Shown: positions 1 to 64,000 of the stretch, piece after piece
Layout: every line of letters begins with the position of its first letter
How positions within the stretch are numbered: position 1 is the first letter of the stretch
The notes under the pieces: model-generated
The model's database searches: none
Told to the model about the DNA's origin: nothing
The model's input: the letters and a program-made list of their open reading frames with translations, nothing else
Assembly (NCBI GenBank): GCA_958296135.2
Contig: CATQHZ020000001.1
Coordinates: 1,024,001 to 1,088,000, forward strand
Origin: an uncultured Poribacteria bacterium
GTDB taxonomy: Bacteria > Poribacteria > WGA-4E > WGA-3G
Length of the DNA: 64,000 nucleotides
Direction: 5' to 3'
Made by a program: the position numbers and the translations under genes

Positions 1-3000
1 GCCGCGGCTATCCACATCCGAGACGATTTGTCCATCGGTAACCTTCGGAAGGACATCGCACGGCTGTCAAGTCTGGATAGCCGAGTCACGGGCTACCCGC
101 AGGCGGCGAGCGGCAGTAAATACATCTTCGACCGGTTTGTAGAAATCGGTTTACAAAACGTAGAGAGCCGCGAATTCCCTGTGACTGTCCCGGTCGATGG
201 CCGTGATAGTGTTATTGAAGTGCTTTCCGCCGAAGGTGCCAAGTTACATACCTTTAAACTGACACCGTTTTGGCCCAACCTCGTGCGCACCTCACTACTG
301 GCGGATGGGATTAAGCATACCGTGCTTCCTGGCGAAACGCTTCAGGAAATCGCGGAGAGTTACCAGGTCGCGGCAGACGTTATCCGCGCGCATGAGAAGA
401 ACAAATTCCTTGCAACGCCTGTCGTTGAGGGCAGCACCGTCTTTATCCCGACGGGTGGGTTGTCCGGCCCGCTCCTTTACGGTGACGATGCCGAGCTCGC
501 CGATTTCAACGGTACGAACATCGGCGGATATTGGTATGGGTTGCAGGCTGGCGATACCCTCACCTCCCTAGCCCGCCGCAACCGCATCACCGAGGCGAGC
601 ATTACTGACGATGTCCTCAACGGCCACCTCCAGAAAGCCTCCGATGGCATTGATAACGATGAAGATGGAACCGTAGACGAATACGGCGAGATCCCGCTTC
701 TATCCGAGATTCGCGGATGGGCCTCCGATGGCATTGACAACGATGCCGATGGCGCTACCGATGAAATCCCCGGCGATGCAACCGACGGTATTGATAACAA
801 TAGAAACGGCGAAATCGACGAGTCCGGCGAATTCGTCGCCGCGAGTGAAGCGCATATCTTCATCCCGAAGGGGGCAATCGTTCTCCTTGAATTTAACTCC
901 AGCACCCGCTATATCAACGCCGCAATGCTCGGCGGCACGGCTGTCATTTTTATTGAGCCGGAGACGACGATTCGCGGCGAAGCCGAGAACAAATTCGGCA
1001 CCGTGCCAGCAAACATCCCCCGCTTTTGGATATCTAAGGCAGACGGCGCAACGTTAAGGGACATGTTAGAGACGCAGACCGGTGGTGACGTGAACGTCCG
1101 CGTCAGAGGGAAGATGAAGTGGGAGCGCTGCATCGGGCAGAACATCCGCGGCTTCTTAGAAGGCGGCGACCCGGGGCTCCGCGACGAACTCGTCGTGCTG
1201 ACAGCTTATTATGATTCGATGTCTGTCGTGCCGGCACTGGCACCCGGGGCAGACCCGACGTGCGGCATCGCCGTGTTGATGGAGCTCGCGCGGCTCTTCA
1301 GTCAACCCGCCTATCGTCCCGGCCGCTCTGTCCTCTTTGTCGCCGTGGATGCGCATTTCCAAGGGCTCGCTGGCATGCGTGCCTTTATGGAAGGCATCGG
1401 ACAGGACATCGTCGGCTCAGCCACAGATTCCCCCGGCACCCCAACGATGCACGGGCTCCGCCGTGGACTCTCTACCGATATTATTGAATTTGAGGAACTC
1501 GGCAGGCGATTGCTGCTCTCTATTGACAGAAGCGTGCTCGTCGATTTGCCGGGCGATTTCTTTTACGGCATCCACTCTATCAAGGATGACCTGGATTCCC
1601 TCGCGACGACGCTTGATGGACTCGCCGAAACCCGCGGCCAAATCGACTCCCTCAACACCAAACAGCGCGATTTCTCTGAACGCCAGAAAAAGCAGGCAGA
1701 CCGGAATAGAAAACGCGAGAAGCAAGGGTTCACCGGTGAGGAGAAAAGTCTGCTGTTGGCCAATCTCGCGCGTTCAAAGAAGGAGGCTTTGCAAACAACA
1801 CACTTCCTCCGGGACATTGTTGGCCGCTTGGCACAAGTCCGCACGGTCGCGTTAAATACCAGCCGTGAGGCGCAACAGGAGCTCATTGAGATGCTTGCAC
1901 TGCCTATTGCACGGCTGGATACCTGGGCGGTGGATAAACTCATCAGCAGCATCGAAAATGCCACGCAATCCCGATACGGCGTGCATCCGAATGACGCTTA
2001 CCTTATCCCCGAACAACGTGGGGACGAATGGTATGTGCCGCTGCCGGCAGACTTGCCACCGGAGTTGGCATCCGAAGTTGAGATGCTGAATGAGACGCTC
2101 GCGAACTGGGAGATGAGCGACAAGCGGAAATTCGCGTTAATGTGGACGCCGGAGAAAATTCTGGACCGGCACCTCGATCTGCACGCGCTCAGTCGCGCGA
2201 AGGCGGCGCGGAAAGTCCTCGGCAATGCATCCGAATCGCGCGAGACAGCGATTCAGCGTGAAAGGCAGTTCCTTGAGGAGGTGCTATCCCAAATCAAGGA
2301 CAGCCTCCCGGTTGAAAACCAGATCAAAGTGAGCATCCGAAAACTCAAAGATGTCGCCATGGCGCAAGCCGCTAGCGGTGTGATTTACAGCGGGAAGTAT
2401 CTGTCCGAGGCCGGGCTTGAACGCCTGAGTACTATCGACGTGCAACTCAGACAGCGGTTAACTGAATCCGACGATGCCAGCGATTCGGCTATCCTCATCG
2501 CCGATTTGCTCAAGGATAAACAGAGCATCTTTGAAATCGCGCTGCGGAACGCGCGCTTGGAACGAACCCGCATCCAAAACTTGCTGGCAACACACGCAAC
2601 TTTGGACCGGGTGTATCTTGACGAGGAGCGCCTCATTTTGAAAAACTACCTCTCCGCCGATGAGTTGGAGCAGGTGGTTCAAATGCGTTCTATCGTTGCC
2701 GCGCACATGACCGAGGCGGAACTTTTGGCTGTTGTCAAACGGCGCGCCGCGTCAGATATCATCGCGCTCAATAACCTGATGGAGCGGCTGCCGACTTTGG
2801 CCCGCGACCTGGATGCGGAGGCGAAGGTGCTGCTGCGGGATAATCTGTTGACGCTCCGCAACGCGCGATTCCGCAACATTCAGAGCCGCATTGAAAAGAT
2901 GTCGCGGATTGACGCGGACGAATATAACCGGAAACTCTCACAGATTGATTCAGCTATTGCGCTGCAAGACCTCTTCAACCGCTACTATACCTCCCTCTAC

Positions 3001-6000
3001 GTCAGCATCGATCTGTCGTCGCAGTCCAATCAGTTTGGGGTATTCAATAAAGGCTGGTTCTATGATCAGCAGCCGGAGTTTGTGCTGCGCCGCGAATTTG
3101 CCAGTATTGGCAATAAACTTGCCTCTTATGCGGAAGATGCCGATTTCGGCGTGCGTGTTCGCAAGCTGTGGCAGTGGACGGATGACCAGATCCGGCAGGC
3201 AGTCATGGCGCGTCAGTGGGGTGTTGCAAGCGGTATCTCCGATAAATCCGCGCTGGAGGGCAAGACGCTGGAAACCTTGCTCAGTTCCCACTACGGCAAA
3301 TTGACAGGGCTCAGCGGCGTAAGCCGCCTGATGAAAATGCAGTTTGAGCAGTGGCGGAATCGGGGTGAACCCTCCGAGGATATGCTGAAGGATATGGAGT
3401 ACGTCCGGAAGGAAGTCGAACGGTTTATCCGAAACGATGTCCGCTCGGCGAAGAAGGACCGGAAGAACAACATTCGCACTCGTGAGCAGCTGGATGCGAT
3501 GCTGCGGCTCCGTCACGAAGACCCGGATACTTTCAGCGAGGAGGAGATTGAGGATATTAAGACGCTCATCGGTATCACGGGGCTCGGCGGCGAGTCGAAC
3601 TTCGTCAACGCCATTTCCGCGAGCGGTGGGAAGACGTGGAAAACCTACATTCCCGGCAAAATCGCGTTTGACAGTGAAGTTGCCACTCTTGTTGGCAAAA
3701 CTGGGATTGCGTTTGCTACTATTGAGGATGCGCGTGTCTTAACTGATACGCCGCTTGACACCATCGACAGGGTTGATTTACGCGAGGATGGCAATCTGCA
3801 TCAGCAGGCAAAGACGCTTGCTTCCTTGCTTATCCAGGCCTTGCGCGATGAGGAGATGCCCACGGCGGCGCGCGTCGGCAATTTTTATTGCAACCTCTTC
3901 GGCGATGTGGTTGAGTTTGACGCACGTGAGTCGGCACTGCCGAATAAACCGGTTCCCTACCCGATTTTGACGTTGCGCCGCAAGAACAAGACGATGATGG
4001 GTGTGCGCGGCGATCTGTTCGTCATGGGTGATAACAAGGGCAACTTTGAGATGGCGGGGCTCGCCATGGAAGGCAGGGCCACGCGTAGACTCGGCGGCGT
4101 GCAGGAAGTGGAGGCATACATCCTCGATCCGGATTCTGGCGACATCGTCTACGCGCCCGATTTGGGGAATTATGGCGCGAAGTTGCTCCCTAATAAGATA
4201 CCTATCAATACGCGCAGACGCGGCTGTCGCGTTGTCACCTTCCCGTGTGTGTCGACGACTATCTATGATCTGGTAGATCAGCGGTATCTGCGCACGCTGC
4301 GGGAATTGGAAGTCTACGATGCGCTCACTGACAGCCCACCCGAAAAATTCGGGATGTCTAAACCGTGGCAACAGGAAGGCGTTTCTGCAGCTGAACCCAT
4401 CGCGCTTGTTTACAGCGAACCGGAAACCCGCATCAAGGTGGGAATGGCATACGGACAGATTGGCAAACGGTTGCTTCTCATCAAAGCCACAAAGAGCGGC
4501 ATGAAAAACCCGACGCTTTACACCGGGGAGGGGTTCGTCGTGCGAGAGAACGGGCAAATCCGTCTTACGCCTTACGTTGTTGTGCGTGATATGTGGTGGC
4601 TTGATGAGAACCGTTCCCGTCTCTATAAGCGATTCGGTATCTCCAGTGACAGACTGGATAAACTGCACCAGTTTGCCAACGAATACCTTGCGAGGGCGGA
4701 GACTGAGTTGCTTCAAAACGATTATCAGCAGGCCCTCAAACTTGCGCGCGCCGCTTGGGGCTATGAATCGCGTGCCTACCCTGATGTCAAGCAGACAGGG
4801 AACGATGTCGTCAACGGCGTAATGTTTTATCTTGCCTTGCTGATGCCGTTCGCCTATTTTATGGAACGGCTCATCTTCGGTTTTCCGAGTATTCATAAGC
4901 AGATTCTGGGTGCGTTCGGCATCTTCCTGCTCGTCTTCTTCTTCCTGAGTCAGGTGCATCCCGCCTTCCAAATCACGACGACACCCGTGATTATCTTAAT
5001 TGCGTTTGTCGTGCTTGCGCTCACGGTAATTGTCATCAGCATTATCGTGCGGAAGTTTGAGGAGCAACTGGAGAAGATTCGGCAGGAGGGCAGCAATGTC
5101 TACAAGGCTGATGTCGGCCGGTTGAGTGCTAGCGCGGCGGCGTTTAGCCTCGGCATTTCCAACATGCGGAAACGGAAGGGACGCACTATCCTCACCTGCT
5201 GCACGCTGGTGATCTTGACGTTCACCGTCATCTCGTTTACGTCGGTGCGGACGTTTATGCATCCGAACCGCACGAGTCTCCCGCAAGTCACGCCGCGTTA
5301 CACGGGCTTACTTATCCGGGACCAGTACTGGCGACCTCTTGAGGAGCCGGTGCTTACCTCGGTGCTAAACGACATGCAGAAGACGCAAATCACTGTGAAC
5401 GCGTTGCGGCGGCTGTTGGAACGCAAAAACGAAATCCTGGTCAAACAGGGGCGGCAGCCGATAGATATCGCCGCTTCACTTACCGCTTTGGAACGGGACG
5501 GTTTCATTGAGGGGAGCCGAGACTTCCTTTCCGATACAGAAGCGAACCAGCGGAGTTCCATGTCGATAGCAGCAGAGGAACCTGTCCTCACCGTGCATAA
5601 TGTTGTTGCACCGCGGGCGTGGTATCAGTCGTCTGGCACCGGGGATCAGTCGTTTGTGCAGTTGACGCGCACCCCTAATTCGGCGGATATGTCGCCGCCG
5701 ATGCATCCCCTCACCGGTGAGGCGTTAAAGTTTGCCGCCAACATGCTCGTCGGCATGAATGAAAATGAGCCTGCTGTCAGCGGTATTGACAGATACCTCC
5801 AATACGGGAAGTGGTTTGACCCGGGTGATTCCGCGTCCTGGCCGACAGAGTGGCCTTATGCGATTGTGCTGCCCAAAGGCATGGCGGAGCTGCTCAAAAT
5901 CACTGAGAGCGATATGGGCAAAGCCACCGTCTCAGTTTACGGCGCTGACTTCACCGTTGTCGGTGTGCTTGGCATCGGGTTCAAGGACCTCACCGATAAC

Positions 6001-7233
6001 GATGGCGAGGAGCTCACCCCGGTCGATTATCAGCTCATGCAACAGCAGCGGAGCCGCGGTGCAACTGGCGACGAGACGCTGGAAGGCGAGCTGCAGAAAT
6101 ATCTGCATCTCACACCGGACAGTGTCGCCGTTTTGCCCTATGAGGTAGTCATGAACCAAGGGGGCACTCTCCGAAGTGTCGCTGTGAATATGGAGCCGCA
6201 AGACGATGATCCGAAATTACTCGGTGCGATTGATAAGTTGGACCTGATTATGGCACCGCTGATGAACCGTATCGCTTTGGACTTTTTTGTCGGGCGCGAT
6301 AAGGACACCTATCTCTATAGCAGTATCGGGATGACCAGTTTCAGCGGGATGGGCAATTTGTTCGTGCCGATTCTCATCGCTGCGCTGATTGTGTTGAACA
6401 CGATGCTTGGTGCTGTTTACGAGCGCGTGCGCGAAATCGGGATTTACAGTTCTGTCGGGCTTGCGCCGGTGCACATCGCGTTCTTGTTCCTTGCGGAGGC
6501 GTGCGTCTACGCGATTGTCGGCGCGGTGCTCGGCTATCTAATGGGACAGGCGATTGCGACTACCTTAGTTAACTTCGGTTGGCTCGCGGGCTTGACGTTG
6601 AACTACTCGTCAATGTCGACTGTGGTAGCTACGATTATCGTGATGGTAGTCGTGTTGCTCAGCACGATGTATCCCGCGGTGAAAGCCTCACGAATGGCGG
6701 TGCCGGATATCGAGCGGAAATGGAAGCTGCCTGAGCCGGAAGGCGACGTGTGGCATTTCAACCTGCCGTTCACCGTGCTGGCTGAAGAGGCACTCGGCTT
6801 GAATGTCTTCATGCGGGACTATTTTGAGGCACACGCAGACGAATCGGCGAGTGATTTTTACACCGACCAGGTGGCATTTAGCGAAGGCGACGAGGCGTCC
6901 TACCAGATCGGCATGATGGTATGGCTAGCGCCTTATGACTTAGGCGTGAGCCAGTCCATCAAGTTCGTCACCTCCCCTGTGGGCGGTGAGGAGGAGGACC
7001 TCTACAAAATCACGTTGGAGGTTCATCGTGAAAGCGGCGAGATTGCGTCGTGGAAGCGTGTGAACCGGCGGTTCCTCAACTTGTTGCGGAAGCAGCTCCT
7101 GATTTGGCGGACGTTCAGCGTGGATATCCGTGCCGAGTTCCACGAACGCGGCAGGGTAGAAAGTGCTGTCCCGGCTGAAGAAGAAGCAGGCGCAGCACCG
7201 CGGTTAGAACCGGCGGTAACGTCGGCGGGTTAG
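1..7233 (+). CDS. Giant membrane protein, 5'-truncated: LysM x2, DGIDNDxDG Ca-binding repeats, degenerate M28/PA peptidase-like fold, two FtsX-like permease modules
   Basis: Frame is open from base 1. LysM motifs HTVLPGETLQEIA and YGLQAGDTLTSLA; three DGIDN(D/N) repeats; M28-like TAYYDS, GADPTCG and DAHFQGLAG; FtsX signatures NMRKRKGRTILT and ERVREIGIYSSVGL with multiple TM helices. Confidence 0.85.
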   Translation, partial: AAAIHIRDDLSIGNLRKDIARLSSLDSRVTGYPQAASGSKYIFDRFVEIGLQNVESREFPVTVPVDGRDSVIEVLSAEGAKLHTFKLTPFWPNLVRTSLLADGIKHTVLPGETLQEIAESYQVAADVIRAHEKNKFLATPVVEGSTVFIPTGGLSGPLLYGDDAELADFNGTNIGGYWYGLQAGDTLTSLARRNRITEASITDDVLNGHLQKASDGIDNDEDGTVDEYGEIPLLSEIRGWASDGIDNDADGATDEIPGDATDGIDNNRNGEIDESGEFVAASEAHIFIPKGAIVLLEFNSSTRYINAAMLGGTAVIFIEPETTIRGEAENKFGTVPANIPRFWISKADGATLRDMLETQTGGDVNVRVRGKMKWERCIGQNIRGFLEGGDPGLRDELVVLTAYYDSMSVVPALAPGADPTCGIAVLMELARLFSQPAYRPGRSVLFVAVDAHFQGLAGMRAFMEGIGQDIVGSATDSPGTPTMHGLRRGLSTDIIEFEELGRRLLLSIDRSVLVDLPGDFFYGIHSIKDDLDSLATTLDGLAETRGQIDSLNTKQRDFSERQKKQADRNRKREKQGFTGEEKSLLLANLARSKKEALQTTHFLRDIVGRLAQVRTVALNTSREAQQELIEMLALPIARLDTWAVDKLISSIENATQSRYGVHPNDAYLIPEQRGDEWYVPLPADLPPELASEVEMLNETLANWEMSDKRKFALMWTPEKILDRHLDLHALSRAKAARKVLGNASESRETAIQRERQFLEEVLSQIKDSLPVENQIKVSIRKLKDVAMAQAASGVIYSGKYLSEAGLERLSTIDVQLRQRLTESDDASDSAILIADLLKDKQSIFEIALRNARLERTRIQNLLATHATLDRVYLDEERLILKNYLSADELEQVVQMRSIVAAHMTEAELLAVVKRRAASDIIALNNLMERLPTLARDLDAEAKVLLRDNLLTLRNARFRNIQSRIEKMSRIDADEYNRKLSQIDSAIALQDLFNRYYTSLYVSIDLSSQSNQFGVFNKGWFYDQQPEFVLRREFASIGNKLASYAEDADFGVRVRKLWQWTDDQIRQAVMARQWGVASGISDKSALEGKTLETLLSSHYGKLTGLSGVSRLMKMQFEQWRNRGEPSEDMLKDMEYVRKEVERFIRNDVRSAKKDRKNNIRTREQLDAMLRLRHEDPDTFSEEEIEDIKTLIGITGLGGESNFVNAISASGGKTWKTYIPGKIAFDSEVATLVGKTGIAFATIEDARVLTDTPLDTIDRVDLREDGNLHQQAKTLASLLIQALRDEEMPTAARVGNFYCNLFGDVVEFDARESALPNKPVPYPILTLRRKNKTMMGVRGDLFVMGDNKGNFEMAGLAMEGRATRRLGGVQEVEAYILDPDSGDIVYAPDLGNYGAKLLPNKIPINTRRRGCRVVTFPCVSTTIYDLVDQRYLRTLRELEVYDALTDSPPEKFGMSKPWQQEGVSAAEPIALVYSEPETRIKVGMAYGQIGKRLLLIKATKSGMKNPTLYTGEGFVVRENGQIRLTPYVVVRDMWWLDENRSRLYKRFGISSDRLDKLHQFANEYLARAETELLQNDYQQALKLARAAWGYESRAYPDVKQTGNDVVNGVMFYLALLMPFAYFMERLIFGFPSIHKQILGAFGIFLLVFFFLSQVHPAFQITTTPVIILIAFVVLALTVIVISIIVRKFEEQLEKIRQEGSNVYKADVGRLSASAAAFSLGISNMRKRKGRTILTCCTLVILTFTVISFTSVRTFMHPNRTSLPQVTPRYTGLLIRDQYWRPLEEPVLTSVLNDMQKTQITVNALRRLLERKNEILVKQGRQPIDIAASLTALERDGFIEGSRDFLSDTEANQRSSMSIAAEEPVLTVHNVVAPRAWYQSSGTGDQSFVQLTRTPNSADMSPPMHPLTGEALKFAANMLVGMNENEPAVSGIDRYLQYGKWFDPGDSASWPTEWPYAIVLPKGMAELLKITESDMGKATVSVYGADFTVVGVLGIGFKDLTDNDGEELTPVDYQLMQQQRSRGATGDETLEGELQKYLHLTPDSVAVLPYEVVMNQGGTLRSVAVNMEPQDDDPKLLGAIDKLDLIMAPLMNRIALDFFVGRDKDTYLYSSIGMTSFSGMGNLFVPILIAALIVLNTMLGAVYERVREIGIYSSVGLAPVHIAFLFLAEACVYAIVGAVLGYLMGQAIATTLVNFGWLAGLTLNYSSMSTVVATIIVMVVVLLSTMYPAVKASRMAVPDIERKWKLPEPEGDVWHFNLPFTVLAEEALGLNVFMRDYFEAHADESASDFYTDQVAFSEGDEASYQIGMMVWLAPYDLGVSQSIKFVTSPVGGEEEDLYKITLEVHRESGEIASWKRVNRRFLNLLRKQLLIWRTFSVDIRAEFHERGRVESAVPAEEEAGAAPRLEPAVTSAG

Positions 7234-7292
7234 TCAGCGGCACGCCGCGTCAAAGTCGCCTGAAGATTAAGAAAAGAAACGGAATAATTTCT

Positions 7293-7392
7293 GTAGGGGG
7301 GTTCTCCTGGTTCCGATGCGGCGTTGTAGGAGGGTTCTCCTTGTCCCGATATGGTTTTCGTCGAGACGCGGGAGGGCTCTCCTACCGGGGGA
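7293..7392. repeat. REP-like cluster, GTAGGAGAG..TCCCG.GTCTCGAC family
   Basis: gtagggggg, gtaggagggttctcc and gtcgagacgcgggagggctctcctac copies; the same motif recurs at 47378-47655 and 51264-51395. Confidence 0.75.
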
Positions 7393-7418
7393 TTCGGTAG
7401 TTTACGCGAGGAAATAGC

Positions 7419-7646
7419 ATGGAAAAAATAGCGAGTCTTATCATTATTGGCGGCACAGTTTTATGGCTGTTCAGCATTTTCGCGCTCGAGGGCCGGTGGC
7501 AGTGGCAGATGCTCTCGGCACTCGTGCTGACAGTTGGCATTTTCTGTGCCCACTTTTGGGAAGAGTTTCAAGATGCCGGTGACGGTGGACAAGATGCCGG
7601 TGACGGTGGACAAGATGCCGGAGATGGGGGTACGCCGGGGGAGTAG
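7419..7646 (+). CDS. Small 2-TM membrane protein with acidic QDAGDGG repeat tail
   Basis: GAGG RBS before ATG; two hydrophobic stretches; lies within the operon. Confidence 0.7.
   Translation: MEKIASLIIIGGTVLWLFSIFALEGRWQWQMLSALVLTVGIFCAHFWEEFQDAGDGGQDAGDGGQDAGDGGTPGE
7569..7624 (+). repeat. 21-bp tandem repeat (caagatgccggtgacggtgga, ~2.7 copies)
   Basis: Directly visible; encodes QDAGDGG. Confidence 0.9.
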
Positions 7647-7724
7647 GTGCGATTCCTCGGTTCGCAAAGCGGTAGATAATTGGGTCCAACGCCTTGCGGC
7701 ATAAAACATAGGAGAAACATCAAT

Positions 7725-9713
7725 TTGGCGAGAGAAAGAGTATCACAAGCAGATGAGTGGCAAGCTTGGGCGAAACGGTACGACATCGAAGGCGGTATCC
7801 GCACTTTTGAGTCCGGTCTCACCGTCAAAGTATTCATCGGTGCGCTCTTTATAGGGTTGCTGATGATGCCCGGCTCCATCTATCTCAGTTATGTATCCGG
7901 CCAATCTGGTGCGGAAGCGGCCCCGTGGGTAGCAGTGATTCTGTTCACTGAACTCGCGCGGCGTTCGTTTACGACAGCCCGGCGCCAGGAGCTCTATATG
8001 CTCCTCGGACTCACCGGTGCGGCTGTCGGGAGTGGGATGCAATACCGCAATTTTATCTGGTATGCCTACTTCGTGAACACGCCGCAGGCGGCTTCTTATG
8101 AAATCGCCGATAAAATTCCGGATTGGATTGTGCCTGCCGGCGATTCTGTCGGCGTGCTGACGCGGAGCCTCTTACATCCCGACTGGTTTCTGCCGATTGC
8201 AGTGTACCTCGCCGGTAAGCTGCTTGGCACGCTGCGGTTTGTGAGTGGGCAGTATATCTTGTTCCGGCTCACTGCAGACTTGGAGCGGCTTCCGTATCCG
8301 ATGGCCCCGATTAGCGCGCAGGGCGCGACGGCACTTGCAGAGACTACGGGTAAGGAGGAGACCTGGCGGTGGCGCGTCTTTTCCATCGGCTCTATGGCGG
8401 GGCTTATCTGGGGGTTCCTCTATATCGGTGTCCCCGCGCTCTCCGGTGTGATGATGAGCCAACCCATCGAGATTCTGAAGATTCCGTGGATAGATTTCAC
8501 GCAGAGTATTGAAGGGTTCGCGCCGACAGGCGTGTTCGCGCTCCGCACGGACTTCGGCCAGATGCTGATCGGGTTCGTCATGCCGTTTCCGATTATGATG
8601 GCGGAGTTTGTCGCGGCGATGGCATCGCAATTTATCATAAAACCGCAAATCCTTTACCCGGCTGAAATCTTACATCAATGGCAGGAGGGCCTTGATGTGC
8701 GGGCAGCCAATCTGTTCAACAGCCTTGACTTCGAGATGAGTTTCGGGATGGGCAAATCGTTCAGTTTTGCGGTAGTCGGCATGGCAGCCTCTATTCCGAT
8801 GCTGTTTAAGATGCGGCAGCGGCAGAAACGCGCCGGGGAACGCGGTTCATTCGCGACACCGCCGAATCGCGGCGATTTCCCGATATGGTTGATGGGCGCG
8901 ATGTGGCTCATCGGCATGGCCGGGTTTGTCTGGCTCATCCACTGGATGGTGCCGAACTTCCCACTCAGTTTCTTGCTCGGGTATGCGTTTTTGTATACGC
9001 CGATCAACTCGTATATCACGGCACGGACGTTCGGGGTGCTGGGCCGCGACCTTTTTGAAATCCCGTATCTGCACGAGATTACCTTTATTTTGAGCCGGTA
9101 TGAAGAGGTGGATATCTGGTTTGCGCCGCTCCCAGACGAAGACTACGGCAGGGGCACGCAGGGATGGCGGGTGCTGGAACTGACTGGCACGACGTTCACG
9201 TCAAACCTCGCCGGCACGTTGCTGATTATGCCGATTCTGCTGGTCAGCGGGATTGTCGTGCTGCACTTTATCTGGCAAATCGCGCCGATTCCGAGCGCGC
9301 AATACCCGTTCGTCCAGATGATGTGGCCCATCAACGCCACGAACGAGTGTCTGTGGAAGACATCGCTCAGGGATGGGAATAGCGAGATGCTTCAGGCCAT
9401 CCGCGGCGATTATGTCTCCGCCGGCTTTACCTCGATGCTTGCACTTTACGGGTTGCTCTGGGTGTTCAAACTCCCATCGATGTGGTTTTACGGCATCGCC
9501 GGCGGCATCTTTGGTGACCCGGGTAGCATGGTGGCACGCTTACTCGGCGCAGTCATCGGCCGGTTCTACATGATCAAACGGTTCGGCATGCGCCGGTGGT
9601 ATATGTTCAATCCGGTGCTGGCGGCAGGGTTCGCCTGCGGTGTCGGTTTAATCGGCATGGGCACGGTGGCGATTGCGCTTGTCTCCAAAGCCGTGATTGT
9701 GAAACCGTTTTAA
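7725..9713 (+). CDS. OPT-like (oligopeptide-transporter-related) multi-pass membrane protein
   Basis: Many TM helices; ERLPYPMAPI motif; GGAGA RBS at 7711 before TTG 7725 (track start 7680). Confidence 0.75.
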   Translation: MARERVSQADEWQAWAKRYDIEGGIRTFESGLTVKVFIGALFIGLLMMPGSIYLSYVSGQSGAEAAPWVAVILFTELARRSFTTARRQELYMLLGLTGAAVGSGMQYRNFIWYAYFVNTPQAASYEIADKIPDWIVPAGDSVGVLTRSLLHPDWFLPIAVYLAGKLLGTLRFVSGQYILFRLTADLERLPYPMAPISAQGATALAETTGKEETWRWRVFSIGSMAGLIWGFLYIGVPALSGVMMSQPIEILKIPWIDFTQSIEGFAPTGVFALRTDFGQMLIGFVMPFPIMMAEFVAAMASQFIIKPQILYPAEILHQWQEGLDVRAANLFNSLDFEMSFGMGKSFSFAVVGMAASIPMLFKMRQRQKRAGERGSFATPPNRGDFPIWLMGAMWLIGMAGFVWLIHWMVPNFPLSFLLGYAFLYTPINSYITARTFGVLGRDLFEIPYLHEITFILSRYEEVDIWFAPLPDEDYGRGTQGWRVLELTGTTFTSNLAGTLLIMPILLVSGIVVLHFIWQIAPIPSAQYPFVQMMWPINATNECLWKTSLRDGNSEMLQAIRGDYVSAGFTSMLALYGLLWVFKLPSMWFYGIAGGIFGDPGSMVARLLGAVIGRFYMIKRFGMRRWYMFNPVLAAGFACGVGLIGMGTVAIALVSKAVIVKPF

Positions 9714-9741
9714 TAGGGCGGATATTGAAATCCGCCCTTAC
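9714..9741. repeat. REP-like palindrome, GTAAGGGCGGA family
   Basis: agggcggatattgaaatccgcccttaca; related copies near 28043, 42860, 43421 and 59996. Confidence 0.75.
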
Positions 9742-9770
9742 AGGCCGTCGGGGCATCAGACTTGCCCCGG

Positions 9771-9884
9771 CTCTTAACCCGTAGCGCGAGGGAAAACCTG
9801 TCCCTCGCGTCTCTTGGAAATCACGCCCTCTTAACCCGTAGCGCGAGGGAAAACCTGTCCCTCGCGTCTCTCGGAAATCACGCC
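9771..9884. repeat. 57-bp tandem duplication containing a GTAGCGCGAGGG..CCCTCGC palindrome
   Basis: ctcttaacccgtagcgcgagggaaaacctgtccctcgcgtctc(t/c)ggaaatcacgcc present twice. Confidence 0.9.
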
Positions 9885-9912
9885 CCGGAATGGGTTGCAG
9901 GAATAACGCAAC

Positions 9913-10908
9913 ATGGACGACTGGACTGTTTTTGGCTGGGCAGGCACACAGTTGGAAATCCCGAAGGAGTGGGAGCTGAGCGGGCTCAGTGGCGATGAGA
10001 AGACCGGCTATCTTCGGCTTGACGATGCTGATATGCCGCGTCTAGAACTTAAATGGGCGCATACGCGGAAGAAAAAACCGGACCTGCATGCAACGCTTGA
10101 CGAATACTTTAAGTTAATCCGCAAGAGTTACAAAAAAGGTCCGGACCTTTCCTTCCGCCGGAATGTCACTCTTATCAAGGAACCCGCATTCTTTAAGGGG
10201 CGCAACGTCATCGGGTTTAGTTGGAAAGGGGGTGTCCGCGCGAATGGGCTCATTTTGCACGCAGGCAAACGGATTACCATCGTCCAAGTCATGGGCCGGT
10301 TGAAAGAGAATTGGCGGCCCACGGTGCTCCGCGTTTTCCGCTCGATTTCGACACCGGGCGATGCGCCGAATACGTTGTGGAGTGCATACGGCCTCGCGCT
10401 TGCTGTGCCAAGCGAATACAAATTGGAGCGGCAGAAACTGCTGAGCGGCTATCTGCTGTTTGCCTTTGTTGCGAAACGGTCGCGCCTGCGGCACTTGATT
10501 CCTGCGGCAAAAGGCGTGCCTATCCTCGCTGAGCGACAGCGGCTCAGCGTTGAACGTTATGGCCCTGCGGAAGTCATGCTCGGTGATTTCAAAGCGGCGT
10601 TGAACCCGTTAGAGGCGTGGTTTCGTGCAAAATACGCCAAGGCAATCCGCGGCTACGGATTTGAGGTAACCTCTTACACCGATGCCCACGATGAACATCT
10701 CACGCTCATCGGGCAGCAGACGCGGCTCTACGATGGTGTGCCGTTCTCGCCGGTGCTAGCCCTTGACAAATTGTCGAAACGGGCAACGCTCGCGTTTCAC
10801 TTGTGGCGATGCCATTATTCTAATCGCATCTACGTCATCCAATCTGTCGGCGGTGTGGATGCTGAAGGCACGGTGCGGCAGGTGGCAGCGAGTATTCAGT
10901 GCCATTAA
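9913..10908 (+). CDS. Hypothetical protein
   Basis: 331-aa ORF with AGGA RBS, co-oriented within the operon; no recognised motif. Confidence 0.75.
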   Translation: MDDWTVFGWAGTQLEIPKEWELSGLSGDEKTGYLRLDDADMPRLELKWAHTRKKKPDLHATLDEYFKLIRKSYKKGPDLSFRRNVTLIKEPAFFKGRNVIGFSWKGGVRANGLILHAGKRITIVQVMGRLKENWRPTVLRVFRSISTPGDAPNTLWSAYGLALAVPSEYKLERQKLLSGYLLFAFVAKRSRLRHLIPAAKGVPILAERQRLSVERYGPAEVMLGDFKAALNPLEAWFRAKYAKAIRGYGFEVTSYTDAHDEHLTLIGQQTRLYDGVPFSPVLALDKLSKRATLAFHLWRCHYSNRIYVIQSVGGVDAEGTVRQVAASIQCH

Positions 10909-10994
10909 CCTTATTAACCTTATTTTCCGGCCGGTAGGCGCGGTTTCACGTTCCACCAAGTGGGGCTCGGTGCGGCACCTATGGATACGAAAGA

Positions 10995-11462
10995 ATGCTA
11001 AACAAACTCCTATACACCCTCAAACTGAAGAAACGGCCTGACATGGATCGTGGGCGCATTATGAAGTCGTTCCCCGTTCGGAACCAGCTCATCACGTGGG
11101 AAGTTGATGACAAGGGTGAGGCATCCCTCGTTGTTCCACAGAAGGGCAAGTTGTGGGTGCGGCTTGCCAGCAAGTTTTTCATGCTCCCGACTAAGCGCGT
11201 CATCGTGCTGGATGCGATGGGCACCTTTGTCTGGCAGATGTGCGATGGCAAACATACGATTGCGCAGATTATCAAGGGTATCCAAAAACAGCACCAGTTA
11301 ACCCGAAAAGAAGCGGAGACCTCGCTCTTTACGTTCATGCAGCAGCTCGGCAAGCGGAACTTCATCGGCTTCGCGATTCCGACAGACAACAGGCCGAACG
11401 CACCGGCAAAGCATGAACCGGAGCCTCAGCGGCGTTTTGGATTTCTACCCAAGCGCCGGTAA
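10995..11462 (+). CDS. PqqD-family / RiPP recognition element-like protein
   Basis: LDAMGTFVWQMCDGKHTIAQII...EAETSLFTFMQQLGKRNFI matches the PqqD winged-helix pattern. Confidence 0.8.
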   Translation: MLNKLLYTLKLKKRPDMDRGRIMKSFPVRNQLITWEVDDKGEASLVVPQKGKLWVRLASKFFMLPTKRVIVLDAMGTFVWQMCDGKHTIAQIIKGIQKQHQLTRKEAETSLFTFMQQLGKRNFIGFAIPTDNRPNAPAKHEPEPQRRFGFLPKRR

Positions 11463-11566
11463 GTTATTGCCGTTTTCGGGTTTTCCCTCGTGCTACGGTT
11501 CATGGGTAGTTTTCGTAGGGTGGGGCCTGTGCCCCGCCATGTTTCAATCAAGGAAGGATAGAAATA

Positions 11567-12376
11567 ATGAACGTGCAAGAAATCGGCGATGTGCAACCAA
11601 TCCCGGTCGAAATGCCGGAACGGCTTCAGCGCATCCTCCCAAAAGAGAATACCGTGCGCGTCCGGAACCTCATCAAACGGTATGAAATGGGCTCGACTAC
11701 CGTGGACGCGCTGCGCGGTGTCAATTTCCAAATCCAACGCGGCGAATACATCTCGATTATGGGCCCTTCGGGCTCTGGGAAGTCGACGCTTTTCAACATG
11801 ATTGGCGGCTTGGATAAACCCACCGAGGGCAGAGTCTACATTGACGAAGTGGACATCGCGCAGCTCGATGCGTATGAGCTCGCGTGGCTCCGCTGCCGAA
11901 AAATCGGCTATATCTTTCAATCGTTCAACCTTATCCCTGTCATGACGGCCCTGGAGAACGTCTCACTTCCGATGATTTTCGCTGGCACGAGTGCCGATGA
12001 GAGTCGGGAGCAAGGCGTGTCCCTGCTCTCCCTCGTTGGATTGGGAGACCGGGTGCAGCACAAGCCGTTAGAACTTTCCGGCGGACAGCAGCAGCGTGTC
12101 GCTATTGCGCGTTCGCTCGCGAATGACCCGGCCATTGTCCTCGCTGACGAACCGACGGGGAACTTGGATACCAAAACCGGGTTGGAGATTATCGCGTTGC
12201 TGCGTCGTCTCAACGCGGAGAACGGTGTGACGATTATCACTGCAACGCATGACCACAAGATGTTAGATGTCTCCGACCGGATTTTCCACATGGCAGATGG
12301 CAAGGTGGATAAGATAGAGTCTCGCGACGAGATCGACCTGCACGTCGGCAGATTAGATGGTGAAGAAGTCGGATAA
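11567..12376 (+). CDS. ABC ATP-binding protein, LolD/MacB type
   Basis: Walker A GPSGSGKST, LSGGQQQRVAIAR, LADEPTGNLD. Confidence 0.95.
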   Translation: MNVQEIGDVQPIPVEMPERLQRILPKENTVRVRNLIKRYEMGSTTVDALRGVNFQIQRGEYISIMGPSGSGKSTLFNMIGGLDKPTEGRVYIDEVDIAQLDAYELAWLRCRKIGYIFQSFNLIPVMTALENVSLPMIFAGTSADESREQGVSLLSLVGLGDRVQHKPLELSGGQQQRVAIARSLANDPAIVLADEPTGNLDTKTGLEIIALLRRLNAENGVTIITATHDHKMLDVSDRIFHMADGKVDKIESRDEIDLHVGRLDGEEVG

Positions 12377-12452
12377 TTCTATGGAATTGTAAGGGCGTAT
12401 TTCGTAGCCATCGTCAGAAAAACCCGTTTAGTGCCTATTCGCCCAACAAATC

Positions 12453-13565
12453 ATGAACATTTACGAAAAACTCGGCATTCGCACGATTATCAACGGCAAT
12501 GCGACGTTGACGCGCCTCGGCGGCTCCATCATGCCCCCGGAGGTTGTCGCGGCGATGGTAGCGGCATCGAAGCACTTCGTTGACATCGTCGCGCTCCAAA
12601 GACGGGTGGGAGAAGAGCTCGCGCGATTGACGCACAACGAGGCGGCGTATGTCTCGTGCGGTGCTGCGGCGGCGTTGACGCTCAGCACGGCGGCGTGCAT
12701 CACCGGACTTGATGCCGCCAAGCGCGAAAAATGTCCCAACCTAGCTGATTCGATGAAAAGCGAAGTCATTGTCCATAGATACGGGCGCGTCGGCTACGAT
12801 TTCGCTGTGCGGCAGGTAGGGGTGACGTTCGTGGAAATCGGCGATGAGAACGGCACCTCTCCGGACGAGTTAGAGGCGGCGATTACCGACAAAACCGCCG
12901 CGTTCTTCTATTTTGCGAATCCGAGCCGCGAGCATCTCTGGGTGCCTTATGAAGCTGGCATTGCCATTGCCAAGCGGCACGGCGTGCCTGTCATCGTTGA
13001 TGCCGCCGCGCAGCTGCCTCCGAGAGAGAACCTGTGGCGGTTTACACAGATGGGTGCTGATGTGGTGATGTTTAGCGGCGGGAAAGGGTTGTGCGGCCCG
13101 CAGAGTAGCGGTTTAATTGTGGGCACCCAACAGATGATTGACGCAATTGCCTTCAACGGCCCGCCGCATCCCTTCATCGGCAGAGGGATGAAGGTGGGCA
13201 AGGAAGAGATAGTCGGCTTGCTCGCCGCTGTGAAGTGGTATCTGAAGCACGCCGAGACGTTCCAGCAAACCTACGAGGAGCAGGTTGTCTACTTCGCGCA
13301 AGAGTTCGCGAACGTCTGTGGGGTTGAGGTGCATCGCAGTTTTCCCTCTGAAGCGGGACAGCCGATGCCGCGCACAGAAATCTGTTTTGATGAAAATCGG
13401 TTGGGCATCACACGCGATGAGATTCTTCGACAACTCGCGGCGGGTGAGCCTTCTATTGACATCGCGGGTGCAGGCACAAACGGCGTGCTGATTAACGGAC
13501 AGACGCTGATGCCGGGTGAAGTGGCAATTATCGCGCGCAGATTAAAGGACATTTTGAAAACATGA
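12453..13565 (+). CDS. SelA-like / DgaE-family PLP-dependent enzyme
   Basis: IINGNATLTRLGGS, VIVDAAAQ, FSGGKGLCGPQSSG (PLP lysine), IGRGMKVGKEEI. Confidence 0.85.
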   Translation: MNIYEKLGIRTIINGNATLTRLGGSIMPPEVVAAMVAASKHFVDIVALQRRVGEELARLTHNEAAYVSCGAAAALTLSTAACITGLDAAKREKCPNLADSMKSEVIVHRYGRVGYDFAVRQVGVTFVEIGDENGTSPDELEAAITDKTAAFFYFANPSREHLWVPYEAGIAIAKRHGVPVIVDAAAQLPPRENLWRFTQMGADVVMFSGGKGLCGPQSSGLIVGTQQMIDAIAFNGPPHPFIGRGMKVGKEEIVGLLAAVKWYLKHAETFQQTYEEQVVYFAQEFANVCGVEVHRSFPSEAGQPMPRTEICFDENRLGITRDEILRQLAAGEPSIDIAGAGTNGVLINGQTLMPGEVAIIARRLKDILKT

Positions 13566-14272
13566 GACTAAATAACGGCATTCAACTCACATGGCTGGGG
13601 CATTCTACCTTTAAAATTGAAGCTGATGGACAAACTCTCCTCATCGATCCGTGGGTAATGAGCAACCCGGTATGTCCCGATGGGCTCAAAACCTTTGACA
13701 AAATCGATTTAATGCTGATAACGCACGGCCACGCGGACCACGTTAGCGACGCGGTTGTTCTGGCGAAAGAGCATGCTCCGACGGTTGTCTCTATCGTTGA
13801 GATTGCCGGATGGCTTGGCAGGAAAGGGGTTGAAAACACCATCGGCATGAATAAGGGCGGCACCGTCACCGTTGGCGGTGTGAGAGCGACGATGGTAACA
13901 GCAAATCATAGCAGTAGTTTCACGGAAGAAGATGGCACGACAGTCTATCTCGGTGAACCCGCGGGTTACGTGCTGGAGTTCGCGAACGGCTATAAAATTT
14001 ACCACGCCGGGGATACGAACGTCTTTGGCGATATGCGTATCATCGGTGAAATTTACCAACCAGAGCTTGCGCTGTTGCCCATCGGAGAGCACTTTACGAT
14101 GGGGCCGCGGGAAGCGGCTTACGCGACGCGATTGCTCAACGTCCCTGCAGTCGTGCCGATTCACTACGGAACGTTCCCGCTGTTGACTGGCACGCCGGCA
14201 GAACTGCGCAAATTGACAGCATCTCAAGATGTAGAAATCGTTGCGTTGGAGGTTGGGGAGACATTGGATTAA
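13562..14272 (+). CDS. MBL-fold metal-dependent hydrolase (UPF0173-like)
   Basis: WLGHS, THGHADH, YHAGDT, PIHYGTF; ATGA overlap with the upstream gene. Confidence 0.9.
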   Translation: MRLNNGIQLTWLGHSTFKIEADGQTLLIDPWVMSNPVCPDGLKTFDKIDLMLITHGHADHVSDAVVLAKEHAPTVVSIVEIAGWLGRKGVENTIGMNKGGTVTVGGVRATMVTANHSSSFTEEDGTTVYLGEPAGYVLEFANGYKIYHAGDTNVFGDMRIIGEIYQPELALLPIGEHFTMGPREAAYATRLLNVPAVVPIHYGTFPLLTGTPAELRKLTASQDVEIVALEVGETLD

Positions 14273-14276
14273 CGGG

Positions 14277-15050
14277 TTATTGGAGCAGCCGCCGGACCTG
14301 CGCGCCAATATCGGGACTACGCATCAACGCCTCGCCTACCAACATTGCATGGACACCTGCTGCGCGTAGACTGGCAACGTTCTCGCGTGTATGGATGCCG
14401 CTTTCACTGACGATGCTCTTGTCTTCAGGGATTTCCTTGCGTAAACGGAACGTTGTCTCAATGTCGGTGTGGAATGTGCGCAAATCTCGGTTGTTAATGC
14501 CGATGATGTGTGCGTCTGCGTCTAAAGCCATTGCTAATTCTTCCTGCGTATGCACCTCGACGAGGCATGCCAGGGACAACGCTTCCGCGATGTCTATGAA
14601 TTCGCGCAACTGCCTCGGTGTCAACGCCGCCACGATGAGTAGGATGGCATCCGCGCCTGCTGCGCGCGCCTGATAGATGTGATACGCATCCAGCGTGAAA
14701 TCTTTCCGGAGTAGGGGCACGTCAACGGCTTGACGAATGGCGGCCAGATATCCGAGTTCTCCGGCGAAAAAGTGGCTGTCGGTTAGCACGGAGATGGCGG
14801 ATGCGCCGTTTTCAGCGTAGGTTTGGGCAATCTCCACCGGGTGGAAATCCTTGCGGATGATACCCTTGCTCGGCGATTTTTTCTTCACCTCTGCGATGAG
14901 ATTCACCGCGCTGGGCACCGAAATGGCGGTGCGGAAGTCGCGCGGTGGCGGTATGTCTGCGATGGCTGCCTTTAATGCCGTCAGTGGCACTTGTGCCTGT
15001 TCCGCCTTCAGTTCTTCGCGTTTATGTTGGATAATCGTGTCTAATATCAA
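14277..15050 (-). CDS. trpC: Indole-3-glycerol phosphate synthase
   Basis: IAEVKKKSPSKG, LRKDF, GINNRDL, VSESGI. Confidence 0.95.
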   Translation of the reverse strand: MILDTIIQHKREELKAEQAQVPLTALKAAIADIPPPRDFRTAISVPSAVNLIAEVKKKSPSKGIIRKDFHPVEIAQTYAENGASAISVLTDSHFFAGELGYLAAIRQAVDVPLLRKDFTLDAYHIYQARAAGADAILLIVAALTPRQLREFIDIAEALSLACLVEVHTQEELAMALDADAHIIGINNRDLRTFHTDIETTFRLRKEIPEDKSIVSESGIHTRENVASLRAAGVHAMLVGEALMRSPDIGAQVRRLLQ

Positions 15051-15092
15051 AGCGTTTCCCTATCTCATGCGCACCGGGGTGCATTCTGATTT

Positions 15093-15127
15093 TACCGGTA
15101 GGCGCGGTTTGCCACCGTGCCTATGGT
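15093..15127. repeat. REP-like palindrome, GTAGGCGCGG..CCGCGCCTAC family
   Basis: accggtaggcgcggtttgccaccgtgcctatggt; overlaps the trpD stop codon. Confidence 0.8.
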
Positions 15128-16137
15128 GATTGATTGGAGACTGCCTTCAATCCTTCCAATTTGGCGAGTGCCTTTCCTGAGTCAATAGATTCCGTTGCGA
15201 GTGCTATTCCGGCTTCGAGGCTTTCGGCTTTCCCGCCGGCGACAATCGCCGCGGCGGCATTCAAGACGACAATATTGCGCCGCGCGCCCTTTTCTCCGTT
15301 CAAGATATTTTGGGTTATCTCGGCGTTTTCCTCTGGCGCGCCGCCGACGAGAGAGGCCGCGTTTGCGCGCGGAATGCCGAACTTGGTGGGCTCAAGGGTG
15401 TAAGTTTTCACGGTGCCATTGACGAGTTCTGATACCTGTGTCGTTGTTGTCGTTGTGATTTCGTCGAGGCCGTCGTTACCGTGTACGACGAAGGCGTGTT
15501 GGCTTCCGAGGTTGTTAAGCACGTTTCCGTGTGTCTCGGTGAGTTCTGGAGAATAAACGCCGAGGACTTGCGCTTGTGCGCCCGCCGGGTTGGTAAGCGG
15601 TCCGATTGCATTGAAAATCGTGCGGATGCCGATTTCTCGGCGCGGTCCGATTGCATATTTCATTGCGCCGTGCAGCAGTGGTGCGAAAAGGAATCCGATG
15701 CTGACTTCGTCGATGCACCGTCCGGCGTGTTCTGCACTAATCTCAATATTCACGCCGAGTGCAGTGAGAACGTTTGCGCTGCCGCTTTGGCGGGTTACGC
15801 CTCGGTTGCCGTGCTTGGCGACAGGCACGCCTGCGCCTGCGACGACAAAGGCGGAAGTGGTTGAGATGTTGAACGAGTGCAGTCCGGTGCCGCCTGTGCT
15901 ACAGGTATCCACGACGAGTGGGTGTTTTGTTGGGACGGGTGTGGCTTTGGCCCGCATGACGCGCGCGGCGCCAGTAATCTCGGCGATGGTTTCGCCTTTC
16001 AACCTAAGCGCTGTCAGCAGACAGGCGATTTGTGCATCTGTCGCCTGGCCTTCCATGATAGTGTTCATGGCATGGCTCATCTCTGCTTCGGTGAGTGAAT
16101 GTCCAGCGATGACTTTTTGAATTGCTTCGCGTATCAC
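15121..16137 (-). CDS. trpD: Anthranilate phosphoribosyltransferase
   Basis: VDTCSTGG, FNIST, KHGNR, GPLTNP, DGLDE; AAGGAGG RBS before GTG 16137. Confidence 0.95.
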   Translation of the reverse strand: MIREAIQKVIAGHSLTEAEMSHAMNTIMEGQATDAQIACLLTALRLKGETIAEITGAARVMRAKATPVPTKHPLVVDTCSTGGTGLHSFNISTTSAFVVAGAGVPVAKHGNRGVTRQSGSANVLTALGVNIEISAEHAGRCIDEVSIGFLFAPLLHGAMKYAIGPRREIGIRTIFNAIGPLTNPAGAQAQVLGVYSPELTETHGNVLNNLGSQHAFVVHGNDGLDEITTTTTTQVSELVNGTVKTYTLEPTKFGIPRANAASLVGGAPEENAEITQNILNGEKGARRNIVVLNAAAAIVAGGKAESLEAGIALATESIDSGKALAKLEGLKAVSNQSP

Positions 16138-16227
16138 GTAACGTTTCCTCCTTGGGAGAATGCATCGCGCCTGTCCAGTTGGTTTCACTTATGAAGATGT
16201 GACAGACGTGAGAGTGGTGCTGCCGCT

Positions 16228-16542
16228 TTAGGCAGTCTCGTTTTCGTTTTGTCCTAAAGTCTGGATAACCGCCTCTAAGTTGGGTGCATGGAGAGCGGTG
16301 CGACGCAGCCGCTTGAGGTGTTGCAAATCCGCGACTGCCTCAAACATGGCTTTTAACGCCTGCGGTGCTCGCAATTGGAACCGCGCTTCAAGGACATCCA
16401 TAAGTGCCTCAAGCGCATCTTCACGGGCTCTCCGCGCGATACCGATTTCAAGTCCTTCTTGGAATCCTTGTTGGAATCCCTTTTGGCGTGCGGCTTCCTC
16501 AGTTTCCCCGCTAAGCAATTGATAAACGGGTGATTTTTTCAT
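16228..16542 (-). CDS. Stand-alone copy of the Rpn C-terminal module (RpnS-like)
   Basis: MKKSPVYQLLSGETEEAARQ is identical to an internal segment of 16603..17610; GGAGG RBS duplicated with it. Confidence 0.75.
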   Translation of the reverse strand: MKKSPVYQLLSGETEEAARQKGFQQGFQEGLEIGIARRAREDALEALMDVLEARFQLRAPQALKAMFEAVADLQHLKRLRRTALHAPNLEAVIQTLGQNENETA

Positions 16543-16602
16543 GAGTTCCTCCGAAATAATTGAGATAACAGTCTCCGGGGGGCCGAACGGCTCTGTGCCG
16601 CT

Positions 16603-16929
16603 TTAGCTAGTTTCGGTTCGATTCTGTGTTAGCGTCTGGATGACTGCATCCAGGTCTGGTGCCTGTATCGCGGTGTCAAGCACCTGCTTGAGATGTTGCA
16701 CATCGGTGACTGCCTCAAACACGGGCTTTAGTGCCTGTGCTTCTTGCAGTTGGAACCGCACTTCCAAGACACGCATGAGCGTATCAATGGTAGTTTCACG
16801 GGCACCCTGGATTATACCGATTTCAATCCCCTCTTGGCGTCCTTGTTGGAGTCCTTGTTGGAGTCCGTTTTGGCGTGCGGCTTCCTCGGTTTCCCCGCTG
16901 AGCAATTGATAAACGGGTGATTTTTTCAT
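16603..16929 (-). CDS. Predicted in-frame internal small protein (RpnS-like, 108 aa)
   Basis: GGAGGAACTC-ATG inside the Rpn gene; the same start was retained in the tandem copy. Confidence 0.6.
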   Translation of the reverse strand: MKKSPVYQLLSGETEEAARQNGLQQGLQQGRQEGIEIGIIQGARETTIDTLMRVLEVRFQLQEAQALKPVFEAVTDVQHLKQVLDTAIQAPDLDAVIQTLTQNRTETS

Positions 16930-17610
16930 GAGTTCCTCCGAAATAATTGAGATAACAGTCTCCGGGGGAAGGATGAGACTTCCGAGGGCCCCCGTTGACA
17001 TCAGTAAATTGTCGATGAGGGATGCGTCAAGTTCTAGCTGCTGTGTGACATCCACGCATTGCTGTAACCACGCCGCTGCATCCATCCCTATCGGTGGTTT
17101 CATCAACGGCACAAACGGCATCAACCCGGGCAGCTGCGCTTCAAGAATCGGTTCGCCCGCTAGTTCGTAAAGCCGCACCACGTTGTATTGGACGATGAAC
17201 AGCGAGCCTGGTGCCTTTTGGAGATATACGCCCGGGTCCCGGCGGCCGGCAGGCTCCCGTAAATAAATGACATACGAGATAATCGGAAGTCCAAAGCGTT
17301 CATGAACTCTTCCAAGGTATCCCGCGTTCCTACGTTCCACAGGGATCGGATGGCTGTCTCCTGTCTGATACTCGCGATGTATCAGCGTGGGCTCTCCTCT
17401 GAGCAGAATCTTTGTCAAACTATCCATGAGGCGCACATCGACGGTAGGCAGTTCGCTCTCAAGTTGTTGCACGAATTCAAAATCGGCGGTGCCGAGGAGC
17501 ATCTGCAACATATCATTCGGGAATGCTTGCGCTGCATGCTTCGCGGCGATATCCGCCCGGTTTTTAGGCGTGTTTGTCACGTCAAATATGTGTTCAGTTT
17601 GATTTTCCAT
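16603..17610 (-). CDS. Rpn-like (recombination-promoting nuclease / putative transposase-like) protein
   Basis: ESELPTVDVRLMDSL...HREYQT PD-(D/E)XK-like core, YNVVRLYE, GLQQGLQQGRQEG C-terminal repeats. Confidence 0.75.
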   Translation of the reverse strand: MENQTEHIFDVTNTPKNRADIAAKHAAQAFPNDMLQMLLGTADFEFVQQLESELPTVDVRLMDSLTKILLRGEPTLIHREYQTGDSHPIPVERRNAGYLGRVHERFGLPIISYVIYLREPAGRRDPGVYLQKAPGSLFIVQYNVVRLYELAGEPILEAQLPGLMPFVPLMKPPIGMDAAAWLQQCVDVTQQLELDASLIDNLLMSTGALGSLILPPETVISIISEELMKKSPVYQLLSGETEEAARQNGLQQGLQQGRQEGIEIGIIQGARETTIDTLMRVLEVRFQLQEAQALKPVFEAVTDVQHLKQVLDTAIQAPDLDAVIQTLTQNRTETS

Positions 17611-17617
17611 GTTACCT

Positions 17618-17647
17618 ATTATACACCGGGGGCGCGACAGATTTCAA
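17618..17647 (-). promoter_or_regulatory. Sigma70-type promoter, probable leaderless mRNA for the Rpn-like gene
   Basis: TTGAAA-18-TATAAT, then 7 nt to ATG 17610; no RBS. Confidence 0.6.
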
Positions 17648-17775
17648 GTGCCATGCCGGATTGCGATACGATATGCGATAGACTGTGGCATGGCGAGGGG
17701 GAACCCTCGGCGATTAGTCATCGCCGGGGCCCTCGCCCTACGGTTGGTTTGTGGGGTTCGCCCCAAATCGGCGCG

Positions 17776-18795
17776 CTATTTGAGAAGCGAATAAATGAAA
17801 GACGCGATAGCGATGCAGCACGAGCCGATGATCCCGCCAATCTTTAGCCGTTCTTTTGTCTCAGAACGCCGGTCCTGCATATTCTCAAGGAAGGCATCAA
17901 ACTTAGTCTCCTGCTTATCGAGTTTGCCGGAGAGTTTGAGATCTACTGCGTGCAAGTCGCCTTCCAACTTGGTGACTCCCACCCGTATTTTGTGCCTGTC
18001 GTCTTTGGCTTTCTCCAGCGTCATCCGGATGTCCTTCGCGTCGTATTCAATGTTACTGATGCGAGCGTCCGTCGCGGTATCGCGCTCCTTCTGCCGAGCC
18101 TCGGTGTTTTTCAACCAAGCCATGAATTCGGTATCGCGCTGTTTCTGCCGTGCCTCTTGTGCGGCATCGCGTTTGTCTTGGCGTGCCTCGACGCTTTGCA
18201 TCCAAGCGGTTTGCGCGGCATCGCGTTCGTTCTGCCGAGTTTCAAAGCCTTGCATCCAGGCTTGCATTTCGGCAGCGTGCGCCGCCTGCCATTCGTTCTG
18301 CTGAACCTCGACGCTTTGCATCCAAGCGGTTTGCGCGGTATCGCGTTCGTCTTGTCGCGCTTCTATGCCCTGCATCCAAGCGGTTTGTGCGGCATCGCGT
18401 TCGTCTTGGCGTGCCTCGACGCTTTGCATCCAAGCGGTTTGCGCGGTATCGCGTTCGTCTTGTCGCGCTTCAAAGCCTTGCATCCAGGCTTGCATTTCGG
18501 TCTGGCGTTCCTGCTGCCAAGCGTCGCGTGCGGCGTTATGCTCTTTCACCCACGCTTGGAATTCGGCTTCACGTGCCTGTTGCCAAGCGGCTTGTGCAGC
18601 CTCGCGCTCTCGCTGTTGCGCCTCGATGTTTTGCATCCAGCCCCTGAGTTCAGTATCGCGCGCCTGCTGCTCCGCTGCGCGTGCGGCATCGCGCGCCTGC
18701 TGCTCCGCTGCGCGTGCAGCCTCACGCTCCTGCCGCTGAATCTCCATCTCTTCAAGCTTTTGCAAGATGAGTTCGTTTCCACTATTCATGTTCAT
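17776..18795 (-). CDS. Repetitive coiled-coil protein with C-terminal TM anchor
   Basis: ~20-aa AQTAWMQSVEARQDERD repeats; hydrophobic C-terminus; AGGAGG RBS. Confidence 0.8.
   Translation of the reverse strand: MNMNSGNELILQKLEEMEIQRQEREAARAAEQQARDAARAAEQQARDTELRGWMQNIEAQQREREAAQAAWQQAREAEFQAWVKEHNAARDAWQQERQTEMQAWMQGFEARQDERDTAQTAWMQSVEARQDERDAAQTAWMQGIEARQDERDTAQTAWMQSVEVQQNEWQAAHAAEMQAWMQGFETRQNERDAAQTAWMQSVEARQDKRDAAQEARQKQRDTEFMAWLKNTEARQKERDTATDARISNIEYDAKDIRMTLEKAKDDRHKIRVGVTKLEGDLHAVDLKLSGKLDKQETKFDAFLENMQDRRSETKERLKIGGIIGSCCIAIASFIYSLLK
18140..18500 (-). repeat. ~60-bp coding tandem repeats
   Basis: gcatccaagcggtttgcgcgg.atcgcgttcgt repeated about five times. Confidence 0.85.
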
Positions 18796-18822
18796 AACCT
18801 CCTATTAATTTGTATGAAAATA

Positions 18823-18851
18823 ATTATACACTAAATTTTAACAGATGTCAA
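18823..18851 (-). promoter_or_regulatory. Consensus sigma70 promoter
   Basis: TTGACA-17-TATAAT upstream of ATG 18795. Confidence 0.8.
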
Positions 18852-18963
18852 GGTATTTTTTGTTTTCATGGAATCCGGTAAGTCCACGGTTCTGCCAAAG
18901 TGAAACGGGTTCACGAGGGACAGGTTTTCCCTCGCTCGCGCTACGGTTCGGTGGCGGGTTGCG

Positions 18964-20976
18964 TTAGAACAAGAACCGATACATCGGCCGGTCCAACGTA
19001 ATCCCAATGAGGCTCCACACGCTACCGACGATGAACTCACCCAAGATTAAGCCGAGAAACAGCGGGATGAGTTTCCGATGCGTGCTCACACCGCCGTGAC
19101 GCAGGATAATCCACTTCAGTGCTGAACTGACGAAGATTGAAAACCAGAACACATTCATCGACCAGCTGCTTGAAATCGCGAAGCCTGCCGGGTGGAACGG
19201 CCACCAAAACAGTTGCATCCGCATCACCATCAGGAGGCATGTGATGGCAAACCCGATGCACATCGCGATAATCGCTGGGACATCGGGTGACTTCGGCGAG
19301 ACGAGCCAGCTCTGCAGCCGATTAAACGGCCGCCCTGCAAACCAATCCCGTGCGCCTTCAATATAGGAGATGTGATAGAACGCCCAGAACGAGGCGAACG
19401 TGCCGATGACAATCGCGATGCACATCGCTATCAGCAAGCGTCTGTTGGAAATCCCGGTCCGCTCTGCTAATTTAAACCCCTCCAAGATGTGCGGCATCGG
19501 ATGCCCGCGGTAGGCGCGGTTGAAAAAGAAGAGGTAGGCGAACGTCGTCAGATTCTGCGGGCCGAGGAGGCGCGTGCCGAAAATGCGCGGCATCATTTCA
19601 TCGGGCCCGATGAAATGCAAATCGTGGACAGGGGAACCGAGCTCGGCGCGCATCCGCGTCACCGCTGTTGAAATCGCATAGTAAATCCCGAAGAACACCA
19701 GAATCACCCACATCGACATCCCCGCTATTTTACAGAAAGTGACGATAAAGAGGAGGCTCGCGAGCAGCCCTAGCACGGTGACGCGATAGGACATCGGCTC
19801 ATCTGAGTCGTCAGCGCGCTTGTCATTGCTAAAGATTTTCCTGCCTACCTGCGCGAGGTGTTTGCGCGTTGCGATGATGGCGATGACGAACAGGCCGAGA
19901 TACGCGCCGAAGGACTGCTCATCGGTGAATGGGAAGTTCGGCATGCCGCGCACGCCTAACGCGTCCCCGAAGACGCGTTCTACCTTCCAAAACAGATAGA
20001 AAAACCAGCACGAAAACGACAGATCCAACGGAATAAAAAACGCGATACCGACAGCGAACGGAAACACGGCGATGGGTGTCCACCCTATCGCGCTCCACGG
20101 TTTCTGTGTGAAAAAGGGACGTAAATCGTAAAGTCTGCCGCCCAAACTCGGCACGGTGGGATAGAGGTGATGGAGTCCATTCAGGATATCGATTGCTCCG
20201 GCTATCCCGAACCCTAACCACATCATCTTGTTTGTCAACAGGTTGGTGCGGCTTTGGCCGGTTAGTTCCAACGGCAGTTGGATGATGGGGTAACTCAGTT
20301 TCTCATGTTCTGTCCACTGCTTTCGGACGAGGCTATTGATGCACACCATGAGGAACACCATCGCGCACAGAAATCCGCCCCACGCCACCGTTGTTGTCAG
20401 CCACCCTTCCACGACTTCCCATCGGTAAAAGGTTGTCTCGCCGCGGTAGTATTCTGTCAGGAAGGCGCGTTCCTTCACCGCCATCCAATCTGGGATGTAC
20501 CGATGGAACAAGTCTGCCCAGTCGTTTTCGGGTGTTGCGTACCAGAAGGCATACGGAATCATCGGGATTAAGACGCGCAGCACGTCATGTCCCGCCAACG
20601 AAGAGGCAATCGCCAACATGACATAGATAGTCAGCAATTCCCCTTGCCTGAGCCCGTAGGAGAACTCTCCCGTTCTCGATGCCTTTCCATTGTAGGCGCG
20701 TCCTCCTAGTCGCGATACCCCCCTCAACACCAAATTCGCGCCTGTCAACACAAAGACGCAGAAAATAACGTTAAAATAGAGTGAAACGGTTGTCGGGAAT
20801 CCTTGTCCTGCCGAATCCAGAATCCAATAGACGTTTGGGATAATGAGGACGGTGCCGATGAGGATGGCGCGCCACGTCGCACCAAAAGTTTGTTGTGAAG
20901 AAGTTTTTCTCAAATTTTCAGGTTCCTGTTCGATGATATTAAAGGGCCCGCTAGTCCTGCGCGGGCATTGGGGCAT
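18964..20976 (-). CDS. OPT-like multi-pass membrane protein (DUF6785/DUF6784-like)
   Basis: RKQWTEHEKLSYPI, RMRAELG, WWPFHPAGF, FLGLILGEF; many TM helices; start uncertain. Confidence 0.8.
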   Translation of the reverse strand: MPQCPRRTSGPFNIIEQEPENLRKTSSQQTFGATWRAILIGTVLIIPNVYWILDSAGQGFPTTVSLYFNVIFCVFVLTGANLVLRGVSRLGGRAYNGKASRTGEFSYGLRQGELLTIYVMLAIASSLAGHDVLRVLIPMIPYAFWYATPENDWADLFHRYIPDWMAVKERAFLTEYYRGETTFYRWEVVEGWLTTTVAWGGFLCAMVFLMVCINSLVRKQWTEHEKLSYPIIQLPLELTGQSRTNLLTNKMMWLGFGIAGAIDILNGLHHLYPTVPSLGGRLYDLRPFFTQKPWSAIGWTPIAVFPFAVGIAFFIPLDLSFSCWFFYLFWKVERVFGDALGVRGMPNFPFTDEQSFGAYLGLFVIAIIATRKHLAQVGRKIFSNDKRADDSDEPMSYRVTVLGLLASLLFIVTFCKIAGMSMWVILVFFGIYYAISTAVTRMRAELGSPVHDLHFIGPDEMMPRIFGTRLLGPQNLTTFAYLFFFNRAYRGHPMPHILEGFKLAERTGISNRRLLIAMCIAIVIGTFASFWAFYHISYIEGARDWFAGRPFNRLQSWLVSPKSPDVPAIIAMCIGFAITCLLMVMRMQLFWWPFHPAGFAISSSWSMNVFWFSIFVSSALKWIILRHGGVSTHRKLIPLFLGLILGEFIVGSVWSLIGITLDRPMYRFLF

Positions 20977-20990
20977 TGCGAGGGAAACCG

Positions 20991-23900
20991 TTATACGGGC
21001 TCAATGGCTTGCATGACGCGCAACGTCTCCGCTACCGACGCTAGCACCTGACGATACTGACGGATATCCGCATGCGTCAACGCCTCACCCCGCCGGTCGC
21101 GCAGCCACTTTTCGCAGACTTGATACGAACCTATCTCAAATGCCCACACCGCCGATGGCACCTCCGAGAAAGACTGCGTCTGATTTATCCAGACGCGCCC
21201 CTCGCGGTATTGCACGCGGGCGACAACGCTGTCGCCTTCTCCCTCAAATCGGGAAGTTGTACTTGGGTGCTCGCGCCTACCGAGGTGCGCGTCGATTAAG
21301 ATGTGCCCGAGCCCCGCGAGTTTTTGGAACTGCGTCATATCTGTCGGCAAGGGGATGCGCGGGAAGTCGTATCTCAGGAATTCTGCATACCGTTCGCGAT
21401 AAGCCGGACTGTGCAAAACGGCGTAGATATAGGCGAGGATGTCCTCCGGGGAAATTCCTTCGGGGAGTCCAAATTGTGCTGTCCGCGGCACGCCGAGTTT
21501 CTCGGCGAGAGTCTTGAGAAAGGCAGGCGTTAAATTGAGTGCCCGTTCTCTCGCCAATTCCAACTCTTCTGGATGTGGATAAAGATAGAGCGGGAACACG
21601 TGACTTGCTGTTTCGCTTTTATTGGAGACACAACTCTTTTCGGCGATACAGTCGGTTATCAACACGTGTTGCCACACGGGGCTCTTGACACCATGACAGA
21701 CACAAAGTGCAAGGTTTTGCCCGGCGCGCAGATGATGCATCATCTTGCTGGCCGGTGTGCTGTGAAACCCGCGCGACTGTCCAGTATAGTAGGTAGAACG
21801 GGTATCAAACGGCCGGTAATATGCACGCGCAATGTACGCGTCCTTGGGAAAATAGCGGATTTCGGAGTGCTTATCCTCCGTATCGCAATGCGCGCGGAGG
21901 TCCGCTTGTGCCGAACGAACCTTCCAATCCCGACTATCTTTTTTTAATTGATATTTTAGTCGTGCCTCTGTTTCGGACAGTGACGCAAAGTCGGCTACCG
22001 TCTGCCGGACAGCTTCCTCTGTGCGATGGATGGTTAATTTATCCCGCGATGTCACGAACCCGACGGAATGTTCCAGAAAGATGTCGGACATTTCCCATCC
22101 AGCCTCATATTCTGCTTTGTGCTCAGTGCATTGCGGCACAAAGAGATAATGCGGCGAGGTAGAATGGAGTTCCTCCCACTGGGTGTTAAGGACATCTGTT
22201 GCCGAAAGCACGCGATGTTTTTCGTCACGTGTCCCCCAGACATCAGCGTAATAGATGTTGGCAGGAGCCGGATTGTGGCGTTCTTTCACACACAACAGGA
22301 TAGTTACCCCTTGTTGGATGTCAAAAACGTTTTCGTTGCTTTGCCCATCAGGAACAGTCTCAGTTTTTCTGCTATTCCCGTGTAAATTGAGAAGGTAAAT
22401 AGCATTGAAACTGTTGATTAAATTATGCCGCATCCCGCGAAAACTGGGCCCGTCAAGGAAACTGTGGCTCACAATGTAACCGATGAGCCCCTCACCGTTC
22501 TGTGCAATGCGCCACTGGGCCCATCGGATAAACTTGACATAGTCACCCTGAAGGACCTTGTAATTTTTCTCCCCGATCGGGCTTCCATCTATTTCCTTGT
22601 AATCCTCAATGAGTCTTCCGATAAAGGTGAATTCCCCATGCCTACTACGACTCGGGTTCGCGGAGTTCTCGGGATAAGGCGGATTGCCGACGATGACGAG
22701 CAGCGGCAAATCCCGTTTCACGGAGACCGCGGCGTTTGCCTCATCGGTGAGGAATTCGGCGAAGATATGCCCCTCGCGTTCGACCGGGGCCTCCAGCGTA
22801 TTCGTGAGGTAAATGTGGAGGCGTTCGGCCTCCGACGGTGTCCACCCGTGTGCTTGCAGAAAGCGGCTCAGGTTGAGATGCGCAATCGTGTAAGGCGCGA
22901 CGAGCAGCTCAAACCCGAACAGCCGCGGGACGAGTGAGGTGTTCACATAGGGGGCCCACGCCGCAGCGCCGTCTGTTTCGATGACGTGTTGGCGGATGTG
23001 GTTCAGCACGGCCATGAGGAACCCGCCGGTGCCGGTGGCCGGATCGAGGATGAGCGTGTCGTTATCGGCGAGGCCGTCTTGTTTTTTCAACGCCGTTTTG
23101 AGCAGTGCATCGACGGAGCGGACGATGTAGGAAATCACGGGTTGCGGCGTGTAGTAGACCCCTCTGTCGACGCGTCGCCTCGGGTCATAGGCGGCGAGGA
23201 ATGTTTCGTAGAAGTGGATAACCGGGTCTTCTGCGTGCGTGCGTGCGTCAAAAGCGGTGCGGAGCATATCGGTAGAGACGCTGCGTAAGAGCGTGGCGAT
23301 TTCATCTAAAATCCACGTGACGTTGCTGTTTTGCAGCCGTCGCGCCGTGATTTGTTGGAAGAGCTCAATCAGGAACGGGTTTGAGTTTGGCAGTGCGTCG
23401 GCGGCGGTGCTGCGCGAGAAGTTAGTTGCAGTCGGGAGCGTGTATCGCGCGGCGAACAGGCCGTAGGCGAGTGTTTGCGCGTACATATCGGCGAAATCGG
23501 GGGGTGTGAGCGTTGAGAGGAGTTGTTCCTGAAACGCCTTGAACATGCGGAAGAGCGTGCTTTCTTCGTCGGTGAGTGCGGTTGCGATTTGGGTGTGAAG
23601 TTCGCGCGTGCGTCGGGCGAGATGCGTTGCGAGCACCTCCGGTGTCGTGATGTTCAGTGTGCCTGCGCCGAAAAAGTGATTGAGGAGGGTTTCTAGCGTA
23701 TGCACCGGGGAATTTCGGGACAGGGAGGTCGCGCCTGCCGGGGAGCGTCGAGACCGGGAGGTCTCTCCTACTGGGGAGAGGTGCGCCGTTGCGCGCAAGT
23801 GTCCCTCGGTATAAAGGCGAAATTCAAGGAAATTGGTGAGGATAAAATTATCCAAGTTTTCGATGAAGCGCGCGTTCTGTTCACGAGCGTGTCCGGTGAG

Positions 23901-24191
23901 TGCGTCCAAGTCCGTGCCGAATTTCTCGGCTTCGATATAGCCGATAGGGAGCAGGCCGGCCATGGCGATGAAATCCGGTCTGCCGACTTCAAGTTGGCGC
24001 GGTTCATGCGTTAGCGTGATGGCATGTCCGAGGCAAGTTGCGCTTTGTTCCAAGAACGCCTTCAGGCAGGCATGGAGGGAGAGTTCCTCGGTTGCGAGCG
24101 GGCTGTCGTGCGTCTCTTGGAGTTCTCGCAGATAGGTGTGACATATTTGTTGAAAGTGCATATTGGTTCCAGTGCTCGTGGCGCGGGGCAA
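20991..24191 (-). CDS. Single-chain type IIG/ISP-like restriction-modification enzyme (N6-adenine MTase plus specificity domain)
   Basis: GVYYTP, LDPATGTGGF, GNPPY, YRPFD, YAVLHSPAYRERY; no helicase motifs seen. Confidence 0.9.
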   Translation of the reverse strand: MPRATSTGTNMHFQQICHTYLRELQETHDSPLATEELSLHACLKAFLEQSATCLGHAITLTHEPRQLEVGRPDFIAMAGLLPIGYIEAEKFGTDLDALTGHAREQNARFIENLDNFILTNFLEFRLYTEGHLRATAHLSPVGETSRSRRSPAGATSLSRNSPVHTLETLLNHFFGAGTLNITTPEVLATHLARRTRELHTQIATALTDEESTLFRMFKAFQEQLLSTLTPPDFADMYAQTLAYGLFAARYTLPTATNFSRSTAADALPNSNPFLIELFQQITARRLQNSNVTWILDEIATLLRSVSTDMLRTAFDARTHAEDPVIHFYETFLAAYDPRRRVDRGVYYTPQPVISYIVRSVDALLKTALKKQDGLADNDTLILDPATGTGGFLMAVLNHIRQHVIETDGAAAWAPYVNTSLVPRLFGFELLVAPYTIAHLNLSRFLQAHGWTPSEAERLHIYLTNTLEAPVEREGHIFAEFLTDEANAAVSVKRDLPLLVIVGNPPYPENSANPSRSRHGEFTFIGRLIEDYKEIDGSPIGEKNYKVLQGDYVKFIRWAQWRIAQNGEGLIGYIVSHSFLDGPSFRGMRHNLINSFNAIYLLNLHGNSRKTETVPDGQSNENVFDIQQGVTILLCVKERHNPAPANIYYADVWGTRDEKHRVLSATDVLNTQWEELHSTSPHYLFVPQCTEHKAEYEAGWEMSDIFLEHSVGFVTSRDKLTIHRTEEAVRQTVADFASLSETEARLKYQLKKDSRDWKVRSAQADLRAHCDTEDKHSEIRYFPKDAYIARAYYRPFDTRSTYYTGQSRGFHSTPASKMMHHLRAGQNLALCVCHGVKSPVWQHVLITDCIAEKSCVSNKSETASHVFPLYLYPHPEELELARERALNLTPAFLKTLAEKLGVPRTAQFGLPEGISPEDILAYIYAVLHSPAYRERYAEFLRYDFPRIPLPTDMTQFQKLAGLGHILIDAHLGRREHPSTTSRFEGEGDSVVARVQYREGRVWINQTQSFSEVPSAVWAFEIGSYQVCEKWLRDRRGEALTHADIRQYRQVLASVAETLRVMQAIEPV

Positions 24192-24317
24192 ACCCTCGGC
24201 AGTTAGTGACTGCCGGGCCCCCGCGAACTTTCTGCGGGCCCGACTCGGGCGCGGGACAGGTTTTCCCTCGCCCGACAGGCCGGGCCGGCGAGGACAGGAG
24301 GAGAGAGTCCTCCGTCC

Positions 24318-25235
24318 TTACGATTCCTCAGCGGATTTTTGCCGGTCGCGTTCAATTTGCAATTGCCGGTAGGCTTCTTTGAGTTGTGCGAGTGCCTCGA
24401 AAGCCTCGTCGGCTCGTGCGTCGGCTTGTTCGGCATCGGCTCGTGCTTGTTCGGCATCCGCTTCTGCCTGCAGTCGTGCGGCGGCTTCATCTCGCGCATC
24501 CGCTTCTGCGCGCTGCTGCGCCAGCGTCGCCCGTGCAGCTGCTGCCTCGGCACGCTCTGCTAGCGTCTCAAAGGCTTCAACCCGCTCGGCAGCCGCATCC
24601 ATCGGTGTCTCTAACCACCGAGATGCAACCGGATCATAGAACCCAAAGCTATCTCCGCGTAACCCCAGAGATAACCCTAGCGTCTCTGAAAACACTTTCC
24701 CATCCGCCTCAGGCCGAATCGCAACATAGCCGCTGCCAACAAGCCGAAACCCCATCAACGGAGCAGGTAAATACTTACGCTCCGGATCGTATAGGAAGTA
24801 TTCCCGGACACCCAGCACTTCAGCGTAGAGTGTCTTCTTCGCACCCAGGTCGTTTTCAAACGTGCTTTTGCTCGAAAACTCTAACACGAAATCCGGGGGT
24901 TTGCCTTCTTCCCAGATTTTGTAGATGCGCCGCTGCTTCCGGGCGACACCGAACGTCACAAACACATCCGGTGCCAGCGATTTCCGGATTTCGCCAAGGG
25001 AGTAATACATGAGCATGTTGCCAGAGACGCAGACATCGGGGATGTGCTGAAATCGTGCGTCAAGCGTCAAGAGGGAGTCAATGAGTAGGTCGCGATGCAG
25101 TTCGGTTTCAGCCATAGGTTGTCCATCCGATTCGGGATAGTCGGTATCGTCCTCACATGCCGGCTCATAAGGGCGCGGCGGCGGTGCGCCGCGGTAAGCG
25201 GGGTATATCGCTTCGGCGTGTCTATTGGTTTGCAT
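24318..25235 (-). CDS. Uma2-family endonuclease with coiled-coil tail
   Basis: YPESDGQPMAETELH, APDVFV, PDFVLEFSSKST, GVREYFLYDP. Confidence 0.9.
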   Translation of the reverse strand: MQTNRHAEAIYPAYRGAPPPRPYEPACEDDTDYPESDGQPMAETELHRDLLIDSLLTLDARFQHIPDVCVSGNMLMYYSLGEIRKSLAPDVFVTFGVARKQRRIYKIWEEGKPPDFVLEFSSKSTFENDLGAKKTLYAEVLGVREYFLYDPERKYLPAPLMGFRLVGSGYVAIRPEADGKVFSETLGLSLGLRGDSFGFYDPVASRWLETPMDAAAERVEAFETLAERAEAAAARATLAQQRAEADARDEAAARLQAEADAEQARADAEQADARADEAFEALAQLKEAYRQLQIERDRQKSAEES

Positions 25236-25416
25236 TGTCGTTTCTCCTTGCGCGTCGGAATAACTCTTATGTTAAGTATACCATCAAACAGCGCGGGTGT
25301 CAAGTTTTTCTTGCGCTTTTTTGCGAAGCGGTGTAGAATGTTTCTAGACATGCGAGATGGCGAGGGACAGGTTTGCCCTCGCTCGCGCTACGTTTATTGA
25401 TAGAGAGGACAAAACT

Positions 25417-26238
25417 ATGGATACAACATCGGCAGTTTTTACACCGGAACACAAACAGTTCGTTGAGAATAACGGCTATCTCCTGATTAAGAACGCTTTG
25501 CCCCCGGGGGTGGTGGCGGAAATCGATGCCGCCGTTGACGAGGTCTACGAGAAGGAGAAGGCCGCCGGCCGGCTTGAAACAGGCGGCAAGCTAAACCTCC
25601 GCAACTGCATCACGCACCACGAGGCGTTTCTGCAACTTCTGGACTGGGAGAAAACGGTGCCGCTTGCTTACGGCGTGCTGAATTGGAACGTCCAGATGAT
25701 TACGTCGCATCTGATTGTGCTTCCTTCCGGCGAGGAGCCGCCTGCGGCAGTGAAGAACCGCATCGGTTTGCATCGCGATGGTGGCACGTCGTATCGTGAG
25801 ATGCAGGAGCCGCACCCGCGGATTATGCTGAAAATCGCTTATGCTATCAGCGACCAGGCGGACCCGGCTTCTGGGGCGACGGTTATCGTGCCGGGCAGTA
25901 ACCGCCTCTCCGGCCGGCCGGCGACCGATCCGGATACGGGCTGGGCGCGCGGCGCGATTTCGATGAACATTGACGCTGGCGATGCGTTCCTCTTTGAGCA
26001 GCGCACGTGGCACGGCATCGGACATAACTGGTCTGGTATCCCGCGGAAGACTATCTTTATGGGATACGCTTACCGCTGGGTGAAGCCGATGGATTACATC
26101 ACGATGCCGGATGCGCTCGTTGAGCAGTGCAATCCGATTCAGAAGCAGCTCATCGGTGTCGTCAGCGATCCGCTCAGTTATTACCTGCCGCAAGACCCGG
26201 ATGTGCCGTTGAAGGCGGTGCTTGGCGCAGAAGGTTAA
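25417..26238 (+). CDS. Phytanoyl-CoA dioxygenase (PhyH) family protein
   Basis: NGYLLIKNAL, HRD, GATVIVPGS, WHG; GAGG RBS. Confidence 0.9.
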   Translation: MDTTSAVFTPEHKQFVENNGYLLIKNALPPGVVAEIDAAVDEVYEKEKAAGRLETGGKLNLRNCITHHEAFLQLLDWEKTVPLAYGVLNWNVQMITSHLIVLPSGEEPPAAVKNRIGLHRDGGTSYREMQEPHPRIMLKIAYAISDQADPASGATVIVPGSNRLSGRPATDPDTGWARGAISMNIDAGDAFLFEQRTWHGIGHNWSGIPRKTIFMGYAYRWVKPMDYITMPDALVEQCNPIQKQLIGVVSDPLSYYLPQDPDVPLKAVLGAEG

Positions 26239-26245
26239 ACGCGTT

Positions 26246-26276
26246 CGGTAGGCGCGGTTTTGAACCGTGCCTACCG
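26246..26276. repeat. REP-like palindrome between convergent genes
   Basis: cggtaggcgcggttttgaaccgtgcctaccg. Confidence 0.8.
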
Positions 26277-26287
26277 GGTTCGTCTAC

Positions 26288-27181
26288 TTACTTCAATTCT
26301 GCTTTGAGCGAGAGGCTATAATCGAGCAACGCGTTTGCATACGGCATATTATGGAGTCCATATCCGCTATCGCCTTTTACCATGTCGTAGTTGAGTTTGG
26401 CGTCTTGATATGCCTGCGAAGTTGTGTCGTTGGCGTTATCTAGCATGGCTTTGACTGCCTGCATTTTTGCTTCGATTTCGGCTCGATATCTCGGCAGTTT
26501 TACGTTCATGTTGTTATCGGCGGAGTCGTGGCATCCGGCGGTGCTACACACCGCTATGTCGGCGATGAACGTGTGTCCTCCGTGTTGCGCGATTGTCATC
26601 GGATCTTCTTTTGCCATGTGGCATTGGACGCACCGTTTTTTCATCGCGCGCACGTGCGGCGATGGCATCCGTTTCACGCCTGCTCCCTCGCGTCCGAGGA
26701 ACATCTCCGATTGCGATTGATGCACTGTGCCTGCCCCGGCGCAGCCGCAGTCCATTTTATGGCAGCTGACGCACAACTTTTTCGCGGGCATCACTAAGAG
26801 GTGTTCCTCTTTGCTGGCATGCGAATGACAAGAAGAGCAGGCAACCGCATTCACTGCAGTCTCTAGGTTATACGTATGCCCCGGATACACCCTGTCAACG
26901 AAGTTCTCGTATCCTGACGAATGGCAGCTCAGACAGGAACGGACGACCGGATAAGGCCCCGCGTGCAGATTGACGAGGGCTTTGGCGTGTCCTGCGTGTG
27001 TCCATTCCTGATATGCCGGTTCACTTCCGTGGCATTTGTTGCATCCTTCCGCGAACGGCGTGCTCGGCGCGGCGGTATCTATTGCTTCGTCTGCCCGAAG
27101 GTTTGCGAGCAACAAGAGCGTCAGCATGCCCATCAACAGCGATAGGCAGAAAAATAAGAGTCCCTGTTTTGGGTATTTCAT
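26288..27181 (-). CDS. Exported multiheme c-type cytochrome
   Basis: Signal peptide; CNKCH, CLSCH, CSSCH, CVSCH, CVQCH plus CSTAGCH; GYGLHN tail. Confidence 0.9.
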   Translation of the reverse strand: MKYPKQGLLFFCLSLLMGMLTLLLLANLRADEAIDTAAPSTPFAEGCNKCHGSEPAYQEWTHAGHAKALVNLHAGPYPVVRSCLSCHSSGYENFVDRVYPGHTYNLETAVNAVACSSCHSHASKEEHLLVMPAKKLCVSCHKMDCGCAGAGTVHQSQSEMFLGREGAGVKRMPSPHVRAMKKRCVQCHMAKEDPMTIAQHGGHTFIADIAVCSTAGCHDSADNNMNVKLPRYRAEIEAKMQAVKAMLDNANDTTSQAYQDAKLNYDMVKGDSGYGLHNMPYANALLDYSLSLKAELK

Positions 27182-27358
27182 TATCTCATTATCACCTCGT
27201 GAAATGTGTTGTGGATTTTATGGGTAGGGTATACGATTTTGCAAATTCTGTCAAGGGTAAACTGAATTGTTTCCAATCGTTCTAACGTTCCCATTTTCTC
27301 TTGACAAATGAACGTGAATAAGATATTTTAATTTGAGAATTGAAGGAGGAATTGCATT

Positions 27359-28012
27359 ATGGCTCAAAGTGTCTTTAACGGGAAGAACATGGATGGTTGG
27401 CTCGCCAGGGGCGGGGCACCGGAACACGAATGGGCAGTTGCTGGTGATATCGCGCTCGATCTGGACAACGCGAAGTTGTTGGCACCTAGCCCCGGCGCGG
27501 GGCTCTTTTACAACGGCCCCACCGGGCGCACCGTCGATATCTACACTGAAGCCGAATACGGCGATTGCGAACTGCACGTGGAATTTATGGTGTCGCAAGG
27601 CTCCAATTCCGGCGTTTATCTCATGGGCAGATACGAGCTCCAGATTTTGGATAGTTGGGGTGAGACGGGGCTCGGCTATGGCACCTGCGGCGGAGTCTAT
27701 TGCCGCTGGATTGACGAGAAGCCGGTAGATGGCGTGCCGCCCCGCGTCAATGCGAGCAAACCGCCCGGCGAGTGGCAGCGTTATGACATCACCTTCCGTG
27801 CGCCGCGGTTCGATGCAGATGGAAATAAGACTGCCAATGCGACGTTTGTCAAGGTGGTATGGAACGGTGAGGTGATTCATGAGAACGTTGAGGTAGCGGG
27901 TTGCACGCGCGGCGCGATGCTCCCCGATGAAGCTACCACTGGCCCCTTGATGTTGCAGGGAGACCACGGGCCCGTAGCATATCGCAATGTTGTCCTGAAA
28001 TCGATTTCATAA
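27359..28012 (+). CDS. DUF1080 (3-keto-disaccharide hydrolase-like) protein
   Basis: FNGKNMDGW, NSGVY, YELQILDS, GEWQ, LQGDHG. Confidence 0.9.
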   Translation: MAQSVFNGKNMDGWLARGGAPEHEWAVAGDIALDLDNAKLLAPSPGAGLFYNGPTGRTVDIYTEAEYGDCELHVEFMVSQGSNSGVYLMGRYELQILDSWGETGLGYGTCGGVYCRWIDEKPVDGVPPRVNASKPPGEWQRYDITFRAPRFDADGNKTANATFVKVVWNGEVIHENVEVAGCTRGAMLPDEATTGPLMLQGDHGPVAYRNVVLKSIS

Positions 28013-28053
28013 ATGCCTGGGGCGCGCTTGCTTCTGAGTGTCAGGGCGGATTT

Positions 28054-28581
28054 CTATATCTGCCCGTTTCGGGGATGATGCAAAATGTGATATGTTGCGA
28101 CGGCGAGTGCGACATGCACATTCAATGAACGCACCTTGCCGTACATCGGCAGGTAAATTGCCGCGTCACACGCTTCGAGCGTCCGCCGGGAAACGCCGCG
28201 GTATTCGTTGCCTACGACTAAGCACACCTTTTCAGGATACTCGGCTGTGTAATATGGCGTGGCACTTGATGTCACCTCTAGCGCGTAGTTGGCGTAGCCT
28301 TGCGCCTTGTAAGCTTCAATTGCGTCGGCGGCATGTGTGGTAGTGTGCCATTTGACTCGGCGATGCGCGCCGCGTGCGACCCCGGCGATTGTCGGGTGCG
28401 GTGGTGTCGCGCTGATGCCGGCTAAGACAATTTCGTTAACGCTGCACGCGTCCGCGATCCGGAAGCATGCGCCGACGTTAACCGGGTCCTCCACGTCTTG
28501 CAGGATAAAAACGAGCGCGACCGGCGGGTATTTTGCTTGTTTCAGGAATTGTTTGAGTTGCTTATCACGTAGTTGTTTCAT
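28054..28581 (-). CDS. SpoU/TrmH-family RNA methyltransferase
   Basis: DPVNVGACFR, VGNEYRGV, LPMYGKVRSLNV. Confidence 0.9.
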   Translation of the reverse strand: MKQLRDKQLKQFLKQAKYPPVALVFILQDVEDPVNVGACFRIADACSVNEIVLAGISATPPHPTIAGVARGAHRRVKWHTTTHAADAIEAYKAQGYANYALEVTSSATPYYTAEYPEKVCLVVGNEYRGVSRRTLEACDAAIYLPMYGKVRSLNVHVALAVATYHILHHPRNGQI

Positions 28582-28667
28582 CTGTTAATCTAAAATTGCT
28601 CTTGCGGTAGGAGCCCCCCGGTCTCGATTTTTATTGGATTTCGGGACTGAGAAGAAACGAGAGAAAA

Positions 28668-29726
28668 ATGGAAAAACTAAAGCTTGGTATTATCGGTGCA
28701 GGCGGCATCGTCTGCAGAATGCACTTGCCAGACTTGGCGCAAGGCACCGATTTTGAGGTATCAGTCATCGGCGGCAGGCGCGAACATCGCCTCAAACATC
28801 AGTGTGAACAGTTCAACATTCCACATTGGACGCAAGATTACGATGCTATTATCGCGGATGACTCGCTGGATGCGATTCTCGTTGGCACGCCGCACCCGTT
28901 GCATGTCTCGTGGGGTGTCAAAGCGTTGGGTGCTGGCAAGCATGTCTTGATGCAGAAGCCGCTCTGTGGCGAGATGGCGGAGGCGAATCAGTTTGTCGCC
29001 GCGGCGGAGGCGAGTGGTGCGACGGTGATGTGTCTGCCGCATTTCAATGCCGCTATCTACAAAATCCGGCGGCTTATCTCTGAAGACGCGATCGGTAGAG
29101 TTTCGGGCGCTCGGATGCGGAGCAGCCACGGCGGTCCGGAGATTTACTACGCCGAAATTCGCGATATTTTCGGGGAGACCGGGGACGATTTGTGGTTTTT
29201 TGATGCGAAACAGGCTAGCGTTGGTGCACTCTTTGACATGGGCGTTTATGCTGTCTCCGGGCTGGTCGCGATGCTTGGCACGTTTAAACGGGTTACCGGC
29301 TTCGTTTCAACGTTTGACAAACCTACGGCATTAGAGGATGTCGCTACCCTCGTGCTAGAGATGGAATCCGGTGGTATTGTTACGGCTGAGACGAGTTGGT
29401 GCGACCCGGCCCGCACCGGCGAGGCAAGCGTCCACGGCACGGCTGGCAAGTTGACGATGCCCGGTAAAGATGGCGCGATGCTCAGTCAGTGGACACCTAC
29501 CTCTTACACGCGCGAACATGCCCCTGTTGATGTCAAGGTGCTTGACTGTTCGGATGCTGCGCCGAGTGGGATGCATGCACATTTCGCCGAGTGCATTCGT
29601 GAGGGCATGCAACCGCCGCTCTCGAACGTTTATACGGCGCGGCATGTCACCGAAATCCTTCTGGCGGGCCTTGCATCGTCCGAGAAGGGGATGGCGGTGA
29701 CGCTCACGACGCGAGCGGATAAATAG
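28668..29726 (+). CDS. Gfo/Idh/MocA-family oxidoreductase
   Basis: GIIGAGG, GKHVLMQKP, GALFDMGVY. Confidence 0.9.
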   Translation: MEKLKLGIIGAGGIVCRMHLPDLAQGTDFEVSVIGGRREHRLKHQCEQFNIPHWTQDYDAIIADDSLDAILVGTPHPLHVSWGVKALGAGKHVLMQKPLCGEMAEANQFVAAAEASGATVMCLPHFNAAIYKIRRLISEDAIGRVSGARMRSSHGGPEIYYAEIRDIFGETGDDLWFFDAKQASVGALFDMGVYAVSGLVAMLGTFKRVTGFVSTFDKPTALEDVATLVLEMESGGIVTAETSWCDPARTGEASVHGTAGKLTMPGKDGAMLSQWTPTSYTREHAPVDVKVLDCSDAAPSGMHAHFAECIREGMQPPLSNVYTARHVTEILLAGLASSEKGMAVTLTTRADK

Positions 29727-29812
29727 GGAGCCCGCGATAGGCGCGCTTTGAAAGCGCGCCTCCCAGGCCGCTTGTTTCCGTGGGCTCGGTTTACCACCGC
29801 GCCTTGACGCGC

Positions 29813-30182
29813 CTAACCTAAGCTGGCGTGAAATTCATACCAGTCATCGAGGTTATTGAGATTGACAGCGTCTAGGATAGAGCCGTCGTCCTCAAGTCCG
29901 TTCGCGGCGAGGATACCCTTGCGGGTGTCATCGTCGTGGATGTAGCCTTCGATTGTGGCGTTGAGTTTCGCGACGGCCTCGGCATCCAGGCTGCCGCCGC
30001 TTTGCTCCAATACCCAGGTCTCGAACTGCGGGTAAGTCGGCGAGTTGTCCGCGATATAGGCGAGCGTTGCGTCCTTGTCAAGCCCGAGGGCATCTAGCAC
30101 CAGCTGATCGTAGCCCATCCCGCACGCCGGGTAATCCTCATGGAGGACACCCTTCGCGTGCATTCGGAATTATTCCTGCCAT
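29813..30182 (-). pseudogene. DUF5069-like gene with an apparent frameshifting 5' deletion
   Basis: AAGGAG RBS plus ATG 30182 (MAGIIP) is out of frame with the body HAKG...GYDQLVLDALG...NNLDDW (29813..30163). Confidence 0.55.
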
Positions 30183-30289
30183 TTTGTTTGCTCCTTTTGT
30201 TGTGACGATGGGCCCCGTTGCCCATCATTATGAAATGTGCCCACATGATAGCATAACGCCCCAGAAAATGAAAGAAAAATTTAAAAGAG

Positions 30290-30319
30290 TTGACATCCAT
30301 GACGTATTTCATATATAAT
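30290..30319 (+). promoter_or_regulatory. Sigma70 promoter, probable leaderless mRNA
   Basis: TTGACA-18-TATAAT; ATG 30326 lies at the expected +1. Confidence 0.65.
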
Positions 30320-30325
30320 ATGTCT

Positions 30326-30637
30326 ATGGAAGCTCGAAACATTATTTTACCGAATCTGACGAAGGAAATCCATCAGGAAAGCCTTGAACTGGGCTTCCAA
30401 CTGGGCTTCCAACTGGGCTTCCAATTGGGCTTCCAACAGGGACGCGAGGAAGGTGAAAGAATAGGGGCTCTCAACGTGCTTCTCAGGCTCCTCGAGGTCC
30501 GCTTTGAACCCGAGGCCGCGCAGACTTTAAAGCCGTTCCTTGAAACTATCGCGGATCCTGCCCGGCTGGAGCGATTAGTCCCCACCGCCGCGCAGGCACC
30601 AAACCTGCAAACGTTCTTGAAACATTTGGCAGAATAG
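30326..30637 (+). CDS. Orphan Rpn C-terminal-like (RpnS-like) protein
   Basis: LGFQ x3, QGREEG, LEVRF, AQTLKPFLETIADPARLERL...QAPNL; similar to 16228..16542. Confidence 0.7.
   Translation: MEARNIILPNLTKEIHQESLELGFQLGFQLGFQLGFQQGREEGERIGALNVLLRLLEVRFEPEAAQTLKPFLETIADPARLERLVPTAAQAPNLQTFLKHLAE
30389..30436 (+). repeat. 12-bp tandem repeat ((c/t)tgggcttccaa x4)
   Basis: Directly visible. Confidence 0.9.
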
Positions 30638-30738
30638 GCACACACCGCCGCGACAATAATCCTATGGGGTTTAGTAGTAAGTAGTTAAGAAGAAAAGTAG
30701 TTGGGCGAGGGCTGTTCCTTCTGCACTGAACCCTTTCT

Positions 30739-31803
30739 ATGGAGAGTGACGCGATGAATGCAACTTATCAACTTAACCATGAATGGGAGCAACTCGCGCG
30801 GCGGGTTGTGGCCGCGCAGCAGCTCGTGCTTGTCATCGGTTCATCTGATGCAGGTAAATCGACTTTCTGCCGATTTTTGGCAGATGTTGCTGTTGCTGAG
30901 GGGTTAAAGGTGGGTTTCGTTGACGCGGATATCGGGCAGTCCGAAATTGGGCCGCCGACGACAATCGGGCTGAAATGCTTCGCGCCGCCGATGGAGACAC
31001 CGATTGAGCGTGATGGGCGCGCGGACGCGCTCTACTTTGTCGGTGCTGTTTCTCCTCGGCGCAATCTGCTGGAGGTAGTCACCGGCACGCGGCGGATGGT
31101 AGACGCGGCGCGCGATGCCGAGTGTGATTTTATCGTCGTTGACACGACCGGGTATGTTCATGATAACGCCGCCATCGTGCTGAAACAGCACAAAATCGAA
31201 CTTCTCCAACCGAACCATCTTGTCTGTATCGGGCGTTCGACGGAATTGGAACAGATAACCGCGGGCTACAGTCAGCAGAGGTGGCTTGCTGTTCATCACC
31301 TCTTGCCGCATCCGCGCGTCCGGTCGAAGAGCAATAAGGCGCGCGCTCGGCACAGGAAATCGCGGTTGAGTGCCTATTTTGCTGATAGCACCGTGCAACA
31401 AGTGCCGTTTGATCAGATTCGCGGGGTACGCACCCCCTTTTTCATTGGGCGCATCGCGAACGAGAAAGAGTTGGAGATTTTGACGCGCTTGACGGAGACC
31501 GGGGTTCATCATGCCGAGTGGGGAAACCGGACTTTGTGCCTCATCGCATCCGTGCATCTCTCCAAGGCAGCGATAGCCTCCCTCAAAAACTATCTGAGTT
31601 TGGAGCGTGTGACAACGGAGGTTCGCGCCGCCTTTACAAATCGGTTGGTTGGACTTATCGGGACATCGGGGGACATCCTCTCTGTCGGTATCATTGAGGT
31701 GTTTGACTTCCAAAAACGCGAACTCAGCATCCGTTGCAAACCGGGAGTAGCGAAGGATGCCTGCACTCTCCAATTTGGCGATTACCGAATTGAAGCATCA
31801 TGA
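30739..31803 (+). CDS. Clp1/Grc3/Nol9-family polynucleotide 5'-kinase
   Basis: GSSDAGKST, DADIGQSEIGPP, VDTTG, LKQHKIELLQP. Confidence 0.85.
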   Translation: MESDAMNATYQLNHEWEQLARRVVAAQQLVLVIGSSDAGKSTFCRFLADVAVAEGLKVGFVDADIGQSEIGPPTTIGLKCFAPPMETPIERDGRADALYFVGAVSPRRNLLEVVTGTRRMVDAARDAECDFIVVDTTGYVHDNAAIVLKQHKIELLQPNHLVCIGRSTELEQITAGYSQQRWLAVHHLLPHPRVRSKSNKARARHRKSRLSAYFADSTVQQVPFDQIRGVRTPFFIGRIANEKELEILTRLTETGVHHAEWGNRTLCLIASVHLSKAAIASLKNYLSLERVTTEVRAAFTNRLVGLIGTSGDILSVGIIEVFDFQKRELSIRCKPGVAKDACTLQFGDYRIEAS

Positions 31804-33647
31804 GGGTATCGAACGCATCCTTGAACAAGCAATTCTTAGGTCTCTACAAACGATTTGCCCGGTATCACGCGCCTTATCTCGTCTCCATTATTCTTGCGGC
31901 GGCATGTGCTGTCATCATCGCGTTCTGCGATTTGGGTGCCCTCACGCTCTTTACCAATACCGTTGATGCGTTTGCGGCTGTCAGCGGTAGTACTTACGAA
32001 GAGCCTGTCGCTATCCGCTATTTTGAAATTAAAGGCATTTTTAGTTTTGAAGGGTTTGAAATTGTGCTGCCCGATGCTGGCGCGGCACTGCGCGCTATCT
32101 TGTGGCTATTAGGCGGCTTCCTTGTCCTCTTCGCGCTCAAAGGCATTTTTGTTTATGGTAATGACTATCTGATGGCGCGCGTTGGGCACAAAGTCGCCTT
32201 TCGCTTGCGGAACGCGCTCTATCAGCGGCTTGTCTCTGCGCCCTTAGAGACACTCCGAGATGAACGCAGCGGCGATCTGATGACGCGCGTTACCGACGAT
32301 GTGCGGGTGTGGCAGAACGCCATCGCCTCCATGGCGAACATTCTCCGTGCCGTTACCCTGGTCATCGTTTTTATGTGCGTGATGCTCATCCAGAGTTTTC
32401 GGATGACGGTTTTTGCGCTGCTTCTCCTTCCGCTGCTCGCTTATCTCATCACCTCCATCGGCGTGCGCATCCGCAAAACCAGCACCGACATTCAGCAGCG
32501 CAGCGCGGACATTTACTCACAACTGAAAGAGGCGCTTTTCGGTATCAAGATTATCAAAAGTTTCACGGCTGAGCCTGCGGAGTTGGAACGCTTCCGCGCG
32601 GTGAACTGGAGTCAATACTGCTCGGCGATGCGGCGTGCGCGCTTGGCAGCGTTTTTACCGCCAGCGATTGAGTGGCTCAGTGCTGTCGGCATGGCCGCCG
32701 TCTTCGGAATTGGATGCTGGGAGGTTATTGCTGGTTCGCTTTCAACAGGCGATTTCATCGGCTATATCGCGATGGTAGCACTGATGCTGAAACCGGTGAA
32801 GACTATCGGTGGCGTGAACACGGTGTTGCAACAGAGTCTCGCATCTGCGGAACGGATTTTTTATGTGTTGGAGCTACGCACGGAAGCGCGTGGGGAAGCC
32901 GCGCCCGAATTGCGGAACGTGCGCGGGGATGTTGCCTTTCACAACGTCTCTTTTGCCTATCATCAAGAACCTACCTTGAAGAACATCACTTTTGCGGCGA
33001 AGCAAGGTGAGGTAATCGCGCTTGTCGGGCCGAGCGGCAGTGGGAAGACGACGCTGCTCAACCTCCTGTTACGTTTCTATGAGGTGAACACCGGCACGAT
33101 TGCGATTGACGGTATGCGCATTTGCGAAGTGACGCTAGAATCCCTGCGCCGAAACATCGCGCTTGTCCCCCAAGATACGTTCCTTTTTGACGGTACTGTC
33201 TTAGAGAATATCGGCTACGGTTGTCCCGGTGCGTCTCGCGAGGCGATTGTCTCGGCGGCGCGGCAGGCGAACGCGCACGAGTTTATTAGCAACATGCCGC
33301 AGGGATATGATACGCCGATTGGGGAGGCAGGCGCGCGTCTTTCCGGTGGCGAACAGCAGCGGCTTTCTATTGCCCGCGCGCTGCTCAAAGATGCACCCAT
33401 TCTCGTGTTAGACGAGGCCACATCTTCGTTGGATACGCATTCGGAGGCGCTCATCCAAAAGTCATTGACGCATCTGATGGCGGGGAGAACTTGTTTTATC
33501 ATCGCGCATCGGCTATCCACTGTGGTACGCGCTGACAAAATCCTCGTCCTCCACGGCGGCGAGATTTTGGAAACGGGGACGCATGAGACGCTCTTGGCTG
33601 CGGGTGGGTTGTATCAGAAACTGTGCGAGATGCAATTTGGCGTTTGA
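31800..33647 (+). CDS. ABC exporter, TMD+NBD (MsbA-like)
   Basis: N-terminal TM domain; GPSGSGKT, LSGGEQQR, LDEATSSLD, IAHRLST. Confidence 0.9.
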   Translation: MRVSNASLNKQFLGLYKRFARYHAPYLVSIILAAACAVIIAFCDLGALTLFTNTVDAFAAVSGSTYEEPVAIRYFEIKGIFSFEGFEIVLPDAGAALRAILWLLGGFLVLFALKGIFVYGNDYLMARVGHKVAFRLRNALYQRLVSAPLETLRDERSGDLMTRVTDDVRVWQNAIASMANILRAVTLVIVFMCVMLIQSFRMTVFALLLLPLLAYLITSIGVRIRKTSTDIQQRSADIYSQLKEALFGIKIIKSFTAEPAELERFRAVNWSQYCSAMRRARLAAFLPPAIEWLSAVGMAAVFGIGCWEVIAGSLSTGDFIGYIAMVALMLKPVKTIGGVNTVLQQSLASAERIFYVLELRTEARGEAAPELRNVRGDVAFHNVSFAYHQEPTLKNITFAAKQGEVIALVGPSGSGKTTLLNLLLRFYEVNTGTIAIDGMRICEVTLESLRRNIALVPQDTFLFDGTVLENIGYGCPGASREAIVSAARQANAHEFISNMPQGYDTPIGEAGARLSGGEQQRLSIARALLKDAPILVLDEATSSLDTHSEALIQKSLTHLMAGRTCFIIAHRLSTVVRADKILVLHGGEILETGTHETLLAAGGLYQKLCEMQFGV

Positions 33648-33854
33648 TATGAAGTTTCGTTAAGGGCGGTATTTCTTATGTTTTGATACCTCTGTGTTTT
33701 GCGCGATGTCTCGGAGGTTTCATACGCGATTGAAAACCGCGCCAGCCGAAAAATTCGATTTTTGCGTCCCTTCCGAAAAAAACGCATCTTAAGTAAACCT
33801 CTTTCCCCTCGTTAACGTCATAATAGGTAACAAGAAGGTAGAATTCTGCGGAGA

Positions 33855-33887
33855 GAAGAAAAGCCCTAACCTGAGACAGATTAGGGC
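33855..33887 (-). terminator. Probable intrinsic terminator
   Basis: gccctaa...ttagggc stem followed by a U-rich tract on the minus strand. Confidence 0.55.
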
Positions 33888-33898
33888 ATTCTGTAGAC

Positions 33899-34474
33899 TT
33901 AATTCCGTCCCTTTTTGGTAATGGCACCTTCCAGGTCTGCCTCACGGTAGACGGCTTCGGAGAGATCGACTTCGTAGAGGTAGGCACCTCTGAAATTTGC
34001 ACCGAGGAGGATAACGCCTTTCAGTTTAATTTCCCCGAAAATTGCCTCTTCGAGATTTGCATTTTCAAAGGTGGTTAAGGTGCCGAAGGGGCCTGGGATT
34101 ATGCAGTTCGGACAGCCGACGGTTGCCTTGCGTAGATTCGCGCGCCGGAAGTTGGTGCCGCTGAGCAAGCTCCCGCTGAGGAATGCGCCGTGTAAATCTG
34201 CTTCCTCGAAAATTGCGTCCGTGAGGTTAGCCCCGACGAGGTAGGTGCGGTGTAAAATGGCCCCGGTGAGGTTCGCGCCGGTGAGATTGGCGTCGTTTAG
34301 ATTTGCGTCCGTTAAATCGGTTTTGCGCAGGTCTGCCCCGCTCAGGTTCGCGGCGGACAGTTCGAGCCCGGGGAGCGATTGTTGTGCCAGATCGAGGTTC
34401 GCTAGATGTTCACCGGAGAAGGATGCCCCGGCGAGGGCCCCTTTGATAATATCACTTTGCGTGAGTTGCTGCAT
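33899..34474 (-). CDS. Pentapeptide repeat protein
   Basis: A(N/D)LxG repeats; GGAGG RBS before ATG 34474. Confidence 0.9.
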   Translation of the reverse strand: MQQLTQSDIIKGALAGASFSGEHLANLDLAQQSLPGLELSAANLSGADLRKTDLTDANLNDANLTGANLTGAILHRTYLVGANLTDAIFEEADLHGAFLSGSLLSGTNFRRANLRKATVGCPNCIIPGPFGTLTTFENANLEEAIFGEIKLKGVILLGANFRGAYLYEVDLSEAVYREADLEGAITKKGRN

Positions 34475-34669
34475 GAATTGCCTCCAATTTTTCAGAATCA
34501 GCCCGACGCGGGCGCGCGTTGTGAGCGCGTCTACGAGCTGCTGGGTATGATGGAATTTGCGTAAGTCCTGCGAGATTATAAAATAGAGTATACCATATAA
34601 ACAGAGAAAAGTTAAATTGTTTTTCGGTGGTGCGCCTGCCGGAAAATGCAAACGCTATGAGGTGATGAG

Positions 34670-36319
34670 ATGAGAGAGTTTTACGCCTTCTATCCAACCG
34701 AGGATGAGTTTCTCCCTGCTGAGGAGAAGCGCGAGGAGTATCCGAGTACGCCGAAGGATGAGAACTTCGCGTATCTGCAAAAAATCGCGAGGACTCCCTT
34801 GCTGGAGCCGGGTGAGGAGCGGGCCCTCTTCAAAAAATATCGGGAGGGTTTGCAGACATTCATGGGGCGGTTAAATCGGTTTCCCACGTGGATGCTTGCC
34901 TCGCTAGAATTCCCTCGGAACCGCGCCGCTAGCGGTGATTACACATTTGAGCCCGCGCAATCAGAACACGGAACTATTCTGGACCAGGTGCGCGCCCATG
35001 TCCACAACATCGGCGATTTATTGGAACGCCTGGAAGAAAAGGCGGAGAGCCTCGCGCGGGCAGAGGCTACGATTTTTGAGGGGAACGCGCATCTCCTGAA
35101 AAAGTATGTCGAGGCGACTTCGCCGGCGGCAGCGCGGGCGCGACTTACGCCTACCGAATTGTGGCGTGCTGCGCGCTTCGGGCTTCAGCGAGCTATTGAA
35201 GAGTGTGATACGCGCCGCGGTGAGGAATTTCGGGCGTACGCGTGCCGCTCTATCCGCCGCAGCATCAACGCCCTGGCGAAACGGCAGGCGGGCTTGAAAA
35301 AGCGGGCGGATGGTGCTCCCGATGTCGCGTCCCGCATGCAAACGCTTCTCCGCGCAGTGCCGTTGAGCCCGGTGGAAGAGGCGCTCGCTTTCGAGGAGTT
35401 TGGCCTCCTCCAATATGAGGTGACGCAGCTGCTGCGGAAGCTGCCGGCTGGCATTTTGCCGGAACAAGCGGCGGCTTGGAAGCCTCGCACGCTTCGTTTT
35501 ATCCTCAACGAGATTCGCGATGAATTCGCGTATATTGAGTGGCTGTGGAACAAGCTGGAGGCGGCGGATGAGGTGACGCACACCACGAAGCTGGAAATTG
35601 TGGAAGCGAACCTGCGTCTTGTCGCTAGTATTGCTAAGCAGCACCACTTCAGCAAAACCTCGCTCACCTTCCTCGATTTGATGCAGGAAGGGAGCCTTGG
35701 GTTGATGAAGGCTGTCGATAAATTTGACTACACGCTTAGTTATCGCTTCAGCACTTACGCGACCTGGTGGATCATGCAGGCTATCAAACGCGCGTTGGAC
35801 CAGCAGGGCCAGTTGATTCGTGTGCCGTGCTATATTGGTGAGGCACACCGCGCGATAAAGCTCGCGCAGTCCACCCTCACGGGGGAGCTCGGCCGTGAGC
35901 CGACGACGAAGGAGATAGCGGCCGAGGTGGGGCTTTCCGAGCAGAAGGTGATGGAGATTTTCCAAGCGACAAAAGAACCGGTGAGTCTAGATGCCCCGAT
36001 CGATGAGAGTTCGCCGGACAGCGCGTTCTCTGAGTTAATTCCGGATTCGTCCCAGATTACGCCGGAGAGTTACCTCGTCAGTTACTCGAAAATGGAGGCT
36101 ATCATCGAGGTGCTCAACAGGGCGCTGAATCCGCGGGAGACGCACGTTATCGCGTTGCGGTACGGGATAATTGATGGCACCGAGTACACCCTCGCCGACA
36201 TCAGTGGCAAGCTTCGCATCAGCCGCGAGCGTGTCCGTCAGATAGAGGGTGAGGCACTCGTAAAGCTGCAGTCGCACGATTCCAAGGCATTGCTGAAGGA
36301 GTTGCTGCTGAATGGGTAG
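34670..36319 (+). CDS. Sigma70-family (RpoD-like) sigma factor with a duplicated degenerate region 1.2-2
   Basis: [50 protein letters not shown]. Confidence 0.9.
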
Positions 36320-36421
36320 GTTTATGAGGCGCGGTTTGTAACCGCGCCTACCGGGAATTTGCCTCTCTGTAGGTAGGGCTCGCCAGGGCCCTACCTATTT
36401 TTAGATTTTGCGAATAGACAC

Positions 36422-39422
<3,001 letters not shown>

Positions 39423-39486
39423 ATTGTAGGCCTCCCGCGGCCGGGCCCGGTAGGTGCGGTTTTCAACCGCGCCTGCTCGTCCCAAC

Positions 39487-41379
39487 TTATGCACGTAGCT
39501 TTCCATTGTGTGTAGCACACAAATCACACGTCTTGCAACGGTAATCTTTCTCGATGTCTTCGTCGAAGTATTCGCGGATAACGCGAGTGCGGCAGGTTGC
39601 CTCTAACGCATAAAAAACCACCTTATCGATTTGTTGGCGTTTTCGGCGGACATAATCCCCCACCTCAATTTGTTCTTCTGTTAGCGGGTTGAAGAGTTCA
39701 CTGTCGAGGATCAACTCAATTAGCATCAGGTCTTCTTGTCCGCGATATTGGATATATCCGTCGCTTAGCAACTCGGCGAGGTGCTCCATCACCGCGTTTG
39801 GGTTCAATCCTGTGGCCTTGGATAAATCCAAAATTTTCTGCTGCCTTCCCTGCTGTAGATGGCTCAGCAGACGTTGCTGCGCGGTGTCTGCCAGTATCGG
39901 TGAGTTTTGCATGGAATGTCCGAAACGCACTGAGACTTGCGATGGCACATGATACCATCTTTTTAGAAAGCCGAGTTTCTCCAGATAGCTGAGGCAGCCC
40001 AGGATTTTTCCGCTTTTAAACCCGCTCATCCACTCCAATTCATCGTTGGCGATGGTTCGGTAGGGTCCTGCGCCCTCAAAATTCTCAATTACCTTGAGGA
40101 GTTTCAGTAATGAGGGTTTATCCGGTGCGTTTTCCTTGATGAACCATTCGTGCAGTTTCCTGTCTTCGGGACAGTAGAGCAAGACGCACTGCGAGTCTTC
40201 GCCGTCTCTGCCGGCCCTGCCGATTTCTTGACAATATTCTTCAAGCGTGCCGGTCATCGTCCAATGCACGATGTATCGGATGTCTGGTTTGTCGATGCCC
40301 ATGCCGAAGGCGTTTGTTGCGACGACGATGTTTAGCCCGTTTTCGCTGTTGTCAAAAAAGGCTTCTTGGACGCGCGTGCGTTGGTGGGGTTCAAGTCCTG
40401 CGTGGTAGTGCTCGGCACGAAACCCGCGTGCTTTTAGGCGATTGGCGATGTCCTCCGTGTTTTTTCGGGTACCGGCGTAGATAATCCCGTTGTCGTCTGC
40501 CGCATTTTCATACAAAAATGCGGCAAGTTGCTGATACTTTTCATCTTTATTACCGCTTTCTTGGACACTCAGTTTGAGATTCGGACGCTCGATTCCTTGC
40601 GTCATCACCTTGGGTGTGGGGATATGGAGCAGATTCAGCACATCTTCGCGGATCTCTGGCGGTGCGGTTGCGGTGAAGAGGGCGATGCCGTGCGGTTGGA
40701 GCGCGTCTAGCGTATCGCGGAGGGCTAGATACGCTGGCCGGAAATCGCGTCCCCATTGCGAAATACAGTGTGCCTCGTCGATGACGAATAGGGAGATGGT
40801 GCAGGTGTTCAGCAGGGCTAGAAAACGTCGGCTCCGCAGGCGTTCTGGTGAGATATAGAGGAGTTTGACTTCGCCTTGCTGGATGCGTGCTAATTCAGAG
40901 CGGTATTCGTCAAACGTCTGGGTGCTGTTGATGAGGGCGATGTCGGCGATTCCCTGCGCTTTCAACGCGTCAACCTGGTTCTTCATCAGTGAGATGAGGG
41001 GTGTGATGACGACTGTGATGCCGGGTAGCATCAGCGCGGGCAGTTGATAACATAACGATTTGCCGTGTCCTGTTGGGAAGATGGCGAATACATTTTCGCC
41101 GCCCAAGATGGCATCAATGATTTCGCGTTGCCCGGCGCGGAATTTGGTATAGCCGAAGTGCGTGTTGAGCGCGGTGAGGAGTGCATCCGGCTGTTGAGAT
41201 TGGGGGGTCTCTCCTACCTGTCGAGACCGGGAGGTCTCTCCTACTGGGGAGTCGAGACCAGGGGTTTCTCCTACTGGGAGTCGAGACCGGGAGGTTTCTC
41301 CTACCGGGGAGGGGGCTACCTTATCTTCTAGTACTAGAATGGAGTCGACTTCTTCTAGAAGTGCTTGCAAATTGCTCAT
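39487..41379 (-). CDS. recQ: RecQ-family ATP-dependent DNA helicase
   Basis: PTGHGKSLCYQ, DEAHCISQWG, TATA, ATNAFGMGIDKPDIR, QEIGRAGRDG, Zn-binding Cys. Confidence 0.9.
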   Translation of the reverse strand: MSNLQALLEEVDSILVLEDKVAPSPVGETSRSRLPVGETPGLDSPVGETSRSRQVGETPQSQQPDALLTALNTHFGYTKFRAGQREIIDAILGGENVFAIFPTGHGKSLCYQLPALMLPGITVVITPLISLMKNQVDALKAQGIADIALINSTQTFDEYRSELARIQQGEVKLLYISPERLRSRRFLALLNTCTISLFVIDEAHCISQWGRDFRPAYLALRDTLDALQPHGIALFTATAPPEIREDVLNLLHIPTPKVMTQGIERPNLKLSVQESGNKDEKYQQLAAFLYENAADDNGIIYAGTRKNTEDIANRLKARGFRAEHYHAGLEPHQRTRVQEAFFDNSENGLNIVVATNAFGMGIDKPDIRYIVHWTMTGTLEEYCQEIGRAGRDGEDSQCVLLYCPEDRKLHEWFIKENAPDKPSLLKLLKVIENFEGAGPYRTIANDELEWMSGFKSGKILGCLSYLEKLGFLKRWYHVPSQVSVRFGHSMQNSPILADTAQQRLLSHLQQGRQQKILDLSKATGLNPNAVMEHLAELLSDGYIQYRGQEDLMLIELILDSELFNPLTEEQIEVGDYVRRKRQQIDKVVFYALEATCRTRVIREYFDEDIEKDYRCKTCDLCATHNGKLRA

Positions 41380-41444
41380 GGTATGTCTCAGTTACGGGGG
41401 ACAGGCCCCCGCGCTATGTTCGTAAGGGGGTTATCGCAGCGCCG

Positions 41445-42152
41445 TTAATCTTGAAAAAACCGGAAACGGAGGATGTGAAAAATCGCGGCGATGCCATCCT
41501 TCCAGTTGACGGTTTTCCCTTCGTGGTAATCCCTGCCGCGATAGGTAATGGGGACATCGACGATTCTGCATTTGCGCTTGGCGAGTTTCGCCGTGATTTC
41601 GGGCTCGAATCCGAACCGATCGGACTGGAGGGTAGCCGCGATTTCCTTCAACATCGGCGTTTTCATCACCTTGTAGCAGGTCTCCATGTCGGTAAGGTTT
41701 GTGCCGTTGACGACATTGGAGAGGAACGTGAGGAACCGATTCGCGAGATAACTCCGCAGCAAGCCTTCTTGTCTTCCCTCCATGAAACGTGAGCCGTAGA
41801 CGACATCTGCTTCGTCTGCCAGGATGGGCTGCAGCAATTTGGGGTAATCACTCGGGTCATATTCCAGGTCTGCATCTTGGATGAGGGTAATGTCGCCAGT
41901 GATATGTTGGAACCCGGTGCGGAGCGTTGCGCCTTTGCCCTTGTTCACGTCGTGATAAAAGATTTTCGTAGATGTCTCGGCAGCTGTCTTGATGCGTTTT
42001 AAGATTTCGCGCGTACCGTCTGTGGAACAGTCGTCAACGAGAATCAGTTCTTTTTGCATGCCGACATCAACGGCGACGATTTGGCGTAGAATCTCTTCTA
42101 GGTTCTCTGCCTCGTTGTAAATGGGAATGACAATAGTCAGCCTCGGCTCCAT
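41445..42152 (-). CDS. GT2 glycosyltransferase (DPM1-like)
   Basis: IPIYNE, VDDCSTDGT, QDADLEYDP, DMETCYK. Confidence 0.92.
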   Translation of the reverse strand: MEPRLTIVIPIYNEAENLEEILRQIVAVDVGMQKELILVDDCSTDGTREILKRIKTAAETSTKIFYHDVNKGKGATLRTGFQHITGDITLIQDADLEYDPSDYPKLLQPILADEADVVYGSRFMEGRQEGLLRSYLANRFLTFLSNVVNGTNLTDMETCYKVMKTPMLKEIAATLQSDRFGFEPEITAKLAKRKCRIVDVPITYRGRDYHEGKTVNWKDGIAAIFHILRFRFFQD

Positions 42153-42507
42153 CTGGGTGCCCCCAATGTTTTCGGAGTCTTCCGCAACGTTTTCTACATG
42201 ATACCCGATTTCGTTTTTTTGTGCAAGTCTTTTTCTCGTGCCTCAGGAAGATTTGGTTGTCGGTTTTGGACGTTCCGTGGTTGTCTGAATCAGGATTTTC
42301 GGGATTTTAGGAAACTCAACCTACAGATGTGGGAGAACTGAATCGTCCTGGGAAACAGAGAAAAATCGTGGATACTGCCGCTGTTTTTTAGGGTGCTGCA
42401 TAATCGGGCAGTTAAGAGACTGCGCACCGAACTCCTCAAAGCCCCGGATTTTGAGGAATACGCGAACGCAGCGACTTAAACCTGCGCGGCGTGTACGCAG
42501 TCTGCCT

Positions 42508-42538
42508 CCGTAGGCGCGGTTGCAAACCGCGCCTACGG
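42508..42538. repeat. REP-like palindrome
   Basis: ccgtaggcgcggttgcaaaccgcgcctacgg. Confidence 0.85.
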
Positions 42539-42628
42539 TAGTCACAATGGTTTTGCGATGCAACGCAGTGTCTCTTTCTTGTAGGCGTAACGGTGGAAAA
42601 TAATGGCCTGTGCATCAGTTCTGGACTG

Positions 42629-42793
42629 CTAAAATAGCCCTTTGTGAAAAAACTTCATTTTTTCTGAAACGTTTTGACGGATGTGTTCAAGCATCGCCGC
42701 TTGGGTAGGTTCCGCTACGGTTTCTGGGACAAGCAGTGCTTTCTGGCATACCAATATAGCAATCAGAAGCATCGCAACCGTTTTGCTAAACAT
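42629..42793 (-). CDS. Small ORF (54 aa) with signal-peptide-like N-terminus; possibly a gene remnant
   Basis: AAGGAGG RBS; MFSKTVAMLLIAILVCQKALLVPETVAE...; below the length cutoff of the ORF track. Confidence 0.4.
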   Translation of the reverse strand: MFSKTVAMLLIAILVCQKALLVPETVAEPTQAAMLEHIRQNVSEKMKFFHKGLF

Positions 42794-42992
42794 GGGTGGT
42801 TCCTCCTTGAAGGCACGGTAAGGACAGATTGCTATATCTGTCCGTGTGTTTGGCGTGGCGGGCGGATAGAGACCTCCGCCCTTACAAACAATTGGCGAAA
42901 TTTGTCATGCTATAGAGTCCTCCCAGGCGAAAAAGGATAGTAAAAAATATTCTTGACATTTTCACGTTTTTCTGTTAACATCATCTGTAAAC

Positions 42993-43334
42993 TTGAATAG
43001 GATGCAACACATGCCGACCCGAGAGGAACTTTACGATGCCGCGCTTGCGCATTTTGCTGAGAACGCATTGGCGGCGGCCGTCAACGCTTTCAAAAAACTG
43101 ACCGAAACGTATCCGGACTATACCGAGGGGTATATCGGATTAGGGCACGCTTATGAACGGCTTGGGAACTACGATGAGGCGCTCGAAGCCGTTCAGCAGG
43201 CGATTGAGCTTGACCCGAGGGACCCGCTCGCGTATACGAGTCTATCTATCTGTTACCAACGAAAGGGGATGATTCCAGAAGCAGAGGATGCGATGGCGAA
43301 ATCGCAACAGCTGCAGATGGAAGCGTCCCGGTAG
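42993..43334 (+). CDS. Tetratricopeptide repeat protein
   Basis: YIGLGHAYERLGNYDEAL...AIELDP; true start possibly 43002 or 43011. Confidence 0.88.
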   Translation: MNRMQHMPTREELYDAALAHFAENALAAAVNAFKKLTETYPDYTEGYIGLGHAYERLGNYDEALEAVQQAIELDPRDPLAYTSLSICYQRKGMIPEAEDAMAKSQQLQMEASR

Positions 43335-43462
43335 TATTACCAATCTGTAGGGCGAGCTCGCCGTGTTTGAGCACCGGTAGGCGCGGTTTGAAACCGCGCC
43401 TACCGGTTCGTTACATTATCGGGCGGATAGAAACATCCGCCCTTACGATTAGGAGGCCTGTT

Positions 43463-43990
43463 ATGACAAACGTTACCTTACTCGATCCGACTTCTCAGGG
43501 GGATGTCTCGGCGAAATTTCTTGCGCCGCGGCTGGACAGCCTTGATGGAAAGGTGATGGGTTTGCTGAACATCACGAAGAACGGCAGCGATATTTTCCTT
43601 GAACGCGTTGAGGAATTAATGCGCGAACGGTTTGACTTGGCGGATGTTATCCATGTCAAAAAGCCGACGTTCTCGCGGCCTGCGCCGATGGATTTGCTTT
43701 CCGAGCTCGCCGAGCGCGCCGATTTCGTGGTTGAAGGGCTCGCCGACTGAGGCTCCTGTATCTCGTGCAGTATGCACGATGGGAGTGCTTTAGAAGAGCG
43801 CGGCGTGCCGAGTGTCGCTGTTTGCACGGAGGTATTTTTTGCTGCTGGGAAGGTGCAGGCGCGCGTTCTCGGGCACGGCGATTTGGAACCGTTGACTGTG
43901 GCGCACCCGATTCAGAGTCTCACGCCGGCTCAGATTCGTCAGCGCGCCGATGATGCGGTTGAAAATATCGCGGCCCGGTTGATGAAGTAG
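43463..43990 (+). CDS. UGSC-type selenoprotein (UGA read-through at 43748-43750)
   Basis: AGGAGG RBS; two in-frame ORFs join as EGLAD-U-GSCISCSMHD; hairpin immediately 3' of the UGA. Confidence 0.88.
43751..43787 (+). promoter_or_regulatory. Putative bacterial SECIS element
   Basis: ctcc...tcgtgca-gta-tgcacga...ggag stem-loop directly after the UGA, with G-U in the apical loop. Confidence 0.7.
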
Positions 43991-43998
43991 GGTCTTAG

Positions 43999-44482
43999 CG
44001 GGGCGGTTTTCGGTGCGCGCGGGGATTCGCGAGGGGCGGTTTTCGGTGCGATCGGGCATCGCGAGGGACAGGCCCTCGCGCTACGGTGAAAGGGGCGGTT
44101 TTCGGTGCGCGCGGGGATTCGCGAGGGGCAGTTTTCGGTGCGATCGGGCATCGCGAGGGGAACCCTCGGCGATTCGCGCTCGCCGGGCCCTCGCGCTACG
44201 GTGCCGGGGGGCGGTTTTCGGTGCGCGCGGGATTCGCGAGGGGCAGTTTTCGGTGCGATCGGGCATCGCGAGGGACAGTGGACATCTCTGCAGCGGGACT
44301 GCAGAGATGACAAAGTTTCGGCGTAACGGCCCTCGCGCTACGGTGCCGGGATGGGTTTTTTTCAACCGAACATTCGCGAGGGACAGGCCCTCGCGCTACG
44401 GCCCCGGGATGGGCTTTTGTCAATGCACGCTCGCGAGGGGAACCCTCGGCGGTTCGCGAGGGCCAGGTTTTGCCGCGCGCTA
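43999..44482. repeat. Composite array of GCGAGGG..CCCTCGCGCTACG palindromes with tandem ggcggttttcggtgcg units
   Basis: About six ttttcggtgcg units and about five ccctcgcgctacgg-like units between convergent genes. Confidence 0.85.
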
Positions 44483-47236
44483 TGGGGCCGGGATGGTTTT
44501 CTCCTTCCGGAAAATGAACTCTCCCTCTACAAAATCGGCGGCGATGGCATCACCGTCGGTGAAGGTGCCTTCCAGCATCTGAATCGCTAACGGATTGAGG
44601 ATATCTCGCTGGAGCACTCTCCGAAGCGGGCGCGCCCCGTAGGCTTCGTCGAATCCGCGTTCTACGAGTTGGGCTTGTGCCTCTTCGGATAGGGTGAGCG
44701 TCATATCCTTCTCCGCGAATCGGGTGCTGAGCTGCGCGAGCTCTAGCGTTACGATGCGTTTCAGTTCGTCCATGCCGAGCCGCTCGAAGATTACCAGGTC
44801 ATCGATGCGGTTCAGGAATTCTGGCGGGAAATGTGCCCGCAAGGCATCCATCACCTTCTGGCGGAGTTCTTCAGCGATCAACCTTGCGTCGGTAATCCAT
44901 TGACTGCCGATATTTGATGTCATGATGACAACCGTATTCTTGAAATCGACGGTGCGGCCCTGGCCGTCTGTCATTCTGCCATCATCTAGCATTTGGAGGA
45001 GGACATTGAACACCTCCGGGTGCGCTTTCTCTACCTCGTCGAGCAAGATAACGCGGTAGGGTTGCCGCCTGACAGTTTCTGTCAGTTGTCCGCCTTCGTC
45101 GTAGCCGACGTATCCGGGTGGTGCGCCGATGAGCCGGGAGACAGCGTGCTTCTCCATGTATTCGCTCATGTCGATGCGCGCCATAGCGTTGGCATCGTCA
45201 AACAAGAATTCGGCGAGGGATTTGGCGAGGTGCGTCTTCCCGACGCCGGTCGGTCCCATGAAAAGGAATGAGCCGAGCGGTTTGCCCGGGTCGCTGAGTC
45301 CGACGCGCGCGCGCCGGATTGCATTGGATACCGCGGCGACGGCCTCGTCTTGTCCGATGACCTGTTCGCGCAGCCGTTCCTCCATGTGGAGCAGTTTCTG
45401 TGTTTCGCCTTCCATGAGCCGAAAGATGGGAATGCCGGTCCACTTCGCTACGATTTCGGCGATGTCTTCCGCGCTGACGTGTTCTTTGAGGAGGCGGGCC
45501 CGGGGTGGTTCGCCGGCTGTTTTTCGAGACCGGGAGGTCTCTCCTACTGGGGAGTGTCGAGACTGGGATGTCTCTCCTACCGGGGAGTGTCGAGACCGGG
45601 AGGTCTCTCCTACTGGTTGTTGCGGCTGGGAGGTCTCTCCTACCGATTTTCGAGACCGGGAGGGCTCTCCTACGGCATCCTCGCGCAAGGTTTGCAGCTG
45701 CTTTTCAAGAGCCGGGATTTTGCCGTATTCAAGTTCGGAGGCTTTGCCCAGGTCTCCGCGCCGTTTCGCTTGTTCGGATTCGATGCGGAGTGCCTCGACC
45801 TGCTCCATCAGTTCGCGAATTTGCACTAAGTTCGCCTTTTCGTTTTGCCAGCCAGCCTTGAGTGCGTTCGCGCGCTCTTTCAATTCAGCGAGTTCCGCGT
45901 TGAGTTTTTCAAGGCGTTGCTTCGCTGCAGCGTCCTCTTCTTTCATCAACGCCTGCTGTTCAATCTGAAGTTGGATGATACGGCGTTCTACCTCGTCAAT
46001 CTCCTCTGGCACGCTATCGATTTCGATGCGGAGCCGAGAGGCGGCTTCGTCCACCAGATCTACGGCTTTGTCGGGCAGGAAGCGTTCGGAGAGATAACGT
46101 TTTGAAAGCGTGGTGGCGGCGACAATTGCGTTGTCCTGAATTTGCACGCCGTGGTGTGTTTCATAACGTTCCTTCAAACCGCGCAGGATTGCGATGGTGT
46201 CTTCGACGGAAGGTTCCTGCACTTGCACAGGTTGGAATCGGCGTTCAAGCGCGGCATCCTTCTCAATATGCTTGCGATATTCATCGAGTGTCGTTGCGCC
46301 GATGCATCGTAGTTCTCCGCGCGCTAACGCAGGCTTCAGCATGTTAGATGCGTCCACGGCTCCTTCCGCTGCGCCAGCGCCGACGATGGTGTGGAGTTCA
46401 TCAATGAAGAGGATGACCTGGCCTTCTGCCTGTTCTACATCGGTGAGTACTGCCTTGAGCCGGTCTTCAAATTCGCCGCGGTATTTACTCCCGGCGATGA
46501 GCGCGCCTAAATCAAGGGCGATGAGGCGTTTCTCACGTAGCGTCTCCGGCACATCGCCGTTTGCGATGCGTTGCGCTAGTCCTTCTACAATCGCCGTTTT
46601 GCCGACACCCGGTTCACCGATAAGGACCGGGTTATTTTTGCGTCTGCGGGACAGTGCCTGCATTACGCGGCGGATTTCCTCGTCGCGTCCGATAACCGGG
46701 TCTAGTTTGCCGGCGAGTGCCTCCTGCGTGAGTTCCCGGCCAAATCGGGTGAGTGCTTGGTATTTGTCTTCCGGGTGCGGATCGGTGACGCGCTGGTTGC
46801 CGCGGATGTCGACGAGTGCCTTGAGGATTTTGTCCTTTGTGACACCTGCATCGCGGAGGATTTGTCCGGTTTCCGCCTGTTTCGTTTCGGCGCAAGCGAT
46901 GAGGAGATGCTCGGTGCTGACGTATTCGTCTTTGAGCGTTGTCGCCTCCTTCATGGCGTTGTCCAAAACGGATTGGAGCGCGGCGGCGATGTACAATTCG
47001 GAGCCGGTGCGTTGCACTTTGGGTGTCTTCTGAACGATTGCCTCGGTTGCTGCCGTAATTCCGGCGGTATCCGCCCCCAGTTTCTGAAAAATGGGGGTGA
47101 CAATTCCATCGGTTTGCGCAATCAGTGCTAGCATGAGGTGCTCAACGCCGAGTTCTGGGCTTTGTGCTTCGCTGGCGAGACTTTGCGCGGTCTGCAGTGC
47201 TTCTTGTGCCTTGATAGTCCATCTGTCAAATCTCAT
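44480..47236 (-). CDS. clpB: ATP-dependent chaperone ClpB with an in-frame repeat insertion
   Basis: [22 protein letters not shown]-domain, [26 protein letters not shown]; GGAGG RBS. Confidence 0.96.
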
Positions 47237-47305
47237 GGTGTGCCTCCGGTTGTGATTCGCAGTAGTATTTGCGTAAGTCCTGATTTGGTGATTCATTAAA
47301 GTAAT

Positions 47306-47321
47306 AGCAAGATTCATGCCA
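47306..47321 (-). promoter_or_regulatory. Sigma54 -24/-12 promoter upstream of clpB
   Basis: TGGCAT-GAATC-TTGCT. Confidence 0.6.
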
Positions 47322-47377
47322 GTTTTTGTCGTGCCATTTTGGCAGTGAGGCCTGAATGCATCGGGACGACAAGGATG

Positions 47378-47655
47378 AGTCGAGACGCGGGATGTCTCTC
47401 CTACAAGGGGACATCGGGGCCGGGGGGTTTCTCCTACATCGGGACAGGGATGTCCCTCCTACCGGGGAGAGTCGAGACGCGGGATGTCTCTCTTACAAGG
47501 AGACATCGGGGCCGGGGGGTTTCTCCTACATCGGGACAGGGATGTCCCTCCTACCGGGGAGAGTCGAGACGCGGGATGTCCCTCCTACCGGGGAGAGTTG
47601 AGACGCGGGATGTCCCTCCTACCGGGGAGAGTTGAGACGCGGGAGGTCTCTCCTA
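47378..47655. repeat. Tandem array of about nine GTAGGAG(A/G)GACATCCC-type REP-like units
   Basis: gtcgagacgcgggatgtc(c/t)ctcctac and relatives; includes an internal duplication of about 92 bp. Confidence 0.9.
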
Positions 47656-49335
47656 CCTGTTGAGGCCGGGGGGTTGGGCAGGAGGCATGGGCTCTGTCAC
47701 GACGATTTCTCTATTTACCGGGAGGTGTTCTAGTTCCTGCACGATACCGCTTGGCCAGCGAATTTCAAGCTTATCTACGACAGTGCTCTCTCCAAGCCCA
47801 AAGAGCGGCCTCGGGTCATTGCTGCAGAGGTAGCTGGCATTTCGGCGTACTTCGCGCACCTGTGATGTGGTGCCGAGCGTCAACGTGACGCGCGCTCCGA
47901 TGCCGTCTCGGTTGCTGACGTTGCCAACGAGTTTGAGCCGAAGCCAATTGTGCTGGCTTTCATTTCGCAACAGTTTCACGTCTCCGTTTAGCTGCGTGAC
48001 GACGATGTCTGTATCGCCATCGTTGTCGTAATCGCCGAAGAGTGTGCCGCGGCTGACTCCAGGGTGTTGCGTTGTGGGAGCCGCTTCTACTGGGATGAAT
48101 GTGCCATCGCCGCGGTTCCAGAACACCTGGTCTGGTTGCGCGTAGGAGAGTACATCTGTCATCTGCGCGATGTTAGGAAAGATATGTCCGTTCCCGACGA
48201 AAATATCCAGCCAACCGTCGTTATCGGCATCAAAAAAGCCGGTGCCGAACCCCAGGTAGAGATAACTCTCTTCGCCAAGTTTGGCTTGATAACTGACATC
48301 GGAGAAGGTGCTGTCGCCGTTATTCCGGTAGAGCGTGTTAGTCTCGTAAGAGAAATTGGTAACGAAGATGTCAAGAGTTCCGTCGCCGTTGTAATCGCCA
48401 GCGTCTACGCCCATGCCTGCTTGCGCGATGCCGTCTGCGCTGTAGGCACACCCTGTGAGGATGGCAATCTCAGCGAACGTGCCATCGCCTTTGTTATAGA
48501 AAAGGTAGTTCGGCGTGTCGTCGTTGGCGACATAAATGTCGGGATGGCCGTCTATATTGAAATCCGCGGCGACGATGCCTAGCCCTTTTCCGTGGAACAT
48601 GCCGCCCGGGTCGCGGATGTTCGCTGCTTCGGTGATATCGGTAAACGTTCTGTCGCCGTTGTTTCGATAAAGCCGGTCTGGTGCGCCTTCAAAGTTTTTG
48701 GGGTGGCAGTAACCGCGCACCTTTTCAGCTCCTATTGAAGCGGGGTTCTCCAAGCAGGGAGGGTAGGGCGTGTCTAACGCGTAGTTGAGGTAGTTAACCA
48801 CGTAGAGCTCGAGGTGTCCATCGCTATCGTGATCAAAGAAGGTTGCGCTGGTGCTCCAACGTGCATCGGTAGGCGCGGTTTGCAAGCGCGCTTGTTCAGT
48901 GACATCGGTAAACGTTCCATCGCCGTTATTCCGATAGAGCCGATTTGCCCCGAAGTTTGTCACGTAAATATCGATGTTGCCATCGTTATCGTAATCGCCG
49001 CAGGCGACTCCGTGGGCATAACTATCTTCATTACCGACACCGGCTATCGTGGTGATGTCGGTGAAACTTCCATCGCCGTTATTTCGGTAGAGGACGTTGG
49101 GTGCTGCGCTATTTATCAGATAGAGCTCGAGGTGTCCATCGTTATCATAATCAAGGAATGCGCCGCCTGCGCCGAGGGTTTCGGGTAGGTGAAAGTTTCC
49201 TGTCGCGCCGTTGTCGTGCGTGAAACGGATGCCCGCGGCTTCGGTGACATCGGTGAAGTGGATGCGCGGTTCCGCTGCAAATACGCATAACGGAGTCAGG
49301 ATGAGGAGGAGTGTCTGGATGCGGATAATGTGCAT
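47653..49335 (-). CDS. CRTAC1-like FG-GAP / ASPIC-UnbV repeat protein
   Basis: Repeated DYDNDG and LYRNNGDGTFTD; NRDGIGARV, FGLG, IRWPSG; signal peptide. Confidence 0.92.
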   Translation of the reverse strand: MHIIRIQTLLLILTPLCVFAAEPRIHFTDVTEAAGIRFTHDNGATGNFHLPETLGAGGAFLDYDNDGHLELYLINSAAPNVLYRNNGDGSFTDITTIAGVGNEDSYAHGVACGDYDNDGNIDIYVTNFGANRLYRNNGDGTFTDVTEQARLQTAPTDARWSTSATFFDHDSDGHLELYVVNYLNYALDTPYPPCLENPASIGAEKVRGYCHPKNFEGAPDRLYRNNGDRTFTDITEAANIRDPGGMFHGKGLGIVAADFNIDGHPDIYVANDDTPNYLFYNKGDGTFAEIAILTGCAYSADGIAQAGMGVDAGDYNGDGTLDIFVTNFSYETNTLYRNNGDSTFSDVSYQAKLGEESYLYLGFGTGFFDADNDGWLDIFVGNGHIFPNIAQMTDVLSYAQPDQVFWNRGDGTFIPVEAAPTTQHPGVSRGTLFGDYDNDGDTDIVVTQLNGDVKLLRNESQHNWLRLKLVGNVSNRDGIGARVTLTLGTTSQVREVRRNASYLCSNDPRPLFGLGESTVVDKLEIRWPSGIVQELEHLPVNREIVVTEPMPPAQPPGLNR

Positions 49336-49392
49336 AGTTCGGCGAGCGGAATTCAGGGGCCTTGCGTGGGATGGCCCCGGGGAACGGGGAAT

Positions 49393-50190
49393 TTATTTGT
49401 CGGCGGCCTGATACATTTCGCGCGTTATTCTAAGGATGTCCTGCGGTGCCCCGAGGGCATCGGTAAGATAGTGAGTTTCTGCTTCTTCTCTCAGTTCGTC
49501 AGGAATTCCGTGGAGTGCTTCGGCAATGGGGCCGGCGATGGCAGCGAGGGTATCCGAATCACCGCCCAGAGAGATGGCGTTCCGCACGGCATCTTCATAG
49601 CTGGTTGATTCTAGTGCGCACGTAATCGCTGGTGGCACTGTGCCTTGGCATGTCATATCAAATTCATAGTGGGGGCGCATCTCGTCTACCGTTTGGCCCA
49701 GGTCATATCCATATTCAGCGGCGATGGTTTTTCGGATGTTATCTGGGCTTTCGCCGTGGCATGCGAGCCAGATGGCGTGTGTTGTGGCCCGCGCGCCTTT
49801 CATCCCTTCGGGGTGGTTATGCGTAATTGCTGTTACTTTATCCGAGGCGGCGAGGGCGGCATCGAGTTCTCGCCGGTTGAGGCATGCCGCTGGGGATACG
49901 CGCATCGCCGCGCCGTTATAGAAGAGGTTGTAGGGTTCGGGCACGTCTGAATAAACCCACTGTGTAAAAATACCGCTGTAACCTCGCCGCGGGTGGGCGC
50001 GGCACCATTTCTGCATCGTTTCTGCCGGTGGGAGATTGTGGAGTAGCATATCGGCTACCGCTGCGGTGCAGACTGAATCGTCTGTGTAACGGCATGCTTT
50101 GCCGAAGAAAGGGAAATCTTTGGTTTTGATTCGTGCTTGTTGTGCTTCGTAAATTGAACCGATTGTGTCTCCAATAATTGCGCCTAGCAT
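49393..50190 (-). CDS. ADP-ribosylglycohydrolase
   Basis: GAIIGDTIGS, TDD, NGAAMR, THNHPEG, GGDSDT. Confidence 0.92.
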   Translation of the reverse strand: MLGAIIGDTIGSIYEAQQARIKTKDFPFFGKACRYTDDSVCTAAVADMLLHNLPPAETMQKWCRAHPRRGYSGIFTQWVYSDVPEPYNLFYNGAAMRVSPAACLNRRELDAALAASDKVTAITHNHPEGMKGARATTHAIWLACHGESPDNIRKTIAAEYGYDLGQTVDEMRPHYEFDMTCQGTVPPAITCALESTSYEDAVRNAISLGGDSDTLAAIAGPIAEALHGIPDELREEAETHYLTDALGAPQDILRITREMYQAADK

Positions 50191-50318
50191 GTTGCCTCCT
50201 GAAGGTTCCGTATCGGGACAAGGATGTCCCTCCTACCGTGGCTTGCGCCTAGCGCGGTAGGCGCGGTTTGCAAGCGCGCCTACCGGCAATGATGGTATGT
50301 GCGTTAATTTTTCTGACG

Positions 50319-51145
50319 CTACCGTACTGTGCGCTGCGCCTTCAGATGCGCCCAGGTGGTGGTGAATTTGGCTTGCGCTTCCACACTCGTGACGACTGCG
50401 GCGTATTCGGCGAAGTCTGCTGCGTCAAAAGCGGAGCCGTAGACTTCGACTTCGTCAATCATGCCGCTGAAGTAGTGGATATCGGTGCCTTCGCCATCTT
50501 CATCGTGGAAGACAGCGTTGGCATTGACGTATCCAATGCCGGTGTCGTCGCCGTGCTGAAAGAGCTGCCCGCCCTCTTCGCTGGCAACCTTTTCTCCGTC
50601 AACCCACATCTCGAATTTGTCAGCTTCGACGGCTTCACCCGCTTCACGGATGACTAAGCCGACGTGATACCAGCGGTTTGACTCAACAGGGACAGAGGGC
50701 CAGGCTCCGTCCCAGTTATATTCGGCGCGGTTCCAGCCGCCGACGTAGAGCTGCCCTTCAAACACGTTGATGACGAGCCCGCGGGTGCGTCCGCCTTCCT
50801 CAAAAATCGTCTGTTTCTGCTCGGTGATACTGACATCTGCGCAGTTGAAATACGCGATGATTGTCCGGTCGGTGTAGGGACCGCCTGTGTTGATATCGGT
50901 GGAATCCGGGAGTTTCACCCCGTCTCCATCGCCGTCAAAAAGCAGTGCCTTTCCGACGATGCCGTCAACAACCCCCGGGTCTCCGACGAGTTCGCCGTTC
51001 ACGCCTTTTCCGGAGGAGTCTTCGCCATCACCGTTGTCAAAATCCAAATTGCTGCGACGGTTGCGTCATCTTTCGCTGCGAAGGTTGTCACGGCGGCGAA
51101 CATGAGCAACACACTTAAAACTGAAAAGAAACTCAATTTTGCCAT
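50319..51145 (-). pseudogene. LamG-domain secreted protein with a 1-nt frameshift near 51044
   Basis: The signal-peptide frame (ATG 51145, GGAG RBS) reads ...DATVAAIW then shifts; one extra G restores W-D-F-D, matching paralog 51412..52230. Confidence 0.75.
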
Positions 51146-51263
51146 TTTGCATATCTCCTAGGGTGCTATACCAAATTCACCGCTATAGTTGGGAAGTGCC
51201 CAATTCTAAACAGAACCCGATTTGGTATTGGTTAATTGAAAAAAGGGACCTCATCGTTTTGCG

Positions 51264-51395
51264 AGTCGAGACCCCGGAGGATGTCAAGACGCGGGAGGGC
51301 TCTCCTACAAGGGGTCGAGACGCGGGAGAGCTCTCCTACGGGAGGATGTCGAGACGCGGGAGGGCTCTCCTACTGCAAGAGAGGGCTCTCCTACT
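51264..51395. repeat. REP-like tandem cluster
   Basis: gagacgcgggagggctctcctac, three to four copies. Confidence 0.85.
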
Positions 51396-51411
51396 GCAAG
51401 ATAAGATACCT

Positions 51412-52230
51412 CTAATTTTCTGTGCGTTGGGCTTTTAAATGGGCCCACGTTGTTGTGAATTTCGCCTGTGGTTCGACGCTGAGCGGTTGCGCGAGTTTTG
51501 CGAAGTCCGCTGCGTCAAACGCGGAACCGTAGACGAGCACTTCGTCAATCAACCCGCCGAACCAGTCGATGTCACTGCCGCCGCCGGCATCATCATGGTA
51601 GACAGCATTCTGGTTGGTATGCCCGATGCCGATATCATCGGCGTGAGCGTGGAGTTGCCCGCCTTTTTCCTGAGCGATGCGTTTTCCATCCAGCCACATT
51701 TCAAACTTTTTGCTTTCTACCTTTCCGGCTGCGTCGCGTATGACCAGGCCGACGTGGTACCACTGCTTGGATTTGACATCGGCTGAGGGCCAGGCGCCGT
51801 TCCAGTTATATTCGGCGCGATTCCAGCCGCCGACGTAAACTTTTCCGCCATGCACATAGATGACGAGGCCGCGCGTCCGCCCGCCTTCTTCGTAGATGAC
51901 TTGCTTCCGGTCTTTCACGCCGACATCATCGCAGTAGAACAACGCTGCAACTGTCCGGTCGGTGTAAGGGCCGCCGGAATTAATATCCGCCGAATCCGGT
52001 AATTTGATTCCGTCACTTTTGCCGTTAAACTTCAACGCTTTCCCGGCGATACCGTCGACAGCCTGCGGTTTCCCTGCAAAGTTGCCATCGACTCCCTTTT
52101 TGGAACTATCTTTGGCACTGCCATCGTTGAAGTCCCAGTGGGCGGCGACGGTGGCATCATCGCGCTGTGCAGTCACTGTCACAATGGGCAACAGCGCGAG
52201 ACAGAGTATCACAATAAAAAAGCGAATCAC
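51412..52230 (-). CDS. LamG / concanavalin-like secreted protein
   Basis: AHWDFN, GIAGKALKFNG, WYHV, GLIDEV; TTTWAHLK tail; GGAGG RBS before GTG. Confidence 0.88.
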   Translation of the reverse strand: MIRFFIVILCLALLPIVTVTAQRDDATVAAHWDFNDGSAKDSSKKGVDGNFAGKPQAVDGIAGKALKFNGKSDGIKLPDSADINSGGPYTDRTVAALFYCDDVGVKDRKQVIYEEGGRTRGLVIYVHGGKVYVGGWNRAEYNWNGAWPSADVKSKQWYHVGLVIRDAAGKVESKKFEMWLDGKRIAQEKGGQLHAHADDIGIGHTNQNAVYHDDAGGGSDIDWFGGLIDEVLVYGSAFDAADFAKLAQPLSVEPQAKFTTTWAHLKAQRTEN

Positions 52231-52485
52231 TGTTATGCCTCCTTTTCTATCAGTTGGGGCGGTTAAAATTTTTGAGAGAAACGTCACAGGTTTCCTCAAG
52301 TTAGAATATGTGTTTCAATTATGGCACATTTGCCAAATTTTGTCAAATTAAAAAATGGAAAAAAATTGGTGCATGGACATTTTTCTTGCCAAAAACCTAC
52401 TTTTAGGGTATCATAACGGCATGTAGAAACCTATGCCGGTGTTGTTCTGAAACAGAGCTGCACTGTTGTTTCAACGCGAAAACGA

Positions 52486-53259
52486 ATGAGGTGCAATATG
52501 AGACACAAATCGAGACTGATACTGGCCTTAGCCCTCGCCGTTAGCCTTTGGACTACTGGCGCGTTTGCGGCGGAGCTTACCGAAGGACTTGTCGGATACT
52601 GGCCGCTTGATGGGAACGGAAACGACGAATCCGGCAGTGGACACGATGCCGAGCTTGAGAAAGGCGCGAAATGGGTAGACGATGGATGGGTGAACGGGGC
52701 AGTTGAAGTCGATGGCGGGGGCGGACACATCGTTGTTGACAATAAGTTTGAGCTCACTACGGATACGCTTACCGTCATCGCTAGAATCAACGGATGGAAG
52801 ACGATCGACTGGTCTGGGATTGTCGTCGGGCGCAGCGGGACCCCCTTCTGGATGGGTGTCGCGGCCAATAACACTTTGACTTACGTCTGGAATAACAACG
52901 CCGCGGAGACATGGGGTTGGAAAGAGGCATCCGAAATCCCTGAGGATAAATGGGCACTCGTTGCCATCGCAATCGCGCCCGATAAAGCGACGAGTTACGT
53001 TTATCATAGGGCTACCGGCAAACTTGATGCTGCGGATAACGACATCACTCATATTGAGCAAACGGTAATCAACCTGAAATTCGGATGGGACGAATGCTGC
53101 GGAGCCAGATATTTCAAAGGGATTATTGACGAAGTGATGGTATACGACCGGGCGTTAAACGCCGCCGACATTGAGAGACTCGCCACTGTCGGGTTGGCTG
53201 TGGATAGCAACGGCAAACTGACGACGACTTGGGCGGCGATTAAGGGGAAAACAAGGTGA
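52486..53259 (+). CDS. LamG-domain secreted protein
   Basis: GLVGYWPLDG, FKGIIDEVMVYDRAL, LTTTWAAIK; signal peptide. Confidence 0.88.
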   Translation: MRCNMRHKSRLILALALAVSLWTTGAFAAELTEGLVGYWPLDGNGNDESGSGHDAELEKGAKWVDDGWVNGAVEVDGGGGHIVVDNKFELTTDTLTVIARINGWKTIDWSGIVVGRSGTPFWMGVAANNTLTYVWNNNAAETWGWKEASEIPEDKWALVAIAIAPDKATSYVYHRATGKLDAADNDITHIEQTVINLKFGWDECCGARYFKGIIDEVMVYDRALNAADIERLATVGLAVDSNGKLTTTWAAIKGKTR

Positions 53260-54779
53260 AGTTAAACGCAGAGCACACTGAACTCTTCATTGATGACGCG
53301 CGTCTCGCCGACAAGCACGGCGTGACGCGCACACTGCATCCGGGAGTCAAACATGATGTCCCTGTCCTAGAGCCTACCCCCGGCAACCTCTGGGAACACG
53401 GCGGGCCAGACCAGTCTAAGCGCGTTCATGTCTACGGAACCGTCATGTTTGATGAGGCATTCGGGAAGTATCGGATGTGGTATATGTGCCGCATGGGGCC
53501 GCATTGGCGGTTTCAGGCAAACCAGATTCCGGGGCTCTATGTGCCACGCCCAGCCCGGCATCCGTCGACGTTCAATGGACAGACGCACGATGCCTACGGC
53601 CGGAAGTTCGTTGAGAATGACCGCGGTGATCTCACTTGCTACGCGGAGAGTGACGATGGACTGACGTGGACGAAGCCGAACCTCGGCATTTTTGAATTCA
53701 ACGGCGATTCAAATAACAACATTGTCTGGGACCTGCACGGTGCGTCCGTTTTCCGTGATGATGATGAACCGAACCCAGAGAAACGGTATAAGGCAATTGG
53801 GTTTTGCAGGCGGTATCGCAACGTCTTCCTCATCACGTCTCCGGATGGCATTCGATGGGACGATGCAGACTCCCTTGAACCGGTTGCGCAGCGGGATAAC
53901 GAAGGGTGCTTCAACGTCGTCTATGACGAGAAAGCCTCTCTCTTTCGTGCTTATGCGCTGACGCGGGGCACAGACAAGGATGCGCGGCGGATGATTGCCT
54001 ACACCGAGAGCCCGCGGCTAGAGGGAGCATGGGCACCCCTCACGCCGATGTTCGGTGCGGCAGAGAAAGACGATGAAATCGGTGTGGAGAGATACGGCGC
54101 GAATCGCGCCGAAATCCATAACTTGTCAGGATTTCGTTACCACGACAACTACATCGGCATCGCGGGGGTGTTATATGTGACGGGACCGGGGGCACCGGAG
54201 CATGAGATTCCGGTGGATGGCCCCATTGATGCGCAACTGGTTTGCAGCCGAGATGGCGTGACGTGGGATTATCCCGATGGCGACAGAACTCCGATTCTTC
54301 CGCGCGGCGGAGAGGGAGAATTTGACATGGGGATGCTCATGGGGACTTCGACCGAACCGATTATTACCGATGATGCCATCCATTGGTATTACACCGGTGC
54401 GAAGCATACTCACGGAGCACCGATGAAAGAACGGTGCAAATCCATCGGGCGCGCCACGTGGCGATTAGATGGCTTCGTCTCTCTCGATGCCGATGAAAGC
54501 GGGGGTGTGGTGGAGACTCTCCCGTTGCGTTTGCGGGGCAATGCGTTGCAGATTAATGCGGATGCGAGCGCGGGACAAGTCGCCGTTGAAGTGCTGACGC
54601 ATGATGGCAAGGTGCAGCAAGGCTTTTCAAGGGATGCGTGTGTGCCGTTGACAGGCGATGAGATACGGCATCGCGTCCAATGGAAATCGCGAACGTTAGC
54701 GGATGCCCAGCAACCGCTGCGGCTTCGGTTTGTGCTGAACCGTGCGCGGTTGTATGCATTCCGTTCAGGAATACTCTAG
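53256..54779 (+). CDS. Hypothetical beta-propeller glycosidase-like protein
   Basis: ELFIDD, YAESDDGLTWTKP, TSPDGIRW, SRDGVTW, RLDGFVS. Confidence 0.7.
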   Translation: MKLNAEHTELFIDDARLADKHGVTRTLHPGVKHDVPVLEPTPGNLWEHGGPDQSKRVHVYGTVMFDEAFGKYRMWYMCRMGPHWRFQANQIPGLYVPRPARHPSTFNGQTHDAYGRKFVENDRGDLTCYAESDDGLTWTKPNLGIFEFNGDSNNNIVWDLHGASVFRDDDEPNPEKRYKAIGFCRRYRNVFLITSPDGIRWDDADSLEPVAQRDNEGCFNVVYDEKASLFRAYALTRGTDKDARRMIAYTESPRLEGAWAPLTPMFGAAEKDDEIGVERYGANRAEIHNLSGFRYHDNYIGIAGVLYVTGPGAPEHEIPVDGPIDAQLVCSRDGVTWDYPDGDRTPILPRGGEGEFDMGMLMGTSTEPIITDDAIHWYYTGAKHTHGAPMKERCKSIGRATWRLDGFVSLDADESGGVVETLPLRLRGNALQINADASAGQVAVEVLTHDGKVQQGFSRDACVPLTGDEIRHRVQWKSRTLADAQQPLRLRFVLNRARLYAFRSGIL

Positions 54780-56090
54780 TGACTCTGGGTAGGCGCGGTT
54801 TTCCACCGCGCCTTCGTAGTTTCTGTGTGGAATCTGATGGCGGGTTAACCTGCGATTAAAGGTTCGCAAATCTATGCCCAAAGCCGCCGCTGCATGGGTG
54901 CGATTGTCATGATACCGTGCTAACGTATTGAGAATGCACGCCTTCTCAAACGCAGCCAATGCTACCTCCAACTTTGTCTTGAGCGGGAATTTCACAACGA
55001 ACGTCTTGTCTGTTTTCGGGGCTTCTTCGGGCACTTCTTCCTGCGGCTCTCGTTGTCCCTGAAGTTCTGCCGGGAGATGCCTCGGTAAAATGGGGCCGCG
55101 TTCCGCGTTGACAATGGCGGTGATCATAGCGTTTTTCAATTGCCGTATATTCCGTGGCCACGCGTAGGTTTTGAGTAACGCAAGTGCAGCTGCACTGAGT
55201 TCGCCGAGCGGAAGTTGGTGGCTCCGGCTTTCTTTTTCCAAAAAGTGTTGCGCCAACGCCGGGATATCTCCTGGCCGCTCTCGCAAAGGCGGTACAGAGA
55301 TAGTCAGCGTTTTGAGGCGTTCATAAAGGTCTGCACGAAACTGCTTCTCTTGAACTTCTCTCGGCAGTTCTCGGTTGGTAGCGGCGATGACTCGGACGTT
55401 CACCGAGATATCTTCTGTCCCGCCGATTCGGTGGAAACAGCCTGTCTCAATGACGCGTAGGAAATTCGGCTGGGCCTGAAGAGGAATTTCCCCGATTTCA
55501 TCAAGGAAAAGGGTGCCGCCATCTGCCTGTTCAAAGTAGCCGATGTGCTGCTGATGCGCGTCGGTAAACGCGCCTTTCTCATGCCCGAAAAGGGCACTCC
55601 CTATCAAGTTTGGCTCGATGGCACCACAATCCATGACAACCAACTTTTCCTTCCGCCTATCGCTCTGGTTGTGCAACGCTTGTGCTGCCAGTTCCTTCCC
55701 CACCCCGGTCTCACCCAAGATCAGGACTGAGTAAGGGAGCGGAGCGAAATTCTCAATGTCCTTGAACATCGCTAAAACTTGCCGATTCTCGCCGACAATA
55801 CCGGGGTAAGTCCCCTTCAAATCGGCGCGGGTCCGAGGTGTGTCGGGCCGCGGGGTTGACAAAGTGCGGTTGTCCGGCTGCTCTACTGCTTGAACTGCTA
55901 CAACCGTCGTCTCTGGGACTGCCGCCGAGATTTGCTGAAACGCATCGCTGTCTTCGGGTTCCGATGCTGCCGGTGATAATTCGTAACCGTGCAGTTCAAG
56001 GATGTTGCGGACTTCGTTTGCGGTAGCCTCATCCGCCACGATAAAGACGTGGGAGGGAGTCTTGCCGATCGCTTTTCGTTGCTGTGTCAT
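54765..56090 (-). CDS. Sigma54-dependent transcriptional activator (AAA+ plus Fis-type HTH)
   Basis: GETGVGKE, FGHEKGAFTDA, GTLFLDEIG, PPLRER, WPRNIRQL, C-terminal HTH. Confidence 0.92.
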   Translation of the reverse strand: MTQQRKAIGKTPSHVFIVADEATANEVRNILELHGYELSPAASEPEDSDAFQQISAAVPETTVVAVQAVEQPDNRTLSTPRPDTPRTRADLKGTYPGIVGENRQVLAMFKDIENFAPLPYSVLILGETGVGKELAAQALHNQSDRRKEKLVVMDCGAIEPNLIGSALFGHEKGAFTDAHQQHIGYFEQADGGTLFLDEIGEIPLQAQPNFLRVIETGCFHRIGGTEDISVNVRVIAATNRELPREVQEKQFRADLYERLKTLTISVPPLRERPGDIPALAQHFLEKESRSHQLPLGELSAAALALLKTYAWPRNIRQLKNAMITAIVNAERGPILPRHLPAELQGQREPQEEVPEEAPKTDKTFVVKFPLKTKLEVALAAFEKACILNTLARYHDNRTHAAAALGIDLRTFNRRLTRHQIPHRNYEGAVENRAYPESLEYS

Positions 56091-56253
56091 CGATTTATCC
56101 CTCTGGTTGCATTGTAGGTATCCGCTGGTGTTTCGGCCAACGGGCGGATTGTTTGGGACATATTCGCTACGATACGCATAGCCTATCACATTTTTGAAAA
56201 GCTGTCAAGAAACATATACGCGCTAATGTGGCGACTTTGGCCTCCTCTCTATG

Positions 56254-56288
56254 AAAAAAGCCGCTATTGTCAAAATGCAACAGCGGCT
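56254..56288 (-). terminator. Intrinsic terminator of the 58786-56380 unit
   Basis: agccgct...agcggct stem followed by U6 on the minus strand. Confidence 0.65.
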
Positions 56289-56379
56289 AAATCGGTAGTC
56301 GGGTTGAGTCGGACGGTAGTTTGATCCAGAAAGGGGACGCAGTGCCACGTGTTTGACGCTACGATTTTTCTTCTATTCC

Positions 56380-56658
56380 CTATTGCGTTTCAGTGGGGAC
56401 ATCTTGTTTGTCCCGCTGCCGGCGTTCACGCGCCTCTTGGATGCGCTTTCGGATCCGTTCCTTCCGCTCTGCACAACACCCACAGGATTTCTCTTTTACA
56501 GCGGAGGGAGGTGTCTTAGTAGGCACAACTGTCTCCGCGGATGGGTGTTGCTTAGGCACACGCGGCGGGAGTCTATCTGTGGCGTAAGCGATAAACGCCG
56601 CGAGAATCGCTAGAAGAACGAGGACGGCAATGCCGTATGCAAAACCGGTATTTTTCAT
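56380..56658 (-). CDS. Small membrane-anchored protein with CGCC motif and basic helix
   Basis: N-terminal TM helix; KEKSCGCCAERKERIRKR; abuts the upstream stop codon. Confidence 0.7.
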   Translation of the reverse strand: MKNTGFAYGIAVLVLLAILAAFIAYATDRLPPRVPKQHPSAETVVPTKTPPSAVKEKSCGCCAERKERIRKRIQEARERRQRDKQDVPTETQ

Positions 56659-57663
56659 TTACTTTTTCTCCTGTTGTTTCCGAAGGAACCGTGTGACATG
56701 TTCAGCGACCTCCGGATCTAACGCTTTCAGACGACGGAGCCCTTCTTCAGGGCCATAGCGATTCAAGGTTTGCATAGCACGGTTGAACCGCTCTGGTGAA
56801 AAACTTCCACGCAGGAACGTTTCAAGACTTTCTTCGGTAGATGACTCAGACGTGAGTGCTCCTTCAATGTCAACCTCACTTTCTGTGAAGGTGTCGTCTT
56901 CGCCTTCTATGGTGGAAGCAAAATCGTCAAAAGCGGGAGACGCTACACTTTGAACTGGTTCCCCATCAATTCGGGGTTCCGTGGGGTACTGATCGGTTTC
57001 CGTGTTAACGAATTCGTCTTCCGCGGGAATAGGAGGCTCTGGGGTATCCGAAAAATCTGGCTCTTCCGCGGCGGGAGGTATCGGATTTTGAAGCACATCC
57101 ATAGCCCACCGCCCAATTGCGAAATAGTCGCCTTCAAAATGTTCCATTGCCCATACGATATTTGGCTCTTCCACCAAAAACTCAACTATCACATCTCTAA
57201 CACTTTCAGAGGCAGCATCTGTGCCAAACTGAATGTTCCTTTCCCAAAAAAGCGTGGATAATTTCTCACGCATTTTTGGCTCAAGTGCATCGGCAGAATC
57301 TTGTGGGAAATGTTCCTGAAACATCTCATGAAATTCTGCGAGAAATTCATTGTAACGAAGTTTAACACCTTGTGAGGCGAAGAAATCCAAAATATCCTTT
57401 ACACTGTTCGGATCCGTTGTTAAAAAATCCTGATACGCCTGGCTTTTGAACACCTTCTCCAGTCTTTGGTTTTCTGCCTCGGTGAACGCGCGCTTGCTCA
57501 GAAAACCTCGTACCCACTGCCCTGAGCCCTGCTGTGCTTGTGTTTGCACTGTAGAACTACGAGATGTGACCGATTTTCGGCGTTGGAGTCCCCAAAAAAC
57601 ACCAACGCCAACAACCGCGAGTATCAGCGCGACACTCAGAATACGGTTTAACTTTTCAGTCAT
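56659..57663 (-). CDS. Hypothetical N-terminally anchored protein with acidic linker
   Basis: AGGAGG RBS before ATG 57663; TM helix; tail FSPERFNRAMQTLNRYGPEEGLRRL. Confidence 0.8.
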   Translation of the reverse strand: MTEKLNRILSVALILAVVGVGVFWGLQRRKSVTSRSSTVQTQAQQGSGQWVRGFLSKRAFTEAENQRLEKVFKSQAYQDFLTTDPNSVKDILDFFASQGVKLRYNEFLAEFHEMFQEHFPQDSADALEPKMREKLSTLFWERNIQFGTDAASESVRDVIVEFLVEEPNIVWAMEHFEGDYFAIGRWAMDVLQNPIPPAAEEPDFSDTPEPPIPAEDEFVNTETDQYPTEPRIDGEPVQSVASPAFDDFASTIEGEDDTFTESEVDIEGALTSESSTEESLETFLRGSFSPERFNRAMQTLNRYGPEEGLRRLKALDPEVAEHVTRFLRKQQEKK

Positions 57664-57689
57664 AATACCTCCTGAGCTTTCCATTCTTG

Positions 57690-58466
57690 TCAAGGTTTCC
57701 TTTTCTCGTCTACCCATCTCAAGAATAAGTCGGGATTGGACAAATTCTGCAGGAGTTCTCCGATAAGCGCGGGATTGCCGATGGCACTCCATAACAGCCC
57801 TTCATCTACACCATGTTCTTCAAACTGTTCATGGAGCCACTGCGCGTCCATCTTTTCCGTTTGAACAACGAAGGGTTCAAAAACACCGGCAAATTGTCCT
57901 GCTTTCAGTTGATGACGCTCGAGAAATCCTTTTACTAGCGGCCCAATGAAAATCTTGAATTTTTTGTCGAAAATCTCCCAGACATCTTCTGCGGCGATAT
58001 CCTCACGGTAAAGGATAAAATTCGCCTCCCGGGATGCAACCGTCATCTGATGAACGGTTGTTATATCTTCGTCCGTAGGGATACCGATCCAGTTTTTCAA
58101 AAAAGGGAGATATCTCTCCGCATCCGGTGGTGCCACCTCAAGATACTCGTCAAATGTCTGGAAGGGCTCTTCTAGTGGAGATTCCTGTGTCAGAAAATCC
58201 AAATAGGGCTGAGAACGCGTCACTTCTCGGAGAGTTTTAAGATCATCGTCTAAAATGGCGTTCGGAAACATACGCTGCAACTTCACGAAGATGTCTTCCA
58301 CCCCTGTGGGCTCGGTGGCTATCGGCTGCGGGCCGACTGCCTCAACCTGTGCCGTTGTCTCTTTACCAATCGCTTCAGTGATGTCGGGTGGCGTGTCTAC
58401 ACACCCAAGCAATTGGAAACCGAGTGCGAAAAGTATAAATACAATGAAACGTAGGAAGTTTTGCAA
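57690..58466 (-). CDS. Hypothetical lipoprotein
   Basis: Lipobox LLGC after a hydrophobic signal; GAGG RBS before TTG. Confidence 0.75.
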   Translation of the reverse strand: MQNFLRFIVFILFALGFQLLGCVDTPPDITEAIGKETTAQVEAVGPQPIATEPTGVEDIFVKLQRMFPNAILDDDLKTLREVTRSQPYLDFLTQESPLEEPFQTFDEYLEVAPPDAERYLPFLKNWIGIPTDEDITTVHQMTVASREANFILYREDIAAEDVWEIFDKKFKIFIGPLVKGFLERHQLKAGQFAGVFEPFVVQTEKMDAQWLHEQFEEHGVDEGLLWSAIGNPALIGELLQNLSNPDLFLRWVDEKRKP

Positions 58467-58558
58467 TGTTTAATCCTCAATAGTCGTGGCGAGTGGTGGT
58501 GAAATTTAAAATCGATAAAATCACCACCACACCCGGTATACCCAAAAAAAGAGGTTGC

Positions 58559-58786
58559 TCAGTTACAGACACCATCCGCCCAATTGCAAATCGCTTCTGC
58601 AATATCCTCTGCGAAATCACACCAAGCAGGTCTGGATAGACAGACATAACTTGCGACAATGTTTGCCACATCACATGCAAGTTGTGCATCATTACATTCA
58701 TCGGCATCCGCCAGTTGCGGAACAAGCATGACTGCAAATGCGATGATAGTTACCAGTGCAAGGCTTTTTACCACTATTGCTTTCAT
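58559..58786 (-). CDS. Small secreted six-cysteine peptide
   Basis: AAGGAGG RBS; signal peptide ending ADA; 47-aa mature part with CX6CX10CX6CX10CX6C. Confidence 0.8.
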   Translation of the reverse strand: MKAIVVKSLALVTIIAFAVMLVPQLADADECNDAQLACDVANIVASYVCLSRPAWCDFAEDIAEAICNWADGVCN

Positions 58787-58799
58787 CGGTTTTTCCTCC

Positions 58800-59295
58800 T
58801 TCTGTCGCCCACTCCGTTAAGAGAAAGTCGGAATTATAAAACGAGAATCACCACCAGCGACATTGAGCAAAATTCCCGGCAGCGTTCAAGCTGCTCAGCG
58901 GAACGGGAGTCGCTGGTGCGTTCCAATTGTTGCGCGCCACATCATGCATGTCTCACGTGCCATCGGCGCAGGAGTAGCAAATTTTGCGAATGTCTCTCAA
59001 TATTCGCAAAGGCGAAACCGGTAAAGGAAAAATCAATGACATGCCGGCAGCTGACGTTCCCGTTAGCACACCCGGAAACGGTGCCCGGTTTCCTCCGAAC
59101 GGTGTGTCTTGCTCGTCTTCGTTGTGGTGCTGACGTGATTCATCGGTGAATCGACTCCGCCCGTTGGCGAATCCTCGGTGTCAGCCGCAAGAACACTTCG
59201 GCAGGAGCGGCACAGCTCCCAACATCGCTTCTTGACTGTTCCCTACCCGATACGCCGGAAAACGTTCCGACTCGGTTGAGAACGCCTCAACCTAT
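58800..59295 (-). ncRNA. Candidate structured leader / ncRNA
   Basis: Many nested inverted repeats between a sigma54 promoter and the peptide gene; no minus-strand ORF of 60 aa or more lies within it. Confidence 0.4.
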
Positions 59296-59304
59296 AAACA
59301 TAGT

Positions 59305-59320
59305 TGCAAGAACCGTGCCA
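59305..59320 (-). promoter_or_regulatory. Sigma54 -24/-12 promoter
   Basis: TGGCAC-GGTTC-TTGCA, exact consensus. Confidence 0.8.
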
Positions 59321-59448
59321 ACTCGAACATCGGCACTTTAAACGTCCCTTTCGGGTATTTTTCACGGGATTTTCTAAAAACGCCGCGTTTTTCGGCGATG
59401 TTGCTGGCATTGTGCATTTTTCGGCGATGTTATCCCGCCATTCAACAA

Positions 59449-59508
59449 TGTCAAATATGTCATACACTGCCAAAGTTGTCATACCTCTCTGTGCCAAAGT
59501 TGTCACAC
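59449..59508. promoter_or_regulatory. Triple repeat, putative activator (UAS) binding sites
   Basis: TG(T/C)CAAA..TGTCA(T/C)AC at 59449, 59468 and 59492, 130-190 nt upstream of the sigma54 promoter. Confidence 0.6.
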
Positions 59509-59874
59509 TTGCGGAGATGTCTTAAAGTTGCGTGGCGAATTCGTCAAGCATTTGGCGGATGTGCTCTTCGTTTCCATCAATGAAGGGGGAGCTAAGAACG
59601 TTGTCTCGCTTTCCGCCGCTTCTTGACTTCTCGCAGTGTCTGCACTGGAAGTCTCTGCGGTAGTATCTTCGCTTATGAGCGTTCCTGCCGAGGTTTCCGA
59701 TACATCGTCCCGCTCAGCCTGAGAGGAATTGGTATCCTTTTGCGGCTGTGGAGCCACGGTCTGAGGAACCTGAGGGAGGCTTCTCTCGAAGCGTTCTTTC
59801 TCATGCTCTAAGAATAGCACCCAAATCGTGCCTAGAACAACGAGAAGGGCTCCGATAAAAACGAGTTGTTTCAT
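59503..59874 (-). pseudogene. Truncated paralog of 60128..60781 fused to a remnant 3' end of the Zn-ribbon gene
   Basis: Shared W.L.LEH(E/D)K..F..SLPQ; 59528-59597 matches 60972-61040. Confidence 0.6.
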
Positions 59875-60127
59875 GATGAAATTCTCCTTTGTGTCGAGAC
59901 CGGGAGGTCTCTCTTACCGGTGTCGAGATGCGCGTTTCAATAGAGGTGCAATGCAGATGCTTCGCGATGCTTTGCACTTCATGCATGCCGCGTGAGGGCA
60001 GATATAGACGGCATCTGCCCTTACTGGGAAATTACGAATCTATAGGGCAAGAGCTCCCGATTTTAACCTGTTTGGCCGCCCACCTCGGCGGGCCCGAACC
60101 ACAGAGGTAATTTGGTATAACAGCGTT

Positions 60128-60781
60128 CTACTCTTCTTCGTCAGCGAACTCTGATACACTAAACCCAACCTCGTAGTCCAAGTGAGTGATACCAGAGGCC
60201 TTCATCGTCCTGAGCATTTCCAACATTTGCCGCCTTCGCTGAGGATAGAGGTAAAAGAGTGCCTCTTCGCCAGCAATATGTTCGTCAATCGTCATTCGCT
60301 CGTTTTTGAAAAGTTTTCGCTGGTACTCGGATGCAACATAAACTTGCGGCATATCACCAAACATTTCGAGATACGCATTTTGCATCGCATCGGCTCGCTC
60401 GTCTGGAGATAATTCTAAATTTGGCGTTCTGTCCACCGCACTCTCCCGTTGTTGCCACGGATCTGCCGGCCTGGCGCGCGGGAGTGAATCATCACCCCTC
60501 GTGATGTCCTCGTTCTCTTGGAGAGGGTTGTCACTGTTCGCTTGAACCGAATCCTGCTCCACGGCAGATGAGACTTCGCCAGTGTCGGTTCCAGTTTCGC
60601 CGGCGTTGGTTCCGGTCTGAAGCGGCGGCGAATCCGCTGTGGTGGCATTGTTCACACGCGGATTCACCGGCTCGGGTGGTTGCGGCAGACTTTGAATAAA
60701 AGCCTTTTTATCATGCTCTAGGTAAAGTATCCAGCCCGCTATGCCAACTATTATTAATATGAAAATCGCGATTTTTCGCAT
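60128..60781 (-). CDS. Hypothetical N-terminally anchored protein
   Basis: AGGAGG RBS; TM helix; low-complexity linker; C-terminal FGDMPQV...EALFYLYP. Confidence 0.75.
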   Translation of the reverse strand: MRKIAIFILIIVGIAGWILYLEHDKKAFIQSLPQPPEPVNPRVNNATTADSPPLQTGTNAGETGTDTGEVSSAVEQDSVQANSDNPLQENEDITRGDDSLPRARPADPWQQRESAVDRTPNLELSPDERADAMQNAYLEMFGDMPQVYVASEYQRKLFKNERMTIDEHIAGEEALFYLYPQRRRQMLEMLRTMKASGITHLDYEVGFSVSEFADEEE

Positions 60782-60965
60782 TGGACGATGCCTCCTTTTG
60801 CAAAAAAGACTCTGCAGAACAAATTCTGATTGCGGGAAGCGACTGGGTATAGGGATTCCGTTTGCAGGGACCCTATATCCAATCTGTTTAATGGTAAATG
60901 TAGTAGCCTCATCCTTCGCTAAAGATGTGATACGGAGCCTTGCTAATTCCCTCTTACACCTGGTC

Positions 60966-61919
60966 TCATGTTTGCGTGGCGAATTCGTCAAGCATTTGGC
61001 GGATGCTTGCCTCATTTCCGTCAAGGAAGAGGGGAGCTAACGCGCCGCGGCCGTGCAATGCTTGCAGGAGAGAGTCGATCTGCATCATGCGTTCCTGCGG
61101 CGTGCGGCATTTGGGCCATTTGTCAGCGAATTCGCGCGCCGGTTGGGGGTTGCCGGTTCTCAAGGAGCGTGCGCTTTTGCGCCACGCCTGCCAGGTGAAA
61201 GTATGTCTGCACGCCGTGCACTGCAGTTTTTCGTCGCGTTTTTTGAGGCTTTTGCGGTAGGCTCGCCAGCGGCGTTTGTAGCCGCACGCGGTGCAGTGGA
61301 TATGTCCCTTCGTGTGCAGTGCGACTTCGTTGCATTTTGGGCAGTATAGTTCATCTATTTCTCCGGTACGCGCGCTTTTCAAGAGTGCTTCTTTTGCCCT
61401 ATGAGTCACGGCGGCCTCCGGTCTGCGGATGACGTGAAGGCAGTGTGGGCACGGTAATCGCACGCGGGCCCGAATGGAACGGCGGTATGTGTCCCACGTC
61501 CATCTCTTTCCGCAAGTGCAGTGGAGTTCAGCGTGTACGCGAGATGCGCGATGAGAAAGCGCGCCTCCCTCAGCGAGGTTCGTACCGCAATCAAAGCACC
61601 GTGGCGTTTTGCGCAGCGCGTCCCGGCAGTCCTGCCAGAGCAGCCGCTTGGCACAATGCGGGCAGTGAAACCAATTGACGTGCAGGCTGCCGGTGCTTTT
61701 CCGAAAGCGCGCGTTGATGCGTCGTTGGACTTTGGTACGGCACTGCGGGCACGGCACGCGTCCTTCTGGGAACACATCGGCTACCGTCGCAATGTCGGCA
61801 CAGCGCGCGTGGAGTTCCCATCCCACAACCTGCAGCGCGTCGTCATCGTAGATGCCTAACCGTGCGGCGCGGTAGAGCCGGCGGATTTTGATAGGTTTTA
61901 CACGAGGTGCCCATGTCAT
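60966..61919 (-). CDS. Multi-zinc-ribbon hypothetical protein
   Basis: Seven CxxC motifs plus a CxC. Confidence 0.8.
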   Translation of the reverse strand: MTWAPRVKPIKIRRLYRAARLGIYDDDALQVVGWELHARCADIATVADVFPEGRVPCPQCRTKVQRRINARFRKSTGSLHVNWFHCPHCAKRLLWQDCRDALRKTPRCFDCGTNLAEGGALSHRASRVHAELHCTCGKRWTWDTYRRSIRARVRLPCPHCLHVIRRPEAAVTHRAKEALLKSARTGEIDELYCPKCNEVALHTKGHIHCTACGYKRRWRAYRKSLKKRDEKLQCTACRHTFTWQAWRKSARSLRTGNPQPAREFADKWPKCRTPQERMMQIDSLLQALHGRGALAPLFLDGNEASIRQMLDEFATQT

Positions 61920-62929
61920 AATTGCACGACTTGTCCTGTCTCCACGCTATCGCTAATCGCCTTCAGAACGCGCATGTTCTGATACGCGTCTTCGAGGCTG
62001 GCGTGCGGTTGTGTCCCCTCTTGCAACGATTTCGCCCAATGCTGCATCTCTTCCAGGTACCCGGGCCTACCGATGCTGTGGAGAGCGGTGTTGAGTTCCC
62101 ATTCTTCGGTAGGCGTATCGGCGTATCCTCCGCCGGTGCCGAGCCATGTGGGCATGCGATAGCGGCGCAGCTTCCGCGTCTCTAACACCTGAATCGCCTG
62201 TTCTCCCGTGCCTTTCACGAAGACCATGGTTTCTAAAGCGGGCCCGGTGCCGAGTGTCATCGTGCCGATGCCGCTGTTTTGGTAGCGCAGATTGACAGAG
62301 AGTGATACGGTGCCGGTGGCTTCGTTAATCTCTCCCATCGCGAACACTTCGCTGACTTGTCCCATAAAGAACCGCATGCAGTCGGTGGGGTGAATACCCT
62401 GGTCGAGCATGAAGGGCCATGCGAAAGGCGATGTCGTTTCGCGTAAGCGCGGGCTGGGCGCGAGGTATCGGGTATGATATTGGCACGGCGTTCCGAATTC
62501 CGCTTCTGTCATCAGCTGCTTGGCAATCTGATGTGCGGGTGCGTGTCGCCACATTGTGCCCACCATCCCCGTTTTGCCGGTTTCAGCGGCGGCATCTACC
62601 AGCATTTTCGCGCCTTCAGGGGTAGTAGCTGGTGGCTTCTCCGTATAAATATGATAGCCGCGTTGCAAGCATTCAATGCCGATGTCGCGATGTAGTTTAT
62701 CCTCTGGGCGGCCGACCACGGCGATGGCGTACAGTTCTTCGTTTTTGAGCATTTCATCGTAGTCGGTGTAATGGCGGAGTGCGCCGAATTTTCGGGCGTT
62801 CGCTTGTGCTTTTTCTGCGACGATATCGCAGGTGGCGACAAATTCAAATTCGGGCACCATCGGGATGCACTGTTGTAGTTGCGATGACATTCCGCCGCAG
62901 CCGATGAATGCGATTCGGATGTTGTCCAT
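61916..62929 (-). CDS. Gfo/Idh/MocA-family oxidoreductase
   Basis: AFIGCGG, TEKP, DQGIH; ATGA overlap with the downstream gene. Confidence 0.9.
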   Translation of the reverse strand: MDNIRIAFIGCGGMSSQLQQCIPMVPEFEFVATCDIVAEKAQANARKFGALRHYTDYDEMLKNEELYAIAVVGRPEDKLHRDIGIECLQRGYHIYTEKPPATTPEGAKMLVDAAAETGKTGMVGTMWRHAPAHQIAKQLMTEAEFGTPCQYHTRYLAPSPRLRETTSPFAWPFMLDQGIHPTDCMRFFMGQVSEVFAMGEINEATGTVSLSVNLRYQNSGIGTMTLGTGPALETMVFVKGTGEQAIQVLETRKLRRYRMPTWLGTGGGYADTPTEEWELNTALHSIGRPGYLEEMQHWAKSLQEGTQPHASLEDAYQNMRVLKAISDSVETGQVVQL

Positions 62930-63137
62930 GATGTCTTCTCCAGGTCAGATTGAGGATAGCGAGAGCCGTTTCGTTTTCAGTTTTCGTGCGCTGTCTGGAC
63001 AGCCGCGTCTTCCTGTAGGGCGAAGTTCTGTCCTCTGCCATGTTTCTAACAACTGCTGCAGCGCGATGCAAATAGGGATCACTACTGGGATGCCTAAATC
63101 TTCCTACATCCTATCAGGTTTGCAGGAAATAGTCAAT

Positions 63138-63173
63138 AAAAAAAGGCACCTCGGCGCGTTTCGCCGAGGTGCC
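63138..63173 (-). terminator. Intrinsic terminator
   Basis: ggcacctcggcg-cgttt-cgccgaggtgcc followed by U7 on the minus strand. Confidence 0.85.
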
Positions 63174-63202
63174 AGTTTGTTCAGCGGTGTTCGTCACGCA
63201 GA

Positions 63203-63799
63203 CTAGACTTCGTTTGCGCGATAAGGCGCTAACATCTTACGGAGCTGCCGGATTGCGGCGTTTTTGCGGGATGCCACCGTGCCAATCGGGCATTGGACGA
63301 TGTCCGCGACTTCTTGGTACGACAACCCTTCCAGTTCTGTTAGTTGAAACACCACTTTTTGTTCTTGCGACAGTTTGTTGATTGCAGCGTGGATTTTCTC
63401 GCGCGTTTCCCGGGCAATGATGATTGTTTCCGGGGAGTAGTGCGTATCTGCAATTGCTGTCGCGATTGGGCGGGAGTCGCCCTCATCGTCTTCATCGAAG
63501 GATGCGTCCAACGATTCAAAATGCGGGGTCCGCTGTTCTTTCGCCAGTTGCTTCAAGCAGACGTTCTTGGCGATGTGATAGAGAAACGTGCGGAATTTGG
63601 CGAGTGGCCGGTAGTTTGGCACGCTGCGCCAGAGTCGGAGAAACGTTTCTTGACAGAGGTCTTCCGCGAGCTGCCGGTTTTTGACAAACCGATAGATAAA
63701 GTTTAGGGTGTTTGAATAGTGCCGTTCCGTTAGAATTTCAAATGCGTCTCTGTCGCCTTCTTTGACAGATAGCATCAACTGTTCGTCAGTTTGCTGCAT
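63203..63799 (-). CDS. ECF sigma factor
   Basis: GDRDAFEIL, AEDLCQETFLRLWR, GLSYQEVADIVQCPIGTVASR. Confidence 0.93.
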   Translation of the reverse strand: MQQTDEQLMLSVKEGDRDAFEILTERHYSNTLNFIYRFVKNRQLAEDLCQETFLRLWRSVPNYRPLAKFRTFLYHIAKNVCLKQLAKEQRTPHFESLDASFDEDDEGDSRPIATAIADTHYSPETIIIARETREKIHAAINKLSQEQKVVFQLTELEGLSYQEVADIVQCPIGTVASRKNAAIRQLRKMLAPYRANEV

Positions 63800-63823
63800 G
63801 CTTGTCTCCTCGGTGAGGAGCGT

Positions 63824-64000
63824 TCAAGCGAAGGCGGGCCAACCTCCCTTCTTTCTGTAGTTGTGGTGGGTGCCTGCTCGTTCGCTCCCGGTTCGGTACC
63901 GTCTCCGTTGTTTCAGAGCGGGCTGCGCTTTGAAGCGTTGCCCTAAGCAAGTTCCGGTCCCAATAAGGCGCGCCTGTTCGTCTTCTGACGCGGCGCGGTA
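63824..64000 (-). CDS. Possible 3' end of a gene continuing beyond the window
   Basis: Open frame from 64000 to TGA at 63824-63826; no motif recognised. Confidence 0.35.
   Translation of the reverse strand, partial: YRAASEDEQARLIGTGTCLGQRFKAQPALKQRRRYRTGSERAGTHHNYRKKGGWPAFA

Follow-up and report, generated by a model that had tools for sequence, protein, structure and literature searches.

What does a cluster of six co-oriented genes encode when it joins a giant FtsX-containing membrane protein to an ABC ATPase, an OPT-like protein and a PqqD-family protein? The window, the whole stretch of 64,000 nucleotides that was analysed, comes from an uncultured Poribacteria bacterium and opens inside this cluster. 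The sequence-only reading had listed six co-oriented genes in positions 1..12376, and all six are real: the ORFs were found at those positions, each on the plus strand (Table 1). The giant gene is open at the window edge; its start lies 114 nt upstream, at L002:13887, and the N-terminus of the protein is signal-peptide-like. The TTG at 7725 is likely the true start of the OPT-like gene because AGGAGA precedes it and the resulting 662 aa equal the length of the homologues; the longest ORF, from 7680, gives 677 aa. We consider the chances about even that these genes specify the greater part of a single multi-subunit membrane machine, a conserved system with a type VII (MacB/Lol/FtsX-type) ABC motor. 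It had been stated that no function was known for this architecture, and indeed no published description of the cassette was found in the literature and no characterised transporter matches it.

Table 1. Genes of the cassette and features of the giant protein, in positions of the window
Feature	Position	Strand	Remarks
Giant membrane protein gene	1..7233	+	2448 aa; first 38 codons upstream of the window, L002:13887-14000
PA/M28-like ectodomain core	865..1392	+	remodelled metal site (AYYDS, GADP, DAHFQG)
Poribacteria-specific insertion	1444..3006	+	~520 aa, rich in charged residues
Extra bundle of three TM helices (cluster A)	4807..5046	+	51-58% identity across phyla
Single MacB-type unit	5185..6669	+	TM1, periplasmic core domain, FtsX TM2-4
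Cytoplasmic C-terminal domain	6694..7230	+	conserved, alpha+beta
Microprotein gene	7419..7646	+	75 aa; two hydrophobic segments
OPT-like gene	7725..9713 (longest ORF 7680..9713)	+	polytopic membrane protein
Gene for protein of predicted tandem PsbP/Mog1 fold ('hypothetical')	9913..10908	+	331 aa, cytoplasmic, without signal peptide
PqqD/RRE-family gene	10995..11462	+	155 aa
MacB/LolD-type ABC ATPase gene	11567..12376	+	269 aa

The operon goes beyond a chance arrangement because its gene order is conserved across phyla. We followed co-conservation in 78 loci carrying a relative of the OPT-like gene, 40 from Poribacteria and 38 from other phyla. In Poribacteria, every locus with enough flank (39/39) has the giant gene on the strand of the OPT-like gene and upstream of it; the 331-aa and PqqD genes follow downstream in 37/37 loci, and the ATPase gene does so in 38 of the 40. 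In the other phyla, the giant gene is found at most 1 kb upstream in 25 of 34 loci, and tblastn located the 331-aa gene downstream in 10 of 29 loci and the PqqD gene in 7 of 29. In 9 of the 34 there is no giant gene within 10 kb; the OPT-like gene can therefore stand apart from it, or its product may function by itself. Lineages beyond Poribacteria that carry the cassette are Armatimonadota, Abditibacteriota, WS1, Gemmatimonadota, Brocadiia and others. Five genomes from five other lineages each have one PsbP-tandem gene, one strong PqqD-subtype match and one small FtsX gene. These genes co-occur in 5/5 distant genomes even when they are away from the giant gene, and one genome groups them with an ATPase gene into a second operon, ordered PsbP-tandem, PqqD, small FtsX, ATPase. 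A search for co-conservation had been suggested as a check, and the gene set proved to be kept across Poribacteria and in several other phyla.

The genes flanking the cassette differ between lineages. Of 42 loci, only 12 have the upstream PhyH/Zn-ADH genes, and all 12 belong to close relatives; the SelA-like and MBL genes downstream are likewise shared by close relatives alone. The OPT-like family itself occurs in 119 of 121 Poribacteria genomes, covering 19/19 genera, as a single copy or in tandem duplicates. This suggests a function that belongs to the core and not to an accessory RiPP cluster, and near-universal single-copy presence is more in keeping with housekeeping than with the export of a RiPP-like product. 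Taken with the recurrence in other phyla, it therefore points to what is probably a basic envelope or nutrient function in mostly uncultured lineages. Abditibacteriota strain IAD-21 (locus L056) may allow the machine to be tested.

The giant protein consists, in order, of a signal peptide, a large ectodomain, a three-helix bundle, one MacB/FtsX unit and a cytoplasmic C-terminal domain. Its FtsX domain is recognised by Pfam at 2.8e-12 (47.2 bits, cut-off 25.5). A profile of the C-terminal 849 aa matches MacB in the PDB (5lil, E 1.2e-17) in two collinear stretches covering TM1, the periplasmic domain and TM2-4, and further PDB matches are YtrF, LolF, LolC, LolE and FtsX. MacB_PCD reaches 16.7 bits in the window protein, under the Pfam cut-off, and exceeds the cut-off in one homologue (L079, 29.9 bits vs 27). 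As in type VII permeases, there are an FtsX domain, four helices and an extracytoplasmic domain between TM1 and TM2. The AF2 model of the cytoplasmic domain (pLDDT 87.2) has a beta-alpha-beta4-alpha2 order that is not Rossmann-like, and its closest structures are Bet v1/START, Aha1-C and KA1-like (Z up to 9.6). The ATPase matches ABC_tran at 4.5e-35, and Walker A, the signature, Walker B with the catalytic Glu and the H-loop are readable in it. Its best NCBIfam match is LolD (3e-70), and the top list also contains DevA, YbbA, DarD, MacB and FtsE. The earlier assignment of a LolD/MacB-type ATPase is thus borne out, as is that of a type VII ABC system with an FtsX/LolD-type pair, since both the FtsX domain and the LolD-like ATPase were recovered and their order is conserved.

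The giant protein had also been described as a double-FtsX permease. We rejected this, as Pfam finds one FtsX domain and the 849-aa profile matches MacB once. Instead of a second unit, the protein has the extra three-helix bundle, for which hhalign found no similarity to the FtsX domain (E 0.29), and the conserved cytoplasmic domain.

Besides the operon, a small FtsX permease is encoded 3.7 Mb away in the same genome, followed by a second ATPase. This small FtsX is the orthologue of the small FtsX of other phyla (46% identity, E 3e-53), and the second ATPase is a 62%-identical paralogue of the operon ATPase. The small FtsX gene adjoins an ATPase gene in 12/12 non-Poribacteria loci that have the ATPase, and the pair is present in 41/41 Poribacteria genomes searched and adjacent in 10/10 loci. 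By orthology and the gene order in other phyla, we assign both to the system as its putative seventh and eighth genes; the remote pair could also be a separate ABC system in its own right. In the proposed heteromer, the two unlike permease subunits are probably the giant protein and the small FtsX.

Among known systems, LolCDE is similar in its FtsX-type permease units, which carry a periplasmic domain between TM1 and TM2, and the cassette system shares with it probably two unlike permease subunits, an ATPase closest to LolD and a permease profile that LolC, LolE and LolF chains match. However, the scores are far under the equivalog cut-offs (LolC NF008076, 31.9 vs 473; lolCE TIGR02212, 17.2 vs 362; LolD TIGR02211, 236.2 vs 307.75), and only one permease of the cassette system has a periplasmic domain. 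LolCDE also lacks the ~1600-aa ectodomain, the extra three-helix bundle, the cytoplasmic domain, the OPT-like partner and the two putative cytoplasmic adaptors. MacB of MacAB-TolC is the best solved-structure match of the membrane module and has the same mechanotransmission architecture, but the ATPase of the cassette is a polypeptide of its own, neither a MacA-type adaptor nor a TolC gene belongs to the cassette in the window or related loci, and MacB is a homodimer, whereas the cassette system is likely a heteromer. FtsEX with EnvC or PcsB is alike in logic only, namely an FtsX module with a catalytically degenerate hydrolase-like ectodomain. In contrast to FtsEX, the degenerate domain of the cassette is M28-like and covalently fused, there is no divisome context, and FtsX matches the permease profile weakly (8idb, E 0.032).

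The ectodomain had been read as that of a pseudo-peptidase. M28 is found by Pfam (9.2e-9) over only profile positions 1-78 of 193, and PA scores 19.6 bits, under the Pfam cut-off. Matches of the M28-like core to PDB sequences are Aeromonas aminopeptidase, Nicalin (second-best, E 1.9e-4) and GCPIII. We compared the site by PDB alignments, a 28-sequence alignment and an alignment to the genome's own PA-M28-TFR_dimer peptidase. The residue numbers that we take to be those of the Aeromonas enzyme (His97, Glu151-Glu152) agree with the numbering of the PDB alignment. The position of His97 is Tyr, Phe or Met in 28/28 aligned sequences and never His, and that of Glu151 is invariantly His (28/28). In the remodelled site, Tyr replaces His, His-Phe replaces Glu-Glu, and GADP retains the Asp. 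Scored on the first half of the domain, the two-zinc ligands of an active M28 enzyme (His, Asp, Glu, Asp, His) and its catalytic Glu are not preserved as a set; the second half was not alignable, and the last two zinc ligands were left unscored. This fits a pseudo-peptidase, yet the site is remodelled with an invariant new His and is not simply dead. This suggests that the M28/PA-like head keeps a conserved non-catalytic pocket, a putative ligand-binding site whose most likely ligand is a peptide. Nicalin and the transferrin-receptor-type M28 pseudo-peptidases similarly have a PA and M28-like head without catalytic residues, but the cassette head is bacterial and fused to an ABC permease, is recognisable only over the first 78 M28 profile positions, and carries other substitutions and the invariant new His. 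The large insertion in Table 1 has no family match in Pfam, and homologues from outside Poribacteria seldom fill it: their occupancy lies mostly at 0.03-0.15 and reaches 0.42 in a single 40-residue bin. More lineage-specific insertions, at about nt 260-850, contain two LysM-like segments (Pfam LysM 1.2e-5) and acidic DGxDND repeats.

The OPT-like protein was named for a resemblance that holds for some of its relatives. The profile PF03169 is matched by 3 of 14 aligned relatives (E up to 0.1, best 7.2e-8), and one relative aligns to profile positions 133-620 of 623; the relative at L052 has 24.3 bits vs a cut-off of 25.8. Precomputed PF03169 assignments occur in 6 of 120 homologues among the matches listed for the protein. 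The window protein itself, however, has no Pfam match even at E 10, and no solved structure was found by sequence with the family profile. By transitivity, it would be a distant relative of the OPT superfamily. It resembles OPT/Yellow-Stripe-like transporters in being large and polytopic and in its putative distant homology, and differs from them in the missing PF03169 match, in the family's own invariant motifs (T[SA]DxE[RK]LP[FY]P and A[QSA]GATALAE) and in its pairing with an FtsX protein, of which we know no report for OPT proteins. DUF6785/DUF6784 gave no Pfam match, a BLASTP E of 0.083 over one motif, and an hhalign alignment with the family that is collinear over 529 columns but has E 0.43.

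The microprotein is a two-helix membrane protein with three QDAGDGG repeats. Its two hydrophobic segments are as described before, but its place in a conserved core did not hold up: tblastn found it in 35/40 Poribacteria-block loci vs 0/38 loci elsewhere, so that it appears to be Poribacteria-restricted and not a core part.

The 331-aa protein had been left as a hypothetical. The gene is real, with 469 representative relatives, but a fold can be assigned. In the AF2 model (pLDDT 91.7), residues 2-148 resemble PsbP (2xb3, Z 15.1, rmsd 2.6 over 138 residues) and residues 151-331 resemble Mog1 (1jhs, Z 10.9); Foldseek gave PsbP at 1.2e-5. It is thus modelled as a tandem PsbP/Mog1-fold protein, an antiparallel sheet flanked by helices. 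Its structural neighbours include Eag-type chaperones (SciW, EagT6) and immunity proteins.

The PqqD fold of its neighbour was confirmed by Pfam, since PF05402 scores 43.3 bits vs a cut-off of 23.4 (4.8e-11, positions 4-67 of 67). In this the protein is like PqqD and the RiPP recognition elements. Unlike them, it is under all NCBIfam equivalog cut-offs (PqqD TIGR03859, 33 vs 46), its nearest models being ScmD, PqqD and the lasso-peptide B1 protein; it has a conserved N-terminal extension with a PxRN motif in the alignment, and no RiPP genes are conserved alongside. As had been noted for the window, no conserved RiPP enzyme lies beside the PqqD gene, there or in the related loci examined; no precursor gene, radical-SAM enzyme, protease or cyclase is conserved at this place. 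Elsewhere, RRE domains are known from the maturation of peptides, a setting that points to export.

How might these parts work together? From gene content, domains and folds, and co-conservation, we infer that the parts associate physically and are coupled, and we likewise propose a ligand and a direction. The core of the machine has an even chance of being a heteromeric type VII (MacB/LolCDE-like) ABC mechanotransducer with an OPT partner and adaptors. The giant protein would give one FtsX unit and the small four-helix FtsX the second, and the two MacB/LolD-type ATPases, the operon's own and the paralogue beside the small FtsX, would supply power. The FtsX helices would relay ATP binding and hydrolysis from the cytoplasm to the giant ectodomain. 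The OPT-superfamily protein would be the membrane partner that provides passage across the membrane, and the tandem PsbP/Mog1-fold and RRE-like proteins may be non-enzymatic adaptors or chaperones on the cytoplasmic side, holding a peptide or the tail of a partner. As for direction, we tentatively favour capture and uptake of oligo- or polypeptides; export, the main alternative, seems unlikely. Type VII ABC systems serve in efflux, lipoprotein release and control of cell-wall hydrolases. To our knowledge, none has a partner with a secondary-transporter fold or cytoplasmic adaptors of RRE and PsbP fold, and RRE domains would gain a role outside peptide natural-product biosynthesis.

A bolder and improbable version is that the cassette represents a new hybrid class of transporter, in which a type VII ABC mechanotransducer and an OPT-fold permease are obligatorily coupled and import long peptides as a core function. 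Polypeptides caught outside by the peptidase-like head would be fed to the OPT-fold channel by ATP-driven movement, and the cytoplasmic RRE protein and PsbP/Mog1 tandem would form an inside ratchet that binds the incoming chain. If true, Poribacteria and several little-studied phyla would have an ATP-powered uptake route for long peptides.

The same parts could be run in reverse. In an export or sorting machine, which is how the sequence-only reading had seen the cluster, with the RRE as substrate adaptor, the RRE protein and the PsbP/Mog1 chaperone would hold a ribosomal peptide or protein in the cytoplasm, the membrane module would pass it, and the peptidase-like head would release or process it outside. 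Membership of the PqqD/RRE family and the resemblance of the PsbP/Mog1-fold protein to Eag-type chaperones and immunity proteins are consistent with this, and MacB-type pumps export peptides while LolCDE extracts lipoproteins. However, the cassette has no conserved precursor or modifying-enzyme gene and its flanks vary by lineage, its near-universal single-copy presence in the phylum is unlike that of secondary-metabolite clusters, and the OPT-family proteins characterised so far are importers. We regard export as an unlikely reading.

Quite improbable is an envelope-remodelling regulator like FtsEX-EnvC, in which the ATP-driven FtsX unit would switch the pseudo-peptidase head so that it activates or positions cell-wall hydrolases, and the OPT-like protein would import the released peptides. 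The ectodomain has LysM-like segments, and the joining of an FtsX module to a degenerate peptidase is reminiscent of EnvC with its degenerate LytM domain. Nevertheless, the LysM segments lie in a Poribacteria-specific insertion (occupancy 0.00-0.45 in other phyla, residues 121-320) and no hydrolase gene is conserved in the cassette. Slighter still is the prospect that the genes are neighbours without a shared function. Such a cluster would consist of an ABC permease with its ATPase, a secondary transporter that acts independently and two small, unrelated proteins. Separate encoding of the parts does occur, but their order is conserved across at least five phylum-level lineages and all parts are found together in 5/5 distant genomes.

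The whole membrane module is common to the giant protein and the PADLOC family PDLC01991, 'CARF_m8--CARF_LolE_TM', whose source is reportedly a paper by Makarova et al. in 2020. The segments of PDLC01991 found in the giant protein are 31-184 (cluster A), 269-505 and 543-690 (cytoplasmic domain, E 6.9e-6). The giant protein ends there, unlike the profile, and the CARF part presumably lies in the last 120 profile positions. A kinship with these proteins that made the cassette a membrane effector for ligand sensing or related to defence, with signalling and not transport as its task, is hardly credible: the C-terminal 849 aa do match PDLC01991 (3.9e-49) and PDLC01990 (7.6e-25) over bundle, MacB unit and cytoplasmic domain, but the match does not extend to profile positions 690-810, the cytoplasmic domain as predicted is not Rossmann-like and has no CARF among its best 50 structural matches, the other five proteins have no system-specific PADLOC match (the ATPase has generic P-loop matches only), and single-copy presence in 119/121 Poribacteria genomes is unlike that of defence genes. 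The CARF_m8 LolE_TM families are catalogued and untested. PDLC01990, 'CARF_m8--CARF_Beta-galactosidase_LolE_TM', has a large enzyme-like ectodomain too, and an Armatimonadota homologue of the giant protein matches CARF_m8 LolE_TM at E 5.3e-61. The cassette thereby ties this membrane module to a wider family.

The six co-oriented genes named by the sequence-only reading were recovered as open reading frames on the + strand of the window, in 1..12376, and most of its domain calls were confirmed by Pfam and NCBIfam. The names carried by homologues and by related contigs assign the organism to Candidatus Poribacteria. We analysed the conservation of this arrangement by scanning for the OPT-like family with one genome per species, which gave at least 494 confirmed stretches. 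Seventy-eight loci were retained with 10-kb flanks each, 40 from Poribacteria and 38 from other phyla, and the proteins of the window were run against them by tblastn. The giant gene lies upstream of the OPT-like gene on the same strand in 39/39 Poribacteria loci with enough flank and, within 1 kb, in 25 of 34 loci from other phyla, so the proposed co-conservation held in these gene neighbourhoods. No giant gene was found within 10 kb in the other nine of the 34 non-Poribacteria loci, which are mostly from Latescibacterota and Gemmatimonadota. Downstream, the 331-aa gene was found in 37/37 Poribacteria loci and 10/29 others, and the 331-aa gene together with the PqqD gene in 37/37 and 7/29, respectively. 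The ATPase was detected at 60% identity or more in 38/40 Poribacteria loci and in 12/38 others (six upstream and six downstream). Outside the cassette, genes for a PhyH dioxygenase and a Zn-ADH occur again upstream in 12 of 42 loci, every one of them from a close relative, and recurrence of the downstream SelA-like and MBL genes is also limited to close relatives. The cassette does not include these neighbours.

The last gene of the cassette encodes an ABC ATPase whose best NCBIfam matches are LolD, DevA, YbbA, DarD, MacB and FtsE, in agreement with the LolD/MacB-type assignment made earlier. In an Armatimonadota locus, Pfam detected a small FtsX gene between the PqqD and ATPase genes. The 228-aa product comprises four helices and an outer loop some 50 residues long, and a small FtsX adjoins the ATPase in all 12 non-Poribacteria loci with the ATPase. 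The window's genome contains one orthologue, which is 46% identical to this protein along its full length (E 3e-53); the next-best match there has 35% identity, in the FtsX domain only. The orthologue is directly followed by a second, MacB-type ATPase, and the pair is flanked by an AIR-carboxylase-like and an FRG/TPR gene. This second ATPase shows 62% identity to the ATPase of the operon and 63% to the Armatimonadota one, and these two are 73% identical to each other. The small FtsX was single-copy in 41/41 Poribacteria genomes searched, and the split that places it and its ATPase far from the operon is common to all 41. The second ATPase followed it in all ten loci fetched, the window's own genome counted. 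The remote small FtsX and the second ATPase are likely to be the missing subunits of the system.

Furthermore, the 331-aa (PsbP-tandem) gene, the cassette's PqqD subtype and the small FtsX were each present in five of five genomes of other lineages (Armatimonadota, Abditibacteriota, WS1, Gemmatimonadota and Brocadiia), even where they are not beside the giant gene. The Brocadiia genome has a second operon consisting of PsbP-tandem, PqqD, small FtsX and ATPase. Because of this co-occurrence across phyla, the conserved core consists of six proteins: the giant protein, the OPT-like protein, the PsbP-tandem protein, the RRE protein, the small FtsX and the ATPase. The duplicated ATPase and the microprotein are additions of Poribacteria. 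Of 121 Poribacteria genomes, 119 contain the OPT-like family; for the high-quality genomes the count is 113 of 115, and all 19 genera are represented. Its gene is single-copy except in genus g9, where a tandem pair occurs in 13 of 14 genomes, and the window's genome has one OPT-like gene and one giant gene. This near-universal presence in the phylum is typical of a core function rather than of an accessory cluster.

The giant reading frame crosses the 5' end of the window. Its ATG was found 114 nt before the window, and the protein therefore has 2448 residues, with a signal-peptide-like N-terminus, MKRKIPLLLFCLSLCFVAAPFRHVFAEA. Pfam matched FtsX (2.8e-12) and LysM (1.2e-5), with PA and MacB_PCD both under the cut-offs. 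The topology in the table was obtained by a crude hydropathy scan. From 28 sequences, we built a profile of the C-terminal 849 residues; it matched MacB (chain 5lil) with E 1.2e-17 in two collinear stretches, one covering TM1 and the periplasmic domain and the other TM2-4; YtrF, LolF, LolC, LolE and FtsX also matched. In the same profile search, the three-helix cluster upstream of the MacB-type unit had no PDB match. Since the MacB match is single and collinear, and the cluster is unlike FtsX helices (hhalign E 0.29 against the FtsX domain), the second FtsX unit of the "double FtsX" permease described earlier was rejected, which leaves a single MacB-type unit accompanied by an extra helix bundle and a cytoplasmic domain. 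The ectodomain core, the helical insert and the C-terminal domain matched nothing in Pfam or among PDB sequences.

Positions of the cassette genes, of segments of the giant protein (full-length numbering) and of neighbouring or dispersed genes; G000:C1 is the contig of the source genome, on which the window spans 1024001-1088000, G096 another Poribacteria genome, and L numbers are fetched loci (L002 lies upstream of the window)
Feature	Position	Strand	Remark
Giant gene	window 1..7233; ATG at L002:13887	+	
Giant protein, signal sequence	first		hydropathy scan
Giant protein, extra-membrane part	after signal sequence		~1600 residues; hydropathy scan
Giant protein, three-helix cluster	residues 1641-1720		hydropathy scan
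Giant protein, loop	after three-helix cluster		terminates in LGISNMRKRKGRT motif; hydropathy scan
Giant protein, single helix (TM1)	at residue 1767		hydropathy scan
Giant protein, outer domain	after single helix		~370 residues; hydropathy scan
Giant protein, last three helices	residues 2159-2261		hydropathy scan
Giant protein, tail			~180 residues; hydropathy scan
Helix bundle + TM1	PDLC01991 positions 31-184		segment search
Periplasmic domain + FtsX helices	PDLC01991 positions 269-505		segment search
Cytoplasmic domain	PDLC01991 positions 543-690		segment search, E 6.9e-6 alone
Spacer, giant gene to microprotein gene	window 7234-7418		
Microprotein gene	window 7419..7646	+	
OPT-like gene	window 7725..9713	+	likely start; longest ORF from 7680
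331-aa gene	window 9913..10908	+	
PqqD/RRE gene	window 10995..11462	+	155 aa
ATPase gene	window 11567..12376	+	
~335-aa protein	window 16603-17610	-	
~335-aa protein	window 17776-18795	-	
DUF6785 paralogue	window 18964-20976	-	6.6 kb downstream of operon
Type ISP enzyme	window 20991-24191	-	
Type ISP enzyme	L111:7447-10521	-	
Type ISP enzyme	L118:1312-4569	+	
Small-FtsX orthologue	G000:C1:4692755-4693411		3.7 Mb from operon
Small FtsX + second ATPase	G000:C1:4692755-4694165 (L098:8755-10165)		
PA-M28-TFR_dimer peptidase	L116:1280-3226		reference for head
Tandem OPT-like copies, genus g9	G096:C1:4229986-4234065		
Lamin Tail Domain protein	L002:2214-6320	+	8-12 kb upstream of window

PADLOC revealed a further relationship of the membrane module. 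The C-terminal 849 residues of the giant protein are matched by PDLC01991, "CARF_m8--CARF_LolE_TM" (E 3.9e-49), and by PDLC01990, "CARF_m8--CARF_Beta-galactosidase_LolE_TM" (E 7.6e-25). In segment searches, positions 690-810 of PDLC01991 had no counterpart in the giant protein. The fold of the 179-aa cytoplasmic domain was predicted from 28 sequences with pLDDT 87.2 and pTM 0.80, and the order of elements in the model is beta-alpha-beta4-alpha2. Structurally, it is closest to Bet v1/START-like, Aha1-C and KA1-like domains at Z 8-9.6, values which a common arrangement alone may explain. No CARF chain was among the 50 best structural neighbours of the model, and a search of the protein atlas with the C-terminal domain was uninformative (best score 0.88). 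Thus, the giant protein has the same membrane module as the CARF_m8 family, but the CARF part was not found in it; we presume that the CARF domain lies in the unmatched last 120 positions of the profile. The CARF_m8 family was reportedly defined by Makarova et al. in 2020. For the other cassette proteins, no system-specific PADLOC model was matched, the ATPase giving generic P-loop matches only.

The head of the giant protein is peptidase-like. Peptidase_M28 was matched with 9.2e-9 in Pfam, over positions 1-78 of the 193 of the profile only, and the nearest sequences with a solved structure belong to Aeromonas aminopeptidase, Nicalin and glutamate carboxypeptidase III, with E from 1e-4 (aminopeptidase E151H mutant) to 4e-3. 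We compared the head with a bona fide PA-M28-TFR_dimer peptidase encoded in the same genome (alignment E 1e-7). NHHDAW of the true peptidase corresponds to AYYDSM of the giant protein (His to Tyr), AADPGSG to GADPTCG (Asp kept) and DAEEFG to DAHFQG (Glu-Glu to His-Phe). In the alignment of 28 homologues from all lineages, the first His is replaced by Tyr, Phe or Met without exception, Asp, Glu or Gln occupies the Asp position, and the catalytic-Glu position is His in 28/28. Judged from these alignments, M28 chemistry is lost at the predicted site, yet the site itself is conserved, and we infer that it would serve as a binding pocket. The homologue alignment shows the LysM-like segments and the acidic DGxDND repeats to be Poribacteria-specific insertions, and likewise a charged stretch of about 520 residues; the homologues of other lineages used in this comparison are 1501-1895 residues long.

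The microprotein, the OPT-like protein (677 aa as the longest reading frame) and the 331-aa protein had no Pfam match, even at E 10. For the OPT-like protein, 310 relatives were found at E up to 1e-3 among 8000 candidates scored; six of the 120 relatives listed carry a precomputed PF03169 match, and a few of these 120 have the source name "peptide transporter". PF03169 was matched directly by 3 of 14 aligned family members (best 7.2e-8), and an Armatimonadota relative covered positions 133-620 of 623 with 24.3 bits, just below the cut-off of 25.8. Therefore, the earlier "OPT-like" label stands in the sense of a distant OPT-superfamily relative, and not as membership at Pfam's threshold, which the window protein does not reach. 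The window protein has 40-43% identity to the nine non-Poribacteria rows of the family alignment, and the family profile matched no PDB sequence at E 1. An hhalign comparison with the genome's 24 DUF6785 paralogues gave a collinear, weak alignment (E 0.43). Translation likely begins at TTG 7725, downstream of AGGAGA, as this would give 662 residues, the length of the closest homologues. The microprotein was detected by tblastn in 35/40 Poribacteria loci and 0/38 loci of other phyla. In the spacer before its gene, a motif of roughly 25 nt with the pattern GTAGGnGGGTTCTCCTnGTnCCGAT was seen by eye in about three copies. Scans of window 7000-14500 gave one promoter-like site (4.3 expected) and 13 terminator-like sites (8.2 expected), neither being usable.

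The 331-aa protein, called hypothetical earlier, has 469 representative relatives and is without a signal peptide; the protein atlas placed it in unnamed clusters only. Its predicted fold (pLDDT 91.7, pTM 0.88) shows two tandem PsbP/Mog1-type domains: residues 2-148 of the model matched cyanobacterial PsbP (2xb3; Z 15.1, rmsd 2.6, 138 residues) and residues 151-331 matched Mog1 (1jhs; Z 10.9). Foldseek agreed (PsbP, 1.2e-5), and further structural neighbours are DcrB, the Eag-type chaperone SciW, the immunity protein TplEi, LpqN and TiME. Members of the PsbP/Mog1 fold family are known as binding proteins rather than as enzymes. In the family alignment, Cys and His are almost fully conserved at C117, C300, C330 and H331, which suggests a putative metal site. 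In the window's protein, residue 117 is Ala and the N-domain CxxC of most relatives is missing. Eight of nine longer homologues carried no extra Pfam domain. The exception, P0276, is a 222-aa metagenomic protein in which an SRP54_N (FtsY-like) segment is joined to the first PsbP-like domain; this single case is possibly an assembly or gene-call artefact and, if real, would hint at a membrane-targeting link. The adjacent 155-aa protein scored 43.3 bits against PqqD (Pfam cut-off 23.4), which upholds the earlier call. The PsbP/Mog1 tandem and the RRE protein are two non-enzymatic cytoplasmic proteins.

In the most likely way of working, the giant protein and the small FtsX would form a heterodimeric permease like LolCE on the two ATPases, and ATP-driven movement would act upon the outer head. 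The OPT-fold protein may provide the path through the membrane, and the cytoplasmic pair of PsbP/Mog1 tandem and RRE would grip a peptide or the tail of a partner. Characterised OPT proteins are known as importers. Because of this, and because the outer head looks like a receptor, we lean towards uptake. Export fits as well, as the RRE and the Eag-like fold on the cytoplasmic side are both consistent with it. In the text returned by a full-text literature search, there was no description of the giant FtsX/OPT/RRE architecture, in line with the earlier reading, which knew of no described function for it, and nothing on DUF6785 or on FtsX-OPT or FtsX-RRE pairing; the part of PMC12710340 returned contained a single, unrelated mention of "transporter".

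Besides the cassette, the contig encodes 24 full-length paralogues of a DUF6785+DUF6784 membrane protein, each about 630-730 aa long. One lies close to the operon on the opposite strand, and by our own arithmetic (24 copies in 5.2 Mb) the chance of a paralogue that close is about 0.06-0.08. A homologue directly upstream of the giant gene was found in only 2 of the 78 loci (L072 and L076). The neighbours of 20 of the 24 paralogues (80 ORFs) had no common theme and gave no substrate clue. A Type ISP restriction-modification enzyme (Type_ISP_C + N6_Mtase + Eco57I) directly adjoins a DUF6785 paralogue at three separate sites in the genome, and the two may form a duplicated two-gene block. Directly downstream of the DUF6785 gene in the window are two genes for proteins of about 335 aa with no family match. 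Upstream of the window, a 1368-aa protein unrelated to the cassette contains two Lamin Tail Domain stretches (5.9e-21).
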